A stretch of 59,436 nt of DNA, taken from the IMG/VR virus record IMGVR_UViG_3300027265_000045, positions 1 through 59,436 of that record. One strand, 5' to 3'. The notes beneath the pieces were generated by a model that had not been told where the DNA came from, did no database searches, and saw nothing but the letters and a program-made list of their open reading frames with translations. How positions within the stretch are numbered: position 1 is the first letter of the stretch; each line of letters starts with the position of its first letter. Below, piece after piece: positions 1 to 59,436 of the stretch. Source of the stretch: a virus (lineage: Duplodnaviria > Caudoviricetes). The position numbers and the translations under genes are program-made.

Positions 1-1170
1 ATGCACTTATCAGAAAATTTAGAGGAGATCAAGAGTTACCGACCGGCCAGGCTGGCAACGGGTAAGGAGTGGTTTGTGGAATATTATGTGTATAATATTG
101 AGTTTAAGAAAATGGTCCGTAAAAAGATCATGCTTAATTATATTGATAAAATTTCGGACCGCCGGGCCTTTGCCGGTCGGCTTATGAGGAAGTTAAATGC
201 CGAACTTGAGAAAGGATGGAACCCTTACGTGGCTGAAGAAAATTCGCGGAGCTATGCTCTGCTACCGAAAGTACTAGATGATTTTATAAATCTTCAGCGC
301 AAAAAACATAAGGAGGGCGATATCAGGGAGGCAACAATACACAGTTACGAAAGCTATTATAACAAGTTTAGCGAATACCTTGTAGCTGAGAAACTGATGG
401 ACATGTATGTTTACTATTTCAATAAAGAATTTATTATCAAATATCTGGACTATGTGTATAACGGACGAAACCTGTCGAGCCGCACACGCGATAACTATCT
501 GAAATTTATACGTCTTTTCTGCAATTACCTGGTTGAACGGTCATTCTTAAAGGTATCACCAGCTGAAACAATATCGGTACTGGGTAAAAGCAAGCGAGCT
601 GTAAAAAACAGAACTGTACTCCCGGTTGATATTATGACAAAAGTTTCGGAATACCTGAATACGAATAACCGACACTTCCTTATTGCCGCCCAGATATTAT
701 ATTTCTGTATGATAAGGCCAAAGGAAATGACATTTATTAAGATTAAACATATTGACCTGGAACGATCAGTAATTTTTGTAGATGGCGAAACGGCTAAAAA
801 TTATGAGGATGGTCTGGTTACCATTCCCGAAAGCTTGAATTCACTTATAAGTGAAATGGGGATAATGGATTATCCGGGAGAGTATTATTTATTCTCGCAC
901 GGATTTAAACCAGGTACAACACATTGCCAGCCTACTTTAATGAGTAAATATTGGGACCGGTATGTACGCAAGGCGTTAAAGCTGCCAATGAATTTAAAAT
1001 TCTATAGCCTGAAGGATACCGGCATTACTGACATGATCCGGACGCATAATAACCCGTTGCTTGCCCGCGATCAGGCGCGCCATCATGATTTATCAATTAC
1101 AAATATGTATTTGCCATCAGATATGAAACAGGCTAATGAAACAATTAAAAACGATAGCCGCAAATTTTAA
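1..1170 (+). CDS. int: Tyrosine recombinase / phage integrase
   Basis: IRPKEM (Arg), TAKN (Lys), FYSLKDTG (variant HxxR box), QARHHDLSITNMY (His/Tyr); N-terminal core-binding region. Confidence 0.9.
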   Translation: MHLSENLEEIKSYRPARLATGKEWFVEYYVYNIEFKKMVRKKIMLNYIDKISDRRAFAGRLMRKLNAELEKGWNPYVAEENSRSYALLPKVLDDFINLQRKKHKEGDIREATIHSYESYYNKFSEYLVAEKLMDMYVYYFNKEFIIKYLDYVYNGRNLSSRTRDNYLKFIRLFCNYLVERSFLKVSPAETISVLGKSKRAVKNRTVLPVDIMTKVSEYLNTNNRHFLIAAQILYFCMIRPKEMTFIKIKHIDLERSVIFVDGETAKNYEDGLVTIPESLNSLISEMGIMDYPGEYYLFSHGFKPGTTHCQPTLMSKYWDRYVRKALKLPMNLKFYSLKDTGITDMIRTHNNPLLARDQARHHDLSITNMYLPSDMKQANETIKNDSRKF

Positions 1171-1224
1171 ATAAAAATACGGCCACGTTTCTGCCAGCCG
1201 TTCCGAAAGTAAGTCAATAAACTA

Positions 1225-1812
1225 CTATTTTTTCTTTAATCTTATTTTCCAGTACATGCTTAACCATGCAGTTTGATTAACCACGTCATAACTTACCGTG
1301 TATAAATTATCCTTTTTTGTATTAAAGGCTAATGACGGAGCAAATCCAACTTTATCGGTCCAGCCGCCAATTCCTATACCCGCATATACTTTTGCCTTTG
1401 GCTTCGGGCAATCCGTGGTATAATAAATTGAGTCGGTTTCGTGAATGGTTTGGATGATAACATTTATATCTGCCGTTGCTTTCCGGCTCTGTATCCGGTT
1501 GCGCGAAATAACATCACGAATGGCAACGGAATAGTTTTCCCCTTTAATGGTATCGTTCGAAACTTTTACGGCAAAATAATCTGCTATCATATCCAATGTA
1601 TCGAAAGGGAATTCAGGATAAATGGTGTCCACAGTATTAATTCCTGGAATATAAGCTGTTTTGGTATCATGTATGGTTTTAACAACCGTAACCGTATCTA
1701 CGGTATGCGAGCTTACAGTTTTCGGTTCAGGTGTGCATTGCCTTTGCAATACCAAAAGTATTACCAGAATGCAGCTAATTAACTGCCAGGTATATTTGAG
1801 AATTGTTTTCAT
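1225..1812 (-). CDS. Membrane-anchored lysis accessory protein (spanin-like)
   Basis: N-terminal TM helix; overlaps the endolysin stop; last gene of the lysis cassette. Confidence 0.5.
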   Translation of the reverse strand: MKTILKYTWQLISCILVILLVLQRQCTPEPKTVSSHTVDTVTVVKTIHDTKTAYIPGINTVDTIYPEFPFDTLDMIADYFAVKVSNDTIKGENYSVAIRDVISRNRIQSRKATADINVIIQTIHETDSIYYTTDCPKPKAKVYAGIGIGGWTDKVGFAPSLAFNTKKDNLYTVSYDVVNQTAWLSMYWKIRLKKK

Positions 1813-2285
1813 GGCTTGTAAATGTTTTTAGCTGGTATTCCTACCGATTGCAGCCACATTGGAACATTGAAGGACGGGCAGGCTTTTGCCGCAAACTGAT
1901 TGTGACCAGCTACCAGTATATCGGGGTGCATGCGTATCATGTCCTGAACGTAACGCAACATTGTTTTTTTCTGATCTTCGGTACGGGTATCTTTTGGAGT
2001 TTTAGCATCGGCGGCTAATCCTCCTGCATAAACAACGTGCCGGCTTATTGAGTTGATACCAACAGCTCCGTTGGTGATCTCCCAGGTATCGACATTGCCG
2101 TCCTCGTTATTATTAACAAGGCGTTCAACACCTCCATTGAGGTGAAACAAATCGGTATATCCAACCTGTCGCCATCCACGGCCTGCAGGCGGTGGATCGA
2201 GATGCCAGTGGCGGATTTGGCCGGATGTTACTTCGCGCCCTTCGGGTGTGGCTGTGCAGTGGATTACTAAGAATTTTAATTTCAT
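1809..2285 (-). CDS. Endolysin, N-acetylmuramoyl-L-alanine amidase (T7 lysozyme-like)
   Basis: LVIHCTAT, GWRQVGY, VAGHNQFAAKACPSF Zn-amidase motifs. Confidence 0.92.
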   Translation of the reverse strand: MKLKFLVIHCTATPEGREVTSGQIRHWHLDPPPAGRGWRQVGYTDLFHLNGGVERLVNNNEDGNVDTWEITNGAVGINSISRHVVYAGGLAADAKTPKDTRTEDQKKTMLRYVQDMIRMHPDILVAGHNQFAAKACPSFNVPMWLQSVGIPAKNIYKP

Positions 2286-2375
2286 GTGTTATTTATTATT
2301 TTTAACGGGTCACATGGAATACGCCAAGAGAATAATCAATTCTGTTGGTGAGCAAATTTTCTGCTCATGGCTATT

Positions 2376-2729
2376 TCATGGCTTATATTTCATTATAAAT
2401 TCAAATACAGCAATTACCGCAACTAAGGCTCCCAGAAATGCCGCTCCAATTGCCATCGTTGCCATTTTCCAACTTTTTACCCCTTTGTTTTCCACCGAGG
2501 AGTCCCGCAACTCATTAATAATATTTGTATGTGGGCAATTCGATATGGTGTGTGGCAATTGTTTTTCCAAAGCGGTTACACGTCCGTTTGTTTTTGTCGT
2601 TTGTTCCTCGATACGTGTTAGAGAACCATTGACACCTTTCATTACTTCCGACTGTACCTCTTTTATGTGACTTATTGCAGTTGTAAGCATTTCCTGAATG
2701 TCTTCTTTGTCAGCGCGAGTTAAAGCCAT
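2376..2729 (-). CDS. Coiled-coil protein with C-terminal TM helix (holin/antiholin-like)
   Basis: Likely start MALTRADK at 2729; C-terminal hydrophobic helix; upstream of endolysin. Confidence 0.5.
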   Translation of the reverse strand: MALTRADKEDIQEMLTTAISHIKEVQSEVMKGVNGSLTRIEEQTTKTNGRVTALEKQLPHTISNCPHTNIINELRDSSVENKGVKSWKMATMAIGAAFLGALVAVIAVFEFIMKYKP

Positions 2730-2730
2730 T

Positions 2731-3000
2731 TTACTGTATTTCTTTATTTTTGTTAATGTCGTTTTGCTGTAAGTCTTTTGATGTAGTGGCAAATTGCAAA
2801 AATGCTATTACGATTGGGATTGTAACCACTGCATTTTGAAGTACCTTGTATAGTAATGGTTGCTCCTCCTGATTCACAACTGGCAATACCCCGATTATTG
2901 GGGCCAGTAATGCACCCAATAATAACTGTATCCGGCGAAGTGCTTTTGGCGTTTCACTTTTGAATCTTTTCCAGTAATACCTGATTATTTTCATGTTCAA
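2731..3000 (-). CDS. Putative holin
   Basis: 89 aa, basic N-terminus, two hydrophobic segments, first gene of the lysis cassette. Confidence 0.65.
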   Translation of the reverse strand: MNMKIIRYYWKRFKSETPKALRRIQLLLGALLAPIIGVLPVVNQEEQPLLYKVLQNAVVTIPIVIAFLQFATTSKDLQQNDINKNKEIQ

Positions 3001-3010
3001 CAGTTTTAAA

Positions 3011-3046
3011 CAAATTAACGTTGCTTAGCAATAAACGCAAAGGACA
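3011..3046 (-). promoter_or_regulatory. Putative phage late promoter (lysis cassette)
   Basis: TGTCCTTT-N20-TTAATTTG; one of six copies with identical spacing. Confidence 0.65.
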
Positions 3047-3051
3047 AAACC

Positions 3052-5268
3052 CTAGCACGTATACACATCCATTTCCGCTACACTCAACCCCTCGCTAAGC
3101 ATGTTCACCCTGATTTCTTTAATCAGAAACATAAAACCATTGCCCGAATATATCTGATCAACCTGATCAGATTGCAGTTGCTTCAGCTGCACTGGTGTTA
3201 AGACCACTCTGAAGGTTGCCGGTTTGCTTTCGTAGGCCAGCCAGCGTAGGAATTCTTTCCACCGGTTATTGAAAATCGATTCGGCATTCAGATCCGGGAA
3301 GAATAACGGATCCCCGCTATAATCGTCGTAACGGCAAGTACCAAGCGGATAAGGTTGTGCGAGACTATCGAGCGACATGCCTTTGAAGTACAGCACCTGT
3401 GTTCCGTATTCCGATCCAAGCGAGTCGGGAAATCCCTCGAGTATGCCAGGTTGTTCGGTTACTGGCAATATATAATGCCGGGTTGCCGGTGCACCTGGTA
3501 CATCGTCGGCTATATACGACGAAAGTACCGGACATAAATTAGTGGTGCGCTGCAGGTAAGGTTCTTCGCCATCGGTGTATACTATCTGAAAATTTTTGCT
3601 GTAAAAAACCCAGGCAAGTAAATAGGTTTCAGTTGAATATTGCCACACCCAAAATTCGTTAAGCGAGGTTACCAGGTACATATCATTCACCTTATTGCCT
3701 AGGTTTGATAAATGATAAATATCGATAACGGTTCCTTTGTAAACAAGCTTCTCATTCAACGGCTTTATATTGGCGAGATATTTATCTGCTGATGCACTTT
3801 TCAGCTCGAATTTTATTCCTTTGTATTCTTCAGTAACTGTAACTTTTGGCGATGGTAGTAAAATACCCGGAAACGCTACAGCCTGATTGGTAGGCGTTAC
3901 AACTGATTTTGCTTTAATATCAATAAATGTGATAGTGCGCGTATTATTGTCAACAATCGGTATGTACCCGGTAAGTTGCGAAATCCAGTTCATGAAATCG
4001 CTTTGCAACATTGCCGGTACATGGCTCACAAGGTTGAATGACGGATTAACAGGCATCTTGGTAGTTGAATCGGAACTGTATGTATTTTCAGCGTAGGCAT
4101 TGAATAGTACAGCGTTTTTGAAATAAACCGTGTCGAAAGGATTATTTACTATGCTATATCCCGCTTCAGTTGCAATTTTTTTGACAATAGTATTCAGATA
4201 GATAAAAGGGGTGAACAGATTGGCGGCAACAAAAGGTTCGTTTTCAACATTACCCCATATCATCAAGGGGAATTCACCGTTTTTGTAGTAATTAAGAACT
4301 TTGATATATTGTGTATATATCGTTTTAATAGACAAATTGTCAAGTTCAAAAATATCGTCAGGGAAATTTGAAAGAAACTCTTTGTTGTGAATAGGGAAAA
4401 CAGTAAAGTCTGCACTATCCTGATCCTGCGTTACAACCACATCGAAAAGGTTGGTTTTTTTGTATTCGACAAGGCAAACAGATATGAATATGTCGGCAAT
4501 AGTACCGGCCGGAAAAAGCGATTCGGTAATGCAAACAAGTTCAACCGTAACAATATCGCCGGTAATCAGGGTAAGGCTGTTAACTATTTCCGCAGGTGGC
4601 AATGTGCCTCCGGGCTGAGCTGAATATGTTTCGTCGAAGTACGCAACTCCGTTTTTGCGGGCAATTACCTGCAGCGATCCGGAAGTGAAAGCAGTGTTCA
4701 AAACTATCGACTGAGTACAGGTAGTATCCTGGTCGGCAACAAAAGTGCGACCATCCACGCCCATCGACGAGGTGATGTCCTTAATTACATGAAGCGGCTC
4801 ATTAACAGTGAATGTAATAAACCCTTCGTATAATGGATCGTTGTAACTCACCACAATATTTTCGACCGATGCAACTGAATAAAAATCGGTAATAACAATA
4901 TCGTCGCCCCACAATAGATCCTTCAACGTTTTACCAGCTATGGTTCCGGCAAAATCCCCATTATCAATCCTAAATGATACTTCGTACTTGTCCTGATCAG
5001 CTTGTGTTCCCACGCAGGTGCCTACAAAGCGCAAACCGTATGCTGTAATTACATATGGCAGTTCAGCGGTAGCACGGCCATGACGTTGCACACGGTGTGC
5101 CTGAGCAAACTCCTGCCTTAACTGTGGTGTGGCGGCGAAAGAGGTATTGAAAATGTAGGAACCAGGGATACGGTTTTCGGCCGTTATAAATAGTGGCGAC
5201 CGGTACACCAGTGGCAAACTGATACCCTGATCTACAGCAACGATTGTATTTCCAATTTTTATTTGCAT
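3052..5268 (-). CDS. Tail tip / baseplate hub protein
   Basis: 738 aa at the end of the tail module; N-terminal SPLF..GSYIFNTSF pattern resembles Bacteroidota siphophage tail proteins. Confidence 0.55.
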   Translation of the reverse strand: MQIKIGNTIVAVDQGISLPLVYRSPLFITAENRIPGSYIFNTSFAATPQLRQEFAQAHRVQRHGRATAELPYVITAYGLRFVGTCVGTQADQDKYEVSFRIDNGDFAGTIAGKTLKDLLWGDDIVITDFYSVASVENIVVSYNDPLYEGFITFTVNEPLHVIKDITSSMGVDGRTFVADQDTTCTQSIVLNTAFTSGSLQVIARKNGVAYFDETYSAQPGGTLPPAEIVNSLTLITGDIVTVELVCITESLFPAGTIADIFISVCLVEYKKTNLFDVVVTQDQDSADFTVFPIHNKEFLSNFPDDIFELDNLSIKTIYTQYIKVLNYYKNGEFPLMIWGNVENEPFVAANLFTPFIYLNTIVKKIATEAGYSIVNNPFDTVYFKNAVLFNAYAENTYSSDSTTKMPVNPSFNLVSHVPAMLQSDFMNWISQLTGYIPIVDNNTRTITFIDIKAKSVVTPTNQAVAFPGILLPSPKVTVTEEYKGIKFELKSASADKYLANIKPLNEKLVYKGTVIDIYHLSNLGNKVNDMYLVTSLNEFWVWQYSTETYLLAWVFYSKNFQIVYTDGEEPYLQRTTNLCPVLSSYIADDVPGAPATRHYILPVTEQPGILEGFPDSLGSEYGTQVLYFKGMSLDSLAQPYPLGTCRYDDYSGDPLFFPDLNAESIFNNRWKEFLRWLAYESKPATFRVVLTPVQLKQLQSDQVDQIYSGNGFMFLIKEIRVNMLSEGLSVAEMDVYTC

Positions 5269-5278
5269 AAGGCTAAGG

Positions 5279-5788
5279 TTACTCCTTAATCATCCACGCC
5301 ACAGCATCGTACTGATGTTGCGTTAATTCTTTGGTATCGCTATCCTTTATGTTTTTGAAATCGAAAGTTTCGGTAACTATTTCGTCCATAAACTCAGTAT
5401 ATGCCTTGATATCGGCATCACGCTCTTTGATAGCTTCGGCATATTTCGCTTTTAGATCCGCAAGTTCTTTCACTAACTTTGGATTGGCCACATCAATGGC
5501 CGGATTGCCGCCGATCAGCACGCTCTTGCCTTCTGAATCAGTTAACAGGTACTTTCCGCGCGTTTCGTTGAAAGCCTTCTGGTAGGTTTCGAATTCTTCG
5601 GTAAGCGGTATGCGTACTGTGGCTGAGTTCTCTTTCTCGAACTTACGGAGGATCATCAGGTTTTTACTCCGTGCTGAGCACAGTGCGTTTGGTAGCCCTT
5701 TTACTTCGCTGAGCAATGCAAACCGATCAAGGAGATCTCCAACTGTGAGACCGTCTTTTACTTTTTTTACTTCTTTTAAAAATGCCAT
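5279..5788 (-). CDS. Hypothetical protein (possible fibre chaperone)
   Basis: Charged helical protein downstream of the tail fibre. Confidence 0.5.
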   Translation of the reverse strand: MAFLKEVKKVKDGLTVGDLLDRFALLSEVKGLPNALCSARSKNLMILRKFEKENSATVRIPLTEEFETYQKAFNETRGKYLLTDSEGKSVLIGGNPAIDVANPKLVKELADLKAKYAEAIKERDADIKAYTEFMDEIVTETFDFKNIKDSDTKELTQHQYDAVAWMIKE

Positions 5789-5830
5789 GGTTAGTTTATT
5801 TATTTGTTATGCAATAGCTTAAAGAAGCCA

Positions 5831-6040
5831 TTACGATGCATTTGTTTCCTTTTCTGCAACACCTAAAAATGGATTTCCAAATTTATCCAAATGAATATGT
5901 TCTACAATTGTCCAACTATCAGGCATTTGATTTCCATCGTCTTCAAAAAACCAACCGTGAGAATCCCATCCAGTTTTTGTAGTTTCGGTTTCATACCATT
6001 CTTGTCTTACAATTCTTTTTTCTGTAATTGTTGTTGCCAT
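5831..6040 (-). CDS. Small hypothetical protein
   Basis: ORF in tail-module orientation, likely start MATTITE. Confidence 0.45.
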   Translation of the reverse strand: MATTITEKRIVRQEWYETETTKTGWDSHGWFFEDDGNQMPDSWTIVEHIHLDKFGNPFLGVAEKETNAS

Positions 6041-6047
6041 ATTTTTG

Positions 6048-8267
6048 TTATGCTGCATTAGTTTTTATCACATGACCTCTTACTCCGACAAAATTCCTCG
6101 ATGTGGAGTAAGTTAGTTTCATGCCGGTGTACATTGCAGCAGCAAGGTTAACTGTTGAGCTGTATATGCCAAATGCACTAATTGAGGTACTTCCAATATT
6201 CCCAACTATACTATAAGCAATTGATGTACTTGATGCCCTCGTATAGTTTATATGTAGAACAAAATTGCCAGTAGCTGCACCCAGGCTAATACCATTTCTC
6301 GATGTTGAAGTATCTAAACTCAGTATTATATTCACTGATTCATTAATTGTTCCGCAATATACAAGCTCCAGTTTATCGCCATTTGTTGCTAGTGTTCCGG
6401 ATGGCATTGTGTACAGGAACTGATATAGTGGGCCTGTACCTGTTTGAGTATCGGTTGTATACCAGTCGGCAAGTGGAGTTACTGTCCCAATGCCGGCGTG
6501 TGTATGATCGCCATAAGCGGCAGTAACATGATCGGTACCAAACCCGGGAAATGATACTTTATTGTTGAATGTACTCCAGTTAGCTGCTGACAGTGCTCCT
6601 GTAGCTTCTGACGAAGCCAGCCCCAAACTCAGTACCTGTGTGCCAACACCTAATGATAAACCATTAGCGGAAGCTCCTATTGTTACCGGATCGTGGCTGC
6701 TCCCACCACCGGAGGCTGCTATAGTAACATTGTATTTTCCTCCTGAACCTGATGATTCAGAAAGCGTTATACCAGTACCTGCTATTAGATTGAGTGAACT
6801 ATATTCCCCAGCGGCCAAACCTGTTGCACCTGTTTTCATGATATGACGTACAGTTGTCGAGCTATCGAGTATAATATCCCAGCTAATGTATGTATCCTTA
6901 CTGTTGAATGTATTCCAATCCGTTGCCGTGAGTGCTCCGGTGCGCTCAGCCGAAGCAGTTGTAAGTGATAGCACCTGATTTGCCGCTAAGCTTAACCCAT
7001 TTTGTGCTGTGCCAAGCGAAAGCGGATAGTGCGCTGCGCTAAAAGCAGTATTCCAGTTGGTAATATCAGTTGCTGTAATTGAAGTTGCTACATAGGCAGC
7101 CCAGCTGGCATTGCCGCTGGCATCGCTAGTAAGCAAGTAGCCTGATGCTGCTCCGGTTGTGAGTTTAAGGGTTTGCGAAGTGGTGAGACCGGCAACATCG
7201 AGAGCTGAAGAAGGATTAGCAGTTCCTATTCCTAAATATCCATTTGGCACCAACACATTTCCGGTTCCTAGTGTCAATAGTGAGAGATTTGTATTTGTAT
7301 ACAAGCTAACGATCGACATTCCGCTACCGCTATAACCTTTTATTGTCATGTTATTTCCATAAGCAGAATCATACGCGTTCATTTTCATGTACGCGGATCC
7401 GTTCGTTAGCTTTAAAATATCATTATGCCCTTGTACTGTCAGCAGATTTGAGGGTATTAATGTCCCAATACCTACATATCCAGAAGGTGCAATATACATT
7501 GAGTAGGATGTTGGTAATGCAGCTCCGCTGGAGATATTGAACCCTATTCCATTGTATGCACTAATAGCAAGGTCAGCTTGTACACCTGCAATGCTGTCAT
7601 TTCTTGTGATTGAGCTGACTAAAGTTCCACTATCAGTATAACTTAATATTCCTCTATTTAATGTTGAGTTTGTTTGGCCTAATCTTATGTTTCCCCAAAC
7701 ATCCAACTTATCATGTGGTGCTGTCGTCCCAATTCCGACGTTGCCGGAAGTTCCTTCAATTGTGACTTTAGGTGTAATAACATTTCCTCCGGTATAAAAA
7801 TCAAGGTCCTTATTTGCATCCGCTGCACCACCTCTATAAATAGATTTAATACCGGCTTCAACATCTGCAACACCCGATGTGTTATAAAAAAGGATAGAGG
7901 ATGCCAAGGCATCTGCTTTGGTTGTGCTATTTTCAATTCTAAATATCGGAGACGCTCCTGCAACTACCAATTTAGTGCCCGGTGCCGTCGTCCCAATGCC
8001 GACCCGATGATTAACCGAATCTACGAAAAGCGTATTGGTGTCAACAGTTAGATTGTGCACTCCAAGGTTAACATTAGCGGTTGCACCGGTGTAGGGGACA
8101 TATCCTGCCGCATCAGCAGTTGTAAGTAATCGTAACTCATCAGCTCCGCTTATGCGTTGATACAAACCGTCCGCTTTTGCATTAAAACCTACAAAGCCAG
8201 CAGGCACAGTGTCGAGTGTGCCTACGGCCTGAAGATTAAGACCAACGAGATACTTTTTACTTGCCAT
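6048..8267 (-). CDS. Tail fibre / receptor-binding protein
   Basis: G/T/S/A-rich; four GxVGIGT-like repeats; duplicated NGLSL..QVLSL..ASxExTGAL...WxTFN motif. Confidence 0.75.
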   Translation of the reverse strand: MASKKYLVGLNLQAVGTLDTVPAGFVGFNAKADGLYQRISGADELRLLTTADAAGYVPYTGATANVNLGVHNLTVDTNTLFVDSVNHRVGIGTTAPGTKLVVAGASPIFRIENSTTKADALASSILFYNTSGVADVEAGIKSIYRGGAADANKDLDFYTGGNVITPKVTIEGTSGNVGIGTTAPHDKLDVWGNIRLGQTNSTLNRGILSYTDSGTLVSSITRNDSIAGVQADLAISAYNGIGFNISSGAALPTSYSMYIAPSGYVGIGTLIPSNLLTVQGHNDILKLTNGSAYMKMNAYDSAYGNNMTIKGYSGSGMSIVSLYTNTNLSLLTLGTGNVLVPNGYLGIGTANPSSALDVAGLTTSQTLKLTTGAASGYLLTSDASGNASWAAYVATSITATDITNWNTAFSAAHYPLSLGTAQNGLSLAANQVLSLTTASAERTGALTATDWNTFNSKDTYISWDIILDSSTTVRHIMKTGATGLAAGEYSSLNLIAGTGITLSESSGSGGKYNVTIAASGGGSSHDPVTIGASANGLSLGVGTQVLSLGLASSEATGALSAANWSTFNNKVSFPGFGTDHVTAAYGDHTHAGIGTVTPLADWYTTDTQTGTGPLYQFLYTMPSGTLATNGDKLELVYCGTINESVNIILSLDTSTSRNGISLGAATGNFVLHINYTRASSTSIAYSIVGNIGSTSISAFGIYSSTVNLAAAMYTGMKLTYSTSRNFVGVRGHVIKTNAA

Positions 8268-8273
8268 TGATTA

Positions 8274-9317
8274 CTATCTTCCAATAATATTAACAGTATA
8301 TTGATTTGTTGTAGGAGCTACATTAACTGAAACCGTAACAGTAGTTGTTGAAGTTATATAGACCTCACACTGCACTTCCTCAAAAGTTGTGGTGTTGTAA
8401 ACTGAAACTATTACCTCTCGGGTAATTAGTCCATGTGTAAACACAAATGATGTTAAAGTTCCGTTACCGAATGCTGCACTATACGTTTTTGCTGCTGCTC
8501 CAAGTTTTTGTGTAAGTGTAGCCGGAGTTACCGCTCTTGTAGCATCAGTACCGGTATTAACCTCGGACTGAGTTGCAAGTTCGATAATACCTTGTGCTGT
8601 TTCACTTGCTGAAACAATATCAGGTATGTTTTTATTAACTACTGTCCAGTGCGATTCAAGAGTAGGAGAGTCCTGATTTGCAATAATCATATCACCGATA
8701 GCAACACCAGTTGTGAAGAAGGTTCCTGCAACAGTTACCACATAAGTCCAGCCGTTTTTGATACCGGCAATAGGCGTAGCATCGAGCAAAGGTGTATTGG
8801 TAGCGGCATCGTAGCCCCCTTTATTAACGAGAGCACCACTGATAAGGCTGTTAACTCCTGCAACAAGATTATCCACATAAGTCTTCACCGCCAATTGTGA
8901 ACTTATCTTTGTATTAACTGCTCCGGCTCCTCCAAGAGTTACATCTGTATCGGCAAGCATAATTAATACTTGTAATACGGTCAAATCGATAGGAGCAGCT
9001 GCACTACCGGTATTGTTACCTTTAATGGTATTGGCCGCCATGTTTGCCATCTTGGCGTTTGTAACAGCACTGTTTGCAATTGTTTGGGCCCCATCTCCCG
9101 CACTTGTCACATCGCCCGAGTGGTTTGGATGTACATAAGGAAAGGTCTTCCATGCGGATCCAGTCCAAACATACAACTTTGCATCTGCAGTATTGTAATA
9201 AATAAACCCGGCATCCCCCGCTGTAAGCGTTGGGCTTGTAGCCAGGTTCTGAATTTTTTGATTGAGCATTTGATTCTTGTTCAAATCAATGTCAACGAGA
9301 AATGATTTCTTTGCCAT
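8274..9317 (-). CDS. Tail fibre-like protein
   Basis: ASETAQGIIELATQSEVNTGTDATRAVTP fibre repeat; IYYNTAD..LYVWTGSAW motif. Confidence 0.7.
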   Translation of the reverse strand: MAKKSFLVDIDLNKNQMLNQKIQNLATSPTLTAGDAGFIYYNTADAKLYVWTGSAWKTFPYVHPNHSGDVTSAGDGAQTIANSAVTNAKMANMAANTIKGNNTGSAAAPIDLTVLQVLIMLADTDVTLGGAGAVNTKISSQLAVKTYVDNLVAGVNSLISGALVNKGGYDAATNTPLLDATPIAGIKNGWTYVVTVAGTFFTTGVAIGDMIIANQDSPTLESHWTVVNKNIPDIVSASETAQGIIELATQSEVNTGTDATRAVTPATLTQKLGAAAKTYSAAFGNGTLTSFVFTHGLITREVIVSVYNTTTFEEVQCEVYITSTTTVTVSVNVAPTTNQYTVNIIGR

Positions 9318-9323
9318 GTCGGT

Positions 9324-9680
9324 TTAATTTAAATCAGCAAATCCGGAAAAGGCTGCTGAAAAGGTTATTGTTAAATTGTTTTGATCTATGTAGTCAATTT
9401 CTCCTTCGTGTTGCGATCCTGCCGAATCTATAACCGTAACCGAGGGATATTTATTAAGGTTATGTTCAATTGTCCATACCGTTGATGGCAGGTTTTGATT
9501 GTGCCTGTAATACTTATCATTCCCAGACCCATACTCAACTATAGTTTCAATACCTCCAACTACCTGCTTCCCATATAACTTATTATCAGCTATGTTTATC
9601 AGGATCTCACCATCTCTTATATCCGATACTACCGGAACTTTCCCTGGAACATTGCTACGCTTATGTTGTACTCTATTCAT
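9324..9680 (-). CDS. Small tail/fibre adaptor protein
   Basis: KRSNVPGKVP...DGEILINIADNKLY motif; WTIEHNLNKYPSVTVID beta domain. Confidence 0.6.
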   Translation of the reverse strand: MNRVQHKRSNVPGKVPVVSDIRDGEILINIADNKLYGKQVVGGIETIVEYGSGNDKYYRHNQNLPSTVWTIEHNLNKYPSVTVIDSAGSQHEGEIDYIDQNNLTITFSAAFSGFADLN

Positions 9681-9997
9681 TAATAAGTTCCTCCATCTAT
9701 CGCATCTGTGAATGCCATTGCCCCAGTTGGCACATCTGTTGTAATTAGTTTCCCCCTATCAGCTTCAGCAACAGGAGCATGATCGAGCAGGGAGGTAATA
9801 AGGTGTACGCGGTCGTGCAGCTGTGCCGGGTTAATGCTGCGACCAAGGCATTCAACCGACTTGGATCCGTCTGCATTTACTTTAAGCCCATAAAACAAAG
9901 CATCACGGCGGTTGTAACCCAAACCTGTATCAGTTGTAAGCAACTGATTAACCGTAGGCACCCGTTCTGGTACATTTGATATGTGAATAATGCTCAT
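9680..9997 (-). CDS. Small tail-associated protein
   Basis: SNVPERVP motif resembles the neighbouring gene; ends in IDGGTY. Confidence 0.55.
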   Translation of the reverse strand: MSIIHISNVPERVPTVNQLLTTDTGLGYNRRDALFYGLKVNADGSKSVECLGRSINPAQLHDRVHLITSLLDHAPVAEADRGKLITTDVPTGAMAFTDAIDGGTY

Positions 9998-11142
9998 GCA
10001 GTTTCAATGGTTTGTAAATATGCGTATTCGTACTCCAGTTCAGCATCATACTGGTATATATTATCATGTATAACCGGCAAACTAAGGTCATGAAAAACAA
10101 TAGGGTGCAGTATGCTCCCCTGCAGTTCGTATGCTTCCAAAAAATCCATATAAGAAAGCCATTGCATCTGCAATTTGCTTAAATGCCCAGTGTTGGCTTT
10201 TACCACATCCTCGTTTTCGTTTTTCCACGAAATCTTATCAGGTAGTATTTGCCCGTCAGTACGCGCAATTTCTATCGTGATTTTGTTGTTTTGTTCGCCT
10301 TTGCCGGTGCATCTTACAATTTCGAGCAAACCAAATGGATTCTTCACATAAAGTATTCGAGTATTATCATAGTAAGTTGCATCAGGTTCAAATGTGTAAA
10401 CCTTGCTTATCACCGTAGTGCCGGTTTTAATTACAACCGAATACGATGCCAGGGTTTTATCGGCATAAGCCTCAGCCATTACCAGCGCAATGCCCAGCTG
10501 CGTGTAACCACAGGGGAAATAAACAAGCTGCATATATTCAACGCCTGTAACCGTATTTACCACGGCATTATCAACGCTGGTGCCATCGGTGAAATTAAAA
10601 GTAACCCGGGCGGCAACTGAAATAGGTGTAATACTTTGTACCTGCAGGAAATTTAAAAATTCCGGCTGATCAACGCCTACTTTCTTCGATTCGCTATCAG
10701 GCCACCATGTAAGGCAACTTTTTGTTGTAATAAGGTAATTGAGTAAACTGCTATATGAAGTATAAAATGCTTTGCTTCGCGACTTTGGAATTAGCGCATC
10801 AAGCAAATAGAAAGGGCCTTGATCAACCAGGTCAAAAGTATCGACAGGCGGATCACCGGCCCATTCAACAAAGTCAAAAGTTACAGGCAAAGGCACATCG
10901 CTGTACACTTCGGCTACGCTCCCGGTTTTATGTCGTGTTGTAATCAATCCCTGCAAGTAATCACTGAGCTCAAAACTTGCCTTTTTATCAGCATCGGCCT
11001 GTATGCTATCGGCAGCAGCCTGACCGGTTACACCAGCAGCAATGCGAAGCGGTGTGCCTATGCTATCGCTCTGCAAAACAAAAACTACCGGCTGTCGGGC
11101 CATAAGTAATGCGGGTGGTTGCTGAATAATTGATAATGACAT
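9994..11142 (-). CDS. Distal tail / minor tail protein
   Basis: Directly after the tape measure gene; NPFGLLE..CTG motif. Confidence 0.55.
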   Translation of the reverse strand: MSLSIIQQPPALLMARQPVVFVLQSDSIGTPLRIAAGVTGQAAADSIQADADKKASFELSDYLQGLITTRHKTGSVAEVYSDVPLPVTFDFVEWAGDPPVDTFDLVDQGPFYLLDALIPKSRSKAFYTSYSSLLNYLITTKSCLTWWPDSESKKVGVDQPEFLNFLQVQSITPISVAARVTFNFTDGTSVDNAVVNTVTGVEYMQLVYFPCGYTQLGIALVMAEAYADKTLASYSVVIKTGTTVISKVYTFEPDATYYDNTRILYVKNPFGLLEIVRCTGKGEQNNKITIEIARTDGQILPDKISWKNENEDVVKANTGHLSKLQMQWLSYMDFLEAYELQGSILHPIVFHDLSLPVIHDNIYQYDAELEYEYAYLQTIETA

Positions 11143-11146
11143 GGTG

Positions 11147-11182
11147 CAATATTAATGTGATGGGTTGTTTGAGCAAAGGACA
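11147..11182 (-). promoter_or_regulatory. Putative late promoter (tail tip and fibre genes)
   Basis: TGTCCTTT-N20-TAATATTG. Confidence 0.65.
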
Positions 11183-11183
11183 A

Positions 11184-14100
11184 TTACATTTCGGTAGCCG
11201 ACTGTAAGGATGCTTTATCGGATTGGATTTTTTCGAGGTCGAAGAGGGACCAGTTGCCGCGGACGCCGTTTTTAACCAAGGACTCCATAGCGGCTGAATA
11301 GCGGTTCATGGCGGCAATTTCGGCGGATGACATGCGCGGGGGTGATGATGCGTAAGGTTGTGTATTGTTTGATTGCGATGTAGTGGTATCAGTTGTGTAT
11401 CCTCCAACCTTTAGTCCTTTAAGTGTTGATGTTGAAACCAGTGCAGGAAGATTGATCTGGCTTATTGTGCCATTACGCTGAGCGTAATCAATTACATCGA
11501 ATATTTTTTTAACTGATGGGTTGCGAACAGCAGCGGCTGAGCCAATAAACTCATTGGCATGAACTATGCCGGCTGGTTTTTTATCGTCGGAGGCTGGATC
11601 GGTGTAACCGCCGGAGTAGAATTCGGGGGGCTTTTGCGAAAGAATATATGCAACCTGAAAACCACCAGCAATTGCTGCAGCCACAGCTGCCCATGGCTCT
11701 GCCAATAGCCGGGTTACAGCTAAAGCTGTATTTATACCTGCCTGAATTGCATCTGCTTTTTGTTGTTTTTTCCAAGCTTTTGTTCTTTCTGCAGCTTCTT
11801 GTTTACGATATTTTTCGGTAATGGCCTCTTTTTCTGATTCCGTCAGTTTTTTGTTCTTTAATTCGGCATCACGCTGTTTTTCGAGCAGGCTAAGCTTTTT
11901 ATTCAATAGAGCTTCGTCTTTGGAAGCGGCATAGTTAAAATAGAAATCGACTGCACTCTGAGCTGATGACTGTATTGCATCTCTGCGCTGATCTAGTTTA
12001 TCTTGTGCGTCGGATTCCTCCTCTTTGATTGTATCGGCAGTAGGACCCGGTTTATAATCTTTGAACGAATCGCGTTTTTGAAGTGGGTTCTTTCTTATTT
12101 TCTGAATATTATCAGCAATACCTTTTACTGAATTTTCGATAATATGAAGCTCAGCGGTTTTAGATGCCAGCTCAATTATGAGACTATCGGGCACCGGTTG
12201 GTCAGCCGCTTTGAGATCAAGTATTTTTTCCTCAAGGTTCTGAACTTCGGTGCGCAGTTTGGCATAAGCGCCTATATTTTCGGATATAGCTTTTACCTGG
12301 TCGTCAATAGCTTTCTTTTCGGCAATTTTGGCTTTAAGTTCCTTTTGTATTGCTTCAGGAACTTCCTTTCCTGCTTTTAGGTAATCCTGCGTTTTCTTTG
12401 TAAGGTCTTCGATGGATTTACCAAGCTTTTCGTATGCAGTTTTTGCTTTATTTCCATCAGGATCACCACCTGTTATTTTAACCGGTGTCCAGTTAGCTCC
12501 ATCGAATGCACATAATATACCATCGATCAATTTCTGATCTCCTGTTTTCGGGGTGTTAGTTTCCTGATCTTGAGTATTATCTGAGGTAATGCCCAGTTCT
12601 TTCATTAGTTTTTCCTTACCTGTTAACTGGCCATTAACTTGTTGAAGTAACCTATTTTCCTGGCCACTGTAATTTAAATAATCGCCATACCAGCGTACCA
12701 TGGCCGCATGGTTGGCACCGCCGTATATTTTACTTCCAGCGGCACTGTTAGCCTTAGCTATATAGTCAATTATAGCGGCGGCTTTTTCGTTTACCGATTT
12801 CTTTTCGTCGTTGTTGATTTGTATTAAAGCAGCACCATCCTTAATATTTTGTGATGCCACATCTTCAGCAGTTTTACGCATCCATTTGCGCAGTTCATCT
12901 TCCGATTTTAGTCTATTTCCCATTGCAGAAGCAACATCCTCATTAGTGGCATCAATTTCCTGCTGTTTACGTTGAATAATTATCCGGCTAATAGCCTCAT
13001 TATTATAATTAGCCAAATTTGTTTTTAATGTATCGTAAGCGATAGCTTCGGCATTTATTCCTTTCACAATATCAGGAGCCAACGATTTTAATTCATTGAC
13101 AATTTTCTGCCGATCGGCAAGTTTTGTATTTGCCTCTAATAATCTACCAGTAAGTTGATTTACTTTTATACGTTCCTCCTCCATAGTTTCGGATAACGGA
13201 GTTTTTGTCCATTCGGCAATTTTGGCAACAATATCGCCAAGGCCCTGGTTAATTGAACTATTTACAAAAGCTGAACGTAAAAATTTGCCAACGCGCTCCA
13301 GGTTACCAGCAAGGTTATCATTCTTAAGATTGAATTCTGCAGTTAATGAAGTTCCCTTGTCAAACTCCGCATTTGATAATTTCTGCGCATCTTTTAACAT
13401 CTGCACATTATTTGCCAGAGCTCCTACTACAGATATGGATCGGGAGCCATCAACATTCAGATCGCCAAACTTCTGTGCTAGTTCGGTCAATCCTCCCTTA
13501 TTTTTATTAAGCCCTTCGAGCAACTTGATAAGTGCTGAATTGGCATCTGTTTTTAATAATTTTGTAAAGTCGCCTACATTTTCACCAGCTATTTTAGCAA
13601 ACTCGCCCGGTTTAGCAAACATTTTTGTTAGTAATTGAGTTACGGCTGTTGAAGATGTTTCCGTTTGCTGCCCCAACTGATCAAGTGTAGCCGCTAATCC
13701 CATTACTTGCTGTATCGACATATTAGCCTGAGGAGCAATACCCCCCAAACGTTTCGAAAAGTCAACAATATACGCCTCGTTTGCTGTACCGGATGCACCT
13801 AGCGCGTTAATAGCTGATCCAGTTTTTAAAAGAGCCTGCTCAATACCAAACTGATCTTTTATCTTAAAAATATCAGCCAATTTACCTAAAGAGGTAACGG
13901 CCTCTTCGACATTTCCACCCAGATCTTTACTTAGAGCGACTCCGATTTGGTCGGCAGCCTTTACAAATCCGAGAATTTCGGACTGACCTGTAAATCCGAG
14001 TTTACCTGCTACATAAGCTAAATCGAGTAGCTCTTTGCGCGAAGTACGAGTATCAATTTTTCCAAGAGACTTATATAATTGAGTTACCTCACTTTGTGCA

Positions 14101-14654
14101 AGTCCGCTGGTTTTAGCAACATCGGCCATGCTATCTGATAAATCGGCATTACCGGTAATCATTTGTTTAATGGATATAAAAACCCCTGTTAAAGCAGCTA
14201 CACCGGCCACCGCAATATTAAAATATTTATTAAATCCGTCTGCCAGTCTACTCATGGATCCCTGATGCTGCTTAGCTTTACCGGTTGCCGAATCCAATTC
14301 ATCACGAAGCAGTTTGACCTGAGCCCTTTTATTTTCCCACTCTTTGGTGTTGCGCGACATGGAATTCATTTCGCGGTTGGCTTTTTGTAATGCATTTTGC
14401 AGCTCGCGCACTGATGCAGACGACAGATTTTTAAATATATCATTTACGTCTTTTGCCTGCTTTTCGAGTTTACCGGCTTCGGAGGTGAGTTTTTTATATT
14501 CGGCATTCAGTTGATTATACCCCTTAATATCGCCAGTTTCGAAAGCTTTATCGCGCAGGGTTTTTACCTGTTTGAGCTCCGACTGAACTTCTTTCAAAGC
14601 AGCCTTAGCCTGTTCGGTATTCAGTATTACATCTACTTTGGCTTGTTTACTCAT
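11184..14654 (-). CDS. Tape measure protein (TP901-like core)
   Basis: 1156 aa helical/coiled-coil; LSDSMADVAKTSG, IDTRTSR..L, GSAINALGA motifs. Confidence 0.9.
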   Translation of the reverse strand: MSKQAKVDVILNTEQAKAALKEVQSELKQVKTLRDKAFETGDIKGYNQLNAEYKKLTSEAGKLEKQAKDVNDIFKNLSSASVRELQNALQKANREMNSMSRNTKEWENKRAQVKLLRDELDSATGKAKQHQGSMSRLADGFNKYFNIAVAGVAALTGVFISIKQMITGNADLSDSMADVAKTSGLAQSEVTQLYKSLGKIDTRTSRKELLDLAYVAGKLGFTGQSEILGFVKAADQIGVALSKDLGGNVEEAVTSLGKLADIFKIKDQFGIEQALLKTGSAINALGASGTANEAYIVDFSKRLGGIAPQANMSIQQVMGLAATLDQLGQQTETSSTAVTQLLTKMFAKPGEFAKIAGENVGDFTKLLKTDANSALIKLLEGLNKNKGGLTELAQKFGDLNVDGSRSISVVGALANNVQMLKDAQKLSNAEFDKGTSLTAEFNLKNDNLAGNLERVGKFLRSAFVNSSINQGLGDIVAKIAEWTKTPLSETMEEERIKVNQLTGRLLEANTKLADRQKIVNELKSLAPDIVKGINAEAIAYDTLKTNLANYNNEAISRIIIQRKQQEIDATNEDVASAMGNRLKSEDELRKWMRKTAEDVASQNIKDGAALIQINNDEKKSVNEKAAAIIDYIAKANSAAGSKIYGGANHAAMVRWYGDYLNYSGQENRLLQQVNGQLTGKEKLMKELGITSDNTQDQETNTPKTGDQKLIDGILCAFDGANWTPVKITGGDPDGNKAKTAYEKLGKSIEDLTKKTQDYLKAGKEVPEAIQKELKAKIAEKKAIDDQVKAISENIGAYAKLRTEVQNLEEKILDLKAADQPVPDSLIIELASKTAELHIIENSVKGIADNIQKIRKNPLQKRDSFKDYKPGPTADTIKEEESDAQDKLDQRRDAIQSSAQSAVDFYFNYAASKDEALLNKKLSLLEKQRDAELKNKKLTESEKEAITEKYRKQEAAERTKAWKKQQKADAIQAGINTALAVTRLLAEPWAAVAAAIAGGFQVAYILSQKPPEFYSGGYTDPASDDKKPAGIVHANEFIGSAAAVRNPSVKKIFDVIDYAQRNGTISQINLPALVSTSTLKGLKVGGYTTDTTTSQSNNTQPYASSPPRMSSAEIAAMNRYSAAMESLVKNGVRGNWSLFDLEKIQSDKASLQSATEM

Positions 14655-15076
14655 AATGCAATTTCATTAAAGCCGAAATCGGCGTTATCACTAAAATTCC
14701 GAACTACCAAACTTTCGGTTTTGTAAGCGTATTTTTCTTCCATCAAATGACGGAGCACGGCCAGCTGTTTGTAAAATACATCGCTGAAGAATGGCTTCGG
14801 GCGTCGTGTTGTCATTCCTCCGGCTATCATACCATCCCTATCGGCAAGGGAAACATGTTTGCCAACTCCGTAATCAACCATTTTGCCGTACCATTCGAAA
14901 GCAAACATTATTCGTCCCGGATCTCCATTAGCTGCTGTATATATTGTATTTGTAAAGCTGTTGATCAGTAAACCGGTATTGCCAATTTTGAGTGCTTCAA
15001 CTTTCTTGATCCACTCTTTGATGACAATATCGGCCCAGGCTTCGACAGTTAGCGATATGTTGGTATTTTCGGTCAT
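14651..15076 (-). CDS. Neck / tail completion protein
   Basis: YGKMVDYGVG and RRPKPFFS motifs; position before the tape measure gene. Confidence 0.55.
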   Translation of the reverse strand: MTENTNISLTVEAWADIVIKEWIKKVEALKIGNTGLLINSFTNTIYTAANGDPGRIMFAFEWYGKMVDYGVGKHVSLADRDGMIAGGMTTRRPKPFFSDVFYKQLAVLRHLMEEKYAYKTESLVVRNFSDNADFGFNEIAL

Positions 15077-15079
15077 AGC

Positions 15080-15514
15080 TTAAAACTGATGTTCCATCAG
15101 GAAGGAGAATGAATAACCGAAATACTGTTGACCAACAGGGCCTATTTCGGAGTAGTCGATTTTTGAATCGTCGAAGCCATAAGCAGCATCGCCAAAGTCG
15201 CCGGCATCTATTTTCATTAATTTAAAAAGTTCTATTGCTTTGGCCATAGCTGAGCGTTTGGCAGCCAGGTTGGCTAAAGGGTCGTTCATTTTCCCTTTTG
15301 CAAATATGTAAATGGTATGGTATGCTGTATCGAGTTGCCTGTCGCGGAAGTTGAGATGTCCATCGCCTGAGTCGCGCACTATGAGACAGTTATTGTAATT
15401 TTCGGTGAAGCTTTTGAGCATATCCTCAACCATAGATACGCCTGATGCTTTGTAAATTTTTGCAAGGCCTGCTTTTACATAAATTGTTGCGAAATATTCG
15501 AATGCATTGAACAT
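15080..15514 (-). CDS. Putative tail terminator
   Basis: Size and position in the head-tail joining module. Confidence 0.45.
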   Translation of the reverse strand: MFNAFEYFATIYVKAGLAKIYKASGVSMVEDMLKSFTENYNNCLIVRDSGDGHLNFRDRQLDTAYHTIYIFAKGKMNDPLANLAAKRSAMAKAIELFKLMKIDAGDFGDAAYGFDDSKIDYSEIGPVGQQYFGYSFSFLMEHQF

Positions 15515-15526
15515 GGTTGTAAACGA

Positions 15527-16315
15527 TTATGTGGTTTTTGCTTTTTCGATTTTACGATTGAGTTCGTAAAACACCTCATGGCAGGGTGTATGTTTTATTT
15601 GTGGATTGTTGGCCACATTGCCTTCGTTGAGCGACGATATCAAGCTCATTACATAATCGTTGGCCGACTGCGATGCATCACCAGTATCGGAAGAGTCGAA
15701 CAGGTAAAAGTATTTGCCCTTCAGCCAAAGCTTACATGATGTATACCACAGGAAAACAATATACCGGGTATATTCGGGCATTGATTTGAAACGTGCAGCA
15801 CGGGTGGCAAGATTGGTTTGCTCGTCCCATTTTTCGCCGGGTAAATGGTATAACACGGCCAGCATATTGTCGAGGAATTCGACACGCCTGGTTTTGGCAT
15901 AACCAATGTACATCTGATCAACAACCAGCCATTCCTCGAGGCTTATGCCATACAGTTTGAAATTGCACCCTGCATATTTACCAATCTTAGCTGGATTTTT
16001 AAAAAGTGTAATTTCTGTTACCAGGAAATCGAGGTGATGAATAAGGGTAGTGGCCATATCAACATCGAGATAAAACCTGCCGGTACCCGATTTTTTGAAC
16101 CAGTAACATAGTTCGCCTTCAGTAGCATCGTCGGTTATAACTATTTCAGGATCTTTACTTAGTATGGTAATACCTGCAAATTCCAAAAAACAACGGGTTA
16201 GCAGTTCCAGTTCCGGAACCTCCATATACAGCAGTTTACTAACGAAGTATAGCTGTTTTTCGCTGAGTTCGGCCCATGAACCGGGCAATGTGATATTGAG
16301 AACCGGGTTACTCAT
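15527..16315 (-). CDS. Phage morphogenesis protein, function unknown
   Basis: LPGSWAELSEKQL N-terminus; coupled to the adaptor gene. Confidence 0.5.
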   Translation of the reverse strand: MSNPVLNITLPGSWAELSEKQLYFVSKLLYMEVPELELLTRCFLEFAGITILSKDPEIVITDDATEGELCYWFKKSGTGRFYLDVDMATTLIHHLDFLVTEITLFKNPAKIGKYAGCNFKLYGISLEEWLVVDQMYIGYAKTRRVEFLDNMLAVLYHLPGEKWDEQTNLATRAARFKSMPEYTRYIVFLWYTSCKLWLKGKYFYLFDSSDTGDASQSANDYVMSLISSLNEGNVANNPQIKHTPCHEVFYELNRKIEKAKTT

Positions 16316-17151
16316 ACACCAAAGCTTGCAATTGTGTGATCAGTTGAAAACCCTGACGTTTCGGCCAGATAATTGGTATATATAGAACTGGCTTTGAACC
16401 CGGCATAATCGTCAACATTATCAATGATGGTTGTACGTGCACGGAATACGCAGCTACAACCTGTTTCGTTGTCGCCGGTTACAAAAGCTGCAAGGCTGAA
16501 CCGCAGATCCTCTATAATTTTAGAATTGGCATCTGAAAGTGTATTGGCTTGTAGCTGGGTAATAATTTCGGTGCTTTGTGCCTGGCTTATTATTGGCTCA
16601 ATACGGTTACGAATTGCCCTGGTAACTTTCGAAATATCTTTGAGCCATTCGAGGCGCGAACCGTCGTACCTGGCATACCTGCGGAACTGGGTAAGGGTGA
16701 AAATATAACTATCGTGATTAATGGTGTAGGCTTTGGCTCCTTTCCAGTCGTCGTAAAAGGTAGCGTTCCCCTCGAGATACTCAAGCAGTAGCTCTATGGT
16801 ATCGCTAAGGCGTGTTTCGAGTCCGCGGATTAGTTTCTCAATACGGTCCTTGGATGCGGGAACTACATTATTACCCTGATCGCTAACTACTGCGAACCCG
16901 GTTTCGGTTTCAACCAGGTCGAGAAACGGGACTGCGTCCACATAGGCTTTATGGGCTACAATGCTTTCGCAATAATTTAAAAGCTTAGCATCGCTGGTGG
17001 GTGCTATTACTTTGTTGTAAAGCGTTTGCCCGATTAGTTCGTTAACCAAATATTGGTTTGCTGTTTCCACATATGGGCTGTAACGGCTAAAATTATCGCC
17101 CTGAATGGTAGCGATATGTTTTTTAATAGTGGCGATATCACTTACTAGCAT
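16312..17151 (-). CDS. Head-tail adaptor-like protein (DUF6712-like)
   Basis: LDLVETETGFAVVS..NVVPASKDRI motif; immediately after the portal. Confidence 0.55.
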   Translation of the reverse strand: MLVSDIATIKKHIATIQGDNFSRYSPYVETANQYLVNELIGQTLYNKVIAPTSDAKLLNYCESIVAHKAYVDAVPFLDLVETETGFAVVSDQGNNVVPASKDRIEKLIRGLETRLSDTIELLLEYLEGNATFYDDWKGAKAYTINHDSYIFTLTQFRRYARYDGSRLEWLKDISKVTRAIRNRIEPIISQAQSTEIITQLQANTLSDANSKIIEDLRFSLAAFVTGDNETGCSCVFRARTTIIDNVDDYAGFKASSIYTNYLAETSGFSTDHTIASFGV

Positions 17152-18499
17152 CAGTAGGGGTATTAAGTTGTTTGCCTGATTTATTTACATCGAGGGTAGT
17201 AAATTCGTAATCCGGAACGGTCCACACTAATTCATTTGGCCATTTGTTAAAGCGTTTCACAAAATAGAGTGGTTTCAAAAGCCTGTCGCGCAATGGAGCC
17301 ATCATGGCGGATTTAATCATGTATTTTTCGCGCACATCGGATCCAGAAAGGCTTCCGGTATTTTTACCGGGAGGCGTTGCAACCAGTTGCGTAAATACGC
17401 CCATGGCATAACTCATTAAGTTTGAAACTTCGCTGGAGTCCTCGAGGAATTCGCCACCTTTAAGGCTGGCCGGAATTTGTTCGATAGTAATATACTTTTC
17501 CTCTACCACGCTATTGCCCGAAGGAGTAAGTGTTTTAAGAGCCATAATTCCTTTGCCGGCATTTTTATCGCTGCCAAGGAAATCGCGGAAACGCTGTTTT
17601 TCCAGCTCCTTACGCGCTATAACCTTTTCGGGGTTGGTGGTATCGATTTTTTCGGACTTAAAAATCTCATCCCAATATTTATTTGAGATGTAAATAATGT
17701 AACGGATGGCAATGCCTTGTTTCATGAGGAGTTTTTTGAATTCCCAAAGCATCTGACTGTAATCGTATGATCCTGATTTGAAAATACTCCAGAAGGGAGG
17801 CTCCTGGTAGTATGTTTTTCCCGGAGTAGGAAAGTTGATAGGAATAATAAAACGGGCATCGCCAATTCTTACATTGCGGTTCTGTATACGGTTAGTAAGG
17901 TCAGCATATGGATTGTACCGGTCGAGTACATTGGTAATAATTGTATTGTCAGGATTGGCATGTTTGGTATCGCCACTCCAATATGGCGAATATCCGTGCT
18001 TGATTATATTACCTGTTGTTCTGTCGGAAATTGCCCATCGGCTAAAAGTAGCCTCTTTGTGCCGTAGCGAGTAAACAGACTGCATATCGCGGGTAAGGAT
18101 AATTTCGGGGAACGTGTTGTAAAACGCACACATATCAGTACATTGCTCGAGGAAATAACCGGAGATATCGTTATCCTCGCAAAAATTTAATACACGTTCG
18201 TCAGTACATTCCTTGAGATATGAATCTTTTCCTTCAACCACTTTTATCATAGGCTTTGGACCCTGCCCGTAAGCCAGCTTTACATTATGATCGAGGTTAG
18301 CGGCAACAACTTCGCTTTTGCTTATTTTACGCATCACATGCTCGGGCAAATCGTTATCGCAACCCCATGGAACAAACAAAGTATTACCAACGTGAACCGT
18401 GCTTTGCGGCACTTCGAAAGCATCGGACGAATCGGGCGCAAACAAGGCCTGGTATTCGGGGAATACCGATATACCACCAATATCCATAATATCGTTCAT
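17138..18499 (-). CDS. Portal protein
   Basis: 453 aa; VPWGCDNDLP, YYQEP, SGSDVREKY motifs resembling Bacteroidota phage portals. Confidence 0.75.
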   Translation of the reverse strand: MNDIMDIGGISVFPEYQALFAPDSSDAFEVPQSTVHVGNTLFVPWGCDNDLPEHVMRKISKSEVVAANLDHNVKLAYGQGPKPMIKVVEGKDSYLKECTDERVLNFCEDNDISGYFLEQCTDMCAFYNTFPEIILTRDMQSVYSLRHKEATFSRWAISDRTTGNIIKHGYSPYWSGDTKHANPDNTIITNVLDRYNPYADLTNRIQNRNVRIGDARFIIPINFPTPGKTYYQEPPFWSIFKSGSYDYSQMLWEFKKLLMKQGIAIRYIIYISNKYWDEIFKSEKIDTTNPEKVIARKELEKQRFRDFLGSDKNAGKGIMALKTLTPSGNSVVEEKYITIEQIPASLKGGEFLEDSSEVSNLMSYAMGVFTQLVATPPGKNTGSLSGSDVREKYMIKSAMMAPLRDRLLKPLYFVKRFNKWPNELVWTVPDYEFTTLDVNKSGKQLNTPTDASK

Positions 18500-18723
18500 A
18501 AGGCTACCTCCGTATCGTTAAATGCAGTAATGGTACAGCGGCGCACGGTGCGTATTTCGCCCGAAGGAATAAGTTTGATGTTCATGGTACGTCCTTTTGA
18601 AAACCAGTTGGTGCAAATGCATCGTTTGGCGTGAATAATTTCGCCCGATTCGGCTACGAACCTGAGCGAGAATTCGCCCCGGTCGACCATACGGTGCAAA
18701 GTGTTGATTAGTATCAGAGCCAT
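18496..18723 (-). CDS. Small phage protein preceding the portal
   Basis: Overlaps the portal start; directly after a late promoter motif. Confidence 0.6.
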   Translation of the reverse strand: MALILINTLHRMVDRGEFSLRFVAESGEIIHAKRCICTNWFSKGRTMNIKLIPSGEIRTVRRCTITAFNDTEVAL

Positions 18724-18741
18724 TTCGGTAATAATTTAAAG

Positions 18742-18777
18742 CAATGATACAATTGCGAAGCGTTTTGCTAAAGGACA
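18742..18777 (-). promoter_or_regulatory. Putative late promoter (portal-tail operon)
   Basis: TGTCCTTT-N20-TATCATTG. Confidence 0.65.
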
Positions 18778-18781
18778 AATG

Positions 18782-18811
18782 AAAAAGCCACGCTGGTGGA
18801 GCGTGGCTTTT
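18782..18811. terminator. Rho-independent terminator, possibly bidirectional
   Basis: AAAAAGCCACGCT-GGTGG-AGCGTGGCTTTT. Confidence 0.75.
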
Positions 18812-18834
18812 GTGAAAATTGAATATGAAAAATG

Positions 18835-19299
18835 CTACAGCATTCGGATCAGTGCATTCGGGTTATAAAAACTATCGCTACAATAGAATGTAGTCAGTAC
18901 CGCATTAGGAGTGTAAATATTAGTAGAACAAGAATTTGAAGGCATTACAGCATTTCGCGCTGAAAGCCGCATACTTGAACTTAATGCACCAGTATTTTGC
19001 AGGGATGTAGTTAAATTGTATGCCAGTAAATTACTATACAATACATGCGGCAGCGGCAGGCTAACAAGTAAGTTAATTTCGGGCATAACGGATCGCGCCT
19101 GGTATGCATACGAAATATCCTGAATGGTAAAGTTAACCTTTTGCTCAACCATCGTATTGATAGTTGCTACCTGATCCAGCTGCTGCTGGCCCAAACTCAC
19201 AGTAAGCTGGTACGGTGGTGGGGAATTTGACCCGCTGACAGCCGGCGCAACAAATGCGATCGCTATCAGAATAAGCGAAAGAAAAATGAATCTTTTCAT
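18835..19299 (-). CDS. Secreted hypothetical protein
   Basis: Signal peptide MKRFIFLSLILIAIAFVAPA; own promoter motif and terminator. Confidence 0.55.
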   Translation of the reverse strand: MKRFIFLSLILIAIAFVAPAVSGSNSPPPYQLTVSLGQQQLDQVATINTMVEQKVNFTIQDISYAYQARSVMPEINLLVSLPLPHVLYSNLLAYNLTTSLQNTGALSSSMRLSARNAVMPSNSCSTNIYTPNAVLTTFYCSDSFYNPNALIRML

Positions 19300-19333
19300 T
19301 GTTGTGAAAATTGGTTAGTAATTAATGTGATTG

Positions 19334-19369
19334 CTAAATTAATTGGATTGGGATGGAGAGTAAAGGACA
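19334..19369 (-). promoter_or_regulatory. Putative late promoter (secreted protein)
   Basis: TGTCCTTT-N20-TAATTTAG. Confidence 0.6.
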
Positions 19370-19370
19370 A

Positions 19371-19400
19371 AAAAGATCCCGGATGTAACCCCGGGATTTT
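19371..19400 (-). terminator. Terminator after the antirepressor operon
   Basis: ATCCCGG/CCGGGAT stem flanked by A and T runs. Confidence 0.55.
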
Positions 19401-19410
19401 GTCGTGTTTA

Positions 19411-19662
19411 TTACGTTGGAATACCAAGTCGTTCGAGATTCATAACTATTATTGAAAGGTTTTCGATATTCTCTTTTTTCTTTTCCTTTATCCTTTCGGA
19501 TTCGCCTTCGGGCAGATTAAGCAGCATAATACTGGTAAGTAACGCTCTAATTGTATCATTGAGCATATCGTTATTATTGCTTTGCATGCTCTCCAACTCA
19601 CTGATGCACTCCTCAGATAATACAACCTTACCCACATGAAGTATATTTATAGCTTCGTTCAT
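19411..19662 (-). CDS. Hypothetical protein (antirepressor operon)
   Basis: ATGA overlap with the upstream gene. Confidence 0.55.
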   Translation of the reverse strand: MNEAINILHVGKVVLSEECISELESMQSNNNDMLNDTIRALLTSIMLLNLPEGESERIKEKKKENIENLSIIVMNLERLGIPT

Positions 19663-19823
19663 TTTGCGGCCTCCTTTCCTTCGTAAATTGATTTAAAATA
19701 AACGGAAACATCCGTTTCGTTGATGGATTCGTGTGCCACCATTTCGCCAAACGATATCATATCGTTGCGCGAATATTTCTTGCCAGTACGCTGGCGTGGC
19801 TGTTTAGTTGACTTATCAGGCAT
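19659..19823 (-). CDS. Small hypothetical protein
   Basis: Likely start MPDKST overlapping the antirepressor end; GGAGG upstream. Confidence 0.5.
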   Translation of the reverse strand: MPDKSTKQPRQRTGKKYSRNDMISFGEMVAHESINETDVSVYFKSIYEGKEAAK

Positions 19824-20376
19824 TGTCAACCTCCTTTCCCTCCTCGAATAGTTCGGGCTGATGTTTTTCGGACACATACTTTTCGTATGTAAGCTGGCGT
19901 ACCCGGTTAAGGTTGGTTTCGGCTTCGTTCATCCGCGAGCGTGCCTGGCTGAAACCTTCGCGGGCTTCGTGGTACTTTTCCAGTTCCACATCAACCAGGC
20001 GTGCGCGGTACTCTACAAACTCAACATACAGGAACAGGGAATTGTACAGCGCATTGTAACAATGCAACTGATACTTCAGGACGGACTCGCGGCTTTCCTC
20101 TTTCACGTTACGGCTATCGATACGGAATAACCAGCCGAAAACAAATTTAAAGGGAATGCTAACCATTTCGCGGTCTTTTCCATCAGCTCCAACTGTGGGG
20201 CTGAGACCCACAGTTGAACCTAGAATTGGATCATCTTTTACGCGTTGTACCTGGGTAGAATAATCGATGCCGAGAGCATCACAAATTGGTTTAATGGCGA
20301 CACGTTTTTCGTCGCCTTCGATAATAAAGATTTCGACCTCGTTGACCTTTGCAACGGTAGTTAGTTTGTTTTCCAT
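19816..20376 (-). CDS. Phage antirepressor (P22_AR N-terminal domain)
   Basis: RVAIKPICDALGIDYSTQVQRVKDDPIL, GADGKDREM and FGWLFRID motifs; start MENK at 20376. Confidence 0.8.
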   Translation of the reverse strand: MENKLTTVAKVNEVEIFIIEGDEKRVAIKPICDALGIDYSTQVQRVKDDPILGSTVGLSPTVGADGKDREMVSIPFKFVFGWLFRIDSRNVKEESRESVLKYQLHCYNALYNSLFLYVEFVEYRARLVDVELEKYHEAREGFSQARSRMNEAETNLNRVRQLTYEKYVSEKHQPELFEEGKEVDNA

Positions 20377-20389
20377 AGCGCGAGCCTCC

Positions 20390-20665
20390 TTAATCAATTT
20401 CGTTATCAAAGATGTTGTAGGCCAGCAAAATGCTATGACCATCAGAAAACACTTCAAAATAGAATAGCCCTGTACGCACAAAGTGGTACTGGCATGGATT
20501 GAATTCTCCGCAACGGAAATACGTTCCCCAGGGCAGGCTGCTACCCTTGAAGCTGCTAACGTAAAATAGTGGATTTCGGATGGCTCTCAGCAGACGGCTG
20601 ACGAACGAGTGTTTGTAATTGGCAGGGACCAGGTTAACCTGCACGCTTGTTGTTTTTTGCAACAT
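20390..20665 (-). CDS. Hypothetical leader protein upstream of the antirepressor
   Basis: Likely start MLQKTT, preceded by GGAGG. Confidence 0.45.
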   Translation of the reverse strand: MLQKTTSVQVNLVPANYKHSFVSRLLRAIRNPLFYVSSFKGSSLPWGTYFRCGEFNPCQYHFVRTGLFYFEVFSDGHSILLAYNIFDNEID

Positions 20666-20843
20666 GATGTTTCCTCCATGAGAAAACCCCCGTAACAGCG
20701 CCTCCAGAAGCCCGCCAAGGCTCCCTGTCCGTTGCCGGACAAACGTGTTACGAGGGTTTCCCCTATAAAGGTAAATGTGAGTTTTGTAATCATTGGTGGC
20801 GGCTTTTTGGAGTAGCAATTCGGTAATTACCGTTTTGATGCTG

Positions 20844-20851
20844 CAAATATA
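20844..20851 (-). promoter_or_regulatory. Host-type Bacteroidota -7 promoter element
   Basis: TATATTTG fits TAnnTTTG, with TTTG motifs upstream. Confidence 0.55.
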
Positions 20852-20890
20852 TGCCAACAAATAACAAATACAACAATGAACGTGAAATAA

Positions 20891-21277
20891 TTAGTTTTCC
20901 GATCCATTAAATGGTCGCTTGAGTAGAAAGTGATAGACGTTTGTATTTCCCATAGTAATAGTGTAAGCATTAACAAACTCCCATCCATATCCATTCATGT
21001 AGTTGAGCGCATCAACCATTGACTCTAAAGTAATTGGTTGCCCTTTTTCGTCAACCAATCTCATTCGGCTCATCCATTTCCTTTCTTGCCCAAAATCAAC
21101 ATCAATTGTTACCTTCTGGCTGAATAACTTTGACGTACCAACTATCAAGCAATACTCTTCTGTTCGATTAAAGTCCCCTTCCTTTATTGCTGAAACGGTT
21201 TGCCCGGTCTTTACCTGTTGGGCGAATGATGTACAATACATAAATGTTACAAGTAATAAAATAAATAATTTCTTCAT
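20891..21277 (-). CDS. Exported protein (moron)
   Basis: Signal peptide MKKLFILLL; MVDALNYMNGYGWEFVNAY motif; AT-rich. Confidence 0.65.
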   Translation of the reverse strand: MKKLFILLLVTFMYCTSFAQQVKTGQTVSAIKEGDFNRTEEYCLIVGTSKLFSQKVTIDVDFGQERKWMSRMRLVDEKGQPITLESMVDALNYMNGYGWEFVNAYTITMGNTNVYHFLLKRPFNGSEN

Positions 21278-21352
21278 GATATAAGGATTTATTGGTTTGT
21301 AGAACAAAGGTATAATTATTGAGCAATCAATGCATCATTAAAATGTACTATA

Positions 21353-21844
21353 TCAATCATCATCATCATCAATGGGATCATTCACTACCTTACAGTTATC
21401 AGAGTATCTAATATTAAATACTGTAATAATCTTTTCAGCAAGTTCATCAGTAATGCCCAGGCATTTGGCAGCAAAATCTATAATTTGTTTTTCTTTATCT
21501 GTTACATCTCCATCAACATATATTGATTCAACTGCTAATGTAAATATCATTGGCTTGAAATCTTCATCAATATACTTAACAGATTCCCGGATTAAAGCTT
21601 CAGACCCATATTTATGTATGGCAGTAAACGATCTTTTATAATGATAAATTATTTGTATTCCCTGAAAAAACTTAATGAATACTAATTGCCTCATCAGTAA
21701 GTCAGTTTCAATTTCTGATACATCACCATCTGCATTGATTACACCTAGTAATAATGATATCCAGGCTTCGTGCTCGGATGCTGGTACATAAACGTCAGGT
21801 GCTGGTCTCTCTGGTTGTTTAAATAGATTGTCAAATAGTCCCAT
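21353..21844 (-). CDS. TerB-family protein
   Basis: ADGDVSEIE and VDGDVTDKEKQII..AKCLGI paired TerB-like motifs; AT-rich moron. Confidence 0.75.
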   Translation of the reverse strand: MGLFDNLFKQPERPAPDVYVPASEHEAWISLLLGVINADGDVSEIETDLLMRQLVFIKFFQGIQIIYHYKRSFTAIHKYGSEALIRESVKYIDEDFKPMIFTLAVESIYVDGDVTDKEKQIIDFAAKCLGITDELAEKIITVFNIRYSDNCKVVNDPIDDDDD

Positions 21845-22033
21845 GATATAAATGTTTAATTGGTTAGGCATCTAAATTAATCAAATAGGTAATTGCTACG
21901 CACGAAAGCACCCAACGCAGTGCATTATTTAAAATCATTCTATATAAAAACATGCTGGCATATTACGTGTGGGGGTAAAATGGCAATTGCCGAACCGGTT
22001 CAGCGCGGTGCGGGGTCTCGAAGCTGAAAAAGA

Positions 22034-22084
22034 TAAAATTCCTGCGTGCTGTCAGCGTAATTTGGCTGACAATCAGGAATTTTA
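22034..22084. other. Long imperfect hairpin downstream of the type IV operon
   Basis: TAAAATTCCTG..GTCAGC-loop-GCTGAC..CAGGAATTTTA. Confidence 0.6.
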
Positions 22085-22184
22085 CTTTTTATTTAAGGGA
22101 AATGTTTGTGATGGAATAAAAATGCAATAAAAAAACAGCCGGAAGGGGCGGTTAATTAATTAATGTTCAAGGGATTTTATCAAC

Positions 22185-22511
22185 TTATAGGTTGATTTTC
22201 CGTTTTAACCGGATCGATTGATTTATCTTATGCAACTTATACCTCGATTTGTTTTTCAATCGCCATTTCTTAACTTTTATTCCTGATTTAGTTTTATCAG
22301 TAATAATAAAGGCAGCGTTTTCAACCTCGAAATTTCTGATAATATACAATTCATTCTCTGTATAGCGGCGCAGTAAAGTATAGTTGTTTCTTTCAATAAA
22401 CTCATAAATTGCCCGTATGGATCTGTTTACCAAGCGGGCAATTTCGTCAATGCTTAACAGGGTAATGTTTTCCCATACTTCCCGCTTTTCGCGTTCCGTC
22501 CACCGTCTCAT
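22185..22511 (-). CDS. HTH/Myb-like DNA-binding protein, last gene of the type IV operon
   Basis: ATGA overlap with the csf3 stop; RWTEREK and RYTENEL repeats; SIDEIARLVNRSIRAI HTH. Confidence 0.6.
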   Translation of the reverse strand: MRRWTEREKREVWENITLLSIDEIARLVNRSIRAIYEFIERNNYTLLRRYTENELYIIRNFEVENAAFIITDKTKSGIKVKKWRLKNKSRYKLHKINQSIRLKRKINL

Positions 22512-23191
22512 ATATCCGGCATTTTGCATTTAAAAATATGGCGTTGATTCCAGTAGCTGGGGCGGATGCCATAAAGGAATCCTTCGCCCTGCACAGGTAC
22601 CGGGCGCATAAGGCGGTTACCGTTTCCGCGTATGCTCCAATCTTCAGGCCAGTCGGTTACTTCCCAGCGTAGCACCGAACCCCATCCCTGCGCTGTTTTC
22701 TTTCCGATGTGCGTACAGAACCGGAGCAGGCTTTCTATTTCAGGCTTCAATCCTAACGCATACCACTCAACATATAGCGCATGACGATAATACACATCAA
22801 CGTGATAAGCCTTGTACTGCCCACGGCTGGTATCGACACGCCCTTTCTTATCCTGGATATAATCGACATACTGCAAATCAAAGCGTTTAACGTAGAAGGT
22901 TTTATCCTCGATTACAGCCGCAGGCCACTGCGCGAAAGAGCATGCATAAAACCATGCATCATTTTTAGGACCTGATTTTTTGAAAGGCAGTGTAATATTC
23001 TGCCCTTCGCGCACATTGCTTTCGCCCGGGAGGCTATATATCTTTTCGCCAATTTGCATGCGTACCAGGTGATAATACAATATGCCATCCAACGGAAGGA
23101 ACTGATCGCTGATAACACCCGCCTGCAAATAAGCGCGGATCCTGAGCGGGCGGAAATCTTTTGTTTCGGAAATAAAGTTTTGCTGATCCAT
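22508..23191 (-). CDS. csf3: Type IV CRISPR Csf3 (Cas5-like RAMP)
   Basis: PLRIRAYL..LPLDGIL N-terminus, GQYKAY, HIGKKTAQGWGSV glycine loop, IRPSYW. Confidence 0.85.
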   Translation of the reverse strand: MDQQNFISETKDFRPLRIRAYLQAGVISDQFLPLDGILYYHLVRMQIGEKIYSLPGESNVREGQNITLPFKKSGPKNDAWFYACSFAQWPAAVIEDKTFYVKRFDLQYVDYIQDKKGRVDTSRGQYKAYHVDVYYRHALYVEWYALGLKPEIESLLRFCTHIGKKTAQGWGSVLRWEVTDWPEDWSIRGNGNRLMRPVPVQGEGFLYGIRPSYWNQRHIFKCKMPDI

Positions 23192-23863
23192 TTATGTAAA
23201 GTATTTAGCGTCGGGCAATAATTTTAATAAACTATTGTATGCTGCAATATCTCTTGCTTTGAGTGATTGTATTGATTCGCTGGCAAACTTGCGGGGGATG
23301 CCTGAAGTAGTTCTTGCCTCAAATCCTTCATTTAAATATTTGCTTAATACTGGCAATCTGTTTGAAAGGCAATATGTTGCAATATCATTTGTTGACCAAT
23401 CCGACATAGGACAAATTCGATATTTACCCTCTTTCATTTTATAAAAATTACCTGCCGTTTTTAATGAAATACGGCGTCCGGCGCTTTCATCTTTCCTCAA
23501 ACCAACAAAATAAGAATCATGTTCCAGGTTGGAAGTAGCTGTTGATACGGTTCGTTTTTTTGAACCTGTTTCGAGCCATCCCAATACGGTAATTTGCCTC
23601 AAATTTATATCGCCCCACTGGGCTATAACTTCAGCATAATTATCTACCAGATCAGTTTCTATACGTCTCACAAAAATAGCCTGCACATCAGGCAATTGCT
23701 TCAATACAAGATGCAGCATCACAGCGCTATCCTTCCCGAAACTACAGGCAACATAGGGATTTTGTACCTGCTTTAACGCCCAGGCAATAAACCTTTCCGT
23801 TTTTGTTACCAGGTACCGGAACTCATGTGTTTTCGCGTACAATAAAGCGGTTCGTTCGTCCAT
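23192..23863 (-). CDS. cysH: CysH-like PAPS reductase family protein (type IV-B associated)
   Basis: VACSFGKDS PP-loop, VGLRKDESAGRR, CPMSDWS; lies between csf2 and csf3. Confidence 0.85.
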   Translation of the reverse strand: MDERTALLYAKTHEFRYLVTKTERFIAWALKQVQNPYVACSFGKDSAVMLHLVLKQLPDVQAIFVRRIETDLVDNYAEVIAQWGDINLRQITVLGWLETGSKKRTVSTATSNLEHDSYFVGLRKDESAGRRISLKTAGNFYKMKEGKYRICPMSDWSTNDIATYCLSNRLPVLSKYLNEGFEARTTSGIPRKFASESIQSLKARDIAAYNSLLKLLPDAKYFT

Positions 23864-24804
23864 TATTTCATCGAGGCTAAAAACTTACGGATACCATCCC
23901 CGTTTTGATCCAGGTGATCCTTGTATTTTGTTCCCATCTTTACATCCAGTTCGGTTCCCTGAAGGTGTACACGGCTGTCGATTTCAATCCAGTTATCGAG
24001 CTGTACGGCAATTTCGCCGTGACCGGTTGCCGATTTACCGCCTATACATGCCGATTTTGAGAACTCGATAAGGGTCGAAAGAAAGGCTTCGAACTCCACG
24101 TCGGTAACATCTTCCAGTACTATTTTCCAATAAAACTTGGTTCCGGCCGCTATGGTTTCGACATTGTACATCATTTGCTGAGGGGCTTCTTTTTTTACCG
24201 GAAGTTCGGCGCCGTGTTCATCAAGCTGCTTCGTGATCAGGCCACGGACCCGGTCGTTCTTTTCATCATCGCGACGGGTAAACATTTCGGTTTGGCAATA
24301 TTCCCAAATGCTTTCGACTGATGCCGGTTCAGGAATAAAACGTGCCGGTACCAGGTGTTTTGTTTCGCTGCAAATCGGTAATAGTTTACCGATCTTCATT
24401 TTACCCGGCATTATTACATTGCCGGCAGCTCCGCCAAACAGGCCAATAAGCGGAACCAGTTCGCGCATATCGCGGAAATGTTTAATATCCAATCCTTCGC
24501 CTCCTGTGCTTACCAGGCTTCCGCCCGAAAACAGGAAGTAAAAAGCCTGTAACGGCAATCCTTTTACTTCGCCCGATTCCTCGTTAACGCCATATCCAAG
24601 CTGTTTGAGCATACTGAACATGCCACGATCGCGCAATATGCCGCGTATGGCATTGCCGCTGATAACCGGCACACGCTCTACTTTTCCCGAGGGTTGTACA
24701 AACTTTTCGCGCCGAAGCTGGGTAACCGTTCCGTTACGTTCGCCGCCATTGTGGGTAATGCTGCTCAGGGCAGTTACAATTCCTTCTAATAAATATGTTC
24801 TCAT
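23863..24804 (-). CDS. csf2: Type IV CRISPR Csf2 (Cas7-like backbone RAMP)
   Basis: TALSSITH, VPVISGNAIRGILRD, LFSGG, LIGLFGG, FTRRDD, IGGKSATGHG G-loop. Confidence 0.9.
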   Translation of the reverse strand: MRTYLLEGIVTALSSITHNGGERNGTVTQLRREKFVQPSGKVERVPVISGNAIRGILRDRGMFSMLKQLGYGVNEESGEVKGLPLQAFYFLFSGGSLVSTGGEGLDIKHFRDMRELVPLIGLFGGAAGNVIMPGKMKIGKLLPICSETKHLVPARFIPEPASVESIWEYCQTEMFTRRDDEKNDRVRGLITKQLDEHGAELPVKKEAPQQMMYNVETIAAGTKFYWKIVLEDVTDVEFEAFLSTLIEFSKSACIGGKSATGHGEIAVQLDNWIEIDSRVHLQGTELDVKMGTKYKDHLDQNGDGIRKFLASMK

Positions 24805-25214
24805 AATTCAGGTTCGTTTAATTCGTCAATGTTTGAAGGTTCAAGAAATTCGACCGATGCTTTGTAATTGTCCTTACGATCCTGGTTCATCAGCCGGGTT
24901 ATCATTACCAGGTATGTAGTTTCGTCGCGGAGCCAGTTAAGCACATCGCTGTCAAGTCCGCACTCAACCACGGTGCGTATCAGCGCCATATACTGCGCTT
25001 CGAGCGTTACCGGGATCCGGTTTTTGAAGTTGGTAAGGAACGTCGTAAGCTTCGCCGTATATGCGGCTGAGCGTATAGCGTTTTCAAATTGTTCCCATAT
25101 TTCGCGTTTGTAACGATCCTTATATGAATCGTCAACGCATCGCCATAAAGGCCACAGAAGGTTTTCGGCAACCATCTGCTGAGTCATGCTCACTTCTTTG
25201 TGTACATCAGCCAT
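24801..25214 (-). CDS. csf4: Type IV-B small subunit (Cas11/Csf4-like)
   Basis: Small helical protein between csf1 and csf2 (IWEQFENAIRSAA, LNWLRDET); start could be 25187. Confidence 0.65.
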   Translation of the reverse strand: MADVHKEVSMTQQMVAENLLWPLWRCVDDSYKDRYKREIWEQFENAIRSAAYTAKLTTFLTNFKNRIPVTLEAQYMALIRTVVECGLDSDVLNWLRDETTYLVMITRLMNQDRKDNYKASVEFLEPSNIDELNEPEL

Positions 25215-25840
25215 GTTGTGAAATTGAATATTTGTGAATTACGGTATGATTTTATTTCATCTTCAAGCGCTTTCCATACAGGCAACCCGGCATTCATAAC
25301 CCGGTACGATAAGTAATTGCCTGATATGATTTCGCCCTGTGTAAATCCTATGCTGAGCAGTTTCATAAACCGTTCGTGCAGGAAACAGAATGTTTTTACA
25401 TCAGGCGCAATCTGCATTTCTTCCAGTTGCCACATTCCAGGCCTATGCTTGAAAAGCAGGTGTTTTTGTCCGCTGTCGGAAAGGCATATAATTTCGTCGG
25501 TACCTGCAACCAGGATACCGACTATACGCTCTTTGTCGGCCTTGGTCATAATAAACCATTTCCCATCAGCAACTACATGCGTATAGGTACGGAAACGCTG
25601 GGGTTTATCGCGCCCGATTAATTGCTGAACCAATACAGATGATTCGTCGAAGCAGAAAAGCGCCTCGTTCGAAATAATAGTTCCGGGAAGTAGTGAAGCA
25701 TGATCGGTGAAAGTATCGCGTACCCATTTCGCGAAAGGTAAACCGGTACTTTGTTTTCCGGTTATCCGGCAAATACCGGGAGTATCGCCGTAGGTGAGCT
25801 TATTCGCTCCAAGTTGATAGATTCGTTCGCAGGGGTGCAT
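25190..25840 (-). CDS. csf1: Type IV Csf1 (Cas8-like large subunit)
   Basis: CRITG remnant Zn-finger, DTFTDH, SDSGQKHLLFK motif; first gene of the RAMP operon. Confidence 0.7.
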   Translation of the reverse strand: MHPCERIYQLGANKLTYGDTPGICRITGKQSTGLPFAKWVRDTFTDHASLLPGTIISNEALFCFDESSVLVQQLIGRDKPQRFRTYTHVVADGKWFIMTKADKERIVGILVAGTDEIICLSDSGQKHLLFKHRPGMWQLEEMQIAPDVKTFCFLHERFMKLLSIGFTQGEIISGNYLSYRVMNAGLPVWKALEDEIKSYRNSQIFNFTTWLMYTKK

Positions 25841-25868
25841 TATAAAAAACTAAGGTTCGATTACTCTG

Positions 25869-25904
25869 CGAATGTAGTAACCGAACCTTTTTAACGAAAG
25901 GACA
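25869..25904 (-). promoter_or_regulatory. Putative late promoter of the type IV operon, overlapped by an inverted repeat (25852-25889)
   Basis: TGTCCTTT-N20-TACATTCG. Confidence 0.6.
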
Positions 25905-25909
25905 GATAT

Positions 25910-26260
25910 TTACTCGTCCTCGGCGAAGTCTGGAGGAAGTGTTGGTTCAATAAAATGAGGTGATTCGCGGATCATATCCCAGCACTTTTCAAATATTTCG
26001 AGAGTAGGTTTAATATCTTCGTATTGCTTTCTGTTTTCTTCGTCACCATCCTCGAGCCATTGCCACTGAATAATTTTGCTGGCGATCATGGATTCAACCT
26101 CTTTTACATCGCGTGAAAATTGTGATGAATCGCGCAAATGTATTGTTAATATATTTTCGATAAGGTGGTTGAAATTTTCACCTGGTTCCTGCTGAGCTTG
26201 TTTTTCAAGTTCTTTAACTATCCATTCCGGAAGCCGTATTGATTTAAGTTGCTTTGCCAT
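25910..26260 (-). CDS. Ribbon-helix-helix regulator
   Basis: KSIRLPEWIVKELEKQAQQE..NFNHLIENIL RHH pattern. Confidence 0.7.
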   Translation of the reverse strand: MAKQLKSIRLPEWIVKELEKQAQQEPGENFNHLIENILTIHLRDSSQFSRDVKEVESMIASKIIQWQWLEDGDEENRKQYEDIKPTLEIFEKCWDMIRESPHFIEPTLPPDFAEDE

Positions 26261-26388
26261 GTTCTGTTAGTTATAAGTATTTATAAAAATGAGCTGATCC
26301 CCACACCTGACTAGCTCTTACCCCAACCTTTTTAATTCAAACTCAATTAGCAATAATTGACTTTTCACAGGGGTTCCCGAAAAGAAAT

Positions 26389-27225
26389 TTATTTTTTTTC
26401 AACGTAACACACCCATGGATTTGTAGCCCATAGATCGAAGTGAAATATATAATTTTCAGTTTCTTCACTGGCATTGGTACCTTCAATATGTGGTACACCA
26501 GGGTATTCTGCAAATATTTTTTTCTGCTCATCTTCATCAAGTTCAACACAATCAGGTTCGCCAAAATCAGTATCTAAAACAACTGTTTTGAAGTTGTGAG
26601 AATCGTGGTAAGTCCAGGCTGTTACCTCTGTGTGAGTTTCGTTTTCTTCACGCCATTTGTTGAAAAATTCAATGACTTTATCCCATTCTGTAATTTCATC
26701 TTTCATTATTCTGTATGCCACAGATCCGGAGGGCTCGATAAGCATTTCATAAAGACTTCTGTGACTTAATTCAAGTTTATCGAGAACATCTTCATTAAAA
26801 CCAAACATTTCAGAAGCCTCGGAATAGAAGTCTGAAAAAATGCAGGAGTCGGTATTATTGAATGAATAACATCCGGCATTATTGCAATCGACCTGAACAC
26901 CATAATTGCCATAAGCCTTGCAAAAATCCATTTTTTCAAAATTGCTGCGTTTTGTAATCCGAATGCGATCTTCAGTATCAGCATCAAATGAAACGACGAT
27001 GTATTTTTCAAACAGATCTTCTACCCTGATTTCCTCTAACCAGGTATTAAATTCTGCTGTCTGATCATCGCTCAATGATGAGTCAAAATCGTTATCGAAT
27101 TCTTCATCAAATAACCAGCGGAAGAAATTTGGATCAGACTGTGATTCAGCATAAACATATTCATATAATGAAATTTCCCCGCGATTTTCATTCAATGATT
27201 TGATTTTGTTTTCTAGGTTTTTCAT
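26389..27225 (-). CDS. Highly acidic hypothetical protein
   Basis: 278 aa, D/E-rich, AT-rich DNA. Confidence 0.7.
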   Translation of the reverse strand: MKNLENKIKSLNENRGEISLYEYVYAESQSDPNFFRWLFDEEFDNDFDSSLSDDQTAEFNTWLEEIRVEDLFEKYIVVSFDADTEDRIRITKRSNFEKMDFCKAYGNYGVQVDCNNAGCYSFNNTDSCIFSDFYSEASEMFGFNEDVLDKLELSHRSLYEMLIEPSGSVAYRIMKDEITEWDKVIEFFNKWREENETHTEVTAWTYHDSHNFKTVVLDTDFGEPDCVELDEDEQKKIFAEYPGVPHIEGTNASEETENYIFHFDLWATNPWVCYVEKK

Positions 27226-27300
27226 GACTTTAAATTTTTAAAAGTTAGATTAATGAATTCCCCACGGGTGCGATTAAATGCTGTTTGTTTGATGATGTAA

Positions 27301-27322
27301 ATGTAATACAATATGTAATACA
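27301..27322. promoter_or_regulatory. Tandem ATGTAATACA repeats, candidate RHH operator
   Basis: ATGTAATACA-AT-ATGTAATACA upstream of the acidic protein-RHH pair. Confidence 0.45.
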
Positions 27323-27465
27323 CCCTACAAAATAGTGAAATTTATTTTCATTCTAAATAAGGAAGAGTTGCAAGTATGAGTGTACCCACCCCTGCCCTCC
27401 CTTTCAAAAGGGATGGGGTGGATTGTGCTGGAGGGTAGATGGTAAATGCTAGTATCTGTTTTTAT

Positions 27466-29085
27466 TTATAACCATCCTGATCCGCCATTAGTACCAGATG
27501 AAATATTATTGTAGGGATAAAAGAACATGCCGAGGAGTAAAGTATCGAAACCATCGGTACCATCGGTGCGATGCTCAAGGAGATCTTCCTCGGTTTCGGC
27601 AAGTTTTTCGCCTGATTTATCTTTCTCGAAGCCTTTGGGCCCCACTTTTACGCCGCAATGTTCGAGGGCCAGCTTGAGGGCTTCGTTGTTGGGGGCGTTG
27701 ATCATGGGCATAAGGTATTTCTGGCCTTTCATAGCCTGGTCGAGGATGATGTATTTTTCGCGGTGCTTAATGGGATTGCCCATGTGCATACGGGTAACGG
27801 ACCAGCCTTTTTTTGTGAACTGGTCGCAGATGGCTGAGGCAAAATCATCTTCGTTTAAAGCATAGTTGGAGCCGATGGCGGTGGTATCGAAATAGTAAAT
27901 TACTTCCCGGGTTAAATGTGTACGGTAATAGTCGCAGAAATCATCAACCAGCTCCCGTAGCTTGCGCTGGTATTTTACATAAAAGCTTTTCAATACCATT
28001 GCTTTAATGCCTTGCTGCTGGCCACAAACGAGCCAGTTGATATTGGCATTGTAGTCGAATGCTACACAGATGGGCCGGGTAAGATCCACATCCGCATCAT
28101 GGGCGCAGGATTGCTGCTGTGCTTTTTCGAAATCGTAATCGAGGTTTTGAAGGAATGAATTGTCGAAAGCTGTGTAAAAGTGGACGGTTTCCTTTAATGC
28201 CGGGTAAAAACCATCTTTGAGTTTCCCGGGACGAATGCAAAGGATGGAAGTTTGGAAAACCAGTGGCGGAAGATCCCGTTTCATCTGGGCAATATACTTT
28301 TTGCCAAGTAATTCAATATTTTCGATGCTTGACCACTCGCGGTAATACACGGCAATACTGCGGAACTGGGTAAGGCGCAGGGTGTGCTCTTTGAGTTTGC
28401 GGATATTCCATTCCGTTCGTGGTTGCTGCTTTAACCGGTAGATTTCGCAAATAAGCCATTTTATCTGATCGATCAGCTTCGGATCCATAAGTTTCTTGTA
28501 ACCGAGGAACCACGATCCTTTTTTACTGGTTGGCATATCGCTGGTGAACAGCATGGAGTTTAACCAGGGCGAATTGCGCCACGGACCTTTGTACCCGCCA
28601 TTAGCCGGAAAGGTTTCGTCCTTTAGTTTGTCGAAATCGAGAAACTTGGCTTCGTCGCCTAACAGGTACTGAAGTGTAAGTGAGTTGGAGCTGCCTGGTA
28701 TATCCTGACTTATGAGATACTGAACAGATCCGTTGTACCAGCTTACCACATGATCGTAACTGATGGGTTTTATAACGGGCTCCTTGAATCCGGCAGCTTT
28801 GGGAGGTTTGCGGCCGATAAAGAAATGAATATTGCGGTAATAGCCCATATCCTCCAAAGATTTGAGCGAACCGGGCAGTGTACGCGATAAAAGCTGCTGA
28901 AAGGTACTTCCTATTATTCCGCCACCTGATTGTGGCATATGCTGCACATTACGCAGCAACCAGGGCGCAATAATGCCGTGAGTCTTACCCAGGCGCCGAC
29001 CGGCCACAATAACCGAAGTATGAGCGGCAATATACCGGAATTCGAGCTGCGGCTTATTGTAGTATATCTTCTTCGTTTCGGTCAT
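27466..29085 (-). CDS. terL: Terminase large subunit
   Basis: AGRRLGKT Walker A, LLGDEAKF Walker B, AFDYNANINW nuclease motif, TDGTDGFD. Confidence 0.88.
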   Translation of the reverse strand: MTETKKIYYNKPQLEFRYIAAHTSVIVAGRRLGKTHGIIAPWLLRNVQHMPQSGGGIIGSTFQQLLSRTLPGSLKSLEDMGYYRNIHFFIGRKPPKAAGFKEPVIKPISYDHVVSWYNGSVQYLISQDIPGSSNSLTLQYLLGDEAKFLDFDKLKDETFPANGGYKGPWRNSPWLNSMLFTSDMPTSKKGSWFLGYKKLMDPKLIDQIKWLICEIYRLKQQPRTEWNIRKLKEHTLRLTQFRSIAVYYREWSSIENIELLGKKYIAQMKRDLPPLVFQTSILCIRPGKLKDGFYPALKETVHFYTAFDNSFLQNLDYDFEKAQQQSCAHDADVDLTRPICVAFDYNANINWLVCGQQQGIKAMVLKSFYVKYQRKLRELVDDFCDYYRTHLTREVIYYFDTTAIGSNYALNEDDFASAICDQFTKKGWSVTRMHMGNPIKHREKYIILDQAMKGQKYLMPMINAPNNEALKLALEHCGVKVGPKGFEKDKSGEKLAETEEDLLEHRTDGTDGFDTLLLGMFFYPYNNISSGTNGGSGWL

Positions 29086-29665
29086 TGTCAACATCAGTTA
29101 TATCCAGGTAATCTATATCCTCAATTTCGATATCGCCTTTGTATTTTTCGTAGAGTTTTTTAATTTCCTCTTCAGCATTTTCCATCGGGATGGCTCCCAG
29201 TACGCTGACATCGTTAGTAGGATCGATAGGGATAGGAACAATATCGTCCCAGGGGATTTGCTCTCCGTCGTCCTGATCGAGTTTATTGTATTTGGCCAGT
29301 TTGTCGATAGCCATAATGCGTTCCTTCATCAGATCGTCGCCGGCATTTTTGCATTGCTGTATAGCGAGTTTCAATTCTTCGGTAACAATATACCGTATCC
29401 ACTCCTTACCGGCTGCTTTTATGTTGGGAAGTATAATTTTAACGTTGGCAATATCGCGGTAAGCCTGTGATTGACTGATTCCATATTCGTTAATAAGCTG
29501 ATCGCGCAAAACACTATCGGAAAGGGAAGGAGTTTCGAGGCATTGTGTAAACGCGAAACGATATCGAACCACCTGCATTTGTTCGACTGGCGAAAGGTGA
29601 CTGATATCAACCTTATCGGCAAACATCACTTCCTGAAACTTGTCCAGGTTCGATTTTCTACTCAT
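29054..29665 (-). CDS. Putative terminase small subunit
   Basis: ISQSQAYRDI HTH; overlaps the terL start. Confidence 0.6.
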   Translation of the reverse strand: MSRKSNLDKFQEVMFADKVDISHLSPVEQMQVVRYRFAFTQCLETPSLSDSVLRDQLINEYGISQSQAYRDIANVKIILPNIKAAGKEWIRYIVTEELKLAIQQCKNAGDDLMKERIMAIDKLAKYNKLDQDDGEQIPWDDIVPIPIDPTNDVSVLGAIPMENAEEEIKKLYEKYKGDIEIEDIDYLDITDVDNDRNEEDILQ

Positions 29666-29921
29666 TATGCAATTGTTTGGTGATAAAGCCGTTTATAAGG
29701 GCTTCGGCTGCCGGTGATCCTTTTTTAGCAAACTCAACGGTTTGTTTGCGTACTTCCATAATGGTTTTCAGTTTGCCGCGATTATAGGCTCTGGAATGAT
29801 CGTTTTTGCCTTGCCGTATCTTGCGCCTGAGTACCTGCGAATCCATGCCCAGGAGCAGCGCAATCTGATCGATGGTGAGCAATAAGCTTGCATACTCTTC
29901 CAGTAGTTCTAGCTCTTCCAT
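29658..29921 (-). CDS. Small HTH protein in the packaging module
   Basis: TIDQIALLLGMD HTH; AKKGSPAA motif. Confidence 0.55.
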   Translation of the reverse strand: MEELELLEEYASLLLTIDQIALLLGMDSQVLRRKIRQGKNDHSRAYNRGKLKTIMEVRKQTVEFAKKGSPAAEALINGFITKQLHNE

Positions 29922-30376
29922 TGTACACTGTCGGTTTTCATGGTTTCGTACTGTTGCAGGAACTGTGGTATTAAAGCATGATCGCGGAAAATAATGCCTG
30001 ATTCGAACCGCAGGTTATTGGTTGCATTGTTGCTGATAACAGCCAGCATTTCGGTACCGGAGTTTTTTGCATAAATGGTTTTGCTGTGATTATTTGTGAG
30101 GTAAAGCTCAGCTACGTTGGAGGCTGCAAATTGCGTTACCCTGGCATTGCGCGATGCAATGGGGAAATCGAGAAACAATGTAATGCGGGAGATCCTGACA
30201 GAGTTGCGGATCAACCGCCTTACATATTGATCGGTAATAGCAAAAGAGCTGATAATTAATTCATCAGCCCTTTTCATTTCGTTTATAATGAAATCAAATA
30301 CATGGTGGCTTGCTACCTGGTTGCTCAGGAAGAAAGCGGTTTGAGGATCGGACCATGTGATTTGATTTGGGTTCAT
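29909..30376 (-). CDS. Phospholipase D-like (HxK) domain protein
   Basis: ISSFAI, NNHSK, ISNNATNN..FESG resemble a single PLD/nuclease domain. Confidence 0.55.
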   Translation of the reverse strand: MNPNQITWSDPQTAFFLSNQVASHHVFDFIINEMKRADELIISSFAITDQYVRRLIRNSVRISRITLFLDFPIASRNARVTQFAASNVAELYLTNNHSKTIYAKNSGTEMLAVISNNATNNLRFESGIIFRDHALIPQFLQQYETMKTDSVQWKS

Positions 30377-30398
30377 TGTTGGAATGATTGATATATAT

Positions 30399-30531
30399 CG
30401 TCCCTACGGGACTTTGATTCAGGGTGGTGTTTGGTTTTTCTACCAATATGTTGCCCCTACGGGGCAGTCCCGTTAGGGACGTAATATTGGTAGAAAGGAA
30501 TTGCATTTGTGGCTTAAGTCCCGTAGGGACG
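30399..30531. repeat. Nested palindromic REP/REPIN-like element
   Basis: Outer arms CGTCCCTACGGGACT / AGTCCCGTAGGGACG; inner arms TTTCTACCAATAT / ATATTGGTAGAAA; two central hairpins. Confidence 0.75.
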
Positions 30532-30573
30532 GTATGTGTATGTTATTTCATTGATTTGATTTTAGTTTCCGAT

Positions 30574-31407
30574 TCAAAGAATTTGTTTACACAATTCCGA
30601 AAACGTAGTGTTATGCTCTTTGTAATTGGTTTCGGTAAGTATGTTATTCCAGCGTTGAGAGAGGGGATTGCCGCCATACCAATGATAGCCTATTGCTTCA
30701 GGGCTGAACATCTGGATGGGAACAGGGTGCGAAAAGTTAAACTTAACCATTGACCAGTCGTATTCGTACAGAAGACCGGATGGCAGGTTTTGTATGTTCA
30801 TTTTTGGGTAGGCTATGCGGATTTTGTCGAGGATCTGCGCATCGGTACCTTGGCCGCGGAACATTTTATAAAGAAGCAATACGCCCATGGATTGATAATC
30901 GGACTGGTCGATATGCTTGGTTGCAAAATCAAAGATGTTTTTATAAAATGCATTGCCAACGGATGAAGCCATAAAGCCTATGGTAACGTTCCGTTTGTCC
31001 TGGTGGAATACGGCATCACACGCGGAAACTTTATTATAATAGGTTTCAATAGGCCGGAAGTACAGCACATCCATATCGGAATAAAAACCTCCGTTTTCGG
31101 CTAATTGGTAATAGCGGAAGATGTCGCTGTGGTGAATCTGCGATAAACCTGAGATATTACCAGGCAATACAGCTTTTTCAATCTTTATATTTAAGGCTTC
31201 GAGTTTCGGTAAGTAGTCGGTTCCTTTATAGGCAAAGAAATCCTGCTCCTCCCAGCCATTCCATAATTTTTTCGCATTGCCGTTGTCGGACAGGTACAAA
31301 GTAATTTCCCAGTCGGGATTAAATTTGCGGAACGAGTATAGTGTCATATATCGCATCCAAGACATTGAATTGCCATTCCAGTAAAAAAATATCCTCTTTG
31401 GTATCAT
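30574..31407 (-). CDS. Glycosyltransferase, GT32-like (DxD)
   Basis: MIPKRIFFYW, SDIFRY..L..GGFYSDMDV. Confidence 0.85.
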   Translation of the reverse strand: MIPKRIFFYWNGNSMSWMRYMTLYSFRKFNPDWEITLYLSDNGNAKKLWNGWEEQDFFAYKGTDYLPKLEALNIKIEKAVLPGNISGLSQIHHSDIFRYYQLAENGGFYSDMDVLYFRPIETYYNKVSACDAVFHQDKRNVTIGFMASSVGNAFYKNIFDFATKHIDQSDYQSMGVLLLYKMFRGQGTDAQILDKIRIAYPKMNIQNLPSGLLYEYDWSMVKFNFSHPVPIQMFSPEAIGYHWYGGNPLSQRWNNILTETNYKEHNTTFSELCKQIL

Positions 31408-32000
31408 AGCATAAATCTTTTAGCATTATTTTTCATTAATGGCAAATAGTTGCACACGTTTTTGTTTACGTCGGAAAACCCTCCATGCGACCACGTTTTA
31501 ATTGGTGAAACGATATAAGCTTTCAGGCTCAGGCTACATTGCCGGCGTAGCCACACATCGTATATTTCGAAATTGTTGCTCCACCATGTGTAGTTATCCA
31601 GTACAAATTTTCGTCCGGCTTCGGAATAATATATTGCGTTGGTTCCGTATGCGTGTTCGAGTTTATAAAGGTGCTCCGAGTATCTCCGGATCGGCTTCTC
31701 GATATTGGCACCCAGGTATAACACATGAAAATCTTCGGGGAGTTCATTTACAGCCTGTTCGAATACGGATCGTGCGCCCGGCTCAAAGAAAACGTCGTCC
31801 TCGAAAATAAGGTTGCTTCCCATTTCGAGGCACTCGAGGTGTGAGCGTGCATTGCCCATATACGGATCGGGCAGCATATGTGCGGAAAACCGGTTATAAT
31901 CAGTTATGCCAAACGCTTCCATCTGTTTGGTTACTGTTTGCCATCGGTCGGCCCGGTGATCGAGGTTTATGATCCTTGTGCTTAGCGGGTCCAATATCAT
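31404..32000 (-). CDS. Glycosyltransferase, GT25-like
   Basis: IINLDHRADRW, LIFEDDV, LPEDFHVLYLG. Confidence 0.8.
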   Translation of the reverse strand: MILDPLSTRIINLDHRADRWQTVTKQMEAFGITDYNRFSAHMLPDPYMGNARSHLECLEMGSNLIFEDDVFFEPGARSVFEQAVNELPEDFHVLYLGANIEKPIRRYSEHLYKLEHAYGTNAIYYSEAGRKFVLDNYTWWSNNFEIYDVWLRRQCSLSLKAYIVSPIKTWSHGGFSDVNKNVCNYLPLMKNNAKRFML

Positions 32001-32566
32001 TGCTCCAGGTATTTTGAAGTTGCTTTTATATTATAGTCTGCTTCGTTTTTCCATATATCGCTGTATCCGGGAGACTGAAAGGCAATCATCGGCGACATGA
32101 TGAAAATATTAAGCTTTGTATTTGCGATACGGTACAACCAATCGTCGTAAATATAAAATCCATCGGGATCAAAGTTATCGTAGCAGTATTTTGCGCCTTT
32201 ACGGCTGTATAAAACCGCGTGTGTGGTATGTGCGCCAACCGGTTTGCACAAGTGTTCGGAATATTTCGTTGCTAATTCATATAAAGTTCCGCCCAGGTAT
32301 AAAATATCCCAGTCGGGAGGCAGTTCGGATATGGCTTTATTGAGATCATTAATGGTGCCTTCAAAATAACAATCGTCCTCCAGCAGCAGGAACATATCAT
32401 CGGGCCTGTTTATGGCCTTATGCATTGAATGATTTACCCCGTGAAAGCATTTCATTTTAACCGCGTCGAAGCGTTTGAAATCGGTTATTCCAAACCGTGT
32501 AACTTCACGGGTAACCTTTTGCCATCTATCGGAACGGTGCCGTAGGTTTACGATTAGTGTTTTCAT
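31997..32566 (-). CDS. Glycosyltransferase, GT25-like (paralogue)
   Basis: IVNLRHRSDRW, LLLEDDC, LPPDWDILYLG, TTHAVLYS. Confidence 0.82.
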   Translation of the reverse strand: MKTLIVNLRHRSDRWQKVTREVTRFGITDFKRFDAVKMKCFHGVNHSMHKAINRPDDMFLLLEDDCYFEGTINDLNKAISELPPDWDILYLGGTLYELATKYSEHLCKPVGAHTTHAVLYSRKGAKYCYDNFDPDGFYIYDDWLYRIANTKLNIFIMSPMIAFQSPGYSDIWKNEADYNIKATSKYLEQ

Positions 32567-32604
32567 AATTGCTTAGTATGACGGTTACGAGAAGTTGAAG
32601 GCGC

Positions 32605-32627
32605 TTCGACTCCGCTCAGCGTGACAG
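32605..32627. repeat. REP-like element
   Basis: CTTCGACTCCGCTCAGCGTGACA, related to CTTCGGCTACGCTCAG at about 39562. Confidence 0.5.
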
Positions 32628-32630
32628 GAG

Positions 32631-34154
32631 TTACAAGTTGTTTAAAAATTCAGATTTGGGATTATATACCGGGCATTCGCGGCATGAATGTATTTTGCTG
32701 GCCTGCAGGAGGCGAAGCGATATCATTTCGGTAATTACTTCCTGCGGGATATTGTAGGTGTTAATCATGCCCGGGAACTTATTGGAAATACCAGAGTGAA
32801 CATAATCGAATGCCGGGCGGCCATATACCGTCATTACATCAAATCCATCGCTAACAGCCTCTTTTGAGCCCATAACTTCAAACTGGGCGGGGGTACGGTC
32901 GTGGTTCAGGTATTTCAGCAGATATTCCCTGCGCCAGATAGAAAATTGCGTATTAATTTTATAATCGGATCCGGGACCGTATTTATAAATATACCCGTTT
33001 TCGATGCGTTCAACAATTACTTCATCTCCGGTATGGAAGCCATGACCTTCGCCTAACTCAAAGCGGCCTATCCGTTTATCGCTTTCCATCATGTTTAAAG
33101 CTTTCTTCAGCATTTCGTGATCTATGGGGCTACGGAGCAGGAAATCCTCGAGGCCAAACAGTATATATTTTTCGTTAACTGATTTAAAATAATTATACAG
33201 GTTACGCGACCACTCTGTTAAGTTATACTGTTTATCGGCAATTGAAATGCAATCGTATTTGTACGACAGTTTCGGGAATACTGAATACCCCAATATTTTC
33301 ACACATTGTATTTCAGGTGCGTACCTTTCCAAAAGCCAGGCAAACTGAGGTAATATATGACTGGTACGGTCCGACGTAGATATATACAATTTAATAGTAG
33401 AACCGAAAGGTAAATTAGCATCAGGATTTTCGTTTTCGACCAGGCATGTATTAATTTTCCATTTAAAACCATTTATTACTTTAGTTTGAAACTGATCGGT
33501 ACGATTACATGATGCATGTATACTTTTACTGTCGTCGTGTTTGGTACTCATTCTCAGCCAGCCGGTTTTATGCTGATGAATCAATAATGGAATTTCACGT
33601 TTCTGACACTCGAGGCTGAAATAAATATCTGTCATATTGGTATGATGAAACCAATCTAACCCAGGTGTGAGTGTATCGCTATGCCATGCCATTACTCCTG
33701 TACCCAGCTCATGGACGAATGTAAGCTGATGGGTAGCCAGGTAACTGAATAATTGCTGTATATCCAAATAATATGAACGTGAAAGCCTGTGACTGTGAAA
33801 ATTGCGCCCGTGGTTGCTTACCACTGCTTTGCGGTTGGTTCGTTCGATGGTTGCTATCATTTGAGCCACATAATCGGGCGGATAAATGATTTTATCGTCA
33901 ACCGTGAATATGTAGCCTTTCTGGCCTTCGACCTTGTAAAATTTACCTACATCGCCAAGGTCGCCCATTTCGCGCTGGCTCATGTAAGTAGTAATTTTGG
34001 GATGGATAAGGAAGGATGGAACCTGCTCGAAATTATTGAGATAAATATGAAGCTGGTCGCATTGGGGCAATATGCTGTTTACCGTATCAAACAAAGCCAC
34101 CACGCGCGAGGGCATGGTGGCCATATGAAATGTAACCCATTCATTGTTGTTCAT
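32631..34154 (-). CDS. Two-domain glycosyltransferase (GT-A fold N-domain plus a second GT-like domain)
   Basis: SILPQCDQLHIYLN, GDVGKF, FTVDDKIIYPPDYV, GTGV; second domain LFGLEDFLL, QFSIWRREYL. Confidence 0.75.
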   Translation of the reverse strand: MNNNEWVTFHMATMPSRVVALFDTVNSILPQCDQLHIYLNNFEQVPSFLIHPKITTYMSQREMGDLGDVGKFYKVEGQKGYIFTVDDKIIYPPDYVAQMIATIERTNRKAVVSNHGRNFHSHRLSRSYYLDIQQLFSYLATHQLTFVHELGTGVMAWHSDTLTPGLDWFHHTNMTDIYFSLECQKREIPLLIHQHKTGWLRMSTKHDDSKSIHASCNRTDQFQTKVINGFKWKINTCLVENENPDANLPFGSTIKLYISTSDRTSHILPQFAWLLERYAPEIQCVKILGYSVFPKLSYKYDCISIADKQYNLTEWSRNLYNYFKSVNEKYILFGLEDFLLRSPIDHEMLKKALNMMESDKRIGRFELGEGHGFHTGDEVIVERIENGYIYKYGPGSDYKINTQFSIWRREYLLKYLNHDRTPAQFEVMGSKEAVSDGFDVMTVYGRPAFDYVHSGISNKFPGMINTYNIPQEVITEMISLRLLQASKIHSCRECPVYNPKSEFLNNL

Positions 34155-34174
34155 GGGACTATGATGTTAAATTA

Positions 34175-34972
34175 TTACCTGGTTTCGATAACCAGTCCGG
34201 ATGCTTCCGAAATAATACCTGATTGAAGTAAAGCGTTGAATGTTTCCTGTTTTACCGGGGCTTTCAGTGTGATAAGCACATCTACACGTTTTTTAATCTC
34301 AGCAATACGGGCTTCCTTTTTCTTTTCGGGAATGGTAGCCAGCGCATTCAAATTTTTAGTGATGTACGAACGGGCAGCATTGATATCGCGGCTGATATCG
34401 AGGGTTGTTTTTTCATCAGGAGCTGCAGGAGCTTTGGGACCTTCTTTTAAAAATGTATCAATAGCATTCCAGCCTTTGGCAATAATATCGTCGTTCTCAA
34501 TAACTTTTGCGCGTAATTCGCCGCGATCCTGATCGGTTACTGCCAGTTTCATTTTTTCGTGATAGGTACGCTGAAATTTGTAAGCCACGGAAATTTGCTC
34601 ATGAATAACCTGAAGGTTTTCAGGCAGGGTTTCGCGTTTTACCTTTTCGTACTTTTTCTCAATTTCACCAGGAAGGTCTGGTGTTTCGGTAGATTTACCT
34701 GATGGTTTACCCGCGGGAGGTATATCCTTACCAATATTAAGCTCACGTACCTGAATATCGGGTGAACCCGAAGCGGGAACCAGGTGAATACCAATAAGCT
34801 TTTTGAGCTGATAGGTTAAAAGCTTCAGGTCTTTTTTACGTTTGATAAGGCTTTGCAGCGAAACATTGCCCGAATAGCGTAAAAACAACTCGAACCCGGA
34901 ATTAAAGTCTCCTGGAGTGTTTTGCAACCAGTGGTTAATTTCTGATTTCTGTAGTTCTCTGTCAGTTGGCAT
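34175..34972 (-). CDS. Hypothetical phage protein
   Basis: Long charged ORF within the head operon. Confidence 0.65.
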   Translation of the reverse strand: MPTDRELQKSEINHWLQNTPGDFNSGFELFLRYSGNVSLQSLIKRKKDLKLLTYQLKKLIGIHLVPASGSPDIQVRELNIGKDIPPAGKPSGKSTETPDLPGEIEKKYEKVKRETLPENLQVIHEQISVAYKFQRTYHEKMKLAVTDQDRGELRAKVIENDDIIAKGWNAIDTFLKEGPKAPAAPDEKTTLDISRDINAARSYITKNLNALATIPEKKKEARIAEIKKRVDVLITLKAPVKQETFNALLQSGIISEASGLVIETR

Positions 34973-34988
34973 AATTTTTTATTATTAA

Positions 34989-35020
34989 GCCCCCGCCCGG
35001 GTGGTTACGGGCAAGGGGCA
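34989..35020 (-). terminator. GC-rich hairpin after the capsid/major tail genes
   Basis: GCCCC.GCCCG-loop-CGGGC..GGGGC followed by an AT run on the minus strand. Confidence 0.45.
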
Positions 35021-35035
35021 TGGGGTTGGGTTCAA

Positions 35036-35623
35036 CTAAGATGCGGTTGAGGTAAAAACACCGGTAGCGCAATCGAGTGTTCCATCGGGCAGATAAAGTA
35101 TACCTGCATATCCAGGTAAAGGAGTGGTACATGGGCTTTCGATATCGAAGCTTATACCCTTTTCGGAACCTGGTTTGTCGCCTGAGTCGCCCTTGATGGT
35201 GACCGTAACGTCATAGTCATCATCGCCAATCATAATGTATCGTTTCTCGCTTTCGTGAGGCAACGGAACGATCATGATGATATTGGAATTGATAGTCTGC
35301 TTTGCAACACTGCGTGCAGTTACACCAATATCGGGGAATGAAAACGAACCTTTATTGACGAACATTTTGTGATCTTTTTCGCCAATTGATTCCCAGGTAA
35401 TTTTACCCTTACCCTGTGTGGAGTACATGCGGAGGAAGGTTTTTCCGGCTTTCATCACAAAATCGCCTTCAACCACAACATTTTCGTCGGTAGTAGCAGG
35501 AGCTGATGCTATACGGGGGGTGGATTCAATCCAGCTCTTTGGAGCCCAGAAAACTTCCTTCTTAATACCGGATGGGTTGATGCTACCATCAGCCCACTGC
35601 AACGATTCGAATAATTCAGCCAC
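35036..35623 (-). CDS. Putative major tail protein
   Basis: 195 aa beta-rich protein coupled to the capsid gene. Confidence 0.5.
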   Translation of the reverse strand: MAELFESLQWADGSINPSGIKKEVFWAPKSWIESTPRIASAPATTDENVVVEGDFVMKAGKTFLRMYSTQGKGKITWESIGEKDHKMFVNKGSFSFPDIGVTARSVAKQTINSNIIMIVPLPHESEKRYIMIGDDDYDVTVTIKGDSGDKPGSEKGISFDIESPCTTPLPGYAGILYLPDGTLDCATGVFTSTAS

Positions 35624-36591
35624 TAGGAACCTCCTACTTCTGTAGCGAACTTAGCTACATTGATGTACGATTTATCGAGGTTGTCGAAACCAACACCGAA
35701 GTAGCTCATCATAAAGAACTGAACTGCTTTCGGGTTGTCGCATTCGCGGATTTTAACATCCTCTTTGTCCGATTCCTGGTCGAGACCGATAAGCATGTTA
35801 TCCTTGGTGGAGAAAATCATGTAATCCTGATCGTCCATGTTATACAGCGGAGCCAGTGTGCAGCGTCCGTTAGATCCTTCGAGTGTATTTTGCTCGAACT
35901 TGGTATTATAAGGAATACCGTTGTGATTGGTAACGTACCAATCGTCGTACATCTCGAGGATAGAAACCGGCAACATGAGGTTAACCTTCTGCTTTTTGAG
36001 CTGAGGATCAAGCGCACGCCATGCAAGTTTGAGCACGTCGCCAACGTTTTCGGCAGTGATGGCCGTTGCGGAAAGATCCTGGTAGTTTTTCAACGCCGCG
36101 GAAAGTGTTGTAGCTGCTACAGCGGTGGCAATCTGTGTGCTCCATCCATTGAACAGATCGGCGGTAGTGAGACCAGTAGCATCGCGAACAGCAGTAAACA
36201 GGTTGTTGTACAGTGATTCGCCTACTTTTTTAGCCATTTCTAAAGCAACGAGGCGGGTAATTTCGCGATCGGTAACTTTTTTGTTGGTGATTTCGGTATA
36301 CAGCGTACCGAGGATAGCGTTAGGGTCGAATTCCTTCACTACATCGCCCAGGAAGGTTTCCCATTCGTAAGGCAGGATGGTAGTTGCATCGGTCTGAGCG
36401 TTTTTATCGCTTTTGTACGGACGCAATTCGGCGTTGGTTGAGAGAGAGCCCCCGATGATCTTACCCTGGATGCCGGTACGGATACTGGCAAAAGGCAGAA
36501 TTTCGGCAAGCATGGCGACGGGCATGGTAAGTAATTCCTTGCGGTACTTGGTCCCACCGTCGATCAGTAATTGATGGATGTTGATTGCCAT
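35623..36591 (-). CDS. Major capsid protein
   Basis: 322 aa directly after the protease/scaffold gene; DLFNGW and FFMMSYFGVGF motifs. Confidence 0.75.
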   Translation of the reverse strand: MAINIHQLLIDGGTKYRKELLTMPVAMLAEILPFASIRTGIQGKIIGGSLSTNAELRPYKSDKNAQTDATTILPYEWETFLGDVVKEFDPNAILGTLYTEITNKKVTDREITRLVALEMAKKVGESLYNNLFTAVRDATGLTTADLFNGWSTQIATAVAATTLSAALKNYQDLSATAITAENVGDVLKLAWRALDPQLKKQKVNLMLPVSILEMYDDWYVTNHNGIPYNTKFEQNTLEGSNGRCTLAPLYNMDDQDYMIFSTKDNMLIGLDQESDKEDVKIRECDNPKAVQFFMMSYFGVGFDNLDKSYINVAKFATEVGGS

Positions 36592-36592
36592 T

Positions 36593-37966
36593 TTATTTGT
36601 GTGTTAAAGGGATGAGGTTGGTGAGACGGGTGTGAAAGTTGTCGGTTTCGGCATCGATGCCTGTACCGTCGTTTTCGATAATTACAGCAGCCGATTCAGC
36701 ACCGGCTTCTTTAGAGAGTTCGGTAATGCGAGCGTTGGCAGTTTGAAGTTGGCCTTCAAGATCTGCAATACGGGCAGTATTGGGGGCAGTGGCATCGAGC
36801 TGCGATTGCAGCGAAGCCCGGGAAGATTCGGCGGTGTTAAGCGCAGTTTCGGCAGTTTCGAGCGCGGTTTCAGCAGCTACAGCCTGTTCGGCGGTAAGCG
36901 TGATGGAACCATCGGTACTTTCGAAAGCCTCGACGTCGACGGCTTTGGCAAGCCGGGTGAGTTTTGGATTTGACATGGTTATTGAGGGTGGGTTAGGGAT
37001 GGCGGTAGGATACTCTGATGTTGAGGCGTTGAGTTGTTGGAATGTTGAGTTGTTGGCCTGTTCAGAGGATGAGTTGTTGGGCTCGTTATGCTGAGTGTCA
37101 TTGGACTGCAGGTCGGCAAGTTCGGCTACGCGCTGAAGGGCCTGATGAAAAGTGCCGATGGTATCGACCAGGGAGCCAACAACATCCTGAGCATAGAAAA
37201 TTTTTCCGGTTAACTGATCGTCAGTTACTCCCGGGCGGTTTAATTTTACAACATCAATAAATTTGGCGGCAATAGGTTTGAGAACCTTCTCTTTGTATTC
37301 GGCATAATCGCCTTTACGAAGCTTTTCCCACATGGCAGTTTTATCGATCGACTGCGGAGCTGTGATCATGTGGTATTTAACTCCCAGCTTTTCCATGGCC
37401 GGCTGAATATCCATAAATGACATCAGTACTCCGATGGATCCAAACTGGGCGGTTGTATTGTTGGCCCAAATTTCGTCGGCATGGCTGGCCAGCCAGTAAC
37501 CGGCCGAAGCAATAAGATCTTCGCCGAAAGCAATAATAGGTTTTTTGGTACCTTTTATTATAGCAGCTAATTCCTCGGTACCTGAAACGGTTCCGCCAGG
37601 CGAATCGATAAGAAGTAAAATTCCATCAACTGCGGGATTGCGATCGGCATCCTGAATCCATTGTCCCATGGTTTTCATTCCGGCAGGTCCGCAGAACTGA
37701 TTATTTTTCATCAGCGGTCCGCTGATGGTAATAACCTGGATTTGTTTACCGGTTGATACACCAGACTCGGAATCTGCCGAAGCAGATTCCTCGTCGTCGG
37801 ATGAAAACGCAACAGCATGGAGAGAAGGAAGAGTAGGAGTGCCAGGCTCGAAGGAAATCTTATTTTCGAAAATATCGAGAACAAGCTGGGAATGGGCTAA
37901 AGCCGATTCCTCAGAAATTGCCCAGGGCTCGGTTAAAATAGCAGATATTAAGTGTGGGTGTACCAT
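36593..37966 (-). CDS. S49 (SppA-like) prohead protease with C-terminal scaffold
   Basis: LLIDSPGGTV, IASAGYWLASHAD, GSIGV; coiled-coil tail after the internal Met at 36976. Confidence 0.88.
   Translation of the reverse strand: MVHPHLISAILTEPWAISEESALAHSQLVLDIFENKISFEPGTPTLPSLHAVAFSSDDEESASADSESGVSTGKQIQVITISGPLMKNNQFCGPAGMKTMGQWIQDADRNPAVDGILLLIDSPGGTVSGTEELAAIIKGTKKPIIAFGEDLIASAGYWLASHADEIWANNTTAQFGSIGVLMSFMDIQPAMEKLGVKYHMITAPQSIDKTAMWEKLRKGDYAEYKEKVLKPIAAKFIDVVKLNRPGVTDDQLTGKIFYAQDVVGSLVDTIGTFHQALQRVAELADLQSNDTQHNEPNNSSSEQANNSTFQQLNASTSEYPTAIPNPPSITMSNPKLTRLAKAVDVEAFESTDGSITLTAEQAVAAETALETAETALNTAESSRASLQSQLDATAPNTARIADLEGQLQTANARITELSKEAGAESAAVIIENDGTGIDAETDNFHTRLTNLIPLTHK
37020..37083. 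repeat. Degenerate octamer tandem repeat (8 units) in the protease-scaffold linker
   Basis: gttgaggc gttgagtt gttggaat gttgagtt gttggcct gttcagag gatgagtt gttgggct. Confidence 0.6.
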
Positions 37967-37982
37967 TGCGTAAATTATTACA

Positions 37983-38018
37983 CAATGTTACTCCGGCACC
38001 GCTAATTGCTAAAGGACG
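37983..38018 (-). promoter_or_regulatory. Putative late promoter (head operon)
   Basis: CGTCCTTT-N20-TAACATTG. Confidence 0.65.
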
Positions 38019-38382
38019 ACATTTGTGAAGGTGAGGTTGAAAGTCGTGTGATCTTAATGTCCCAACCATAGGCAACGCCCGGTGTTGGTCCAATTTTTTT
38101 AACGGCTACAAAAGTTGCCGGTTCCGTGTCGGATCCAACCTCATGGTAATAGCCGGAAGTGTCGAGAACACGAAAAATTGCCTTACGCAGATTAAGTTCG
38201 TCGACCAAAGTGTTTTTTGTGTCGTCGATTACCGGAATGTATGCGCTTATCTCGGCCAGGTGAATAATACCAGCGCGGGTTTCCTGTGGCGTTTCCTGGA
38301 AGAAACCTGAATTTTGCCGAAAAGGGATACTAACATAAGTTCCGGCTTCGGTTAACTTGTACTCGAGGGTTTTGATTATCAT
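38002..38382 (-). CDS. Hypothetical phage protein
   Basis: ORF preceding the head operon. Confidence 0.6.
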   Translation of the reverse strand: MIIKTLEYKLTEAGTYVSIPFRQNSGFFQETPQETRAGIIHLAEISAYIPVIDDTKNTLVDELNLRKAIFRVLDTSGYYHEVGSDTEPATFVAVKKIGPTPGVAYGWDIKITRLSTSPSQMSSFSN

Positions 38383-38452
38383 GGTTGCAACTTTTAATTT
38401 TTTACTATAAATTGTCCCATATCAGAGGACAATTTGTAGATTTTTTTTTCAA

Positions 38453-38974
38453 TTAACTGTATCCAAACTCTTTAGCCATTTTAACCAGGCGCAATACCTT
38501 ATTTTTTCGCTTTCGGTACTCATCTTTGATAAGCGCATCGTACGAATCTTCACCAAAAATCAATGTTGAGAATGCCGAAATGATGGTTTTGCGGTTCATT
38601 CCCATTTCGCGGCCTACTGAAACCATGGACCAGTGATCGAGGTGAGCGCAAGCTTCGATATAATCGCCTATTTTGCTCACATCTTCGGCAGAATAATACA
38701 TAAACCGTCGTTTGTCATTGGTATTGGGATGATCGGGCATGATAAGTTTAACGAATTTAGTACCTGGTACCGGTTTTGGAATAGGAAATCGTGATGTGCG
38801 AACCCGTGAATGAAGGAATTTTCCGAGATCCTCGCTGCGCTTTATCTTGATGGGTTCGTCATCGGCATCGAAAACGAACTTCAAGTAATTGATATACCAG
38901 TCTTTTTTAAGTTCAAGGTTTATAGTACGGTAAGTTATTGTAACATCGTCCATTATATACAATATTTTATGCAA
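38453..38974 (-). CDS. Hypothetical protein, candidate late-gene regulator
   Basis: Between the origin and the structural genes; basic C-terminus YDALIKDEYRKRK. Confidence 0.5.
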   Translation of the reverse strand: MHKILYIMDDVTITYRTINLELKKDWYINYLKFVFDADDEPIKIKRSEDLGKFLHSRVRTSRFPIPKPVPGTKFVKLIMPDHPNTNDKRRFMYYSAEDVSKIGDYIEACAHLDHWSMVSVGREMGMNRKTIISAFSTLIFGEDSYDALIKDEYRKRKNKVLRLVKMAKEFGYS

Positions 38975-39090
38975 ATATGCAATAGGAAATTTATAAAATA
39001 TAGTGCAATTTTAAAAAAATGAGAGGAGTACTGGTTAATAATCATGGTTGTTTCGCTTGCAAGTAGGACTTAGGGAAAAACGCGAATATT

Positions 39091-39417
39091 TTAGTACGTT
39101 AGTACTTTAGTACGGAAATATTTATAATTGATTGATTAATAGATAATTGAACTTTAGTGCTCTGCACTAGTTTGAAATTAGTACGGATTAGTGCAGATTC
39201 GTGCAATTTTAGTACGGAAAATAGCCTTTGTAAGTAATTAAAGATCAAAAAGATAGACAAAAATAATTTTAGTACGTACTATTGCACGAAAATTTACTCT
39301 ATTTTAACTAAGTATACTTTCAAAAAAAAGAAAATATTAATAAAAAGTATATATATACCTATATATAAGCGAATTACACAAAATTTTGTTTTTATTTCCC
39401 GGCCTGCTTTGCACTAA
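39091..39417. repeat. AT-rich iteron region, putative replication origin
   Basis: About a dozen TAGT(A/G)C or TCGTGC units in direct and inverted orientation in the largest intergenic gap. Confidence 0.6.
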
Positions 39418-39503
39418 AGTTCTTTTTCAAAGATAAGGGGTGAAGGGGGAGCGGCGAAAAATCGGCTCCATGGTAAGAGTATTGCTTCACTACGTTCGCA
39501 AAT

Positions 39504-39618
39504 AAAGGTGTGCTTCGCACGTATAATAACCCCTCTGTCCTGCGGACATCTCCCCTTTGGGCTTCGGCTACGCTCAGCCACCAATGGGAGAATTAAAAGG
39601 TGTGCTTCGCACGTATAA
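39504..39618. repeat. Two 23-bp direct repeats flanking REP-like hairpins
   Basis: AAAGGTGTGCTTCGCACGTATAA at 39504-39526 and 39596-39618, 69 bp apart. Confidence 0.7.
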
Positions 39619-39622
39619 ATGA

Positions 39623-39647
39623 ATAAAGCCGCTGTGAGCGGCTTTAT
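39623..39647. terminator. Terminator of the early/middle operon
   Basis: ATAAAGCCGCT-GTG-AGCGGCTTTAT. Confidence 0.7.
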
Positions 39648-39691
39648 GGGGAGCGGAACTGTATTAATGCCAATTAACCTTTAATAACGGC

Positions 39692-40129
39692 TTACAGCTT
39701 GTCAAGTTGTTCCAGTAATAAAGAACGATCCTGTATTTTCTCGCGAAGGATTACTCCAAGGATTTCGAGGGTATTGGATGGATCCACGTTGATTGTTAAA
39801 TCCTGGTATGAGAATTTGTCGGGGTTGGATGCTATGACAGCAAATTTGCTTGCCATTTTCCCCTGCATATAATCGCTTATCATCTCTCTCATATCAAACA
39901 AAGGAGCTATATAATGATCGGTTGTCATACCAAAGGTTGTTTCACTGGGCTCACGCATTTTAAACTCTCCCTGTTTGGGCTGTGGTTCCCGGAGTTTAAT
40001 TTCTATAACAGGAACCAAATCGGTGGATGTTATATCCATGGCCATGGATTCAATCTTCAGGATCAGTTTATCCAGGGCTTTAATCTGCTCGAGGATTTTT
40101 ACGGCTTTTTCGACGGTTTTGGGTTTCAT
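39692..40129 (-). CDS. Hypothetical protein
   Basis: ORF in the tightly packed minus-strand operon. Confidence 0.6.
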   Translation of the reverse strand: MKPKTVEKAVKILEQIKALDKLILKIESMAMDITSTDLVPVIEIKLREPQPKQGEFKMREPSETTFGMTTDHYIAPLFDMREMISDYMQGKMASKFAVIASNPDKFSYQDLTINVDPSNTLEILGVILREKIQDRSLLLEQLDKL

Positions 40130-40132
40130 GAG

Positions 40133-40318
40133 TTAGATGGTTTTGTGGTAGGATTTATTTATTTGATCGCGCGAATATTTTTCAGCACGTCTGCGCTCAA
40201 TAGCTTTTAATATTAATTGGCGTGAATGATCCGTTGATGGTACGCTTTCATCTTCATGAGCATCAGCCCACACTATATCCACTAAATGAAATAATAACTT
40301 TCGGTCAATTGCTTTCAT
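40133..40318 (-). CDS. Small hypothetical protein
   Basis: Fills the gap with 2-3 bp spacing. Confidence 0.55.
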   Translation of the reverse strand: MKAIDRKLLFHLVDIVWADAHEDESVPSTDHSRQLILKAIERRRAEKYSRDQINKSYHKTI

Positions 40319-40320
40319 TG

Positions 40321-41541
40321 TTACACTGCTTTTGTTAATCCTGATTTACCTACCCAATCGCGGAAGAGGATTGGCATTACCGATCCATCGCGGTACACTT
40401 TATCCAGGGTAATGTCGGCGGTTATTTCATCGCCGGTCCATTTGTTGGGAAATGTGCGTAATGCGATGAGCTCGCGGATCCTTGCCTCTTCTTCCTGATC
40501 GATCAGCAGGAATTCAGTTCCTTTTGAGGTGGCGTTTACCCGTTTTTGGATATCCAGTATTTTATCGAGGAAATAAAGCCTGGCTTCGAGGGTTAAAGGT
40601 CCGATACGTTGCTGGTTCTTACTGAGCTTACCATCTTTGTTACGGTCGCCACCCGATTTACGATGGCGGTATTGTGGCAGGCGCATTTTACGGTACAAGG
40701 GTTTAAGTTCCATCAATGGAGTAAGATGTTTCCATGCTGTTATCTTGATTACTTCGGTTAAAGCTTTCTCTTTCGAAACTAATGGACAGGCAATGCACCC
40801 GGTACGGGCTGCGATATCGCCGGCATTATCGCCGCCATAGGCATCGGCAAGTATTGCGGTTGGCCATTCGCCGTAATCCTTGGATGGGGCAAATACTTTA
40901 AGCCAATCCCATATGGAACATACACGCCAATGTAATAAAGGCGCCAGAGTGCTGCATAAATCGGTACTCAGCCCGGTTTGGTACCAGCCCTGGCCACATT
41001 CGGCATCACCTTTGGCGCAACTCATATGTATTTTGCCATCACGTATAGCACTTTCGCCCTGCCGTACGCCGGTAAGCATTAATATTTTTTCACCGGTTTC
41101 GTTGTATAGGTCCTGCAGGGCTTTCTCCATAGGTTCAATCTTTATTTGCCCGGTACACCAGCGCATAGTATTGGAAGGAGGCGGAACGCCACGGCCGAGG
41201 ATATACGTCATAAACCGATCATCCATATCAGCCATTACGGTACGAACTTCAATGCCTTTGCCTTTCAATTTTTTGATAATAAATTCGGAAGCAATCCAAA
41301 GCGGCGGCAGCTCCATGCGTGTATCGGCACGCAGAACTGTAAGCGAATGCGGTTTCATTATCTGGCCGGTTTCGATAAGCTGTACCAATAAGGTAAGCAA
41401 GGCGGTTGAATCCTTGCCCATGCTCCAGGCAATTGCCCAATGCTTATGAAACTGGCCGTATGCGTTAACTGATTCGCATGTGAGGCGGATCTGCTCGTTA
41501 AAATCGATGCGTTTTACTCCGAATAGGTTTAGATCTTCCAT
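40321..41541 (-). CDS. PAPS reductase family protein (DndC-like, Cys-containing)
   Basis: IAWSMGKDS, ADTRMELP, RWCTGQIKIEP, GVRQGESAIRD, RTGCIACPL. Confidence 0.85.
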   Translation of the reverse strand: MEDLNLFGVKRIDFNEQIRLTCESVNAYGQFHKHWAIAWSMGKDSTALLTLLVQLIETGQIMKPHSLTVLRADTRMELPPLWIASEFIIKKLKGKGIEVRTVMADMDDRFMTYILGRGVPPPSNTMRWCTGQIKIEPMEKALQDLYNETGEKILMLTGVRQGESAIRDGKIHMSCAKGDAECGQGWYQTGLSTDLCSTLAPLLHWRVCSIWDWLKVFAPSKDYGEWPTAILADAYGGDNAGDIAARTGCIACPLVSKEKALTEVIKITAWKHLTPLMELKPLYRKMRLPQYRHRKSGGDRNKDGKLSKNQQRIGPLTLEARLYFLDKILDIQKRVNATSKGTEFLLIDQEEEARIRELIALRTFPNKWTGDEITADITLDKVYRDGSVMPILFRDWVGKSGLTKAV

Positions 41542-41676
41542 TTGATTGCGTGTTATTAAAGTTTACTATGTTGAAAGTTAAATAGTGCTGTGTTTATTTA
41601 ACTTTTCTATTGATCATAAAAAGATTAAGTAAAAAGAAAGCGTTCGTTTTGCCTCCTGAAAGTGAGTTTACTGTAT

Positions 41677-41934
41677 TCATTTTTTAATTATTGTAACGCT
41701 ACATGCATATAACCCGGTGAAATAATGAATCATTTCATCCTGATCTTTGAATACCTTTAACGGGATACCGCTTCCCCATCCTGTATAAACCAGGTATTGA
41801 TCAACCAGATAAATTTTAGCACCGGTTGAAGCTCCTTCCCATGGACCATTCTTATGTGTAGTAGTTACCACATAAGCGTTATGTTTCTTACTGAATTCAA
41901 TTTTTACAGAGGTTATAATTTGTGCCATGGTCAT
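41677..41934 (-). CDS. Hypothetical protein
   Basis: Overlaps the upstream gene stop. Confidence 0.55.
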   Translation of the reverse strand: MTMAQIITSVKIEFSKKHNAYVVTTTHKNGPWEGASTGAKIYLVDQYLVYTGWGSGIPLKVFKDQDEMIHYFTGLYACSVTIIKK

Positions 41935-42509
41935 TTTTCTGTTTTAAGTAAAAAGGATTTTCCCGTTAAAGGTGCCGGATAAACATCTTTTAATCTCCCA
42001 TATTCATCAATCAGGCAATAACACTTGAGTAATCCCTGTTTTGTTCGTTTAAATCCTTCGTGATGGTATTGTTTTTCAAATGCCTGTGCCCATGTATCGA
42101 AATCAAAAGAAATTACTTTGCAATGAATCAGGTTCATTATTTTATCCAGAATTTGCTTTTCGCGATGTCCGGAACTGAAGTTTAAGGCATAATCTTGTTT
42201 TAGAGTTTTTATATATATGTACCATCCTGAGAAAAAATTAGTGTCATTAAAGAATACCCATATAAAACAAGCCCGTTCCGTTTCATGCCTTAGCTTTAAT
42301 TTAAGATTATTCTTCTGTTTTTCTGTTCGCTTTGCAAAAACATGTTTCCATGTTATTGGAATCCATTTTTCATATGAGTTATTCCTTTCGAAATAGCACA
42401 CATTCCTGGGAGCTTTAAATCTATTCTCATTGCTTCTTTTAATATTCCACCAAAACTCTGCAGCTTTACGCGGCATAGTTTGTGATAATGATCCTGTTAG
42501 GTTACCCAT
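41931..42509 (-). CDS. Hypothetical protein
   Basis: Overlaps the radical SAM gene stop. Confidence 0.6.
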   Translation of the reverse strand: MGNLTGSLSQTMPRKAAEFWWNIKRSNENRFKAPRNVCYFERNNSYEKWIPITWKHVFAKRTEKQKNNLKLKLRHETERACFIWVFFNDTNFFSGWYIYIKTLKQDYALNFSSGHREKQILDKIMNLIHCKVISFDFDTWAQAFEKQYHHEGFKRTKQGLLKCYCLIDEYGRLKDVYPAPLTGKSFLLKTEK

Positions 42510-43332
42510 GACAATTGGATGTATGCATTAATGTTTCTTCATGCAATTTATAATCCCTCCCCACGCAATTGGCCGGTAATTCTTCACGGGTAATACCAGA
42601 TTGTTTCAGAAATGAATCTTTATAGTAAATAGGAGTATTGGGTAAATCATGTTCTATCCAGCGCATCATAACAAGTAACTCCATCTGATCATACTTTTTG
42701 CCTGCCATTAAACCAATTTTATACAAATCGCAGAAACCGACAGTCTTTTGGATCATCAGTAAACTGGCATTAACATCAATTATAGGTTCAATGCTAGCAA
42801 AAGTTTTGAAACCTTTTTCATGCAAAAACCGCATTGTGTTTATACGCTTTGCATTAGTGCTTGCACCGGGTTCCAATTCATCATGCCCGGTCAGTGTAAA
42901 TCCAAACGAAAGATTTTTATATGCATTTCTTAAATAGCCGATATTTAACAGAATATTCCAATCAACTCTTTTTGTGAGTATTTTAACAGGAATATTCCAG
43001 CTTAGGCATAATTCCATTGCACGTAATGTCAAACGGTAAGTTTCCGGAAGCAATGGATCTGTTGTGAATGAAAAGAATAAACCATGTTGCTGCAGCTCAC
43101 GTTCATTTGTTGCCATTTCTGTGCAAAAGATATCCATTGCGTGTTGTTCATCCCTGAAACATTTCTTCAGCACCGCCTTATCACCTCCCATGGTACCGGC
43201 CAGTCTTCCTTTTTTGCAATAACAATACTCGCATCCATTGGAGCATCCAACATAAAAATTACATGCCCATTGAGCGTATTCACCGGCTTTGCCTGATGGG
43301 TTGTAAATTGCTTTTCCTTTAAATTGTTTCAT
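42502..43332 (-). CDS. Radical SAM protein (SPL-like)
   Basis: CSNGCEYC (CxxxCxxC), SFTTDP, KILTK, LEPGAS, ASIEPI. Confidence 0.85.
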   Translation of the reverse strand: MKQFKGKAIYNPSGKAGEYAQWACNFYVGCSNGCEYCYCKKGRLAGTMGGDKAVLKKCFRDEQHAMDIFCTEMATNERELQQHGLFFSFTTDPLLPETYRLTLRAMELCLSWNIPVKILTKRVDWNILLNIGYLRNAYKNLSFGFTLTGHDELEPGASTNAKRINTMRFLHEKGFKTFASIEPIIDVNASLLMIQKTVGFCDLYKIGLMAGKKYDQMELLVMMRWIEHDLPNTPIYYKDSFLKQSGITREELPANCVGRDYKLHEETLMHTSNCHG

Positions 43333-43341
43333 TTTTAGTGA

Positions 43342-43647
43342 TTAAGTAAACAGGTATCTTTCGTTTTCTTCTTTAATGGTGGTTGTGAATGGGAACCCTG
43401 AGGCGGGAACCTGCTCAATTACTTCGATCAGTCCGGATGAACCGGTGAAAACGATGTGCTTTTCGTTGTTGAATGATATTTGAAGGTGCAGGCATTTTCC
43501 TGAGCCACGGTCCTTAAACACTTTGGATTCCTCAATTTTAAATGCGTGTACCACGATTTCGCGGTTAAGTATTTTCGACATTTTGATTTTGTCGCCCTCA
43601 AAATTCTTTGAGGCTGTAGCAATGTTGAATTGACTGAAACTATTCAT
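43342..43647 (-). CDS. Small protein translationally coupled to the DGR RT
   Basis: ATG at 43647 overlaps the RT stop (ATGAATAG); 101 aa, beta-rich. Confidence 0.7.
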   Translation of the reverse strand: MNSFSQFNIATASKNFEGDKIKMSKILNREIVVHAFKIEESKVFKDRGSGKCLHLQISFNNEKHIVFTGSSGLIEVIEQVPASGFPFTTTIKEENERYLFT

Positions 43648-44593
43648 GAAGTAGTTTTTTAAGTAAGTGTTTGCTGTTGCAGTGCGATGCCCATCCGTTG
43701 TACGATGCAATGGATTGCCGGTTCCGGTTCCGGATCAGCATCCGGGCAAAGTTTTGTTTGATGCTTTTGCGCAATAAAGTGTGGGTGTGAAAGAAAACAT
43801 ATCCTACAAAATCAATCCCTCGTTTGCTGACCGGGAATACCTGGTAGTTATGTTTTACCTCGAGCTTCAGGTTTACATCCAGGTATTGCCTGATATCGGC
43901 AAGCAGCTGGTGCAAATAGGCTTTTGATGGGGAGAGGATTACCATATCATCAGCATAGCGGAAGTAATATTTTACCTGTCGCTGCTCTTTCATCCAGTGG
44001 TCGAAGTAAGTAAGATAGAAATTGGCAAAATACTGGCTCAGGTAGTTGCCTATGGGTAAACCTTCGGCGCTGTCGATAATACCATCGAGAAGCCATAAAA
44101 GGTCCTGATCTTTTATTTTGCGCCGAAGCAGCCGTTTAAGCGTGTCGTGATCGACTGTTGGATAAAACTTGCGGATATCTAGTTTAAAGCAATACTGGGT
44201 GCCAGGTATGTCGCGCAAAGCTTGTTTAACAGCATTGGCAGCGGCATGTATTCCGCGTTTCTTGATGCAGCTGTATGTGTCGGCTGTAAAAACGGATACA
44301 AACAGTGGTTCCAGTATATTCATTACCGCATGATGTGTGATGCGATCAGGGAAATAAGGCAGGCGAAAAATTAAACGCTCCTTGGGTTCCCTGATGGTAA
44401 AGGTGGTGTATTCCGAAGTGGTGTATGTTTTACGTACCAGCATTTGGTGCAGTGCTTGAATATTTGCTTCGCGGTTTTTGTCGTGCGCTACAACGCCGGG
44501 TTGTTTTAGCTTGCCTTTACGGGCAATGCTGTCGGCTAGTTGAAGGTTTTCAACGCTGCAGATGCTTGCGTACAGATTTCCGGTTCTTTTCAT
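43640..44593 (-). CDS. DGR reverse transcriptase
   Basis: PKERLI, DRITHHA, LDIRKFY, GLPIGNYLSQ (DGR-type SQ motif), YFRYADD. Confidence 0.95.
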   Translation of the reverse strand: MKRTGNLYASICSVENLQLADSIARKGKLKQPGVVAHDKNREANIQALHQMLVRKTYTTSEYTTFTIREPKERLIFRLPYFPDRITHHAVMNILEPLFVSVFTADTYSCIKKRGIHAAANAVKQALRDIPGTQYCFKLDIRKFYPTVDHDTLKRLLRRKIKDQDLLWLLDGIIDSAEGLPIGNYLSQYFANFYLTYFDHWMKEQRQVKYYFRYADDMVILSPSKAYLHQLLADIRQYLDVNLKLEVKHNYQVFPVSKRGIDFVGYVFFHTHTLLRKSIKQNFARMLIRNRNRQSIASYNGWASHCNSKHLLKKLLHE

Positions 44594-44849
44594 CTCTTTT
44601 GTTTAACAATTACATTTACCATATTGACAAGTTTATAACCCCCGTTACATTCTTCACATTGAAGAAACCAAGGCCAACAATGACAACATGCCTTGCAATT
44701 CTTTTCTTTCTTTTTCATTGTATATTAAATCAAAAGGAGGTAAAACACTTTGCCTGATTAAAAATCGTTTTCCCGCTCAGGTACCAACGCTTTTTTAGAG
44801 TTTACTTTATTTTTTTGCCGTGTGGGCAGGGTTTACGCCGCGTTAATAA

Positions 44850-44930
44850 GCATAGGTGAGAGCTGACATTCGTATTCGTGTTCGTATAGTTGTAATTCGA
44901 ATTCGAAAAACTGAACCCGGAGGACAGGGC
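44850..44930 (-). repeat. DGR template repeat (TR)
   Basis: Non-coding; AAY-rich on minus (reads LSSGFSFSNSNYNYTNTNTNVSSHLC); differs from both VRs only at adenines. Confidence 0.95.
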
Positions 44931-44964
44931 TGTCAGACAATCGCAGCATACAACCGGTACTGTT

Positions 44965-45399
44965 TTATTTCAAAATCAAAAGGCTCTGCTTATACTCCTC
45001 CTGAAATGTTTTTCCGATGTACAGGGCTGTTTTGCTGCTATATGTGCAAAGGCGAGAGCCGACAGTCGTATCCGCGCCCGTAAAGCCGTAACCCGAAAAC
45101 GAAAAACCGAACCCGGAGGACAGGGCCGCTGATGCTTCAACCAAAAACCATGGATAATACTTTAATTGACTGCTATCATTCCAGTCAGGTTCCCATCCGT
45201 TATTAATGGCCTTAAAAATGATAAACAATTTGTATAGGTTAACAATAGCCGTCCTAAATTCTTCAGGTATCATTGATACATCTGGAAGTGCTTCCGGATC
45301 CAGTTGTAATTTTTTGCATGCGTCCTCATACGATTTGATTGTACGATAATCAAATACCGGTTTGCCTTTTGCTGTCTTTTTTGTTTTCGCTGTTGTCAT
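44965..45399 (-). CDS. DGR target protein 1
   Basis: Contains VR1; paralogue of 45409-45882 (IKSYEDAC, AINNGWEPDWND, KYYPWF, VGSRLC). Confidence 0.9.
   Translation of the reverse strand: MTTAKTKKTAKGKPVFDYRTIKSYEDACKKLQLDPEALPDVSMIPEEFRTAIVNLYKLFIIFKAINNGWEPDWNDSSQLKYYPWFLVEASAALSSGFGFSFSGYGFTGADTTVGSRLCTYSSKTALYIGKTFQEEYKQSLLILK
45046..45126 (-). repeat. DGR variable repeat VR1
   Basis: 81-bp ungapped match to TR, 16 mismatches, all at TR adenines. Confidence 0.95.
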
Positions 45400-45408
45400 T
45401 TTGGGGTT

Positions 45409-45882
45409 TTATTTAAGGGTTAAAAATTGTTCGTATAAATCAATAAATTGTTGGCCTGCATAATCGGACGTTAATTTGTCGCGAAAGCAAAGGCGAGAGC
45501 CGACACCCGCAGCCGCGGCCGTATAGAAGTAATTCGAATCCGAAAAACCGAACCCGGAGGACAGGTTAAACCACGGATACCACTTCTTTTGATTGGAGTC
45601 GTTCCAGTCGGGGATCCATCCCTCGTTTAATGCTCCTACAATAACCTTCAATTTTTTGTAAGCTATTTCGTCAGGATCTTCATCTTCGTCAAAAATTGGT
45701 CTGCACGCATTATTCGATATTCCTAATTCTTCGCAACCATCCTCAAATGTTTTAATGCGATCGGTAATTTTTTGAGAGAAACACTCAGCTCCGAACGAGC
45801 TGATAAGTATTTCTTTTACTTCTTCCGAAGACTTTTTAAAAATCTTGCGGGCTGTTGTTTGGTCTAACTGCAGGTTTTTCAT
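45409..45882 (-). CDS. DGR target protein 2
   Basis: Contains VR2; IKTFEDGC, ALNEGWIPDWND, KWYPWF, VGSRLC. Confidence 0.9.
   Translation of the reverse strand: MKNLQLDQTTARKIFKKSSEEVKEILISSFGAECFSQKITDRIKTFEDGCEELGISNNACRPIFDEDEDPDEIAYKKLKVIVGALNEGWIPDWNDSNQKKWYPWFNLSSGFGFSDSNYFYTAAAAGVGSRLCFRDKLTSDYAGQQFIDLYEQFLTLK
45487..45565 (-). repeat. DGR variable repeat VR2
   Basis: 79-bp ungapped match to TR, 15 mismatches, all at TR adenines. Confidence 0.95.
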
Positions 45883-45904
45883 GTGTGATTTGTCTATTGG
45901 TTAT

Positions 45905-46597
45905 TTATTGGTTATTAATGCGTTTAAATTCAATTACCCATACCCATGGATTGGATTTCCAGCTTTCTTCGCCGTTTATTTTCATCCATATTGAAGCGAA
46001 TCCTGTTCTGTAGTTTGGTTCCCTCGAGGAAAACTTAACGCTTGAATGCATATTGGTTAATGCTTCAGCTCCTTCGGACATTGCATCAGCTTCCGAAATA
46101 TTATGGAGGCACTCAACTCTGATATTAGTTATCTCAAGTAATAGACGAGAAGCTTTGCGGGGCATAAACATGGAGCTGCGTTTGTACCATCCCATTTTAT
46201 AAGTTTTGCCTGTTTGCAGGCGTTGGGGTTTATTCTCTTGGTATTTATAAACGAAGTCGATACCGGTGCAATCAACAAAACTGTATTTATTCTTACCTGT
46301 TTTTGTTTTACCTTTTTGCTCCCAATATCCGTAGGCATAATACATTTCTTTTACCCAAAGTTTATCACCTGGTTTGCCAAATGGACAGATAGATCCGGCA
46401 CAACTCTCACTATCATTTTTACCTTTAAAATGAGCAAAACTATCTCCATCAGTTAATCCGGCAAATTCTATTGAAGGATTGTTAAAGAAATTAACTTTAG
46501 TAACTATTCTCCTGGTCATTGTTTTTCTCTCTTCCAAAATGGCCTGCACCATTGGAGTACTGAATAAAATCGGGTGTTCTGTGTTTCTTGCTTTCAT
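45905..46597 (-). CDS. ASCH/PUA-like phage protein
   Basis: PILFSTPMVQAILEERKTMTRR, GDKLWVKE, SMFMPRKASR, NPWVWVIEF. Confidence 0.75.
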   Translation of the reverse strand: MKARNTEHPILFSTPMVQAILEERKTMTRRIVTKVNFFNNPSIEFAGLTDGDSFAHFKGKNDSESCAGSICPFGKPGDKLWVKEMYYAYGYWEQKGKTKTGKNKYSFVDCTGIDFVYKYQENKPQRLQTGKTYKMGWYKRSSMFMPRKASRLLLEITNIRVECLHNISEADAMSEGAEALTNMHSSVKFSSREPNYRTGFASIWMKINGEESWKSNPWVWVIEFKRINNQ

Positions 46598-46708
46598 GAC
46601 TGTTGTTTTTTGTAATAATTACGTGTTATTCAATTGCAATAAAAACCAGTAAGAGCAGGCATCCAAGTAAGGTTATTACCAAAGCGACTTCAATTTTCTG
46701 ATTGGCTG

Positions 46709-47182
46709 TCATATAGCTATTTTTAAAAGGTTTGAGAATTTAATATTCCTGAACAAAAGGTCGTCGGCAATCAATTTTTCGATTGTAGCACCGTTGGATT
46801 GCTCCCAATTTTCGAGCAGGTATATTTTATCGCAGTGTTTTACCATGGCGGTAAGGCAAATACACATGGCTGTTAGCCAACTTGCAGTATGTGGAACTAT
46901 GCGCATTGGATTTATGGTTTTGTATCCGCAGCTGTTAAGCATGTACTCGGCCTGAACAAACAGTGTGAACGCTTCGGTATAATTGAGGCCGCTAACCTGA
47001 CCAGCCATGTACACATAATCGGTTCCCAGCACTGGCACATAATTGTCGTGGGCTTGCACATCGGGCATGTACATCCGGATGTAAGGAGCCATATCGATAA
47101 TGGCTTCGTGGGGTATACGGCCGGATGCAATGTCCTGTAATCCGTGCATTAGTGTTTCAGTTGTCATCGTGGTTTTGGTCAT
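46709..47182 (-). CDS. DUF4406-like (nucleoside deoxyribosyltransferase-like fold) protein
   Basis: VYMAGQVSG, INPM, CDKIYLLENWEQSNGATIE. Confidence 0.75.
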   Translation of the reverse strand: MTKTTMTTETLMHGLQDIASGRIPHEAIIDMAPYIRMYMPDVQAHDNYVPVLGTDYVYMAGQVSGLNYTEAFTLFVQAEYMLNSCGYKTINPMRIVPHTASWLTAMCICLTAMVKHCDKIYLLENWEQSNGATIEKLIADDLLFRNIKFSNLLKIAI

Positions 47183-47378
47183 ATTTTTTACTGGTTAGGT
47201 GCCAGGTTTGGCATGTAGGGCATTTATAAGCCCGACGCGGAATTTTCTTTTTACGCTTGGTGCTTAACAGGTTTGGCATACGTGCAATGTTTATTGCCAG
47301 GTGGGCCGCTGCATATGAATAGCTGAGTTTGCTGCATGGGCCGGGATGCGTTAAAATAGGGTGTGTGCGCTTTTTCAT
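47157..47378 (-). CDS. Small Zn-finger protein
   Basis: CSK...RAYKCPTCQTWHLTS. Confidence 0.65.
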   Translation of the reverse strand: MKKRTHPILTHPGPCSKLSYSYAAAHLAINIARMPNLLSTKRKKKIPRRAYKCPTCQTWHLTSKKYDQNHDDN

Positions 47379-47389
47379 TGCATCGCATG

Positions 47390-47758
47390 TTAAAGCAGTG
47401 ATTCATTTAGCTTGAACTTGGAGAAATCGTCGCTGAATGATGCCAGGTTGAGTATGTTGCATCCTATTAGTACATAAAACAGGCACCTGTAAAACTTCAC
47501 TTTGTTTTCGGGCTTAACCAACGTGTTAAGATCAATAGTTTCGTCGGGTGTAAGCTGTGCAACAAACCTATCAATACCTGCCAGGTACTCGACATCATCA
47601 GCCGATATGGAATTGCGCCAGGCGAGTGCTTCGTCTAATGTTTTGAATAGAAGTTTTTCGGGATCGAAACCGATATCGGGAACTGTGTCGGATTTAAATA
47701 CCAACTGCAGAACGCTTTCGATAGGAGGAGCCGGGAATTTGATGGCTGATTGTGGCAT
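47390..47758 (-). CDS. Hypothetical protein
   Basis: Operon-oriented ORF. Confidence 0.6.
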   Translation of the reverse strand: MPQSAIKFPAPPIESVLQLVFKSDTVPDIGFDPEKLLFKTLDEALAWRNSISADDVEYLAGIDRFVAQLTPDETIDLNTLVKPENKVKFYRCLFYVLIGCNILNLASFSDDFSKFKLNESLL

Positions 47759-47818
47759 GTTGTGGTTAATTTGAAGATGTGAAAATGTGAAAATTTGAAA
47801 ATGATGAGTTGACGAGGG

Positions 47819-48106
47819 TTATAGGTACTTTGTTACTTTGTCAATTTTCCTGAATAGTTTGGCGAATTTGCTTTCAGTTAGGAATAATGGTTTGGGATTG
47901 GAATACCAGTCGATGGTTAGTTTTTCGTCCCAATACAAATGGAAGTTCTTTTCGCCAACTGTTTTTTCATCTTTAAATTCCATTTTCATAAAGGCGTTGC
48001 CTTTGCTTGTTTGGGTAGGAACGGCGTATGTTCCATCAGGAATAGGGTTTCCATAGCCGAATCGTATTCCTAAATATCTTTTTACCTGGTTGTATTCTGA
48101 GATCAT
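47819..48106 (-). CDS. Hypothetical protein
   Basis: Operon-oriented ORF. Confidence 0.55.
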   Translation of the reverse strand: MISEYNQVKRYLGIRFGYGNPIPDGTYAVPTQTSKGNAFMKMEFKDEKTVGEKNFHLYWDEKLTIDWYSNPKPLFLTESKFAKLFRKIDKVTKYL

Positions 48107-48126
48107 GTGCTTTATGTAATTAAGTA

Positions 48127-48810
48127 TTAATTAATTCCGTGAATTTTCACTGCAACAGTTTCTTTGCGTGGGTTTTCGTCATTGTAATGTTTTTGGGCAA
48201 TCAGGATCATGATGGTATCATCCAATTCGAAAAGCAGTGGTTTATTTTCCGAACTATGGCGAAGCGTTACTGAACTTACACCGGCTTGTTTTATCACGTT
48301 CAGCATCATGTAAACATGCTTGCTATCGATGGGAATGCCGTTGATAAGAATATCCTTTGCAGGATCCTTGGCCTTTTCTAACCGGCCGGTTTTTATTTTA
48401 CCGGTTTCGTTACATGTTTTACAATCGTAATCAAAACCATCATGTGTAAAAGTTCCGTCGCCGTTGCAGGTTTCACATTCGTAGGTTACTTCCTGATTTA
48501 CCAAAGGGATGCTGAAATACGTTTCGTTCAAATCTTCGATACGGATTTGCAACTGGCAATTAAATGCGGGTATTATTGCCAGGAGATTAGGAAAAGCATG
48601 ATCAGGAGGAGGCAGCCTGTTTTCAGCATATTGTGCAATCATAATTATACTATGCGGATTACTTGCTACGTGCCAGTTGCGGCCGTTGTGTTCAAAAGGG
48701 AATATATCCTTTAAGAGTGGCCGGTCAGGGGCCAGATATGGGGTAAGGATGGTTAATGTGAGTTGTTTTTGCATGTCGTAATGTTTATAAAATTTGATTT
48801 TATCGAACAT
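48127..48810 (-). CDS. Protein with a DnaJ-like CxxCxGxG zinc finger
   Basis: CETCNGDG and CKTCNETG; coupled to the primase gene. Confidence 0.6.
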   Translation of the reverse strand: MFDKIKFYKHYDMQKQLTLTILTPYLAPDRPLLKDIFPFEHNGRNWHVASNPHSIIMIAQYAENRLPPPDHAFPNLLAIIPAFNCQLQIRIEDLNETYFSIPLVNQEVTYECETCNGDGTFTHDGFDYDCKTCNETGKIKTGRLEKAKDPAKDILINGIPIDSKHVYMMLNVIKQAGVSSVTLRHSSENKPLLFELDDTIMILIAQKHYNDENPRKETVAVKIHGIN

Positions 48811-51800
48811 TATAATATTGTGTATTTCGTATTTGCCACTGTAAAGTATTCGATTCCGCCCGATTTGTCGTCGCCAGGTCGGCTGTCGATCATATCCTTT
48901 TGAGGGTTGAACTGCAGCTTGCGGAAATGGCAGTAACTCTGCAGTTTCTTCTTGAATTTGAAGGGAGGTACAAACTTACGTTCGGCGGGGTTTTTATCGT
49001 AGAAATCGTTGGTCAGCTCGCTACGGGCAATGCGCCTGTTAATGTTGTTGTTGCTGATATCCTCGCTGGCCACATCGTCGCCGGAGCCAAAGTACTCGTC
49101 GGCCCAGGTTAAGTAGCTTTCGCCGATAAACTGGCGCAGACGGCGGAGCTCGAGGCGTTCCAAAGGACCTTGCACCAGTCCGGTTCCGTTAACTCCCCAG
49201 CCCATGCTGGCAGCGTAAAAGTAGGTTTGCAGGCAGCGGGCTTTGAGGTTGTAGAAATAGTTCCACTGCGTTTCGTCCCACTCGGTGAAGAAATTAAGAC
49301 CGAAATCCTCGATGGGTTTGTGCGAATCGTTGTAAAAATCGGAGAAAGCAAGCTGGAACTGGCGATCCTTGAACGATCCGCTGTCGCCGTTAATGGCGTG
49401 GTTGGTAGTCATGAATATTTTAGGCGTTTCGGCTTCGCTGAGGGTGTATTTTTTAGTGCCCTTGGTGTTGATAGTAATCTTTCCGGTTATTACCGGGAAA
49501 AAGAATTCAAAATCCACGTTTGCCCGAACGTCATCAAGGAAAATATTATCCGTTTTTTCGGAAACTTCCTCCCATATAAATGGATCCTCGGTTAAATCCT
49601 TGCTTTTGGCTCCGATGTAGCATTGCGGAATAACCTGCCCTATGGCAAAGCCCAGGATTGATTTACCTGTACGGCCATTGCTGTCGCCTACTTCGCTGAT
49701 GCGCCCATCCATGGCCACAACGGCCTTTTCGCACGATTTATCGCGGTATTTGTGCAACAGGTACCCGATGGCTGTCATTTTACTTACAAAATGGAGGTTT
49801 GTTTCGAGCTGATCGCTGAGGGTATATTGACTATCCGGATTTTTGGCGACGTGGTTTGCCTTTTCGTATTCGGTGTAATAGCGCCATCCGGCCGGGTTAA
49901 TAAGTTTGCGCCAGGCAAATTCGCCTGTATTGTACAGGAAGCGCAGGAAATGGCATTCGTTGGCCTGTTTGCTCAGCGTTACATCGAACTGGTGGAGCAT
50001 AACCTGCTTTGTGGTTTCATCAGTAATGGTTTCTATATCCTTTTTCTCAAAACGCTTTACCTTTATAAAGTCATCGGGAAGCAGCTTTGCGTCGAAATCG
50101 TTTATTTTATCTTTCCAAACGCTGTACTGCAGGTCGCTGAGCGGATGTTCCTCGATGCCTTCGGCGGTGATTTTCCAGTATTTGTTTTTGAAAAACAGGA
50201 TCTGAAAGTTTTTATCAGCAGTTTCGAATTTAGGATTTACATATTTGAGGTTACTCAAACTATCAGGTCCCAGGTACATTTTTGCGCCACGGTAAAACAT
50301 ATCCATAATATCATCCAAATGCGCTTTTTCGGCAATCTGCTCAGTAAATTCGGTTACAAAATCGCGGATATGGTAACTGTCCACTTCCTCTACAATTTTG
50401 TTATCCTGCCGGATAAAAACAAACTTCCCGGGTCCTTTCAGTTCGTACCTTCCGAAACCGCGCTGAAGCAGGAAATTGTAACAACGGCGATAACGGAAGC
50501 GGAATTCGGTATATTCGTTGCCATCGCGGCTATGCTTGGTAACTTTTTCGTAGTATTCCTCATCATCCTGAAGGGCTTGTGCCGGAACAAACTTTTCATC
50601 TTCGTTAAAACGCCATTTGTGCTTTCCGATTTTAAATTCAGGGATGGCAATCAGTTCGTCCTTGTATTTTAAAGCAAAGGATTCGGCACTTTGCAGCTCC
50701 CAGAACTCACGTATTTTCAGATCGCTGAGCGTTGATATTTTATTAAGCTGAATGTACTTCCCTTTGCCGTTTTTCTCGTTGATGGTGAAATTAATATCCT
50801 CGAGGAGTTCGCGCTCGCGGCCGGCAAGCGTATTCGCCAGCAAATCATCGAGTCCTTTGTCTTTTTTGTCGTTCGGTTTGATGTAAGCGAAATACGTTTC
50901 GAGGTAAATGCCTATGTTGGTAAACTTTTTGAAGTGATCGCGGAAATTGCGCACGGCATAAAAGAAGTTCAACGGACGGCGGTCGACCTGATCACCCGGC
51001 TTAAGATCGTTGCTGAGCTGATCCCAATCGCTGTCGAGCACAAATATTACTTCCTCAACCTGGCAGGCACGTATAATAAGCTCGAACTCGTAAGGAAGCT
51101 GATCGTTCATGGCAATATTCATAATGCCCATAATGCCGACAGAGAAAATGCCGTGAATGCAAGCCTTTACCGACTTCTTTTCGCCTTCCTGTATAAAGAG
51201 GCGTTTTACTACGCGGCGTTCGCGGTAGGCCTGCCGTACCTGCTCAGGGATAAACAAATGCGATCCGGAACCATAAGGCGAAGAGTATTTCATGGGGCGG
51301 CCGGGTTTATCCTTATGCATTTCCGGATTTTGCCAGCGAATGCGGAACAGATCGGCCATTTTGTTGGTTTTCGGTACCTGGTACTGAACCGGTTTCCCAT
51401 CCAGGTCGTAATACCAAATAATCATATCGTCGCCGGCGATAAGTTTACCGTACTGATCGCGTGTTCCTGATTCGAATGCATCGATAATCCTAACTTTATC
51501 GACGTCAGCACAGTTTATTTTCTGATCATCTTCGCTGATGCCCGAAAGTTTAAGCTGGCGATCGCGGAAAGTTTCGACTACAGGTTTTTCTTTGCGCTGG
51601 GGTCCGCGTGGCTTTGGGGTTTCGTCGATGGCGATGGAATAAATATTGGCAACAATTTTGAGTGCTGCAGGGAAACTTACTTTTTTGTATTCGGTTACAA
51701 ACTTTACCGAGTCGTTACCTCCAAATCCGCAGCTGTGGCATTTATATATTTGTTTGGCTTTGGAAACCGTAAGCCCGTCAACCTTGTTACAGTTGGGGCA

Positions 51801-51908
51801 TTCGCCAACGTGCTGGGAGCCTTTTTTCTTAAGTGCAATGAAATCGCCAATAACGCGGGTTAGTTCGGATTCGCGCTTAATCTGATCTATAATTTCGGGA
51901 GGAATCAT
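48810..51908 (-). CDS. DNA primase-helicase fusion
   Basis: N-terminal Zn finger (CPNC..CHSC), TOPRIM-like QEGEKK and LDSD, C-terminal P-loop GRTGKS with FLDD and TTN. Confidence 0.85.
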   Translation of the reverse strand: MIPPEIIDQIKRESELTRVIGDFIALKKKGSQHVGECPNCNKVDGLTVSKAKQIYKCHSCGFGGNDSVKFVTEYKKVSFPAALKIVANIYSIAIDETPKPRGPQRKEKPVVETFRDRQLKLSGISEDDQKINCADVDKVRIIDAFESGTRDQYGKLIAGDDMIIWYYDLDGKPVQYQVPKTNKMADLFRIRWQNPEMHKDKPGRPMKYSSPYGSGSHLFIPEQVRQAYRERRVVKRLFIQEGEKKSVKACIHGIFSVGIMGIMNIAMNDQLPYEFELIIRACQVEEVIFVLDSDWDQLSNDLKPGDQVDRRPLNFFYAVRNFRDHFKKFTNIGIYLETYFAYIKPNDKKDKGLDDLLANTLAGRERELLEDINFTINEKNGKGKYIQLNKISTLSDLKIREFWELQSAESFALKYKDELIAIPEFKIGKHKWRFNEDEKFVPAQALQDDEEYYEKVTKHSRDGNEYTEFRFRYRRCYNFLLQRGFGRYELKGPGKFVFIRQDNKIVEEVDSYHIRDFVTEFTEQIAEKAHLDDIMDMFYRGAKMYLGPDSLSNLKYVNPKFETADKNFQILFFKNKYWKITAEGIEEHPLSDLQYSVWKDKINDFDAKLLPDDFIKVKRFEKKDIETITDETTKQVMLHQFDVTLSKQANECHFLRFLYNTGEFAWRKLINPAGWRYYTEYEKANHVAKNPDSQYTLSDQLETNLHFVSKMTAIGYLLHKYRDKSCEKAVVAMDGRISEVGDSNGRTGKSILGFAIGQVIPQCYIGAKSKDLTEDPFIWEEVSEKTDNIFLDDVRANVDFEFFFPVITGKITINTKGTKKYTLSEAETPKIFMTTNHAINGDSGSFKDRQFQLAFSDFYNDSHKPIEDFGLNFFTEWDETQWNYFYNLKARCLQTYFYAASMGWGVNGTGLVQGPLERLELRRLRQFIGESYLTWADEYFGSGDDVASEDISNNNINRRIARSELTNDFYDKNPAERKFVPPFKFKKKLQSYCHFRKLQFNPQKDMIDSRPGDDKSGGIEYFTVANTKYTIL

Positions 51909-51958
51909 GTAAGGCAGTGGATAGTTATGAGTGAAAAGTGAAGAGTGAAAAGTGAAGG

Positions 51959-52342
51959 TTAAAACGTGTTAAATGACTTCATATCCAGCACATCGAAGCG
52001 ATGTTTAAAGCTTTCATCATGGGGAACCTGGTCAGATGTGATTGCGGAAGAAGTGATGATAATGCGGGGATTGAGAGTAAATGCTTTATGCAATTGTTTA
52101 TCGACGGTAATTCCATTTACAGTATGGTATAGCCCTTCCAGTTTTTCAACCGAAGGCAAATCATCAATGATCAGCAGTTTTGTTGTAGGCTCACAATCCT
52201 GAAAATTAAAAGGATGGTTTGCTCTTATGTTTTTTCCAACAATCCAGGTTACTTCGTCTTTTTTATAATCTTCAGCAATTTGCCGGGCCATCCACGTTTT
52301 ACCACATTCAGGCGGGCCGATAATTAAGAGTATTTTTTGCAT
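51959..52342 (-). CDS. Small P-loop NTPase (SF3/AAA-like)
   Basis: GPPECGKT Walker A, LIIDD Walker B, SFKHRF. Confidence 0.75.
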   Translation of the reverse strand: MQKILLIIGPPECGKTWMARQIAEDYKKDEVTWIVGKNIRANHPFNFQDCEPTTKLLIIDDLPSVEKLEGLYHTVNGITVDKQLHKAFTLNPRIIITSSAITSDQVPHDESFKHRFDVLDMKSFNTF

Positions 52343-52352
52343 TACAGATTTT

Positions 52353-52532
52353 TTATTTGCTTTTAGCTGTGATGGTGTATTCAATAATTTTATTGGATTT
52401 TACCACTTCGAAGGTTCCTTCAATACAGGGTTCGGTAACGCCTTCATCCATTTTATTGAAAAGGATTCCGGCTATCTCGGCCATTGAATGACCGATGGCA
52501 TTTTGTTCGGAGAGGGTTAGATCGAGTTGCAT
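52353..52532 (-). CDS. 59-aa hypothetical protein (not in the ORF track)
   Basis: Manual translation MQLDLTLSEQNAIGHSMAEIAG...TITAKSK fills the gap. Confidence 0.55.
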   Translation of the reverse strand: MQLDLTLSEQNAIGHSMAEIAGILFNKMDEGVTEPCIEGTFEVVKSNKIIEYTITAKSK

Positions 52533-52548
52533 TGAGCTCTGTTTAATT

Positions 52549-53037
52549 TTAAAAATTGTAAGGGAAAGTTGCTGTCAAATCCTTTAAATCAATCCCCATA
52601 ATTTTACGGTTAGCCGGGGTATTAGGTAATACGTGACATTTGTGGTTATCAACAACTGCTTCGATAAAGAGAGGCGCAGCGGTTTCCTTTGGCACCGAGC
52701 AAACATGCTCACGGGAGCTGTAGGCAACGTGAAATATGCCGGCTTCTTCCCTGGCAAAGTGATATCCTTTGCTTTCGTGCCGCCACATAAAGAAGTATTT
52801 ATCCTTTCGGTGTGTATATTTGGTGGAGATATAGATAAAATCGGGCTTTTTAAATATTTCGATATGCCTGGCCGTAACGCGGCGATCGGATTTATTGCCG
52901 CAGCATTTCTTTTGCTTTAACCCTGATCCGCAGGTGCATGGATGGTTAGGCTGTGTTTTAAAGCTGATAAGCTGGTCGCCGGATTTAATATCGGTTTTTT
53001 CGTGGTGTTCGGCAGGGGATTTAGGTTGTTTGCGCAT
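52549..53037 (-). CDS. SEC-C motif protein
   Basis: PNHPCTCGSGLKQKKCCG. Confidence 0.7.
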   Translation of the reverse strand: MRKQPKSPAEHHEKTDIKSGDQLISFKTQPNHPCTCGSGLKQKKCCGNKSDRRVTARHIEIFKKPDFIYISTKYTHRKDKYFFMWRHESKGYHFAREEAGIFHVAYSSREHVCSVPKETAAPLFIEAVVDNHKCHVLPNTPANRKIMGIDLKDLTATFPYNF

Positions 53038-53079
53038 GGTGAATGAATTTAGGAATTTGAAAATGAGATGGCGAGGAAG

Positions 53080-53463
53080 TTATTTTTTATGGTTACGGGA
53101 ACGTAATTGGTTTTGTCGCTTCTGGCGGCGTTGTTTTGTCGGATCTTCTAAAAATTCGTATGGCTTAATGATGGGTTCGAGCCTCAATTCTTTAATAGGA
53201 AAAGGTTGTATTTCCTTTTGCATTACAGGGAATGAATTAGGATTGCCAAATACAACTACAGCTCCTTGGGATAAGTGTCTCCCAAAATATGCGGCCATTT
53301 CGGCTATATTTGTGTTAAATCTTTCATAACCTTCAGGAAACATTTCCACATTCTGTGTATCAATATCTGGTTCAGTATTAAATTCTTCTTTCAGTTCCTT
53401 TACGGTTAATTCGTCGTATTGGTCGGTTTTCAGGGCGCGGATAAGGTTAAAGTAGTTGATCAT
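53080..53463 (-). CDS. Hypothetical protein
   Basis: Operon-oriented ORF. Confidence 0.55.
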   Translation of the reverse strand: MINYFNLIRALKTDQYDELTVKELKEEFNTEPDIDTQNVEMFPEGYERFNTNIAEMAAYFGRHLSQGAVVVFGNPNSFPVMQKEIQPFPIKELRLEPIIKPYEFLEDPTKQRRQKRQNQLRSRNHKK

Positions 53464-53467
53464 AGGG

Positions 53468-54316
53468 TTAGTCGTTAAATTCTATTTGATATTGATTTGC
53501 TGCTTCAGGGATAAAATTCATTACTAGGATCTCGGTTTTGGATTTCACTTTCTTTTTTCCTTGTGACCTGATTCCGAGATTGGCAATTTTATTAAGGCTG
53601 GTAATACTGATAGTATGCCAGTTGTTTTTGGCTACATGCCAGCGTAGCGTTTGCGACCAGAAATTTGAAAGGATAAACTTGCCCTTCATATCCTGGATCA
53701 CCTGAAGCAGTTCAAAAAGATCCTTAATTGTGAATCCGCTATAATGACCTTGTACAAATCCGGCATACGGAGGATCGAGATAAAAGACTGTTTCGTCAGT
53801 ATCTCTATCGATGATTACTCTTATTGCCTTCCGGCAGGAAATTTGAACGTCTTTAAGTCTCTCAGATATTTCTTCGCTTAAATCTTCGCGTTTACCGCGC
53901 AGATAAATACCGGAATGAGAACCAGCTGTACCATTGCACCATTTCCAACCGCCATGTATATTTCCGCCAAAAGATCCATTGGTAACAACCCATACACTCC
54001 AGGCTAATTCCAAATCGGAAACCGTGCCGGCACGTCCGTTATAAATATCTTTTGCAGCTTTATGAATAGCTTCGGAGTGAAGCGTATCCGAAATAATCCG
54101 GTTTAAGTTCTTATAATCATCGCGCAGAATGGTGAAGAAAGTAATAAGCTTATGATTTATGTCGTTAATTACCTCGAGGTACGATTTACGTTTTGCAAAA
54201 AATACAGCTCCACCACCGAAATAAGGCTCACAATAAATCTTATGCTTCGGAAGTATGCTTACAATAAGCTTAGCAAGCATTTGTTTTCCTCCGTAGTAGG
54301 TAATGGGAGTTCTCAT
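53468..54316 (-). CDS. Dam-like (D12 class) N6-adenine DNA methyltransferase
   Basis: YYGGK, EPYFGGGAV, EVINDI, FYLDPPY. Confidence 0.9.
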   Translation of the reverse strand: MRTPITYYGGKQMLAKLIVSILPKHKIYCEPYFGGGAVFFAKRKSYLEVINDINHKLITFFTILRDDYKNLNRIISDTLHSEAIHKAAKDIYNGRAGTVSDLELAWSVWVVTNGSFGGNIHGGWKWCNGTAGSHSGIYLRGKREDLSEEISERLKDVQISCRKAIRVIIDRDTDETVFYLDPPYAGFVQGHYSGFTIKDLFELLQVIQDMKGKFILSNFWSQTLRWHVAKNNWHTISITSLNKIANLGIRSQGKKKVKSKTEILVMNFIPEAANQYQIEFND

Positions 54317-54801
54317 CGTAAACGTATGTATTTACCATTAATACCAGAATCCTTCAGTCGTATGTCGGCAAGTGATCCATAAGCTACCAGAACAGATGGA
54401 GCTCCTGCATTAGCTTTTGCCCTGTTACCGTTTACATCATGAAAATACAATCGGTCGAAAATGAATAAAAGAGATGTAGCTTGATCCCAAACCCATTTTT
54501 GAAACATCTTTGTTTCAGTCCTGGCAAAAATGAGAGCAATGCCATTATCGTACTGCGACATGCGGAATAACCAGCGCTGAGCCTCTAATCCATAAGGAGG
54601 ATTACACCAAACGAATCCATTCCACAACTGGTTCAGTCCATCATCTTCAATGGTAAAGTGTTGTTTTGCTGTATCCCATGGGCGAATAACAGGAGCGCAT
54701 GGATCGGTATCAAACGGACCAAGTTTTGCAATGATATCCGGAGGGGTTAACCACTCGTCGTTTTTCATCTTTGCTGATTGATGTGAGCCGATTCCGTTCA
54801 T
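54313..54801 (-). CDS. Phage N6-adenine DNA methyltransferase
   Basis: DEWLTP, FDTDPC, VWCNPPY, ARTET. Confidence 0.88.
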   Translation of the reverse strand: MNGIGSHQSAKMKNDEWLTPPDIIAKLGPFDTDPCAPVIRPWDTAKQHFTIEDDGLNQLWNGFVWCNPPYGLEAQRWLFRMSQYDNGIALIFARTETKMFQKWVWDQATSLLFIFDRLYFHDVNGNRAKANAGAPSVLVAYGSLADIRLKDSGINGKYIRLR

Positions 54802-56885
54802 ATCGCGATCCTTTCTCTCGTTAATCTGCTTACCATTGCTTCACACCTTGCTTTTGCAATTTTCACTTCAACGGCATTGCCAATTTGTTTCTTTTGGTCA
54901 GCCTGCGTTCCAATAAGTACATAATCTTTCGGGAAACCCATTATCTGTTTCAGTTCCGGGATGCGGAGCATGCGCATCTTGATATCTACAATGCCGTACA
55001 TGCACATGAATTCTTTGATTTTAACCGTTATTTCGCTGTCGGTTTCAAAAAACTCAATGGCGGCATATCCTTCTTCGGTTTCCACCAGGTAAGGAGGGCG
55101 CTTATCCATTTTGGCTATCAGCGTGAAACAAGGTTCCTCAATGGATCCGCCTGCCGATGTAAACTGCGGGTTCATGAGGTAATGCCATTTGCGGTTGGCG
55201 GTAATTACCCGGGATGGTTCGTCGATGCTGCTGCCTGTATTTCCGAAAGCGGTATCCATTATCCAGGGCTTGCAGGTAACAAGGTTTTGTTTGGGTACCG
55301 ATGTTACTGTTGGATTGGGATCTTCAATGCTCGATACCTGTCCGCCACCGGTGTACTGGTTCATTACAAAATGTTGATTTAAAAATGTAACAGATCCACC
55401 AAGTCGACCGCATTTTGTACAAGGCTCTTTTTCGTAAGTTGTAACAGAACTAATCCAACTATTACCACAATCACAGGTAACCTGCACTTTTTGTGAATCA
55501 GATAAAGAATCTATGCTAACCAGGTTAAACTTTGGATTGGCTGTTATCGCATTGCACGGTTCATCAATAGAAGCCGGTTTGCTCTGCCCGAATTGCTGAT
55601 CAAGGAATTTAGGACTTACAACAGCAAGCCTGTCTTTTGTCATCAGGGTAGGGCATGGTTCGTCAATATCCCTGGATGTATCCTTAAAATTGTAAGAACA
55701 CATAAACTTAGGCTGCACAATACCGAAACGGTCCTTTGTAGTTACCGTTGGAGCAGGTGAATCAATGCTCGATACATTATCGCCGCTGCTGTAATGCGAC
55801 TGAATAAATTCAGCGCTTACCATGGCATGCGAATCAATGCAGGTGATGGTTCCGGCCGGACCGTCGATGGTAATATTTTTATGTTCCGGCCTCCCGGAAT
55901 AGTATTTCGAAAGAAATTGTGCGCTTACTACTCCAATTCTTCCCTGCGTGCTGATCACCGGGCACGGATCATCCAGGCTTGGAGGAACGTGTTTTCCTGT
56001 TTTACCGTTTAACGAATTGTATTTAAGCAGCCATTTATCTTTTCCACCAGCCACAAACTTGATAAGTCCTGCGTAAATGCGTTCCAGCGTTTTATCGCTT
56101 AAAGCTTTGGTGCGTGTAAAAATGCTTACTCCTTCATCCGTAAGATCCAGCACTTCACGCACAGGACGCCATTTCTTTAACTCATCGTTAAAAAATCCGC
56201 CCTTTACAGGTTTCTTGGCATGGGTAGCCTGTGGCCACGAAATGGGCAAAGATCCCAAAGCGAATTGAGCAAAATACCGTTTGCGTGAAGTAAGCGCCCC
56301 GAAATCAGCTGAATTCAATACACGGTAGTCAAAACGATATCCAAAACTTTCAATCTTGTTTTTCCAGCGCATGTAATCGCGGCCATTGTGTTTATGCACC
56401 GGCTTTTTATCTTCGCCCAGCGGTCCCCAGCTCATAAACTCAACCACGTTTTCAATGGTAATGTAATCCGGTTTCAGCATCTGGATATAGCTATTACCTT
56501 CCACATATGCGCCGGTCGACTCTTCCCATTTCATATACAGCGAATAAGCGAGCGTGCGACTGTCAGCTTCACGCGGGTTTCCGCCCTTAGCGTTCGAAAA
56601 GTTGGTACATTCCATAGATCCGTGAAGCACCAGCAATGCATCCGGGTATTTAACCCGCATTTTATTTACATGTGCTACGAGCTTATGCAGGTTGATCATG
56701 CGTACATCCTCGGTAAAATGCAAGGCATCGGGCATATTGGCCGAGTGGCTGGCTATGGCATTGGCATCATGATTTATGCATGCAATTACTTTTGCGCAGC
56801 GTTGGCCATTTACTTCTGCAAGCTCATCCCCGTAACTTTCGCCACCGGCACCGCAAAAAAGATCAACTATTATAAGGTATATCAT
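54798..56885 (-). CDS. C5-cytosine DNA methyltransferase with a repeated central region
   Basis: DLFCGAGG, ECTNFS, IENV, SRKRYF, IGNAV; multiple S(I/L)DxP(C/A)xT repeats. Confidence 0.9.
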   Translation of the reverse strand: MIYLIIVDLFCGAGGESYGDELAEVNGQRCAKVIACINHDANAIASHSANMPDALHFTEDVRMINLHKLVAHVNKMRVKYPDALLVLHGSMECTNFSNAKGGNPREADSRTLAYSLYMKWEESTGAYVEGNSYIQMLKPDYITIENVVEFMSWGPLGEDKKPVHKHNGRDYMRWKNKIESFGYRFDYRVLNSADFGALTSRKRYFAQFALGSLPISWPQATHAKKPVKGGFFNDELKKWRPVREVLDLTDEGVSIFTRTKALSDKTLERIYAGLIKFVAGGKDKWLLKYNSLNGKTGKHVPPSLDDPCPVISTQGRIGVVSAQFLSKYYSGRPEHKNITIDGPAGTITCIDSHAMVSAEFIQSHYSSGDNVSSIDSPAPTVTTKDRFGIVQPKFMCSYNFKDTSRDIDEPCPTLMTKDRLAVVSPKFLDQQFGQSKPASIDEPCNAITANPKFNLVSIDSLSDSQKVQVTCDCGNSWISSVTTYEKEPCTKCGRLGGSVTFLNQHFVMNQYTGGGQVSSIEDPNPTVTSVPKQNLVTCKPWIMDTAFGNTGSSIDEPSRVITANRKWHYLMNPQFTSAGGSIEEPCFTLIAKMDKRPPYLVETEEGYAAIEFFETDSEITVKIKEFMCMYGIVDIKMRMLRIPELKQIMGFPKDYVLIGTQADQKKQIGNAVEVKIAKARCEAMVSRLTRERIAI

Positions 56886-57646
56886 TAGTTGTGTTTATTG
56901 ATAATTATAATGCAAGCTGAAACACCGGTTCCGCTGGTTTTAAAAACTCCCGCAGGCAAATTAATTACATGGGCATCTTTTGCCGATAACCATTCGCGGA
57001 ATGAAGTTTCTTTTTTGCCGGAAGTAAACTGATAATGTTTTGATGCAACGGATACAAGCCGGCCGGATGGCTTCAGGCATTCATACATTTTATAAATATG
57101 ATCGATATCCTGATTTTTTGTAAATGGAGGGTTTGCGATTATGGTTGCAAATTCGTCAGGTGCATTTAATTGCAAAAAATCATCGCATAAATATTTTGTG
57201 TTTGAAATTCTTGACAGGAAGCTTCTATTGAGTGGATCCAGCTCGCAATACCTTACATTTAACTGATCATATTGATCTTTATGAATTGCCTTGATAATTG
57301 CGCCTTTACCTGCTGATGGCTCCAACACTTTACCAACAATGGCAGCATCAATAAAAGCATGTTCGCAAAGCTCAATGGCTAATTCTTCAGGAGTTTCGAA
57401 AAATTGGAATTCCTTTTTCAGATTACGGGTTTTACCGTTGGCAATTTCGGATATTAACGATGTAGGATCCTGTTCAAAAACAAACCCAAATACTTTACCA
57501 CCCTTCCATTTACCGCCAATGTGCTCCAATTGCTTCGCGACATCCTGGTATGTTTTTCGGTCGAGTTTTATTTGAGGAAGCTTAACTATTGATCCTTCAA
57601 TAGCACATTGTTTTAATATTTCCTGTGTTGTCATGATGTTTGCCAT
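56885..57646 (-). CDS. SAM-dependent N6/N4 DNA methyltransferase
   Basis: QFFETP, VLEPSAGKGAI, IANPPF; likely start MANIM at 57646. Confidence 0.85.
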   Translation of the reverse strand: MANIMTTQEILKQCAIEGSIVKLPQIKLDRKTYQDVAKQLEHIGGKWKGGKVFGFVFEQDPTSLISEIANGKTRNLKKEFQFFETPEELAIELCEHAFIDAAIVGKVLEPSAGKGAIIKAIHKDQYDQLNVRYCELDPLNRSFLSRISNTKYLCDDFLQLNAPDEFATIIANPPFTKNQDIDHIYKMYECLKPSGRLVSVASKHYQFTSGKKETSFREWLSAKDAHVINLPAGVFKTSGTGVSACIIIINKHN

Positions 57647-57674
57647 TGTATAATTAATAATTATAAGTGTTGAT

Positions 57675-57845
57675 AAAAGGAGCCCGTCTTCCACCGGGCT
57701 CCCGGCCACTAGTACCGGCCTTTCGGCCTGCCTGCAATACATGGTGTGACTTAACGCTTCAAAGGTTCGGAACGGCCAGTTCCTACGTCCAGTTGTGTCC
57801 GGGTTTTCCTCACACTCAACCCGGTCGAATCCTCAGCTTGCAGGC
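57675..57845 (-). ncRNA. Candidate structured RNA or attenuator
   Basis: GC-rich intergenic region with a closing stem, two internal hairpins, a GNRA hairpin and a terminator-like stem plus U-run. Confidence 0.45.
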
Positions 57846-57862
57846 TTCATCTTTGGTTGGAA

Positions 57863-58270
57863 TCAGGTTTGTATTTTAAATTGCTTGCGGATGCGGATGC
57901 ACATCCAAATGATATCGTTAAGCTGCTCTTTCGACTTGAAATGAAAAGGATGGTTTTTGCCTGGTATAATAGCGCGTAGGTGTGCCTCGAGATCGAGTAT
58001 TGAATTGGATAACTGTAGCAACGATTGTGTATGTTCAGCGCGAACAAATTGATTAAGTATGCAGAAAGCTGCATCGCGCTTTATGGTGTTGTATGTTGGA
58101 CCCAATACTGTGGCATTGGTAGTATACTCAACATACTTTTTGACTGATAAAAGCAGATTGGCGTAAAGCTGCGATTCGCAGTACTTGCCAGCCGATACGC
58201 GCGACCAGAAAAACTGATCAGTGTCGGTTTTAAACCCATAACCTTCGGGATGAATGTGGTATGCCAGCAT
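57863..58270 (-). CDS. Hypothetical protein
   Basis: Operon-oriented ORF. Confidence 0.55.
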   Translation of the reverse strand: MLAYHIHPEGYGFKTDTDQFFWSRVSAGKYCESQLYANLLLSVKKYVEYTTNATVLGPTYNTIKRDAAFCILNQFVRAEHTQSLLQLSNSILDLEAHLRAIIPGKNHPFHFKSKEQLNDIIWMCIRIRKQFKIQT

Positions 58271-58281
58271 ATTAGTATGTA

Positions 58282-58476
58282 TTATTGGTTGTTAATAATT
58301 ACCTCACGAGTATGGTTTACAAGTATTTCGAGCTGTGTTATTTCGGCTTTTATAGCAATAAGGCGGGTAGTATCGTTTTCGAAAGGAATGCTTATTTTCA
58401 GTGATAGGATTAAGGCTTCGTAAGCATGAAGCGTTAACTCTTGAAGTGGCAGACTGCTGATGATAAGATCCGTCAT
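58282..58476 (-). CDS. Small hypothetical protein
   Basis: ATGA overlap with the upstream gene. Confidence 0.5.
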   Translation of the reverse strand: MTDLIISSLPLQELTLHAYEALILSLKISIPFENDTTRLIAIKAEITQLEILVNHTREVIINNQ

Positions 58477-58658
58477 ATGAGTTCGGTATAATTTATCACG
58501 TAATCAGTTTCGGGAAAGGATTTCATTGTATTCCGAAGCTGGTCTTCAGCATCCTTATCGTTTCGGGCCAGGAATGGGGCATCCTTTTCGTATGGAGTGC
58601 CATTAACGGTTACAGTGTAGTGTACACGGTAACGTTGCTTTGGTTGTGGTTTTTTCAT
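58473..58658 (-). CDS. Small hypothetical protein
   Basis: Operon-oriented ORF. Confidence 0.55.
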   Translation of the reverse strand: MKKPQPKQRYRVHYTVTVNGTPYEKDAPFLARNDKDAEDQLRNTMKSFPETDYVINYTELI

Positions 58659-58687
58659 AGAGTTCGATTTTGAGAGTGAAGACGCGG

Positions 58688-59227
58688 TTAAATGCCTTTA
58701 TTATAGGCCCAAAGGGCAATTTCAATACGGTTATTAACACAAAGCTTTTCGCGGATACGTGCCAGGTATGTACGCACGGTACAAACTTCGATATGCATGA
58801 TGTCAGCTATTTCAATATCTTGCTTGCCACGCGAAAGGAGGCAAATTACCTGGTACTCGCAGGAAGTGATATGTCCGTTAACAGCTTCAGGAATTTTGCA
58901 CACAATATTGAATCCCTTGCATGTAGCAATATGTTTGCAGCAAGGCGCATCCGGAACTGCTTTATTTCCTGAGATATCGGGAGTCGAATCAAGCGCGCCA
59001 TACCTGCATTTTACAAAGCAGAGTTCCACCAGGTCGGTATCTAGAATTTTAAACTCGTTACGGATAAAATTCAGAGCAGCTTTATCCGCAATTAATTCAG
59101 CCTGGAAAGGTTCGCGCAAAGCTGATGGCAATTCGAGATAATCCATACGATTACCGTTAACCAGGGCGCGGCAATTAGAGCCGTCGAAATAAATTTCAAT
59201 TGATCCTTCTAATCCGGCCGGGAGCAT
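58688..59227 (-). CDS. LuxR-type HTH regulator with a Cys-rich N-domain
   Basis: ITSCEYQVICLLSRGKQDIEIADIMHIEVCTVRTYLARIREKL. Confidence 0.85.
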   Translation of the reverse strand: MLPAGLEGSIEIYFDGSNCRALVNGNRMDYLELPSALREPFQAELIADKAALNFIRNEFKILDTDLVELCFVKCRYGALDSTPDISGNKAVPDAPCCKHIATCKGFNIVCKIPEAVNGHITSCEYQVICLLSRGKQDIEIADIMHIEVCTVRTYLARIREKLCVNNRIEIALWAYNKGI

Positions 59228-59436
59228 AAATTGTCTAATTTTTGTTTACGAGATAAATCCTGAGTTGCAATTTCTTCGGCCCATGCAATAGCGGAGTCTA
59301 ACACCACTTTTGATTCACGGGTACCATTCATTGTTTTGCTCACGGTGCTTTTGCTCATTCCCGATCGTGACATAAGTTCCTTAAGGAACCTGGTTGGCAA
59401 TTTTTTACGAAGCTTACGGAGTGATTTTCTGTCCAC
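59209..59436 (-). CDS. Cro-like HTH protein (start at the window edge)
   Basis: LKELMSRSGMSKSTVSKTMNG HTH. Confidence 0.65.
   Translation of the reverse strand: MDRKSLRKLRKKLPTRFLKELMSRSGMSKSTVSKTMNGTRESKVVLDSAIAWAEEIATQDLSRKQKLDNLCSRPD

What the first reader, a model, noticed from the sequence alone, without database searches (positions are those of the whole stretch)
22185..25904. Prophage-encoded, array-less type IV-B-like Cas operon apparently wired into the late (virion) programme
Seen: six abutting or overlapping genes, csf1-like, cas11-like, csf2 (Cas7), cysH-like, csf3 (Cas5) and an HTH gene, inserted between terminase and portal. No CRISPR array, cas1/2, cas6 or dinG is visible in the 59 kb. 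The operon is preceded by TGTCCTTT-N20-TACATTCG, the motif that also precedes the head, portal, tail-tip and lysis genes. Established: type IV-B loci carry a cysH-like gene and Cas11, usually lack arrays, and have no resolved function. Inference: the complex is made during late lytic growth rather than lysogeny. It could sequester host crRNAs (anti-CRISPR), be virion-associated, or direct CysH-type chemistry to nucleic acid during packaging.
Basis: partly seen in the sequence, partly recalled or inferred. Interest (0 to 1): 0.9.

Follow-up and report, generated by a model that had tools for sequence, protein, structure and literature searches.

The report
Phage-borne array-less type IV-B Cas cassette
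A complete but CRISPR-array-less type IV-B Cas gene set sits as removable cargo between the terminase and portal genes of an integrated Bacteroidota-type phage and carries the same promoter-like signal as the phage's portal, tail and lysis genes, a useful clue to a Cas subtype whose function is still unknown.

Summary
Six abutting or overlapping minus-strand genes (25840-22185) encode Csf1, Cas11, Csf2/Cas7, a CysH-like PP-loop protein, Csf3/Cas5 and a small two-HTH protein. They lie between the large terminase (29094-27466) and a protein that folds as a portal (18499-17138). The record is an IMG/VR provirus rated 100% complete. It holds no array, cas1, cas2, cas6 or dinG.

The promoter-like signal TGTCCTTT-N20-TAnnnTTnG is real. 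It has five exact first boxes, all intergenic on the coding strand, with fixed spacing. It precedes csf1, the portal gene, tail genes and lysis genes. It recurs before csf1 in related phages and before the portal gene in 43 of 76 family members.

Three things are new here. The cassette belongs to a large, mostly unannotated phage-borne IV-B clade. In this phage family the terminase-portal junction is a cargo hot spot, and elsewhere it carries ArdC, RadC, anti-repressor and antitoxin-like genes. Skermania phage SPI1, a cultured phage, carries an unannotated complete IV-B set.

Late expression is inferred, not shown. The function remains unknown. Phage and prophage IV-B loci are already in print, so this is a new member of a known kind.

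The parts
25869..25904 (-). Promoter-like bipartite signal: TGTCCTTT, 20 nt, then TACATTCG. The second box resembles the Bacteroidota -7 box TAnnTTTG. It ends 28 nt before the csf1 ATG.
   Evidence: The same architecture precedes csf1 in L001 and L042. The consensus is taken from passages of PMC7366714.
25852..25889 (-). 14-bp hairpin whose loop holds the second box, followed by a T-run and then the csf1 ATG. It would act as an intrinsic terminator for read-through from upstream, or as an operator-like inverted repeat.
   Evidence: dG -18.2 kcal/mol, z -3.65, and 0 of 200 shuffles fold as well.
25190..25840 (-). csf1, the small Cas8-like large subunit (216 aa).
   Evidence: PADLOC Csf1_0_IV, 5.2e-10. 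No Pfam or NCBIfam hit.
24801..25214 (-). cas11, the small subunit (137 aa).
   Evidence: Cas11_1_IV, 3.9e-24.
23863..24804 (-). csf2 / Cas7, the backbone RAMP (313 aa).
   Evidence: Csf2_0_IV, 3.7e-76. TIGR03115, 4.5e-24 (below its cut-off); best solved match is 7JHY, the IV-B Csf2, at 5.3e-30.
23192..23863 (-). CysH-like (CasCysH) PP-loop protein (223 aa). It has an SFGKDS loop and no C-terminal catalytic cysteine motif.
   Evidence: PF01507, 3.3e-16. PAPS reductase 6vpu, 1.8e-08. SxGKDS in 40 of 42 family members, an ECxxH/CGxH motif in 0 of 42, and no conserved Cys.
22508..23191 (-). csf3 / Cas5 (227 aa).
   Evidence: Csf3_0_IV, 1.1e-47. TIGR03116, 1.6e-16 (below its cut-off); 7xfz_B Csf3, 0.0064.
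22185..22529 (-). Small bipartite HTH protein (114 aa) linked to the cassette. Likely a DNA-binding regulator or specificity factor.
   Evidence: weak hits only; homologues lie next to or inside the cassette in 5 other loci, at three different positions; two three-helix bundles, pLDDT 79; best folds are bipartite HTH domains, none significant.
22120..22165 (-). Weak hairpin with a T7 run just after the last gene. Possible end of the transcription unit.
   Evidence: z -1.78, and 11 of 200 shuffles fold as well, so this is weak.
27466..29094 (-). Large terminase, the upstream border of the cargo slot.
17138..18499 (-). Portal protein, the downstream border of the cargo slot. It has its own copy of the signal at 18777-18742.
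19334..19369 (-). Second copy of the signal, directly after a terminator hairpin and before a 154-aa ORF.
11147..11182 (-). Copy of the signal after the tape-measure gene and before the next tail gene.
3011..3046 (-). Copy of the signal before the lysis cassette. The amidase is at 2285-1809.
   Evidence: phrog_822, 7.6e-42.
37983..38018 (-). One-mismatch copy (CGTCCTTT-N20-TAACATTG) before the head-protease gene.
   Evidence: phrog_53, 5.6e-55.

Best explanation
What it is. This is a genuine, intact, array-less type IV-B effector module: Csf1, Cas11, Csf2, Csf3 and the CasCysH PP-loop protein. A cassette-linked bipartite HTH protein accompanies it. It is carried as accessory cargo by an integrated siphovirus-like phage of a Bacteroidota-type host.

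Where it sits. It occupies a hypervariable slot between the terminase and portal genes. In sister phages that slot is empty or holds anti-restriction (ArdC), RadC, anti-repressor and antitoxin-like genes.

How it is transcribed (inferred). The cassette is its own transcription unit. A hairpin plus T-run stops read-through from upstream. Transcription restarts from a Bacteroidota-type promoter with an extended first box (TGTCCTTT-N20-TAnnnTTnG). The same promoter type precedes the portal, tail and lysis genes. The cassette is therefore most likely made during lytic growth and not in the lysogen.

How it works (by analogy with the solved Mycobacterium IV-B complex; not tested here). Csf2 and Cas11 assemble a filament on small RNA, capped by Csf1 and Csf3. 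CasCysH binds and hydrolyses ATP at the alpha phosphate without sulphur chemistry. The assembly serves the phage in conflict with host defences or rival elements, not in adaptive immunity.

My odds:
- Identity: 0.97.
- Accessory cargo in a hot spot: 0.9.
- The signal is a promoter of a lytic or late class: 0.6.
- Counter-defence or inter-element role: 0.35.
For: Identity.
- No helicase, Cas6, Cas1, Cas2 or array.
- CasCysH traits match the published description (PMC8175902 passages).

Intact and conserved.
- 1173 Csf2 homologues at E<=1e-5 among 5941 candidates, with 120 listed at 58-96% identity.
- 58 invariant columns across the 17 sequences of A2.

Cargo.
- Of 80 IMG/VR loci with the same portal family, 59 show both TerL and portal.
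- The gap is 455-592 nt in 31 of them and 2.0-8.2 kb in 28. The window's gap is 8,966 nt.
- Only 1 of the 80 loci has any IV-B hit, and that hit lies outside the slot.
- The nearest relative, L051 (TerL 91%, portal 82%), lacks the cassette.
- Slot cargo was scanned in 24 of the 28 expanded loci, 128 ORFs in all. The top Pfam families were ArdcN (8), RadC (7), DUF4468 (6), P22_AR_N (5) and HTH_3 (4), with one or two antitoxin-like proteins and one methylase.

Transcription unit.
- Hairpin.
- Five exact first boxes, all on the coding strand, all non-coding, all with N20 spacing.
- A lysis amidase lies downstream of one copy.
- No copy lies in the early region 59436-39000 among the top PWM hits.
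- The same signal precedes csf1 in L001 and L042, and the HTH-csf1 unit in L043 and L049.
- In the 80 portal-family loci the full bipartite pattern occurs 33 times on the coding strand and 3 times on the other. GTCCTTT lies within 350 nt upstream of the portal gene in 43 of 76 loci.
- The box-to-ATG distance for csf1 is 19-31 nt in three phages. That fits the modal 23-nt Bacteroides 5' UTR (PMC7366714 passages).
Against: - No transcript data of any kind exist. Promoter, start site and timing are all inferred.
- The csf1 copy is the weakest of the five: first box CTGTCCTTT, a -33 equivalent of TTTC, and second box TACATTCG.
- In the window, and at two L001 sites, a hairpin plus T-run lies between or over the two boxes. 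The signal could belong to terminators instead.
- The bare 7-mer GTCCTTT is only mildly strand-biased in the wider family (114 against 83).
- The promoter resembles the host housekeeping type, so expression in the lysogen is not excluded.
- Insulated cargo with its own promoter is also what lysogeny-expressed morons look like.
- 'Guilt by location' with ArdC and RadC is weak evidence of function.
- Hosts of related cassettes have Cas1 in only 5 of 9 MAGs. This neither supports nor excludes a crRNA-related role.
- Two relatives carry small arrays (L032 beside csf1, L020 7.7 kb away). 'Array-less' is therefore not universal in the clade.
Confidence: 0.6

Rival explanations
1. Lysogeny-expressed moron. 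The cassette is transcribed from its own housekeeping-type promoter in the prophage state. It protects the lysogen or the prophage against superinfecting phages or plasmids, as proposed for plasmid-borne type IV systems.
For: - It is insulated on both sides (hairpin plus T-run upstream; weak hairpin plus T7 downstream).
- It sits in a cargo island beside a TerB-like gene, a lipoprotein-like gene and an anti-repressor.
- The promoter boxes approximate the host sigma-A consensus.
- Reviews propose inter-element competition for prophage type IV loci (PMC11656645 passages).
Against: - The same extended signal drives the lysis cassette and the portal and tail genes. These cannot be on in a stable lysogen unless a further control exists.
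- No guide source (array) is present for sequence-specific exclusion.
Confidence: 0.22
2. The TGTCCTTT element is not a promoter. It is part of a terminator or insulator punctuation, or the binding site of an antiterminator or repressor. The cassette is then expressed by read-through from the terminase operon or under another control.
For: - Three of the five exact window sites are tied to a hairpin plus T-run. At 19369 and 18777 the signal follows one directly. At csf1 the hairpin lies over the second box.
- At L001 sites 8551 and 15669 the hairpin fills the N20 spacer, and its T-run supplies the second box.
- The 14-bp inverted repeat at csf1 could be an operator.
Against: - The fixed 20-nt spacing to a TAnnTTTG-like box holds at all five window sites, including two without any hairpin (11182, 3046).
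- The full bipartite pattern is 33 against 3 by strand in the family.
- The distance to start codons fits Bacteroides leaders.
Confidence: 0.15
3. Dedicated anti-CRISPR sponge. The Csf complex sequesters host crRNAs or other guide RNAs during infection.
For: - The solved IV-B complex assembled on heterogeneous non-CRISPR RNA (PMC7937560 abstract; PMC8175902 passages).
- The sponge idea is in print (PMC7038947 and PMC8175902 passages).
- Neighbouring-slot cargo in relatives includes anti-restriction genes.
Against: - It does not explain the near-invariant CasCysH partner. The authors of PMC7038947 themselves call it unlikely.
- Cas1 is found in only 5 of 9 host MAGs that carry related cassettes, and those MAGs are incomplete.
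Confidence: 0.12
4. Decaying remnant with no present function.
For: There is no array, nuclease or adaptation genes.
Against: - All six frames are open and tightly coupled.
- The clade is large and conserved, up to 96% identity, with many invariant RAMP glycines.
- The same five genes recur in two orders across 35 loci.
Confidence: 0.02

Closest known systems
Type IV-B CRISPR-Cas of actinobacterial plasmids (Mycobacterium sp. JS623 complex, PDB 7JHY; Rhodococcus and Mycobacterium plasmids)
   Same: Same gene set: csf1, cas11, csf2, csf3 and cysH-like. Neither has an array, Cas6, helicase or adaptation genes. The Csf2 profile's best solved match is 7JHY (5.3e-30). CasCysH has the PP-loop and lacks the catalytic Cys, as described in PMC8175902.
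   Different: Csf2 is only 30-38% identical to the 75 PLSDB plasmid copies. The carrier is a provirus, not a plasmid. The host type is Bacteroidota, not Actinobacteria. There is an extra linked bipartite HTH gene. The cassette has its own phage-type promoter signal.
Type IV-B of the archaeal 'Fuxiviridae' viruses (PMC10848311)
   Same: A virus-borne IV-B with Csf1, Cas11, Csf2, Csf3 and a CysH-like protein of the Cas-associated branch. A counter-defence or inter-element role was proposed for it.
   Different: Fuxivirus has a two-repeat mini-array and an archaeal host. The window has no array. In the window's own clade, one relative (L032) has such a mini-array beside csf1.
Skermania phage SPI1 (KR011061), orf40-44, all annotated 'hypothetical protein'
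   Same: A cultured phage with Csf1, Cas11, Csf2 and Csf3 by PADLOC and a CasCysH homologue (hhalign 99.8%, 2.1e-28). It was the only one of 50,697 phage records with a Csf2 match.
   Different: Csf2 is 38% identical. The order is csf3 then cysH. The host is an actinobacterium. The cassette sits among genes annotated only as hypothetical and lies upstream of the lysin and holin genes, and is not between terminase and portal.
Type IV-A and IV-C systems
   Same: A homologous Csf2/Csf3 backbone (IV-C Cas7c 3.4e-25, IV-A Csf2 4.7e-08).
   Different: IV-A has DinG, Cas6 and arrays. IV-C has a Cas10-like HD subunit. None of these is present here.
Accessory or anti-defence cargo islands of phages and plasmids (ArdC and RadC neighbourhoods)
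   Same: Same genomic slot in sister phages. Self-contained units flanked by terminators.
   Different: No sequence relationship.

Membership tests
Type IV-B CRISPR-Cas | Csf2 (Cas7) of the type IV lineage, nearest to IV-B | tested here: met
   Csf2_0_IV, 3.7e-76. Best solved relative is the IV-B Csf2 7JHY at 5.3e-30, ahead of IV-C and IV-A. No subtype tree was built.
Type IV-B CRISPR-Cas | Csf1 small large-subunit and Csf3 (Cas5) | tested here: met
   Csf1_0_IV, 5.2e-10, and Csf3_0_IV, 1.1e-47. TIGR03116, 1.6e-16, below its curated cut-off.
Type IV-B CRISPR-Cas | Cas11-like small subunit | tested here: met
   Cas11_1_IV, 3.9e-24. No solved relative found by sequence.
Type IV-B CRISPR-Cas | Adjacent cysH-like gene with a PP-loop and without the catalytic cysteine | tested here: met
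   PF01507, 3.3e-16. SFGKDS loop, no ECxxH/CGxH motif and no conserved Cys in 42 family members. Criteria are from PMC8175902 passages.
Type IV-B CRISPR-Cas | No DinG/RecD-type helicase, no Cas6, no adaptation genes | tested here: met
   Six-frame searches of the whole record found nothing for PF06733, TIGR03117, PF01881, PF01867 and PF09827. Csf5 and RecD models were not searched.
Type IV-B CRISPR-Cas | No associated CRISPR array | tested here: met
   No array-like repeats and no Rfam match in the provirus. The host flanks are not in the record, so a host array cannot be excluded.
Type IV-B CRISPR-Cas | Forms a Csf2-Cas11 ribonucleoprotein filament on RNA | not testable with these tools
   Known for the Mycobacterium complex only (PMC7937560 abstract).
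Bacteroidota primary-sigma promoter | -7 box TAnnTTTG, and TTTG near -33 about 19-21 nt upstream | tested here: inconclusive
   The second boxes are TTAATTTG, TAATATTG, TATCATTG, TAATTTAG and TACATTCG. The -33 equivalent is TTTG twice, TTTA twice and TTTC once (csf1), with a 19-nt spacer. No exact match to the strict consensus pattern occurs at these sites.
Bacteroidota primary-sigma promoter | A mapped transcription start downstream of the -7 box | not testable with these tools
   No RNA run holds the sequence.
Phage portal protein (for the slot's border) | Portal fold | tested here: met
   AF2 pLDDT 76, pTM 0.69. 85 PDB matches at E<=0.001, and all those listed are portal or neck entries.

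The most novel reading that the evidence does not exclude
In this phage clade the array-less IV-B assembly could be a lytic-cycle counter-defence machine in which proteins replace crRNA as the source of specificity. The cassette-linked bipartite HTH protein has a CRISPR-repeat-binding protein (2LVS) as its best, non-significant, match. It could direct the Csf filament and the CasCysH adenylyl-transferase-like enzyme to particular nucleic acids at the time DNA is packaged. The assembly could mark or shield phage DNA or RNA, or be loaded into virions. That would be a new, non-immune job for a Cas effector and a first function for subtype IV-B.
Probability: 0.1. Interest if true: 0.85.

Novelty: new member of a known kind. 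Interest (0 to 1): 0.55.

Why it matters
Subtype IV-B is one of the last CRISPR-Cas subtypes without a known function. A 2026 paper still calls its biology unclear (PMC13676074 passages).

Work so far has centred on actinobacterial plasmids. This locus shows a large phage-borne lineage whose context can be read:
- It is removable cargo in a defined hot spot between terminase and portal.
- Its neighbours in that hot spot, in sister phages, are anti-restriction and anti-repressor genes.
- It carries the same signal as lysis and structural genes.

This turns 'what does IV-B do?' into concrete tests. Is it made late? Which RNA does it bind in infected cells? Does its loss matter only on defended hosts?

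The session also points to a cultured phage, Skermania phage SPI1, in which those tests could be run. If the late-promoter reading is wrong, the finding reduces to one more prophage IV-B locus.

Tried and rejected
Expression data. The look-up of sequencing runs listed two DNA holders (possible sources) and no RNA holder.

Binding. Complex prediction with Csf1, Csf3 and CasCysH as partner gave 'no answer'.

Portal by sequence.
- Pfam, PHROGs and NCBIfam gave nothing.
- The Atlas gave only a weak Phage_portal lead.
- hhalign of a 3-sequence profile against neighbour families gave nothing.
- The question was settled by fold.

TerL. The single sequence against PDB gave nothing. A family profile did.

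HTH protein.
- Profile against PDB: best E 0.015.
- Foldseek: best E 0.16.
- The fold class is clear, but no family can be named.

Strict consensus scans.
- TTTG-N18-21-TAnnTTTG found none of the sites.
- A mis-specified pattern of mine also missed them.
- A sigma-70 scan was uninformative (23 found against 28.5 expected).

Nucleotide search against phages: no match.

L032 mini-array spacer: no other exact match in IMG/VR. Mismatched protospacers were not sought.

A hairpin as a single repeat unit: the csf1 hairpin is not repeated in the window, and no such hairpin is apparent downstream of the first box in the L042 upstream sequence. I rejected this reading.

Literature.
- PMC8658065 (type IV evolution) is not held.
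- Supplementary tables of PMC7038947 and PMC10848311 list IV-B loci and may already include Bacteroidota prophages. I could not see them.
- A search for SPI1 with Skermania found no paper on its cassette.
- Searches for 'type IV-B' from 2023 and for 'CasCysH' found no functional study.

Limits on counts.
- Counts are not de-replicated. Pairs such as L013/L046, L031/L037, L040/L041, L055/L056, L059/L060, L063/L064 and L116/L117 look like the same phage.
- I dropped L056, L060, L069 and L072 before the cargo scan for that reason.
- My ORF calls take the longest frame, so some N-termini are too long.

Full report
The record. The window is the whole record held for this genome: one contig of 59,436 bases. 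IMG/VR classes it as a provirus and CheckV rates it 100% complete. It begins at the ATG of an integrase (phrog_1, 8.5e-23), has no terminal repeat and has no tRNA. Its own portal protein is on record from a contig of 411,880 bases, so the phage really is integrated. The host flanks were not available to me. Nearly all genes run on the minus strand.

The six genes. One search gives minus-strand ORFs at 25840-25190 (216 aa), 25214-24801 (137 aa), 24804-23863 (313 aa), 23863-23192 (223 aa), 23191-22508 (227 aa) and 22529-22185 (114 aa). Their junctions are overlaps of 25, 4 and 1 nt, one abutment, and an overlap of 22 nt.
- PADLOC's type IV models hit five of them: Csf1 at 5.2e-10, Cas11 at 3.9e-24, Csf2 at 3.7e-76 and Csf3 at 1.1e-47.
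- The fourth gene is a PAPS-reductase-family protein (PF01507, 3.3e-16). Its best solved relative is PAPS reductase 6vpu at 1.8e-08.
- The NCBIfam equivalogs for Csf2 and Csf3 match, but below their strict cut-offs.
- A 17-sequence Csf2 profile finds the solved IV-B Csf2 (7JHY) first at 5.3e-30. IV-C Cas7c follows at 3.4e-25 and IV-A Csf2 at 4.7e-08.

CasCysH. Among 42 cassette-linked CysH-like proteins, 40 carry an SxGKDS loop; the window's is SFGKDS. None has an ECxxH or CGxH motif, and no cysteine is conserved. This is the published signature of the Cas-associated branch: a PP-loop retained and the catalytic cysteine lost. From it, Taylor et al. proposed ATP alpha-hydrolase or AMPylation chemistry in place of sulphur chemistry (PMC8175902, passages read).

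Absences. There are no array-like repeats and no Rfam family at gathering score in the window. The same holds at E<=1 for 21300-27600. Six-frame searches found no Cas1, Cas2, Cas6 (PF01881), DEAD_2 or Csf4. Csf5 and RecD models were not searched.

The borders.
- The 542-aa ORF 29094-27466 is a weak phrog_2 terminase match (9.8e-06).
- A family profile grown from it among the fetched loci matches solved large terminases over nearly its whole length (5oe8, 1.8e-18).
- The 453-aa ORF 18499-17138 has no Pfam or PHROG hit.
- With a 36-sequence alignment, that ORF's AF2 model has pLDDT 76 and pTM 0.69. Foldseek returns portal and neck entries only, the best at E 2.4e-07 with TM 0.53/0.60.
'Between terminase and portal' is therefore correct. 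The interval is 8,966 nt. Besides the cassette it holds two small ORFs upstream, a TerB-like gene, a lipoprotein-like gene, an anti-repressor and small ORFs downstream.

The signal.
- The exact 36-nt string is unique.
- Its first box, TGTCCTTT, occurs five times, against 2.4 expected on both strands.
- All five are on the coding strand and in non-coding gaps, which make up 6.1% of the record. P is about 3e-8 for 5 of 5 falling there.
- Each is followed after exactly 20 nt by TTAATTTG, TAATATTG, TATCATTG, TAATTTAG or TACATTCG.
- These approximate the Bacteroidota -7 box TAnnTTTG. The last T's of the first box stand where the -33 TTTG belongs (consensus from PMC7366714, passages).
- The sites precede csf1 (25904), a 154-aa ORF (19369), the portal gene (18777), the gene after the tape measure (11182) and the lysis cassette (3046). 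The amidase at 2285-1809 matches phrog_822 at 7.6e-42.
- A one-mismatch copy with the same spacing precedes the head-protease gene (38018).
- Nothing comparable scores in the early region.
- The csf1 copy is the poorest of the set.

Terminators around the signal. Two copies directly follow strong terminator hairpins. At csf1 a 14-bp hairpin (dG -18.2, z -3.65) holds the second box in its loop. A T-run and then the ATG follow it. My reading is inference. Transcripts coming from upstream would form the hairpin and stop. Transcripts started 5-8 nt after the second box would contain only its 3' arm and go on, with a leader of about 22 nt. That is close to the 23-nt mode reported for Bacteroides. 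After the last gene there is only a weak hairpin with a T7 run.

Conservation of the signal.
- In L001 (Csf2 66% identical) and L042 (81%, a Massilibacteroides MAG contig), a terminator hairpin and T-run are followed by TTTGTCCTTT. After 20 nt come TAAACTTG or CATATTTG, then csf1 19-31 nt later.
- In L043 and L049 the HTH gene comes first and the box lies upstream of it.
- L001 has 5 copies on the coding strand and none on the other. L042 has 5 and 1.
- In 80 IMG/VR loci that share the portal family (1.15 Mb), the full bipartite pattern occurs 33 times on the coding strand and 3 times on the other. GTCCTTT lies within 350 nt upstream of the portal gene in 43 of 76 loci with enough flank. The bare 7-mer is only 114 against 83.
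The signal is thus a family-wide feature of the structural region, and the cassette uses it.

The clade.
- Csf2 has 1173 homologues at E<=1e-5 among 5941 word-sharing candidates. The 120 listed are 58-96% identical and almost all unnamed.
- Pattern scans found 40 IMG/VR loci and 9 contigs of GTDB genomes. The latter are labelled Massilibacteroides, Prolixibacteraceae, 'Syntrophomonadaceae' (a 3.7-kb contig), Bacteroidetes, Ignavibacteria, Lewinella, Ardenticatenaceae, Pyrinomonadaceae and Solibacteraceae.
- BLAST clustering of ORFs from the 50 loci plus the window gave Csf2 in 49, Csf1 in 47, Csf3 in 46 and CysH in 40 sources.
- Where tblastn placed both genes, cysH precedes csf3 in 18 loci and follows it in 17.
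- By contrast, the 75 PLSDB plasmids with a Csf2 relative are all below 38% identity and are mostly Rhodococcus and Mycobacterium.
- Of 50,697 phage records only Skermania phage SPI1 matches. Its orf40-43 are Csf1, Cas11, Csf2 and Csf3 and its orf44 is a CasCysH. All five are annotated as hypothetical.

Position in other phages. The flanks of the 50 loci share almost no families.
- Large ORFs within 5 kb upstream (29 ORFs) are mostly primases, helicases, polymerases and methyltransferases. A few are terminases.
- Large ORFs within 5 kb downstream (49 ORFs) are dominated by terminase families (phrog_979 and phrog_2, 10 each) and portal families.
- A locally iterated terminase profile places TerL 1.7-6.4 kb downstream on the same strand in 12 loci, 13 if L028 is counted by its coordinates. 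It lies upstream in the window and L001.
The cassette usually sits at the junction of the replication and packaging modules.

The slot is a hot spot. Among the 80 portal-family loci, 59 show both TerL and portal. The gap is 455-592 nt in 31 and 1,978-8,195 nt in 28. The nearest relative, L051 (TerL 91%, portal 82%), has a 3.9-kb gap with anti-repressor genes and no cassette. Only 1 of the 80 has any IV-B hit, a csf3 fragment upstream of the small-terminase-like gene. I took 24 of the 28 expanded gaps, dropping four near-duplicates, and obtained 128 ORFs of 90 aa or more. The commonest Pfam families were ArdC N-terminal (8), RadC (7), DUF4468 (6), P22 anti-repressor (5) and Cro/CI-type HTH (4). 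There were also KilA-N, antitoxin-like proteins, one methylase and one PAPS reductase with DUF3440. The cassette is therefore exchangeable cargo in an accessory island, not a morphogenesis gene.

The sixth gene. Homologues of the 114-aa protein lie after csf3 in L001 and L042, before csf1 in L043 and L049, and between csf1 and cas11 in L006. Linkage kept through three arrangements argues that it belongs to the cassette, at least in this subclade. The model has two three-helix bundles (pLDDT 79). The best fold matches are bipartite HTH DNA-binding domains: Tc3 transposase at E 0.16, and 2LVS, titled a CRISPR repeat binding protein, at E 0.41. 2LVS is also the top profile hit, at E 0.015. None of these is significant. 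This is a lead only.

Arrays in relatives. L032 has two 29-nt palindromic repeats around a spacer of about 34 nt, ending 17 nt before csf1. L020 has four 38-nt repeats 7.7 kb upstream of its cassette. The other loci show nothing array-like by my simple scan. Cas1 is present somewhere in 5 of the 9 host MAGs, which are incomplete.

How it most likely works.
- Shown: the gene set, its integrity, its cargo status and the shared signal.
- Inferred from the lysis and portal copies: the signal is silent in the lysogen and active in lytic growth, and so is the cassette.
- Taken from the literature: IV-B proteins form a Csf2-Cas11 filament on heterogeneous small RNA (PMC7937560 abstract). CasCysH is proposed to hydrolyse ATP at the alpha phosphate.
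- Inferred from the neighbours in the slot: a role in conflict with host defences or rival elements.
The lysogeny-moron reading, the 'signal is terminator punctuation' reading and the crRNA-sponge reading remain open and are scored separately.

Novelty. Type IV loci on prophages and some phages are in print:
- PMC7038947 says IV-B is found 'sometimes' on prophages (passages).
- PMC11656645 mentions type IV on some phages and prophages (passages).
- PMC10848311 describes archaeal viruses with IV-B and cites lytic phages (passages).
Function was still called unclear in 2026 (PMC13676074, passages). I found no paper on a phage-borne Bacteroidota IV-B clade, on its position by the terminase, on a late-type signal, or on SPI1's cassette. 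I rate this a new member of a known kind, with a useful new context.

Limits. There are no expression data. Host identity is inferred from relatives only. Counts are not de-replicated. ORF starts are approximate. The PWM was built from the same five sites it ranks first.

Noticed in passing
window 43640-45882 (minus strand): A diversity-generating retroelement. The reverse transcriptase is at 44593-43640 (RVT_1, 4.3e-18). A 79-nt template repeat lies at 44928-44850, in the gap upstream of it. Two variable repeats lie near the 3' ends of ORFs 45399-44965 and 45882-45409. All 16 and all 15 mismatches fall at adenines of the template.
   Followed up: partly
window 40321-41541 (minus strand): A second, unrelated PAPS-reductase-family gene (406 aa, phrog_12882, 1.3e-164) in the early region. 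A weak radical-SAM-like ORF lies at 43332-42502.
   Followed up: no
L032 126-217: A two-repeat mini-array (29-nt palindromic repeat, spacer of about 34 nt) ending 17 nt before csf1 of a related IV-B cassette on a 5.1-kb IMG/VR contig. The spacer has no other exact match in IMG/VR.
   Followed up: partly
L020 937-1195: A four-repeat CRISPR-like array (38-nt repeats, spacers of 34-37 nt) on a viral contig, 7.7 kb upstream of its IV-B cassette.
   Followed up: no
L002 (KR011061) 6840-10473: Skermania phage SPI1, a cultured phage, carries a complete IV-B set (csf1, cas11, csf2, csf3, cysH-like). All five genes are annotated as hypothetical proteins.
   Followed up: yes
L051-L130, interval between TerL and portal: In this phage family the terminase-portal junction is either about 0.5 kb (31 of 59 loci) or expanded to 2-8 kb (28 of 59). 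The expanded gaps carry ArdC-N, RadC, DUF4468, anti-repressor, Cro/CI-type HTH and antitoxin-like genes.
   Followed up: yes
window 25910-26260 (minus strand): A 116-aa ORF directly upstream of the cassette, conserved in the same place in L001 (31% identity). Its N-terminus reads like a ribbon-helix-helix by eye. The only family hit is weak (YlcI/YnfO, 0.05).
   Followed up: no
window 38975-39691: A 717-nt non-coding gap at the start of the structural region. It has two exact 23-nt direct repeats 92 nt apart and several short tandem repeats. It may be a control or origin region.
   Followed up: no
window 21353-21871 and 21001-22000: A TerB-like ORF (PF05099, 6.7e-06) lies in a low-GC stretch (0.342, against about 0.42 for the record) just downstream of the cassette. 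This suggests separately acquired cargo.
   Followed up: no

Follow-up and report, generated by a model that had tools for sequence, protein, structure and literature searches.

The window, by which we mean the whole 59,436-nt stretch of DNA analysed, carries an intact DGR of an Avd-less Bacteroidota lineage within the early/replication operon of a complete temperate siphophage. On the minus strand, the cassette runs from a long target gene through a short target gene, a template repeat (TR), an RT-17-type spacer RNA and the reverse transcriptase (RT) gene to a gene for an OB-fold-like protein (Table 1). Our preferred explanation, to which we assign a probability of roughly 0.6, is that this is an intact Avd-less DGR with a candidate OB-fold-like accessory protein and two targets that act as non-virion, early, variable binders. 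The coordinates and mismatch counts of the first-pass annotation proved correct on recomputation. Its two small tandem proteins are the sole targets of a real DGR, as the record is a provirus with completeness rated at 100% and contains a single RT and no variable repeats (VRs) beyond VR1 and VR2. The DGR genes sit within a long co-directional early lytic operon with intergenic gaps of 9–34 nt, and tail-fibre-like ORFs are found at 3052–9317, the distance of ~36 kb that had been claimed.

Table 1. Features of the DGR cassette, in order of transcription; coordinates are those of the window.
Feature	Coordinates	Strand	Matches and details
Target gene 2, long form, 157 aa, first cassette gene	45409..45882	-	phrog_11581 at 8.2e-33
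VR2	45487..45567	-	variable stretch 45506-45540; IMH-like fixed 3' segment 45487-45501
Target gene 1, short form, 144 aa, paralogue of target 2	44965..45399	-	phrog_11581 at 7.2e-26
VR1	45046..45126	-	variable stretch 45065-45099; IMH-like fixed 3' segment 45046-45060
TR	44850..44930	-	non-coding, 81 nt, 21 A; IMH*-like 3' segment 44850-44864
Structured spacer RNA, Rfam RT-17-like, directly 3' of TR	44750..44833	-	Rfam RT-17, 24.7 bits; covariation
Extra spacer, ~150 nt, from RT-17-like RNA to RT start	44594..44735	-	found solely in the window phage
DGR reverse transcriptase, 317 aa	43640..44593	-	RVT_1 4.3e-18; phrog_1423 5e-126; GLPIGNYLSQ, YADD
101-aa gene, phrog_19665, candidate accessory	43342..43647	-	8-nt overlap with RT stop; OB-fold-like

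Template and variable repeats

Differences between the TR and the two VRs were confined to adenines of the template. VR1 (45126..45046) differed from the TR at 16 positions, all 16 of them TR adenines, with 0 mismatches elsewhere, and VR2 (45565..45487) differed at 15, again all at TR adenines. The hypergeometric probability of such confinement by chance is ~6e-13 for VR1 and ~1e-11 for VR2, which bears out the earlier claim that mismatches fall only at the 21 adenines. The 5' edge of VR2 is marked by 45566–45567, where both bases mismatch the TR at non-A positions. Sliding the TR along both strands of the window gave at most 12 non-A mismatches at just three places, namely the TR itself, VR1 (0) and VR2 (2), and the minimum among 20,000 random TR placements was 31. 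The target-family profile also matches the TR as a third copy, one without an ORF.

Four of the mismatches are common to VR1 and VR2 and fixed across the family: an A>G at the 5' end and, at the 3' end, two A>G changes and a synonymous A>T. The truly variable stretch, with 17 adenines in 11 codons, accounts for 12 mismatches in VR1 and 11 in VR2. A GC-rich 15-nt 3' segment inside the coding sequence holds three fixed TR/VR differences, and by position and fixed differences this segment appears IMH-like, following the IMH/IMH* concept described by Wu et al. 2018 (PMC5758913). The synonymous difference (CTA>CTT) was kept in 89 of 90 TR/VR pairs, and the residues G, S, R, L and C at the VR end were invariant in 40 out of 40 proteins.

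The cassette resembles the BPP-1 DGR (mtd-avd-TR-brt; mechanism as summarized by Wu et al. 2018, PMC5758913) in its adenine-specific TR-to-VR transfer, its IMH/IMH*-type 3' boundary and a TR that adjoins the RT gene. Unlike BPP-1, it lacks Avd and has two targets, neither of them a tail fibre, and the VR is internal, which makes the IMH coding. A GC-rich hairpin after the VR is absent; when the 100 nt beyond each VR and beyond the TR were folded as DNA, the folds were no better than those of shuffles (z -0.5, 0.1 and -0.56). Following the established DGR mechanism, the TR-spacer transcript would be reverse-transcribed with random incorporation opposite adenines, and the cDNA would replace a stretch of ~35 nt in each VR, giving each gene ~1.7e10 possible DNA variants. 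At its 3' end, this stretch would be bounded by the IMH-like segment that encodes the invariant G-S-R-L-C, and the three fixed adenines of the TR at this segment may mark it as the donor.

Reverse transcriptase, spacer RNA and the 101-aa gene

The RT carries the motifs GLPIGNYLSQ and YADD, as first reported, and an I/LGxxxSQ motif is diagnostic of DGR RTs. Curated models for the RTs of group II introns, Drt systems and retrons scored it under their cut-offs, and it shares 67% identity with the RT of a relative that has its own TR/VR set. The strings GLPIGNYLSQYFANFYL...YYFRYADD are common to the window RT and the reference RTs t120 and t121 of Wu et al. 2018, as these appear in the supplement of Roux et al. 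2021 (PMC8144416).

Directly downstream of the TR, the spacer is predicted to form a structured RNA, with a hairpin (44828–44825/44819–44816) and two helices (44793–44787/44768–44762 and 44781–44780/44774–44773). The Rfam RT-17 model scored the window copy at 24.7 bits (E 0.097), under the gathering score of 40.4 bits, and exceeded that score at the same place in three of 12 relatives (48.0, 45.9 and 43.0 in L036, L074 and L082, respectively). Across 28 sequences, 92.5% of cells were paired compared with 70.8% in shuffles, and 0 of 500 shuffles reached as high a value; the window copy retains the conserved helices. Judged from sequence, the TR-RT spacer of this lineage is probably the Rfam RT-17 RNA (RF03020), with the window copy best described as RT-17-like: it lies between TR and RT and has the same helices. 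Rfam types RT-17 only as an sRNA gene, and a tie to DGR priming is our suggestion.

The window cassette also contains an extra spacer, which lengthens the TR-RT distance to 257 nt, compared with 93–134 nt in 66 relatives. Neither blastn nor tblastn matched it in the other fetched loci or in the rest of the window. Within it is a 42-aa Cys-rich ORF (44590–44718), which we considered as a gene of its own and rejected, as it has no homologue; we take it as part of the unique insertion. Such an insertion between spacer RNA and RT could have uncoupled or silenced the DGR and left a relic in this prophage, a reading that would also fit the low RT-17 score. Contigs in Logan carry the stretch in two runs, probably the source sample filed twice, and show a single VR sequence, as a relic would, but minority variants are invisible in contigs. 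A 45.5-kb contig spans 44500–46000 and is identical to the window there; another, of 338 nt and low depth, comes from a diverged relative. We consider a relic improbable, since the RT with its YADD, both targets and the 101-aa gene are all intact, the spacer-RNA helices are retained, and the insertion lies 3' of the RNA element.

Near-identical relatives differed almost solely at VR adenine sites, indicating that DGRs of this class are active in nature. Between loci L006 and L010 there were nine differences in 2,108 nt, and all nine were at VR sites opposite TR adenines. Loci L021 and L025 differed at 19 VR adenine sites and one other VR site, with 0 differences in the 1,826 nt outside, and variation in the L021 group affected both VRs.

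No Avd-like Pfam or PHROG match was found in the eight proteins from the PAPS reductase gene (40321) to the phrog_874 gene (46597), consistent with the Avd-less Lineage 3 of Wu et al. An ORF directly follows the RT in 64 of 70 RT-bearing viral loci, and in 60 of these 64 it belongs to the 101-aa family. The 101-aa protein had no match in Pfam, PDB sequences, NCBIfam or PADLOC. Its structural model (pLDDT 87.5) gave a top list in VIA-align made up mostly of OB folds of the SSB, PriB and RPA types. The best match was 2cqa (Z 6.5, rmsd 3.2, 69 residues), and SSB, Rim1 and PriB chains aligned at Z 4–5.7 (rmsd 2.3–3.3, 62–69 residues); nine chains reached Z >= 5 and none reached 8, the caution level of VIA-align. 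From this model and by analogy, the OB-fold-like protein probably supplies the nucleic-acid-binding accessory role that Avd has elsewhere. The gene is missing from the remote-target cassette of the Bacteroides phage Versailles, so it may serve targets rather than retrohoming.

Relatives and catalogued systems

Homologous cassettes recur widely, which answers the survey proposed in the first-pass annotation. We found 410 target homologues at E <= 1e-3 among 455 candidates, and an exhaustive profile search returned 4,691 cluster representatives of the family. The RT directly follows the targets in 69 of 80 viral loci; 58 of these have two targets with two adenine-only VRs, three have three of each, and four have one of each. 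Bacterial loci were similar, with an adjacent RT in 58 out of 79 and two targets with two VRs in 40 of those 58. The family is almost wholly restricted to phages and prophages of Bacteroidota and is nearly always linked to a DGR. Longer fused forms were not found by a word-index search of proteins of 276–2000 aa; the exhaustive search lists proteins of 250–353 aa in which two stretches match, reflecting tandem fusions or read-through calls. The pairing of an acidic with a basic paralogue (pI 4.77 and 8.75 in the window) was dropped as a family trait, as just 12 of 46 distinct pairs showed it.

The placement away from tail genes was likewise conserved. In all 11 relatives with annotated flanks, the neighbours were primase/helicase, RecT/RecE, DnaD/DnaC, methyltransferase or regulator genes, with no tail genes among them, and every relative examined, including Versailles and LoVEphage, had the family member in the early module.

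Both the cassette type and the target family are already catalogued, and the novelty implied by the first-pass annotation was overrated. In Wu et al. 2018 (PMC5758913), t120 (Galbibacter sp. ck-I2-15; TG-TG-TR-RT) and t121 (Pedobacter arcticus A12) belong to Lineage 3, VR class CLec3 and target category f4. The window DGR falls with them. Like the window, these systems lack avd and encode small targets (123–156 aa) as a tandem pair ahead of TR and RT, and their targets share its architecture of a helical N-terminal part, the motif DW.D..Q.KY, a GSRL VR end and a C-terminal extension. The Pedobacter arcticus A12 locus was recovered in our search (tblastn 7e-33, residues 36–156), with an RT, a TR and two adenine-only VRs. 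In the tables of Roux et al. 2021 (PMC8144416), the t120 and t121 targets are filed in cluster PC_00007, classed as "Phage_other" rather than "Phage_struct" by classifiers not based on similarity; we note that the window is matched to PC_00007 via t120 and t121 alone, not by the clustering of Roux et al. The same tables give FCB-group bacteria as hosts of PC_00007, at least 1,694 occurrences of its name in the target table, and one DGR with PC_00007 as a secondary target beside PC_00002. They place the VR at a relative position of 0.70–0.77 in the t120 and t121 targets compared with 0.94–0.95 in PC_00002, a "Phage_struct" cluster (Roux et al. 2021, PMC8144416). The DGR of the Bacuni phage (PMC8143477) was considered as the same kind and set aside, being of another class with DUF1566 targets and Avd.

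Wu et al. 2018 (PMC5758913) describe neither the early-module context nor the conserved 101-aa gene past the RT. Together with these, our analysis adds the recurrence of the cassette, its natural activity, the coding IMH-like sites, the RT-17 spacer and the link to the remote targets of Versailles and LoVEphage.

Target proteins and their possible function

The two targets are paralogues with 44% identity and extend 26 and 25 residues past the GSRLC end of the VR, in agreement with the original description of them. As also described, neither has a signal peptide, TM segment or other hydrophobic segment, with the Kyte-Doolittle 19-residue mean peaking at 1.08; tail proteins likewise lack signal peptides. 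The AlphaFold model of the 144-aa target (pLDDT 80.7, pTM 0.75) consists of four helices and one beta-hairpin (residues 99–114), and the variable residues 101 and 103–112 sit on this hairpin, which is the least confident region of the model (pLDDT 51–76).

The proposal that these are minimal CLec proteins found support in the repeat and was not confirmed for the fold. The GSRLC end agrees with the CLec3 VR alignment of Wu et al. and is a hallmark of that class. The CLec fold was not recovered by structure prediction, which gave a helical scaffold with a beta-hairpin and no match among solved structures. Foldseek against the PDB found nothing at E <= 0.001 (best E 6.6), and VIA-align found none of 48,161 chains at Z >= 5, the top match being a noise-level alignment to the phage tail chain 7xdi_D (Z 4.1, rmsd 3.8, 73 residues). 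No lectin or FGE-type chain was among the structural matches listed. Target sequences had no matches in Pfam, NCBIfam or PADLOC and nothing below E 0.5 among PDB sequence profiles. In BFVD, seven matches at E <= 1e-3 were all uncharacterised phage proteins, and the ESM Atlas models of both targets are confident (pTM 0.79 and 0.81), with neighbours that are all unnamed and mostly viral clusters.

From context only, we infer that the two targets are soluble, non-virion, early-expressed variable binders. The helical scaffold would display the hypervariable hairpin, and the proteins may act in the infected cell or the lysate. They could instead be virion-associated accessory adhesins or receptor-binding adaptors that dock on fibres or baseplate via the helical part and switch host range as in BPP-1. 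Several observations are consistent with such a role. A diversified receptor-binding protein is otherwise missing from the window phage, and the noise-level top structural match is a phage tail chain. The homologues that appeared to lack an RT, in the Bacteroides phages Versailles and LoVEphage, turned out to be targeted remotely by the phages' own DGRs; in both phages, and in the record behind locus L075, one TR serves an RT-adjacent target as well as a small early-region protein. In Versailles, the RT-adjacent target is a 453-aa protein annotated in the tail module. The VR module (CLec3, with a GSRLC or GFRLC end) is shared with tail-module targets, which could mean a cell-surface ligand. 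However, the tail-module and small early targets of Versailles have only the 38-aa VR in common, the early-module neighbours in all 11 annotated relatives argue against a tail role, and the "Phage_other" class in the tables of Roux et al. 2021 (PMC8144416) does so too. We therefore regard a virion role as possible but rather unlikely. The Versailles 453-aa protein had no match among PDB sequences, and hhalign of the target family against the crAss tail protein cr53_1 found nothing, with the ORF used ending at an in-frame stop before the annotated C-terminal VR part.

The LoVEphage homologue (tblastn 3e-4) is a remote VR with 19 adenine-only mismatches and 0 others, and its neighbours are methyltransferase, PAPS-reductase, radical-SAM and tRNA-ligase genes. 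This gene neighbourhood is that of the second target of the Quimbyvirus/LoVEphage DGR in Benler et al. 2021 (PMC8008677) and Dahlman et al. 2025 (PMC12629997), and the remote target is the published "distal VR near counter-defence genes". We equate Quimbyvirus with LoVEphage from the citation of Benler et al. in Dahlman et al. (PMC12629997) and from the three-frame RT. In their passages on this distal target, both papers propose that it is non-structural and takes part in phage-host conflict (PMC8008677, PMC12629997). LoVEphage differs from the window in that its RT-adjacent target lies in the tail module and the small protein, with a ~30-aa insert, lies 14 kb away, whereas the small proteins of the window are the sole targets, adjoin the RT and are paired.

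The targets might also protect the lysogen, as a variable sensor or blocker of incoming phages or mobile elements in superinfection exclusion. Bacterial DGR-diversified antigen sensors have been proposed, and by analogy with them this role would suit a temperate phage (integrase gene at 1–1170, provirus record), a family common in prophages of cultured and uncultured Bacteroidota, and the DNA-modification genes among the cassette neighbours. A scan found promoter and terminator signals no better than shuffles, using a sigma-70 consensus that is ill-suited to Bacteroidota. A position within the early lytic operon, with no promoter or terminator signal of its own, argues against moron-like expression in the lysogen, and with no PADLOC match either, we consider lysogen protection very improbable.

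Returning to non-virion early binders, gene position only is the basis for suggesting intracellular action on a host defence protein, an idea that Benler et al. 2021 and Dahlman et al. 2025 had already raised for the distal-target form of this family. Literature outside subscription journals yielded no tested function for the target family, and PMC10053308 contained nothing on intracellular targets of phages. In its boldest form, which we think unlikely, PC_00007 would be an intracellular, antibody-like repertoire that neutralises varying host defence or takeover targets by means of a hypervariable hairpin, retuned by the DGR, on a non-lectin helical scaffold, with the OB-fold protein replacing Avd in retrohoming. 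If this were true, they would be the first counter-defence proteins known to be diversified, and their scaffold would join the CLec and Ig-like folds as a third DGR type.

As an element, the window DGR is of a known kind, and the comparative results provide handles on cultured gut phages. Published surveys associate DGRs mainly with the tail fibres of phages and with cell-surface adhesins, and a family of the PC_00007 type is a large exception. Should its targets work intracellularly, DGRs would be a driver of the arms race between phage and host after entry as well.

Organization and setting of the cassette

The first-pass annotation described a template repeat (TR), two variable repeats (VRs) differing from it only at adenines, a reverse transcriptase (RT) and small tandem targets, and this observation was correct in every particular. 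All cassette genes lie on the minus strand. The TR aligned without gaps to a 3'-proximal stretch in each target, with 16 and 15 mismatches, 100% of which fell at TR adenines; the chance of every mismatch landing on the 21 TR adenines is 6e-13 and 1e-11. With adenines ignored, the TR was resembled at three places only in the 59-kb window, namely the TR itself and the two VRs. The RT matched RVT_1 and the phage RT family phrog_1423, and was under the curated cut-offs of group II intron, retron and Drt models. The record, a whole provirus, is rated 100% complete and contains a single RT and no VR beyond these two, which leaves the small proteins as the only targets. We conclude that the element is a real, well-formed diversity-generating retroelement (DGR) belonging to a catalogued kind.

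Features of the cassette and its surroundings in the window
Feature	Coordinates	Strand	Remarks
Integrase	1-1170		PHROG annotation
Tail fibres	3052-9317		PHROG annotation
PAPS-reductase-like ORF, second	23192-23863
Genes directly downstream of DGR	40321-43332	-	DndC-like PAPS reductase, 192-aa ORF, radical-SAM protein
Long target	45882-45409	-	157 aa; first in reading order
Short target	45399-44965	-	144 aa; paralogue of long target; second
TR	44930-44850	-	81 nt, non-coding; third
TR-RT spacer		-	257 nt, between TR and RT; fourth
RT	44593-43640	-	317 aa; fifth
101-aa gene	43647-43342	-	overlaps RT stop; sixth
Insertion before RT start	44594-44735		~150 extra nt
Cys-rich ORF in insertion	44590-44718	-	42 aa

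By PHROG annotation the phage is a temperate siphophage. Its gene order runs from the integrase through amidase, tail fibres and tape measure to terminase and head protease, and then to an early block with a DndC-like PAPS reductase, a radical-SAM protein, the DGR, a nucleoside deoxyribosyltransferase, a primase, several methyltransferases and regulators. Intergenic gaps within the cassette are 9-34 nt, so it looks like part of a single long early operon. The adjoining gene group, whose PAPS reductase matched PADLOC DndC at 3.9e-36, looks like a DNA-modification (counter-restriction) island. The early, non-tail placement proposed at first pass recurred in all 11 relatives with annotated flanks (seven with an adjacent RT, four without): in each, the target-family gene sits amid primase/helicase, RecT/RecE, DnaD/DnaC, methyltransferase, deoxyribosyltransferase or regulator genes, and in none is it beside tail genes.

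The targets are members of phrog_11581 and lack both a signal peptide and TM segments. The AlphaFold model of the 144-aa target (pLDDT 80.7, pTM 0.75) contains two short helices and one long, a beta-hairpin (99-105, 108-114) and, at the C terminus, two more helices. Variable residues 101 and 103-112 map onto the hairpin, the region modelled with least confidence. No structural resemblance to the model was found in the PDB, and its BFVD matches were uncharacterised phage proteins only, crAss-like phages included. The lectin fold implied by the label "CLec3" of Wu 2018 (PMC5758913) and by the first-pass annotation is therefore possible but unconfirmed.

Distribution of the family and remote targets

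Homologues of the targets are numerous. Of 455 candidates from a word-indexed search, 410 were homologues, almost all of them 150-160 aa long, and an exhaustive profile search returned 4,691 cluster representatives with E <= 1e-3, including 494 with <= 1e-30. Some representatives (P0121-P0132 and others) contain two matched stretches within 250-353 aa and represent either fusions of tandem targets or gene calls that read through.

The arrangement seen in the window is common among these relatives. IMG/VR yielded 341 stretches that encode a relative. In 69 of the best 80, analysed as loci, an RT lies directly 3' of the targets; 10 had no RT within reach, and in one the RT was located elsewhere. 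Two targets with two adenine-only VRs were found in 58 of the 69, three with three in 3, and one with one in 4, while 4 had fewer detectable VRs than targets. Bacterial contigs, sampled at one genome per species, contained 246 stretches encoding a relative; 58 of the 79 best loci had an adjacent RT (40 with two targets and two VRs), 20 had no RT within 4 kb and one had a non-adjacent RT. Almost all hosts belong to the Bacteroidota (Bacteroidales, Chitinophagaceae, Prolixibacteraceae, Flavobacteriia, Sphingobacteriia and Cytophagia). Several MAG contigs carry other labels (L118, L149, L159, L161, L163 and L164; Methylacidiphilales, Clostridia, Christensenella, Borkfalkiaceae), which could stem from contamination during binning or point to a broader range of hosts. 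In a typical pair the first target is long (median 157 aa) and the second short (median 134 aa), the latter missing roughly the first 30 residues of the long form, and copy number across the family ranges from 1 to 4. The closest relative, at 76% identity (L095, Bacteroidales MAG OY782677.1), has four tandem targets and four adenine-only VRs.

Homologues without a nearby RT also occur, amid replication or DNA-modification modules, in three genomes: those of the Bacteroides phages Versailles and LoVEphage, and the complete record to which locus L075 belongs. Each genome encodes an RT elsewhere, and the RT-adjacent TR matches the VR of the remote small protein, with 14, 19 and 18 mismatches at TR adenines, respectively, and 0, 0 and 1 others. 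Judged by these repeats, the apparently RT-less homologues in the three genomes are remote DGR targets. An RT-adjacent VR is also present in each genome; in Versailles it lies within a 453-aa protein whose gene closes the tail module, and this protein and the small one have only the 38-aa VR in common. The small early protein of Versailles (WAK79127.1; L001 6001-6582) is labelled "tail protein" in GenBank (HHpred against PHROGs); since it resembles the real tail-module target in the VR alone, this label was probably carried over from the VR. The LoVEphage RT (L089-L091; OY731433.1 69291-70348) is in three consecutive pieces in different frames, with a TAG within one, which fits the Quimbyvirus RT spread over three frames in Benler 2021 (PMC8008677). 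No RT was found in two further RT-less records, which are only 76% and 73% complete.

Repeat variation, spacer RNA and candidate accessory gene

We compared 20 near-identical cassette pairs, of which eight were 100% identical. Loci L006 and L010 showed 9 differences in 2,108 nt, all in a VR opposite TR adenines. Locus L021 differed from L025 at 19 VR sites opposite TR adenines and one other VR site, with 0 differences at 1,826 positions outside, and from L034 at 23 sites opposite TR adenines and 2 others; variation in the L021 group affected both VRs. As a counter-example, L038 compared with L039 and L040 had 90 differences outside the VRs and none inside. These comparisons indicate that the cassette class is active in nature. 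For the window copy, assembled contigs showed a single sequence; such contigs are blind to minority variants.

Alignment of 96 of 130 TR/VR pairs, anchored on the GSRLC codons, delimited the mutable stretch. In the central ~40 nt, TR adenines are replaced by all four bases across VRs, whereas three 3' adenines have constant replacements (A>G, A>G and A>T) and one 5' adenine is always G. The first two 3' changes are partly forced by the anchoring pattern; the third, a synonymous Leu change, is unforced and present in 89/90 pairs. G, S, R, L and C are also invariant in 40/40 aligned proteins. The three 3' changes are therefore fixed donor/recipient differences in a GC-rich segment, as Wu 2018 describes for IMH/IMH*. 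The IMH-like segment lies within coding sequence, since ~25 more residues follow. The mutable stretch comprises 17 adenines in 11 codons, or 4^17 (~1.7e10) DNA-level variants, and no GC-rich hairpin was found 3' of the VRs. One family member in an RT-less record (L052:5995-6486; 76% complete) has an Asn-rich, template-like VR-equivalent with S and H at positions that are G and R in all VRs. Recent overwriting of a VR, an ancestral state and a coding TR are all possible explanations.

The first ~110 nt 3' of the TR are conserved in relatives and form a hairpin plus a nested long-range helix. Covariation is strong: 92.5% of cells are paired versus 70.8% in shuffles, 0/500 shuffles are as high, and slid controls give <= 48%. 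Rfam recognises this element as RT-17, with 3 of 12 relatives above the gathering score; the window spacer scored 24.7 bits (E 0.097), below that score. The insertion between this RNA and the RT start, which holds the Cys-rich ORF, is specific to the window, being absent from all relatives and from the other fetched loci.

Downstream of the RT, 64 of 70 RT-bearing viral loci have an ORF starting <=150 nt from the RT end (two of the others are truncated and four lack one), and 60 of these 64 belong to one ~100-aa family, phrog_19665. This family had no sequence-level matches in Pfam, PDB, NCBIfam or PADLOC. The 101-aa protein is modelled by AlphaFold (pLDDT 87.5) as a small beta-barrel with one helix. 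Its structural neighbours are chiefly OB folds of the SSB, PriB, RPA and editosome types, at moderate Z of 4-6.5, below the tool's caution level. Avd is absent from the window cassette, in agreement with the lack of avd in Lineage 3 reported by Wu 2018, and the 101-aa gene is a candidate substitute for it. Phage Versailles lacks this gene after its RT.

Published relatives and the role of the family

The cassette has published counterparts. Table S1 and the sequence files of Wu 2018 include t120 (Galbibacter; TG-TG-TR-RT, two targets) and t121 (Pedobacter arcticus A12), both Lineage 3, CLec3 and category f4, and their target sequences have the same architecture as those in the window. The supplement of Roux 2021 (PMC8144416) places both in PC_00007, "Phage_other", with VR relative position 0.70-0.77, and lists PC_00007 also as a secondary target beside PC_00002, "Phage_struct". 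Benler 2021 describes a distal Quimbyvirus target amid methyltransferases and a tRNA ligase and suggests a non-structural role in phage-host conflict, and Dahlman 2025 (PMC12629997) reports a distal VR of this kind, close to counter-defence genes, in four induced prophage species. No functional test of the target proteins was found in the literature searched. The purpose of a hypervariable early-gene protein is an interesting question for the whole family, beyond the phage in the window, and is better approached through the cultured phages Versailles and LoVEphage than through an environmental provirus.
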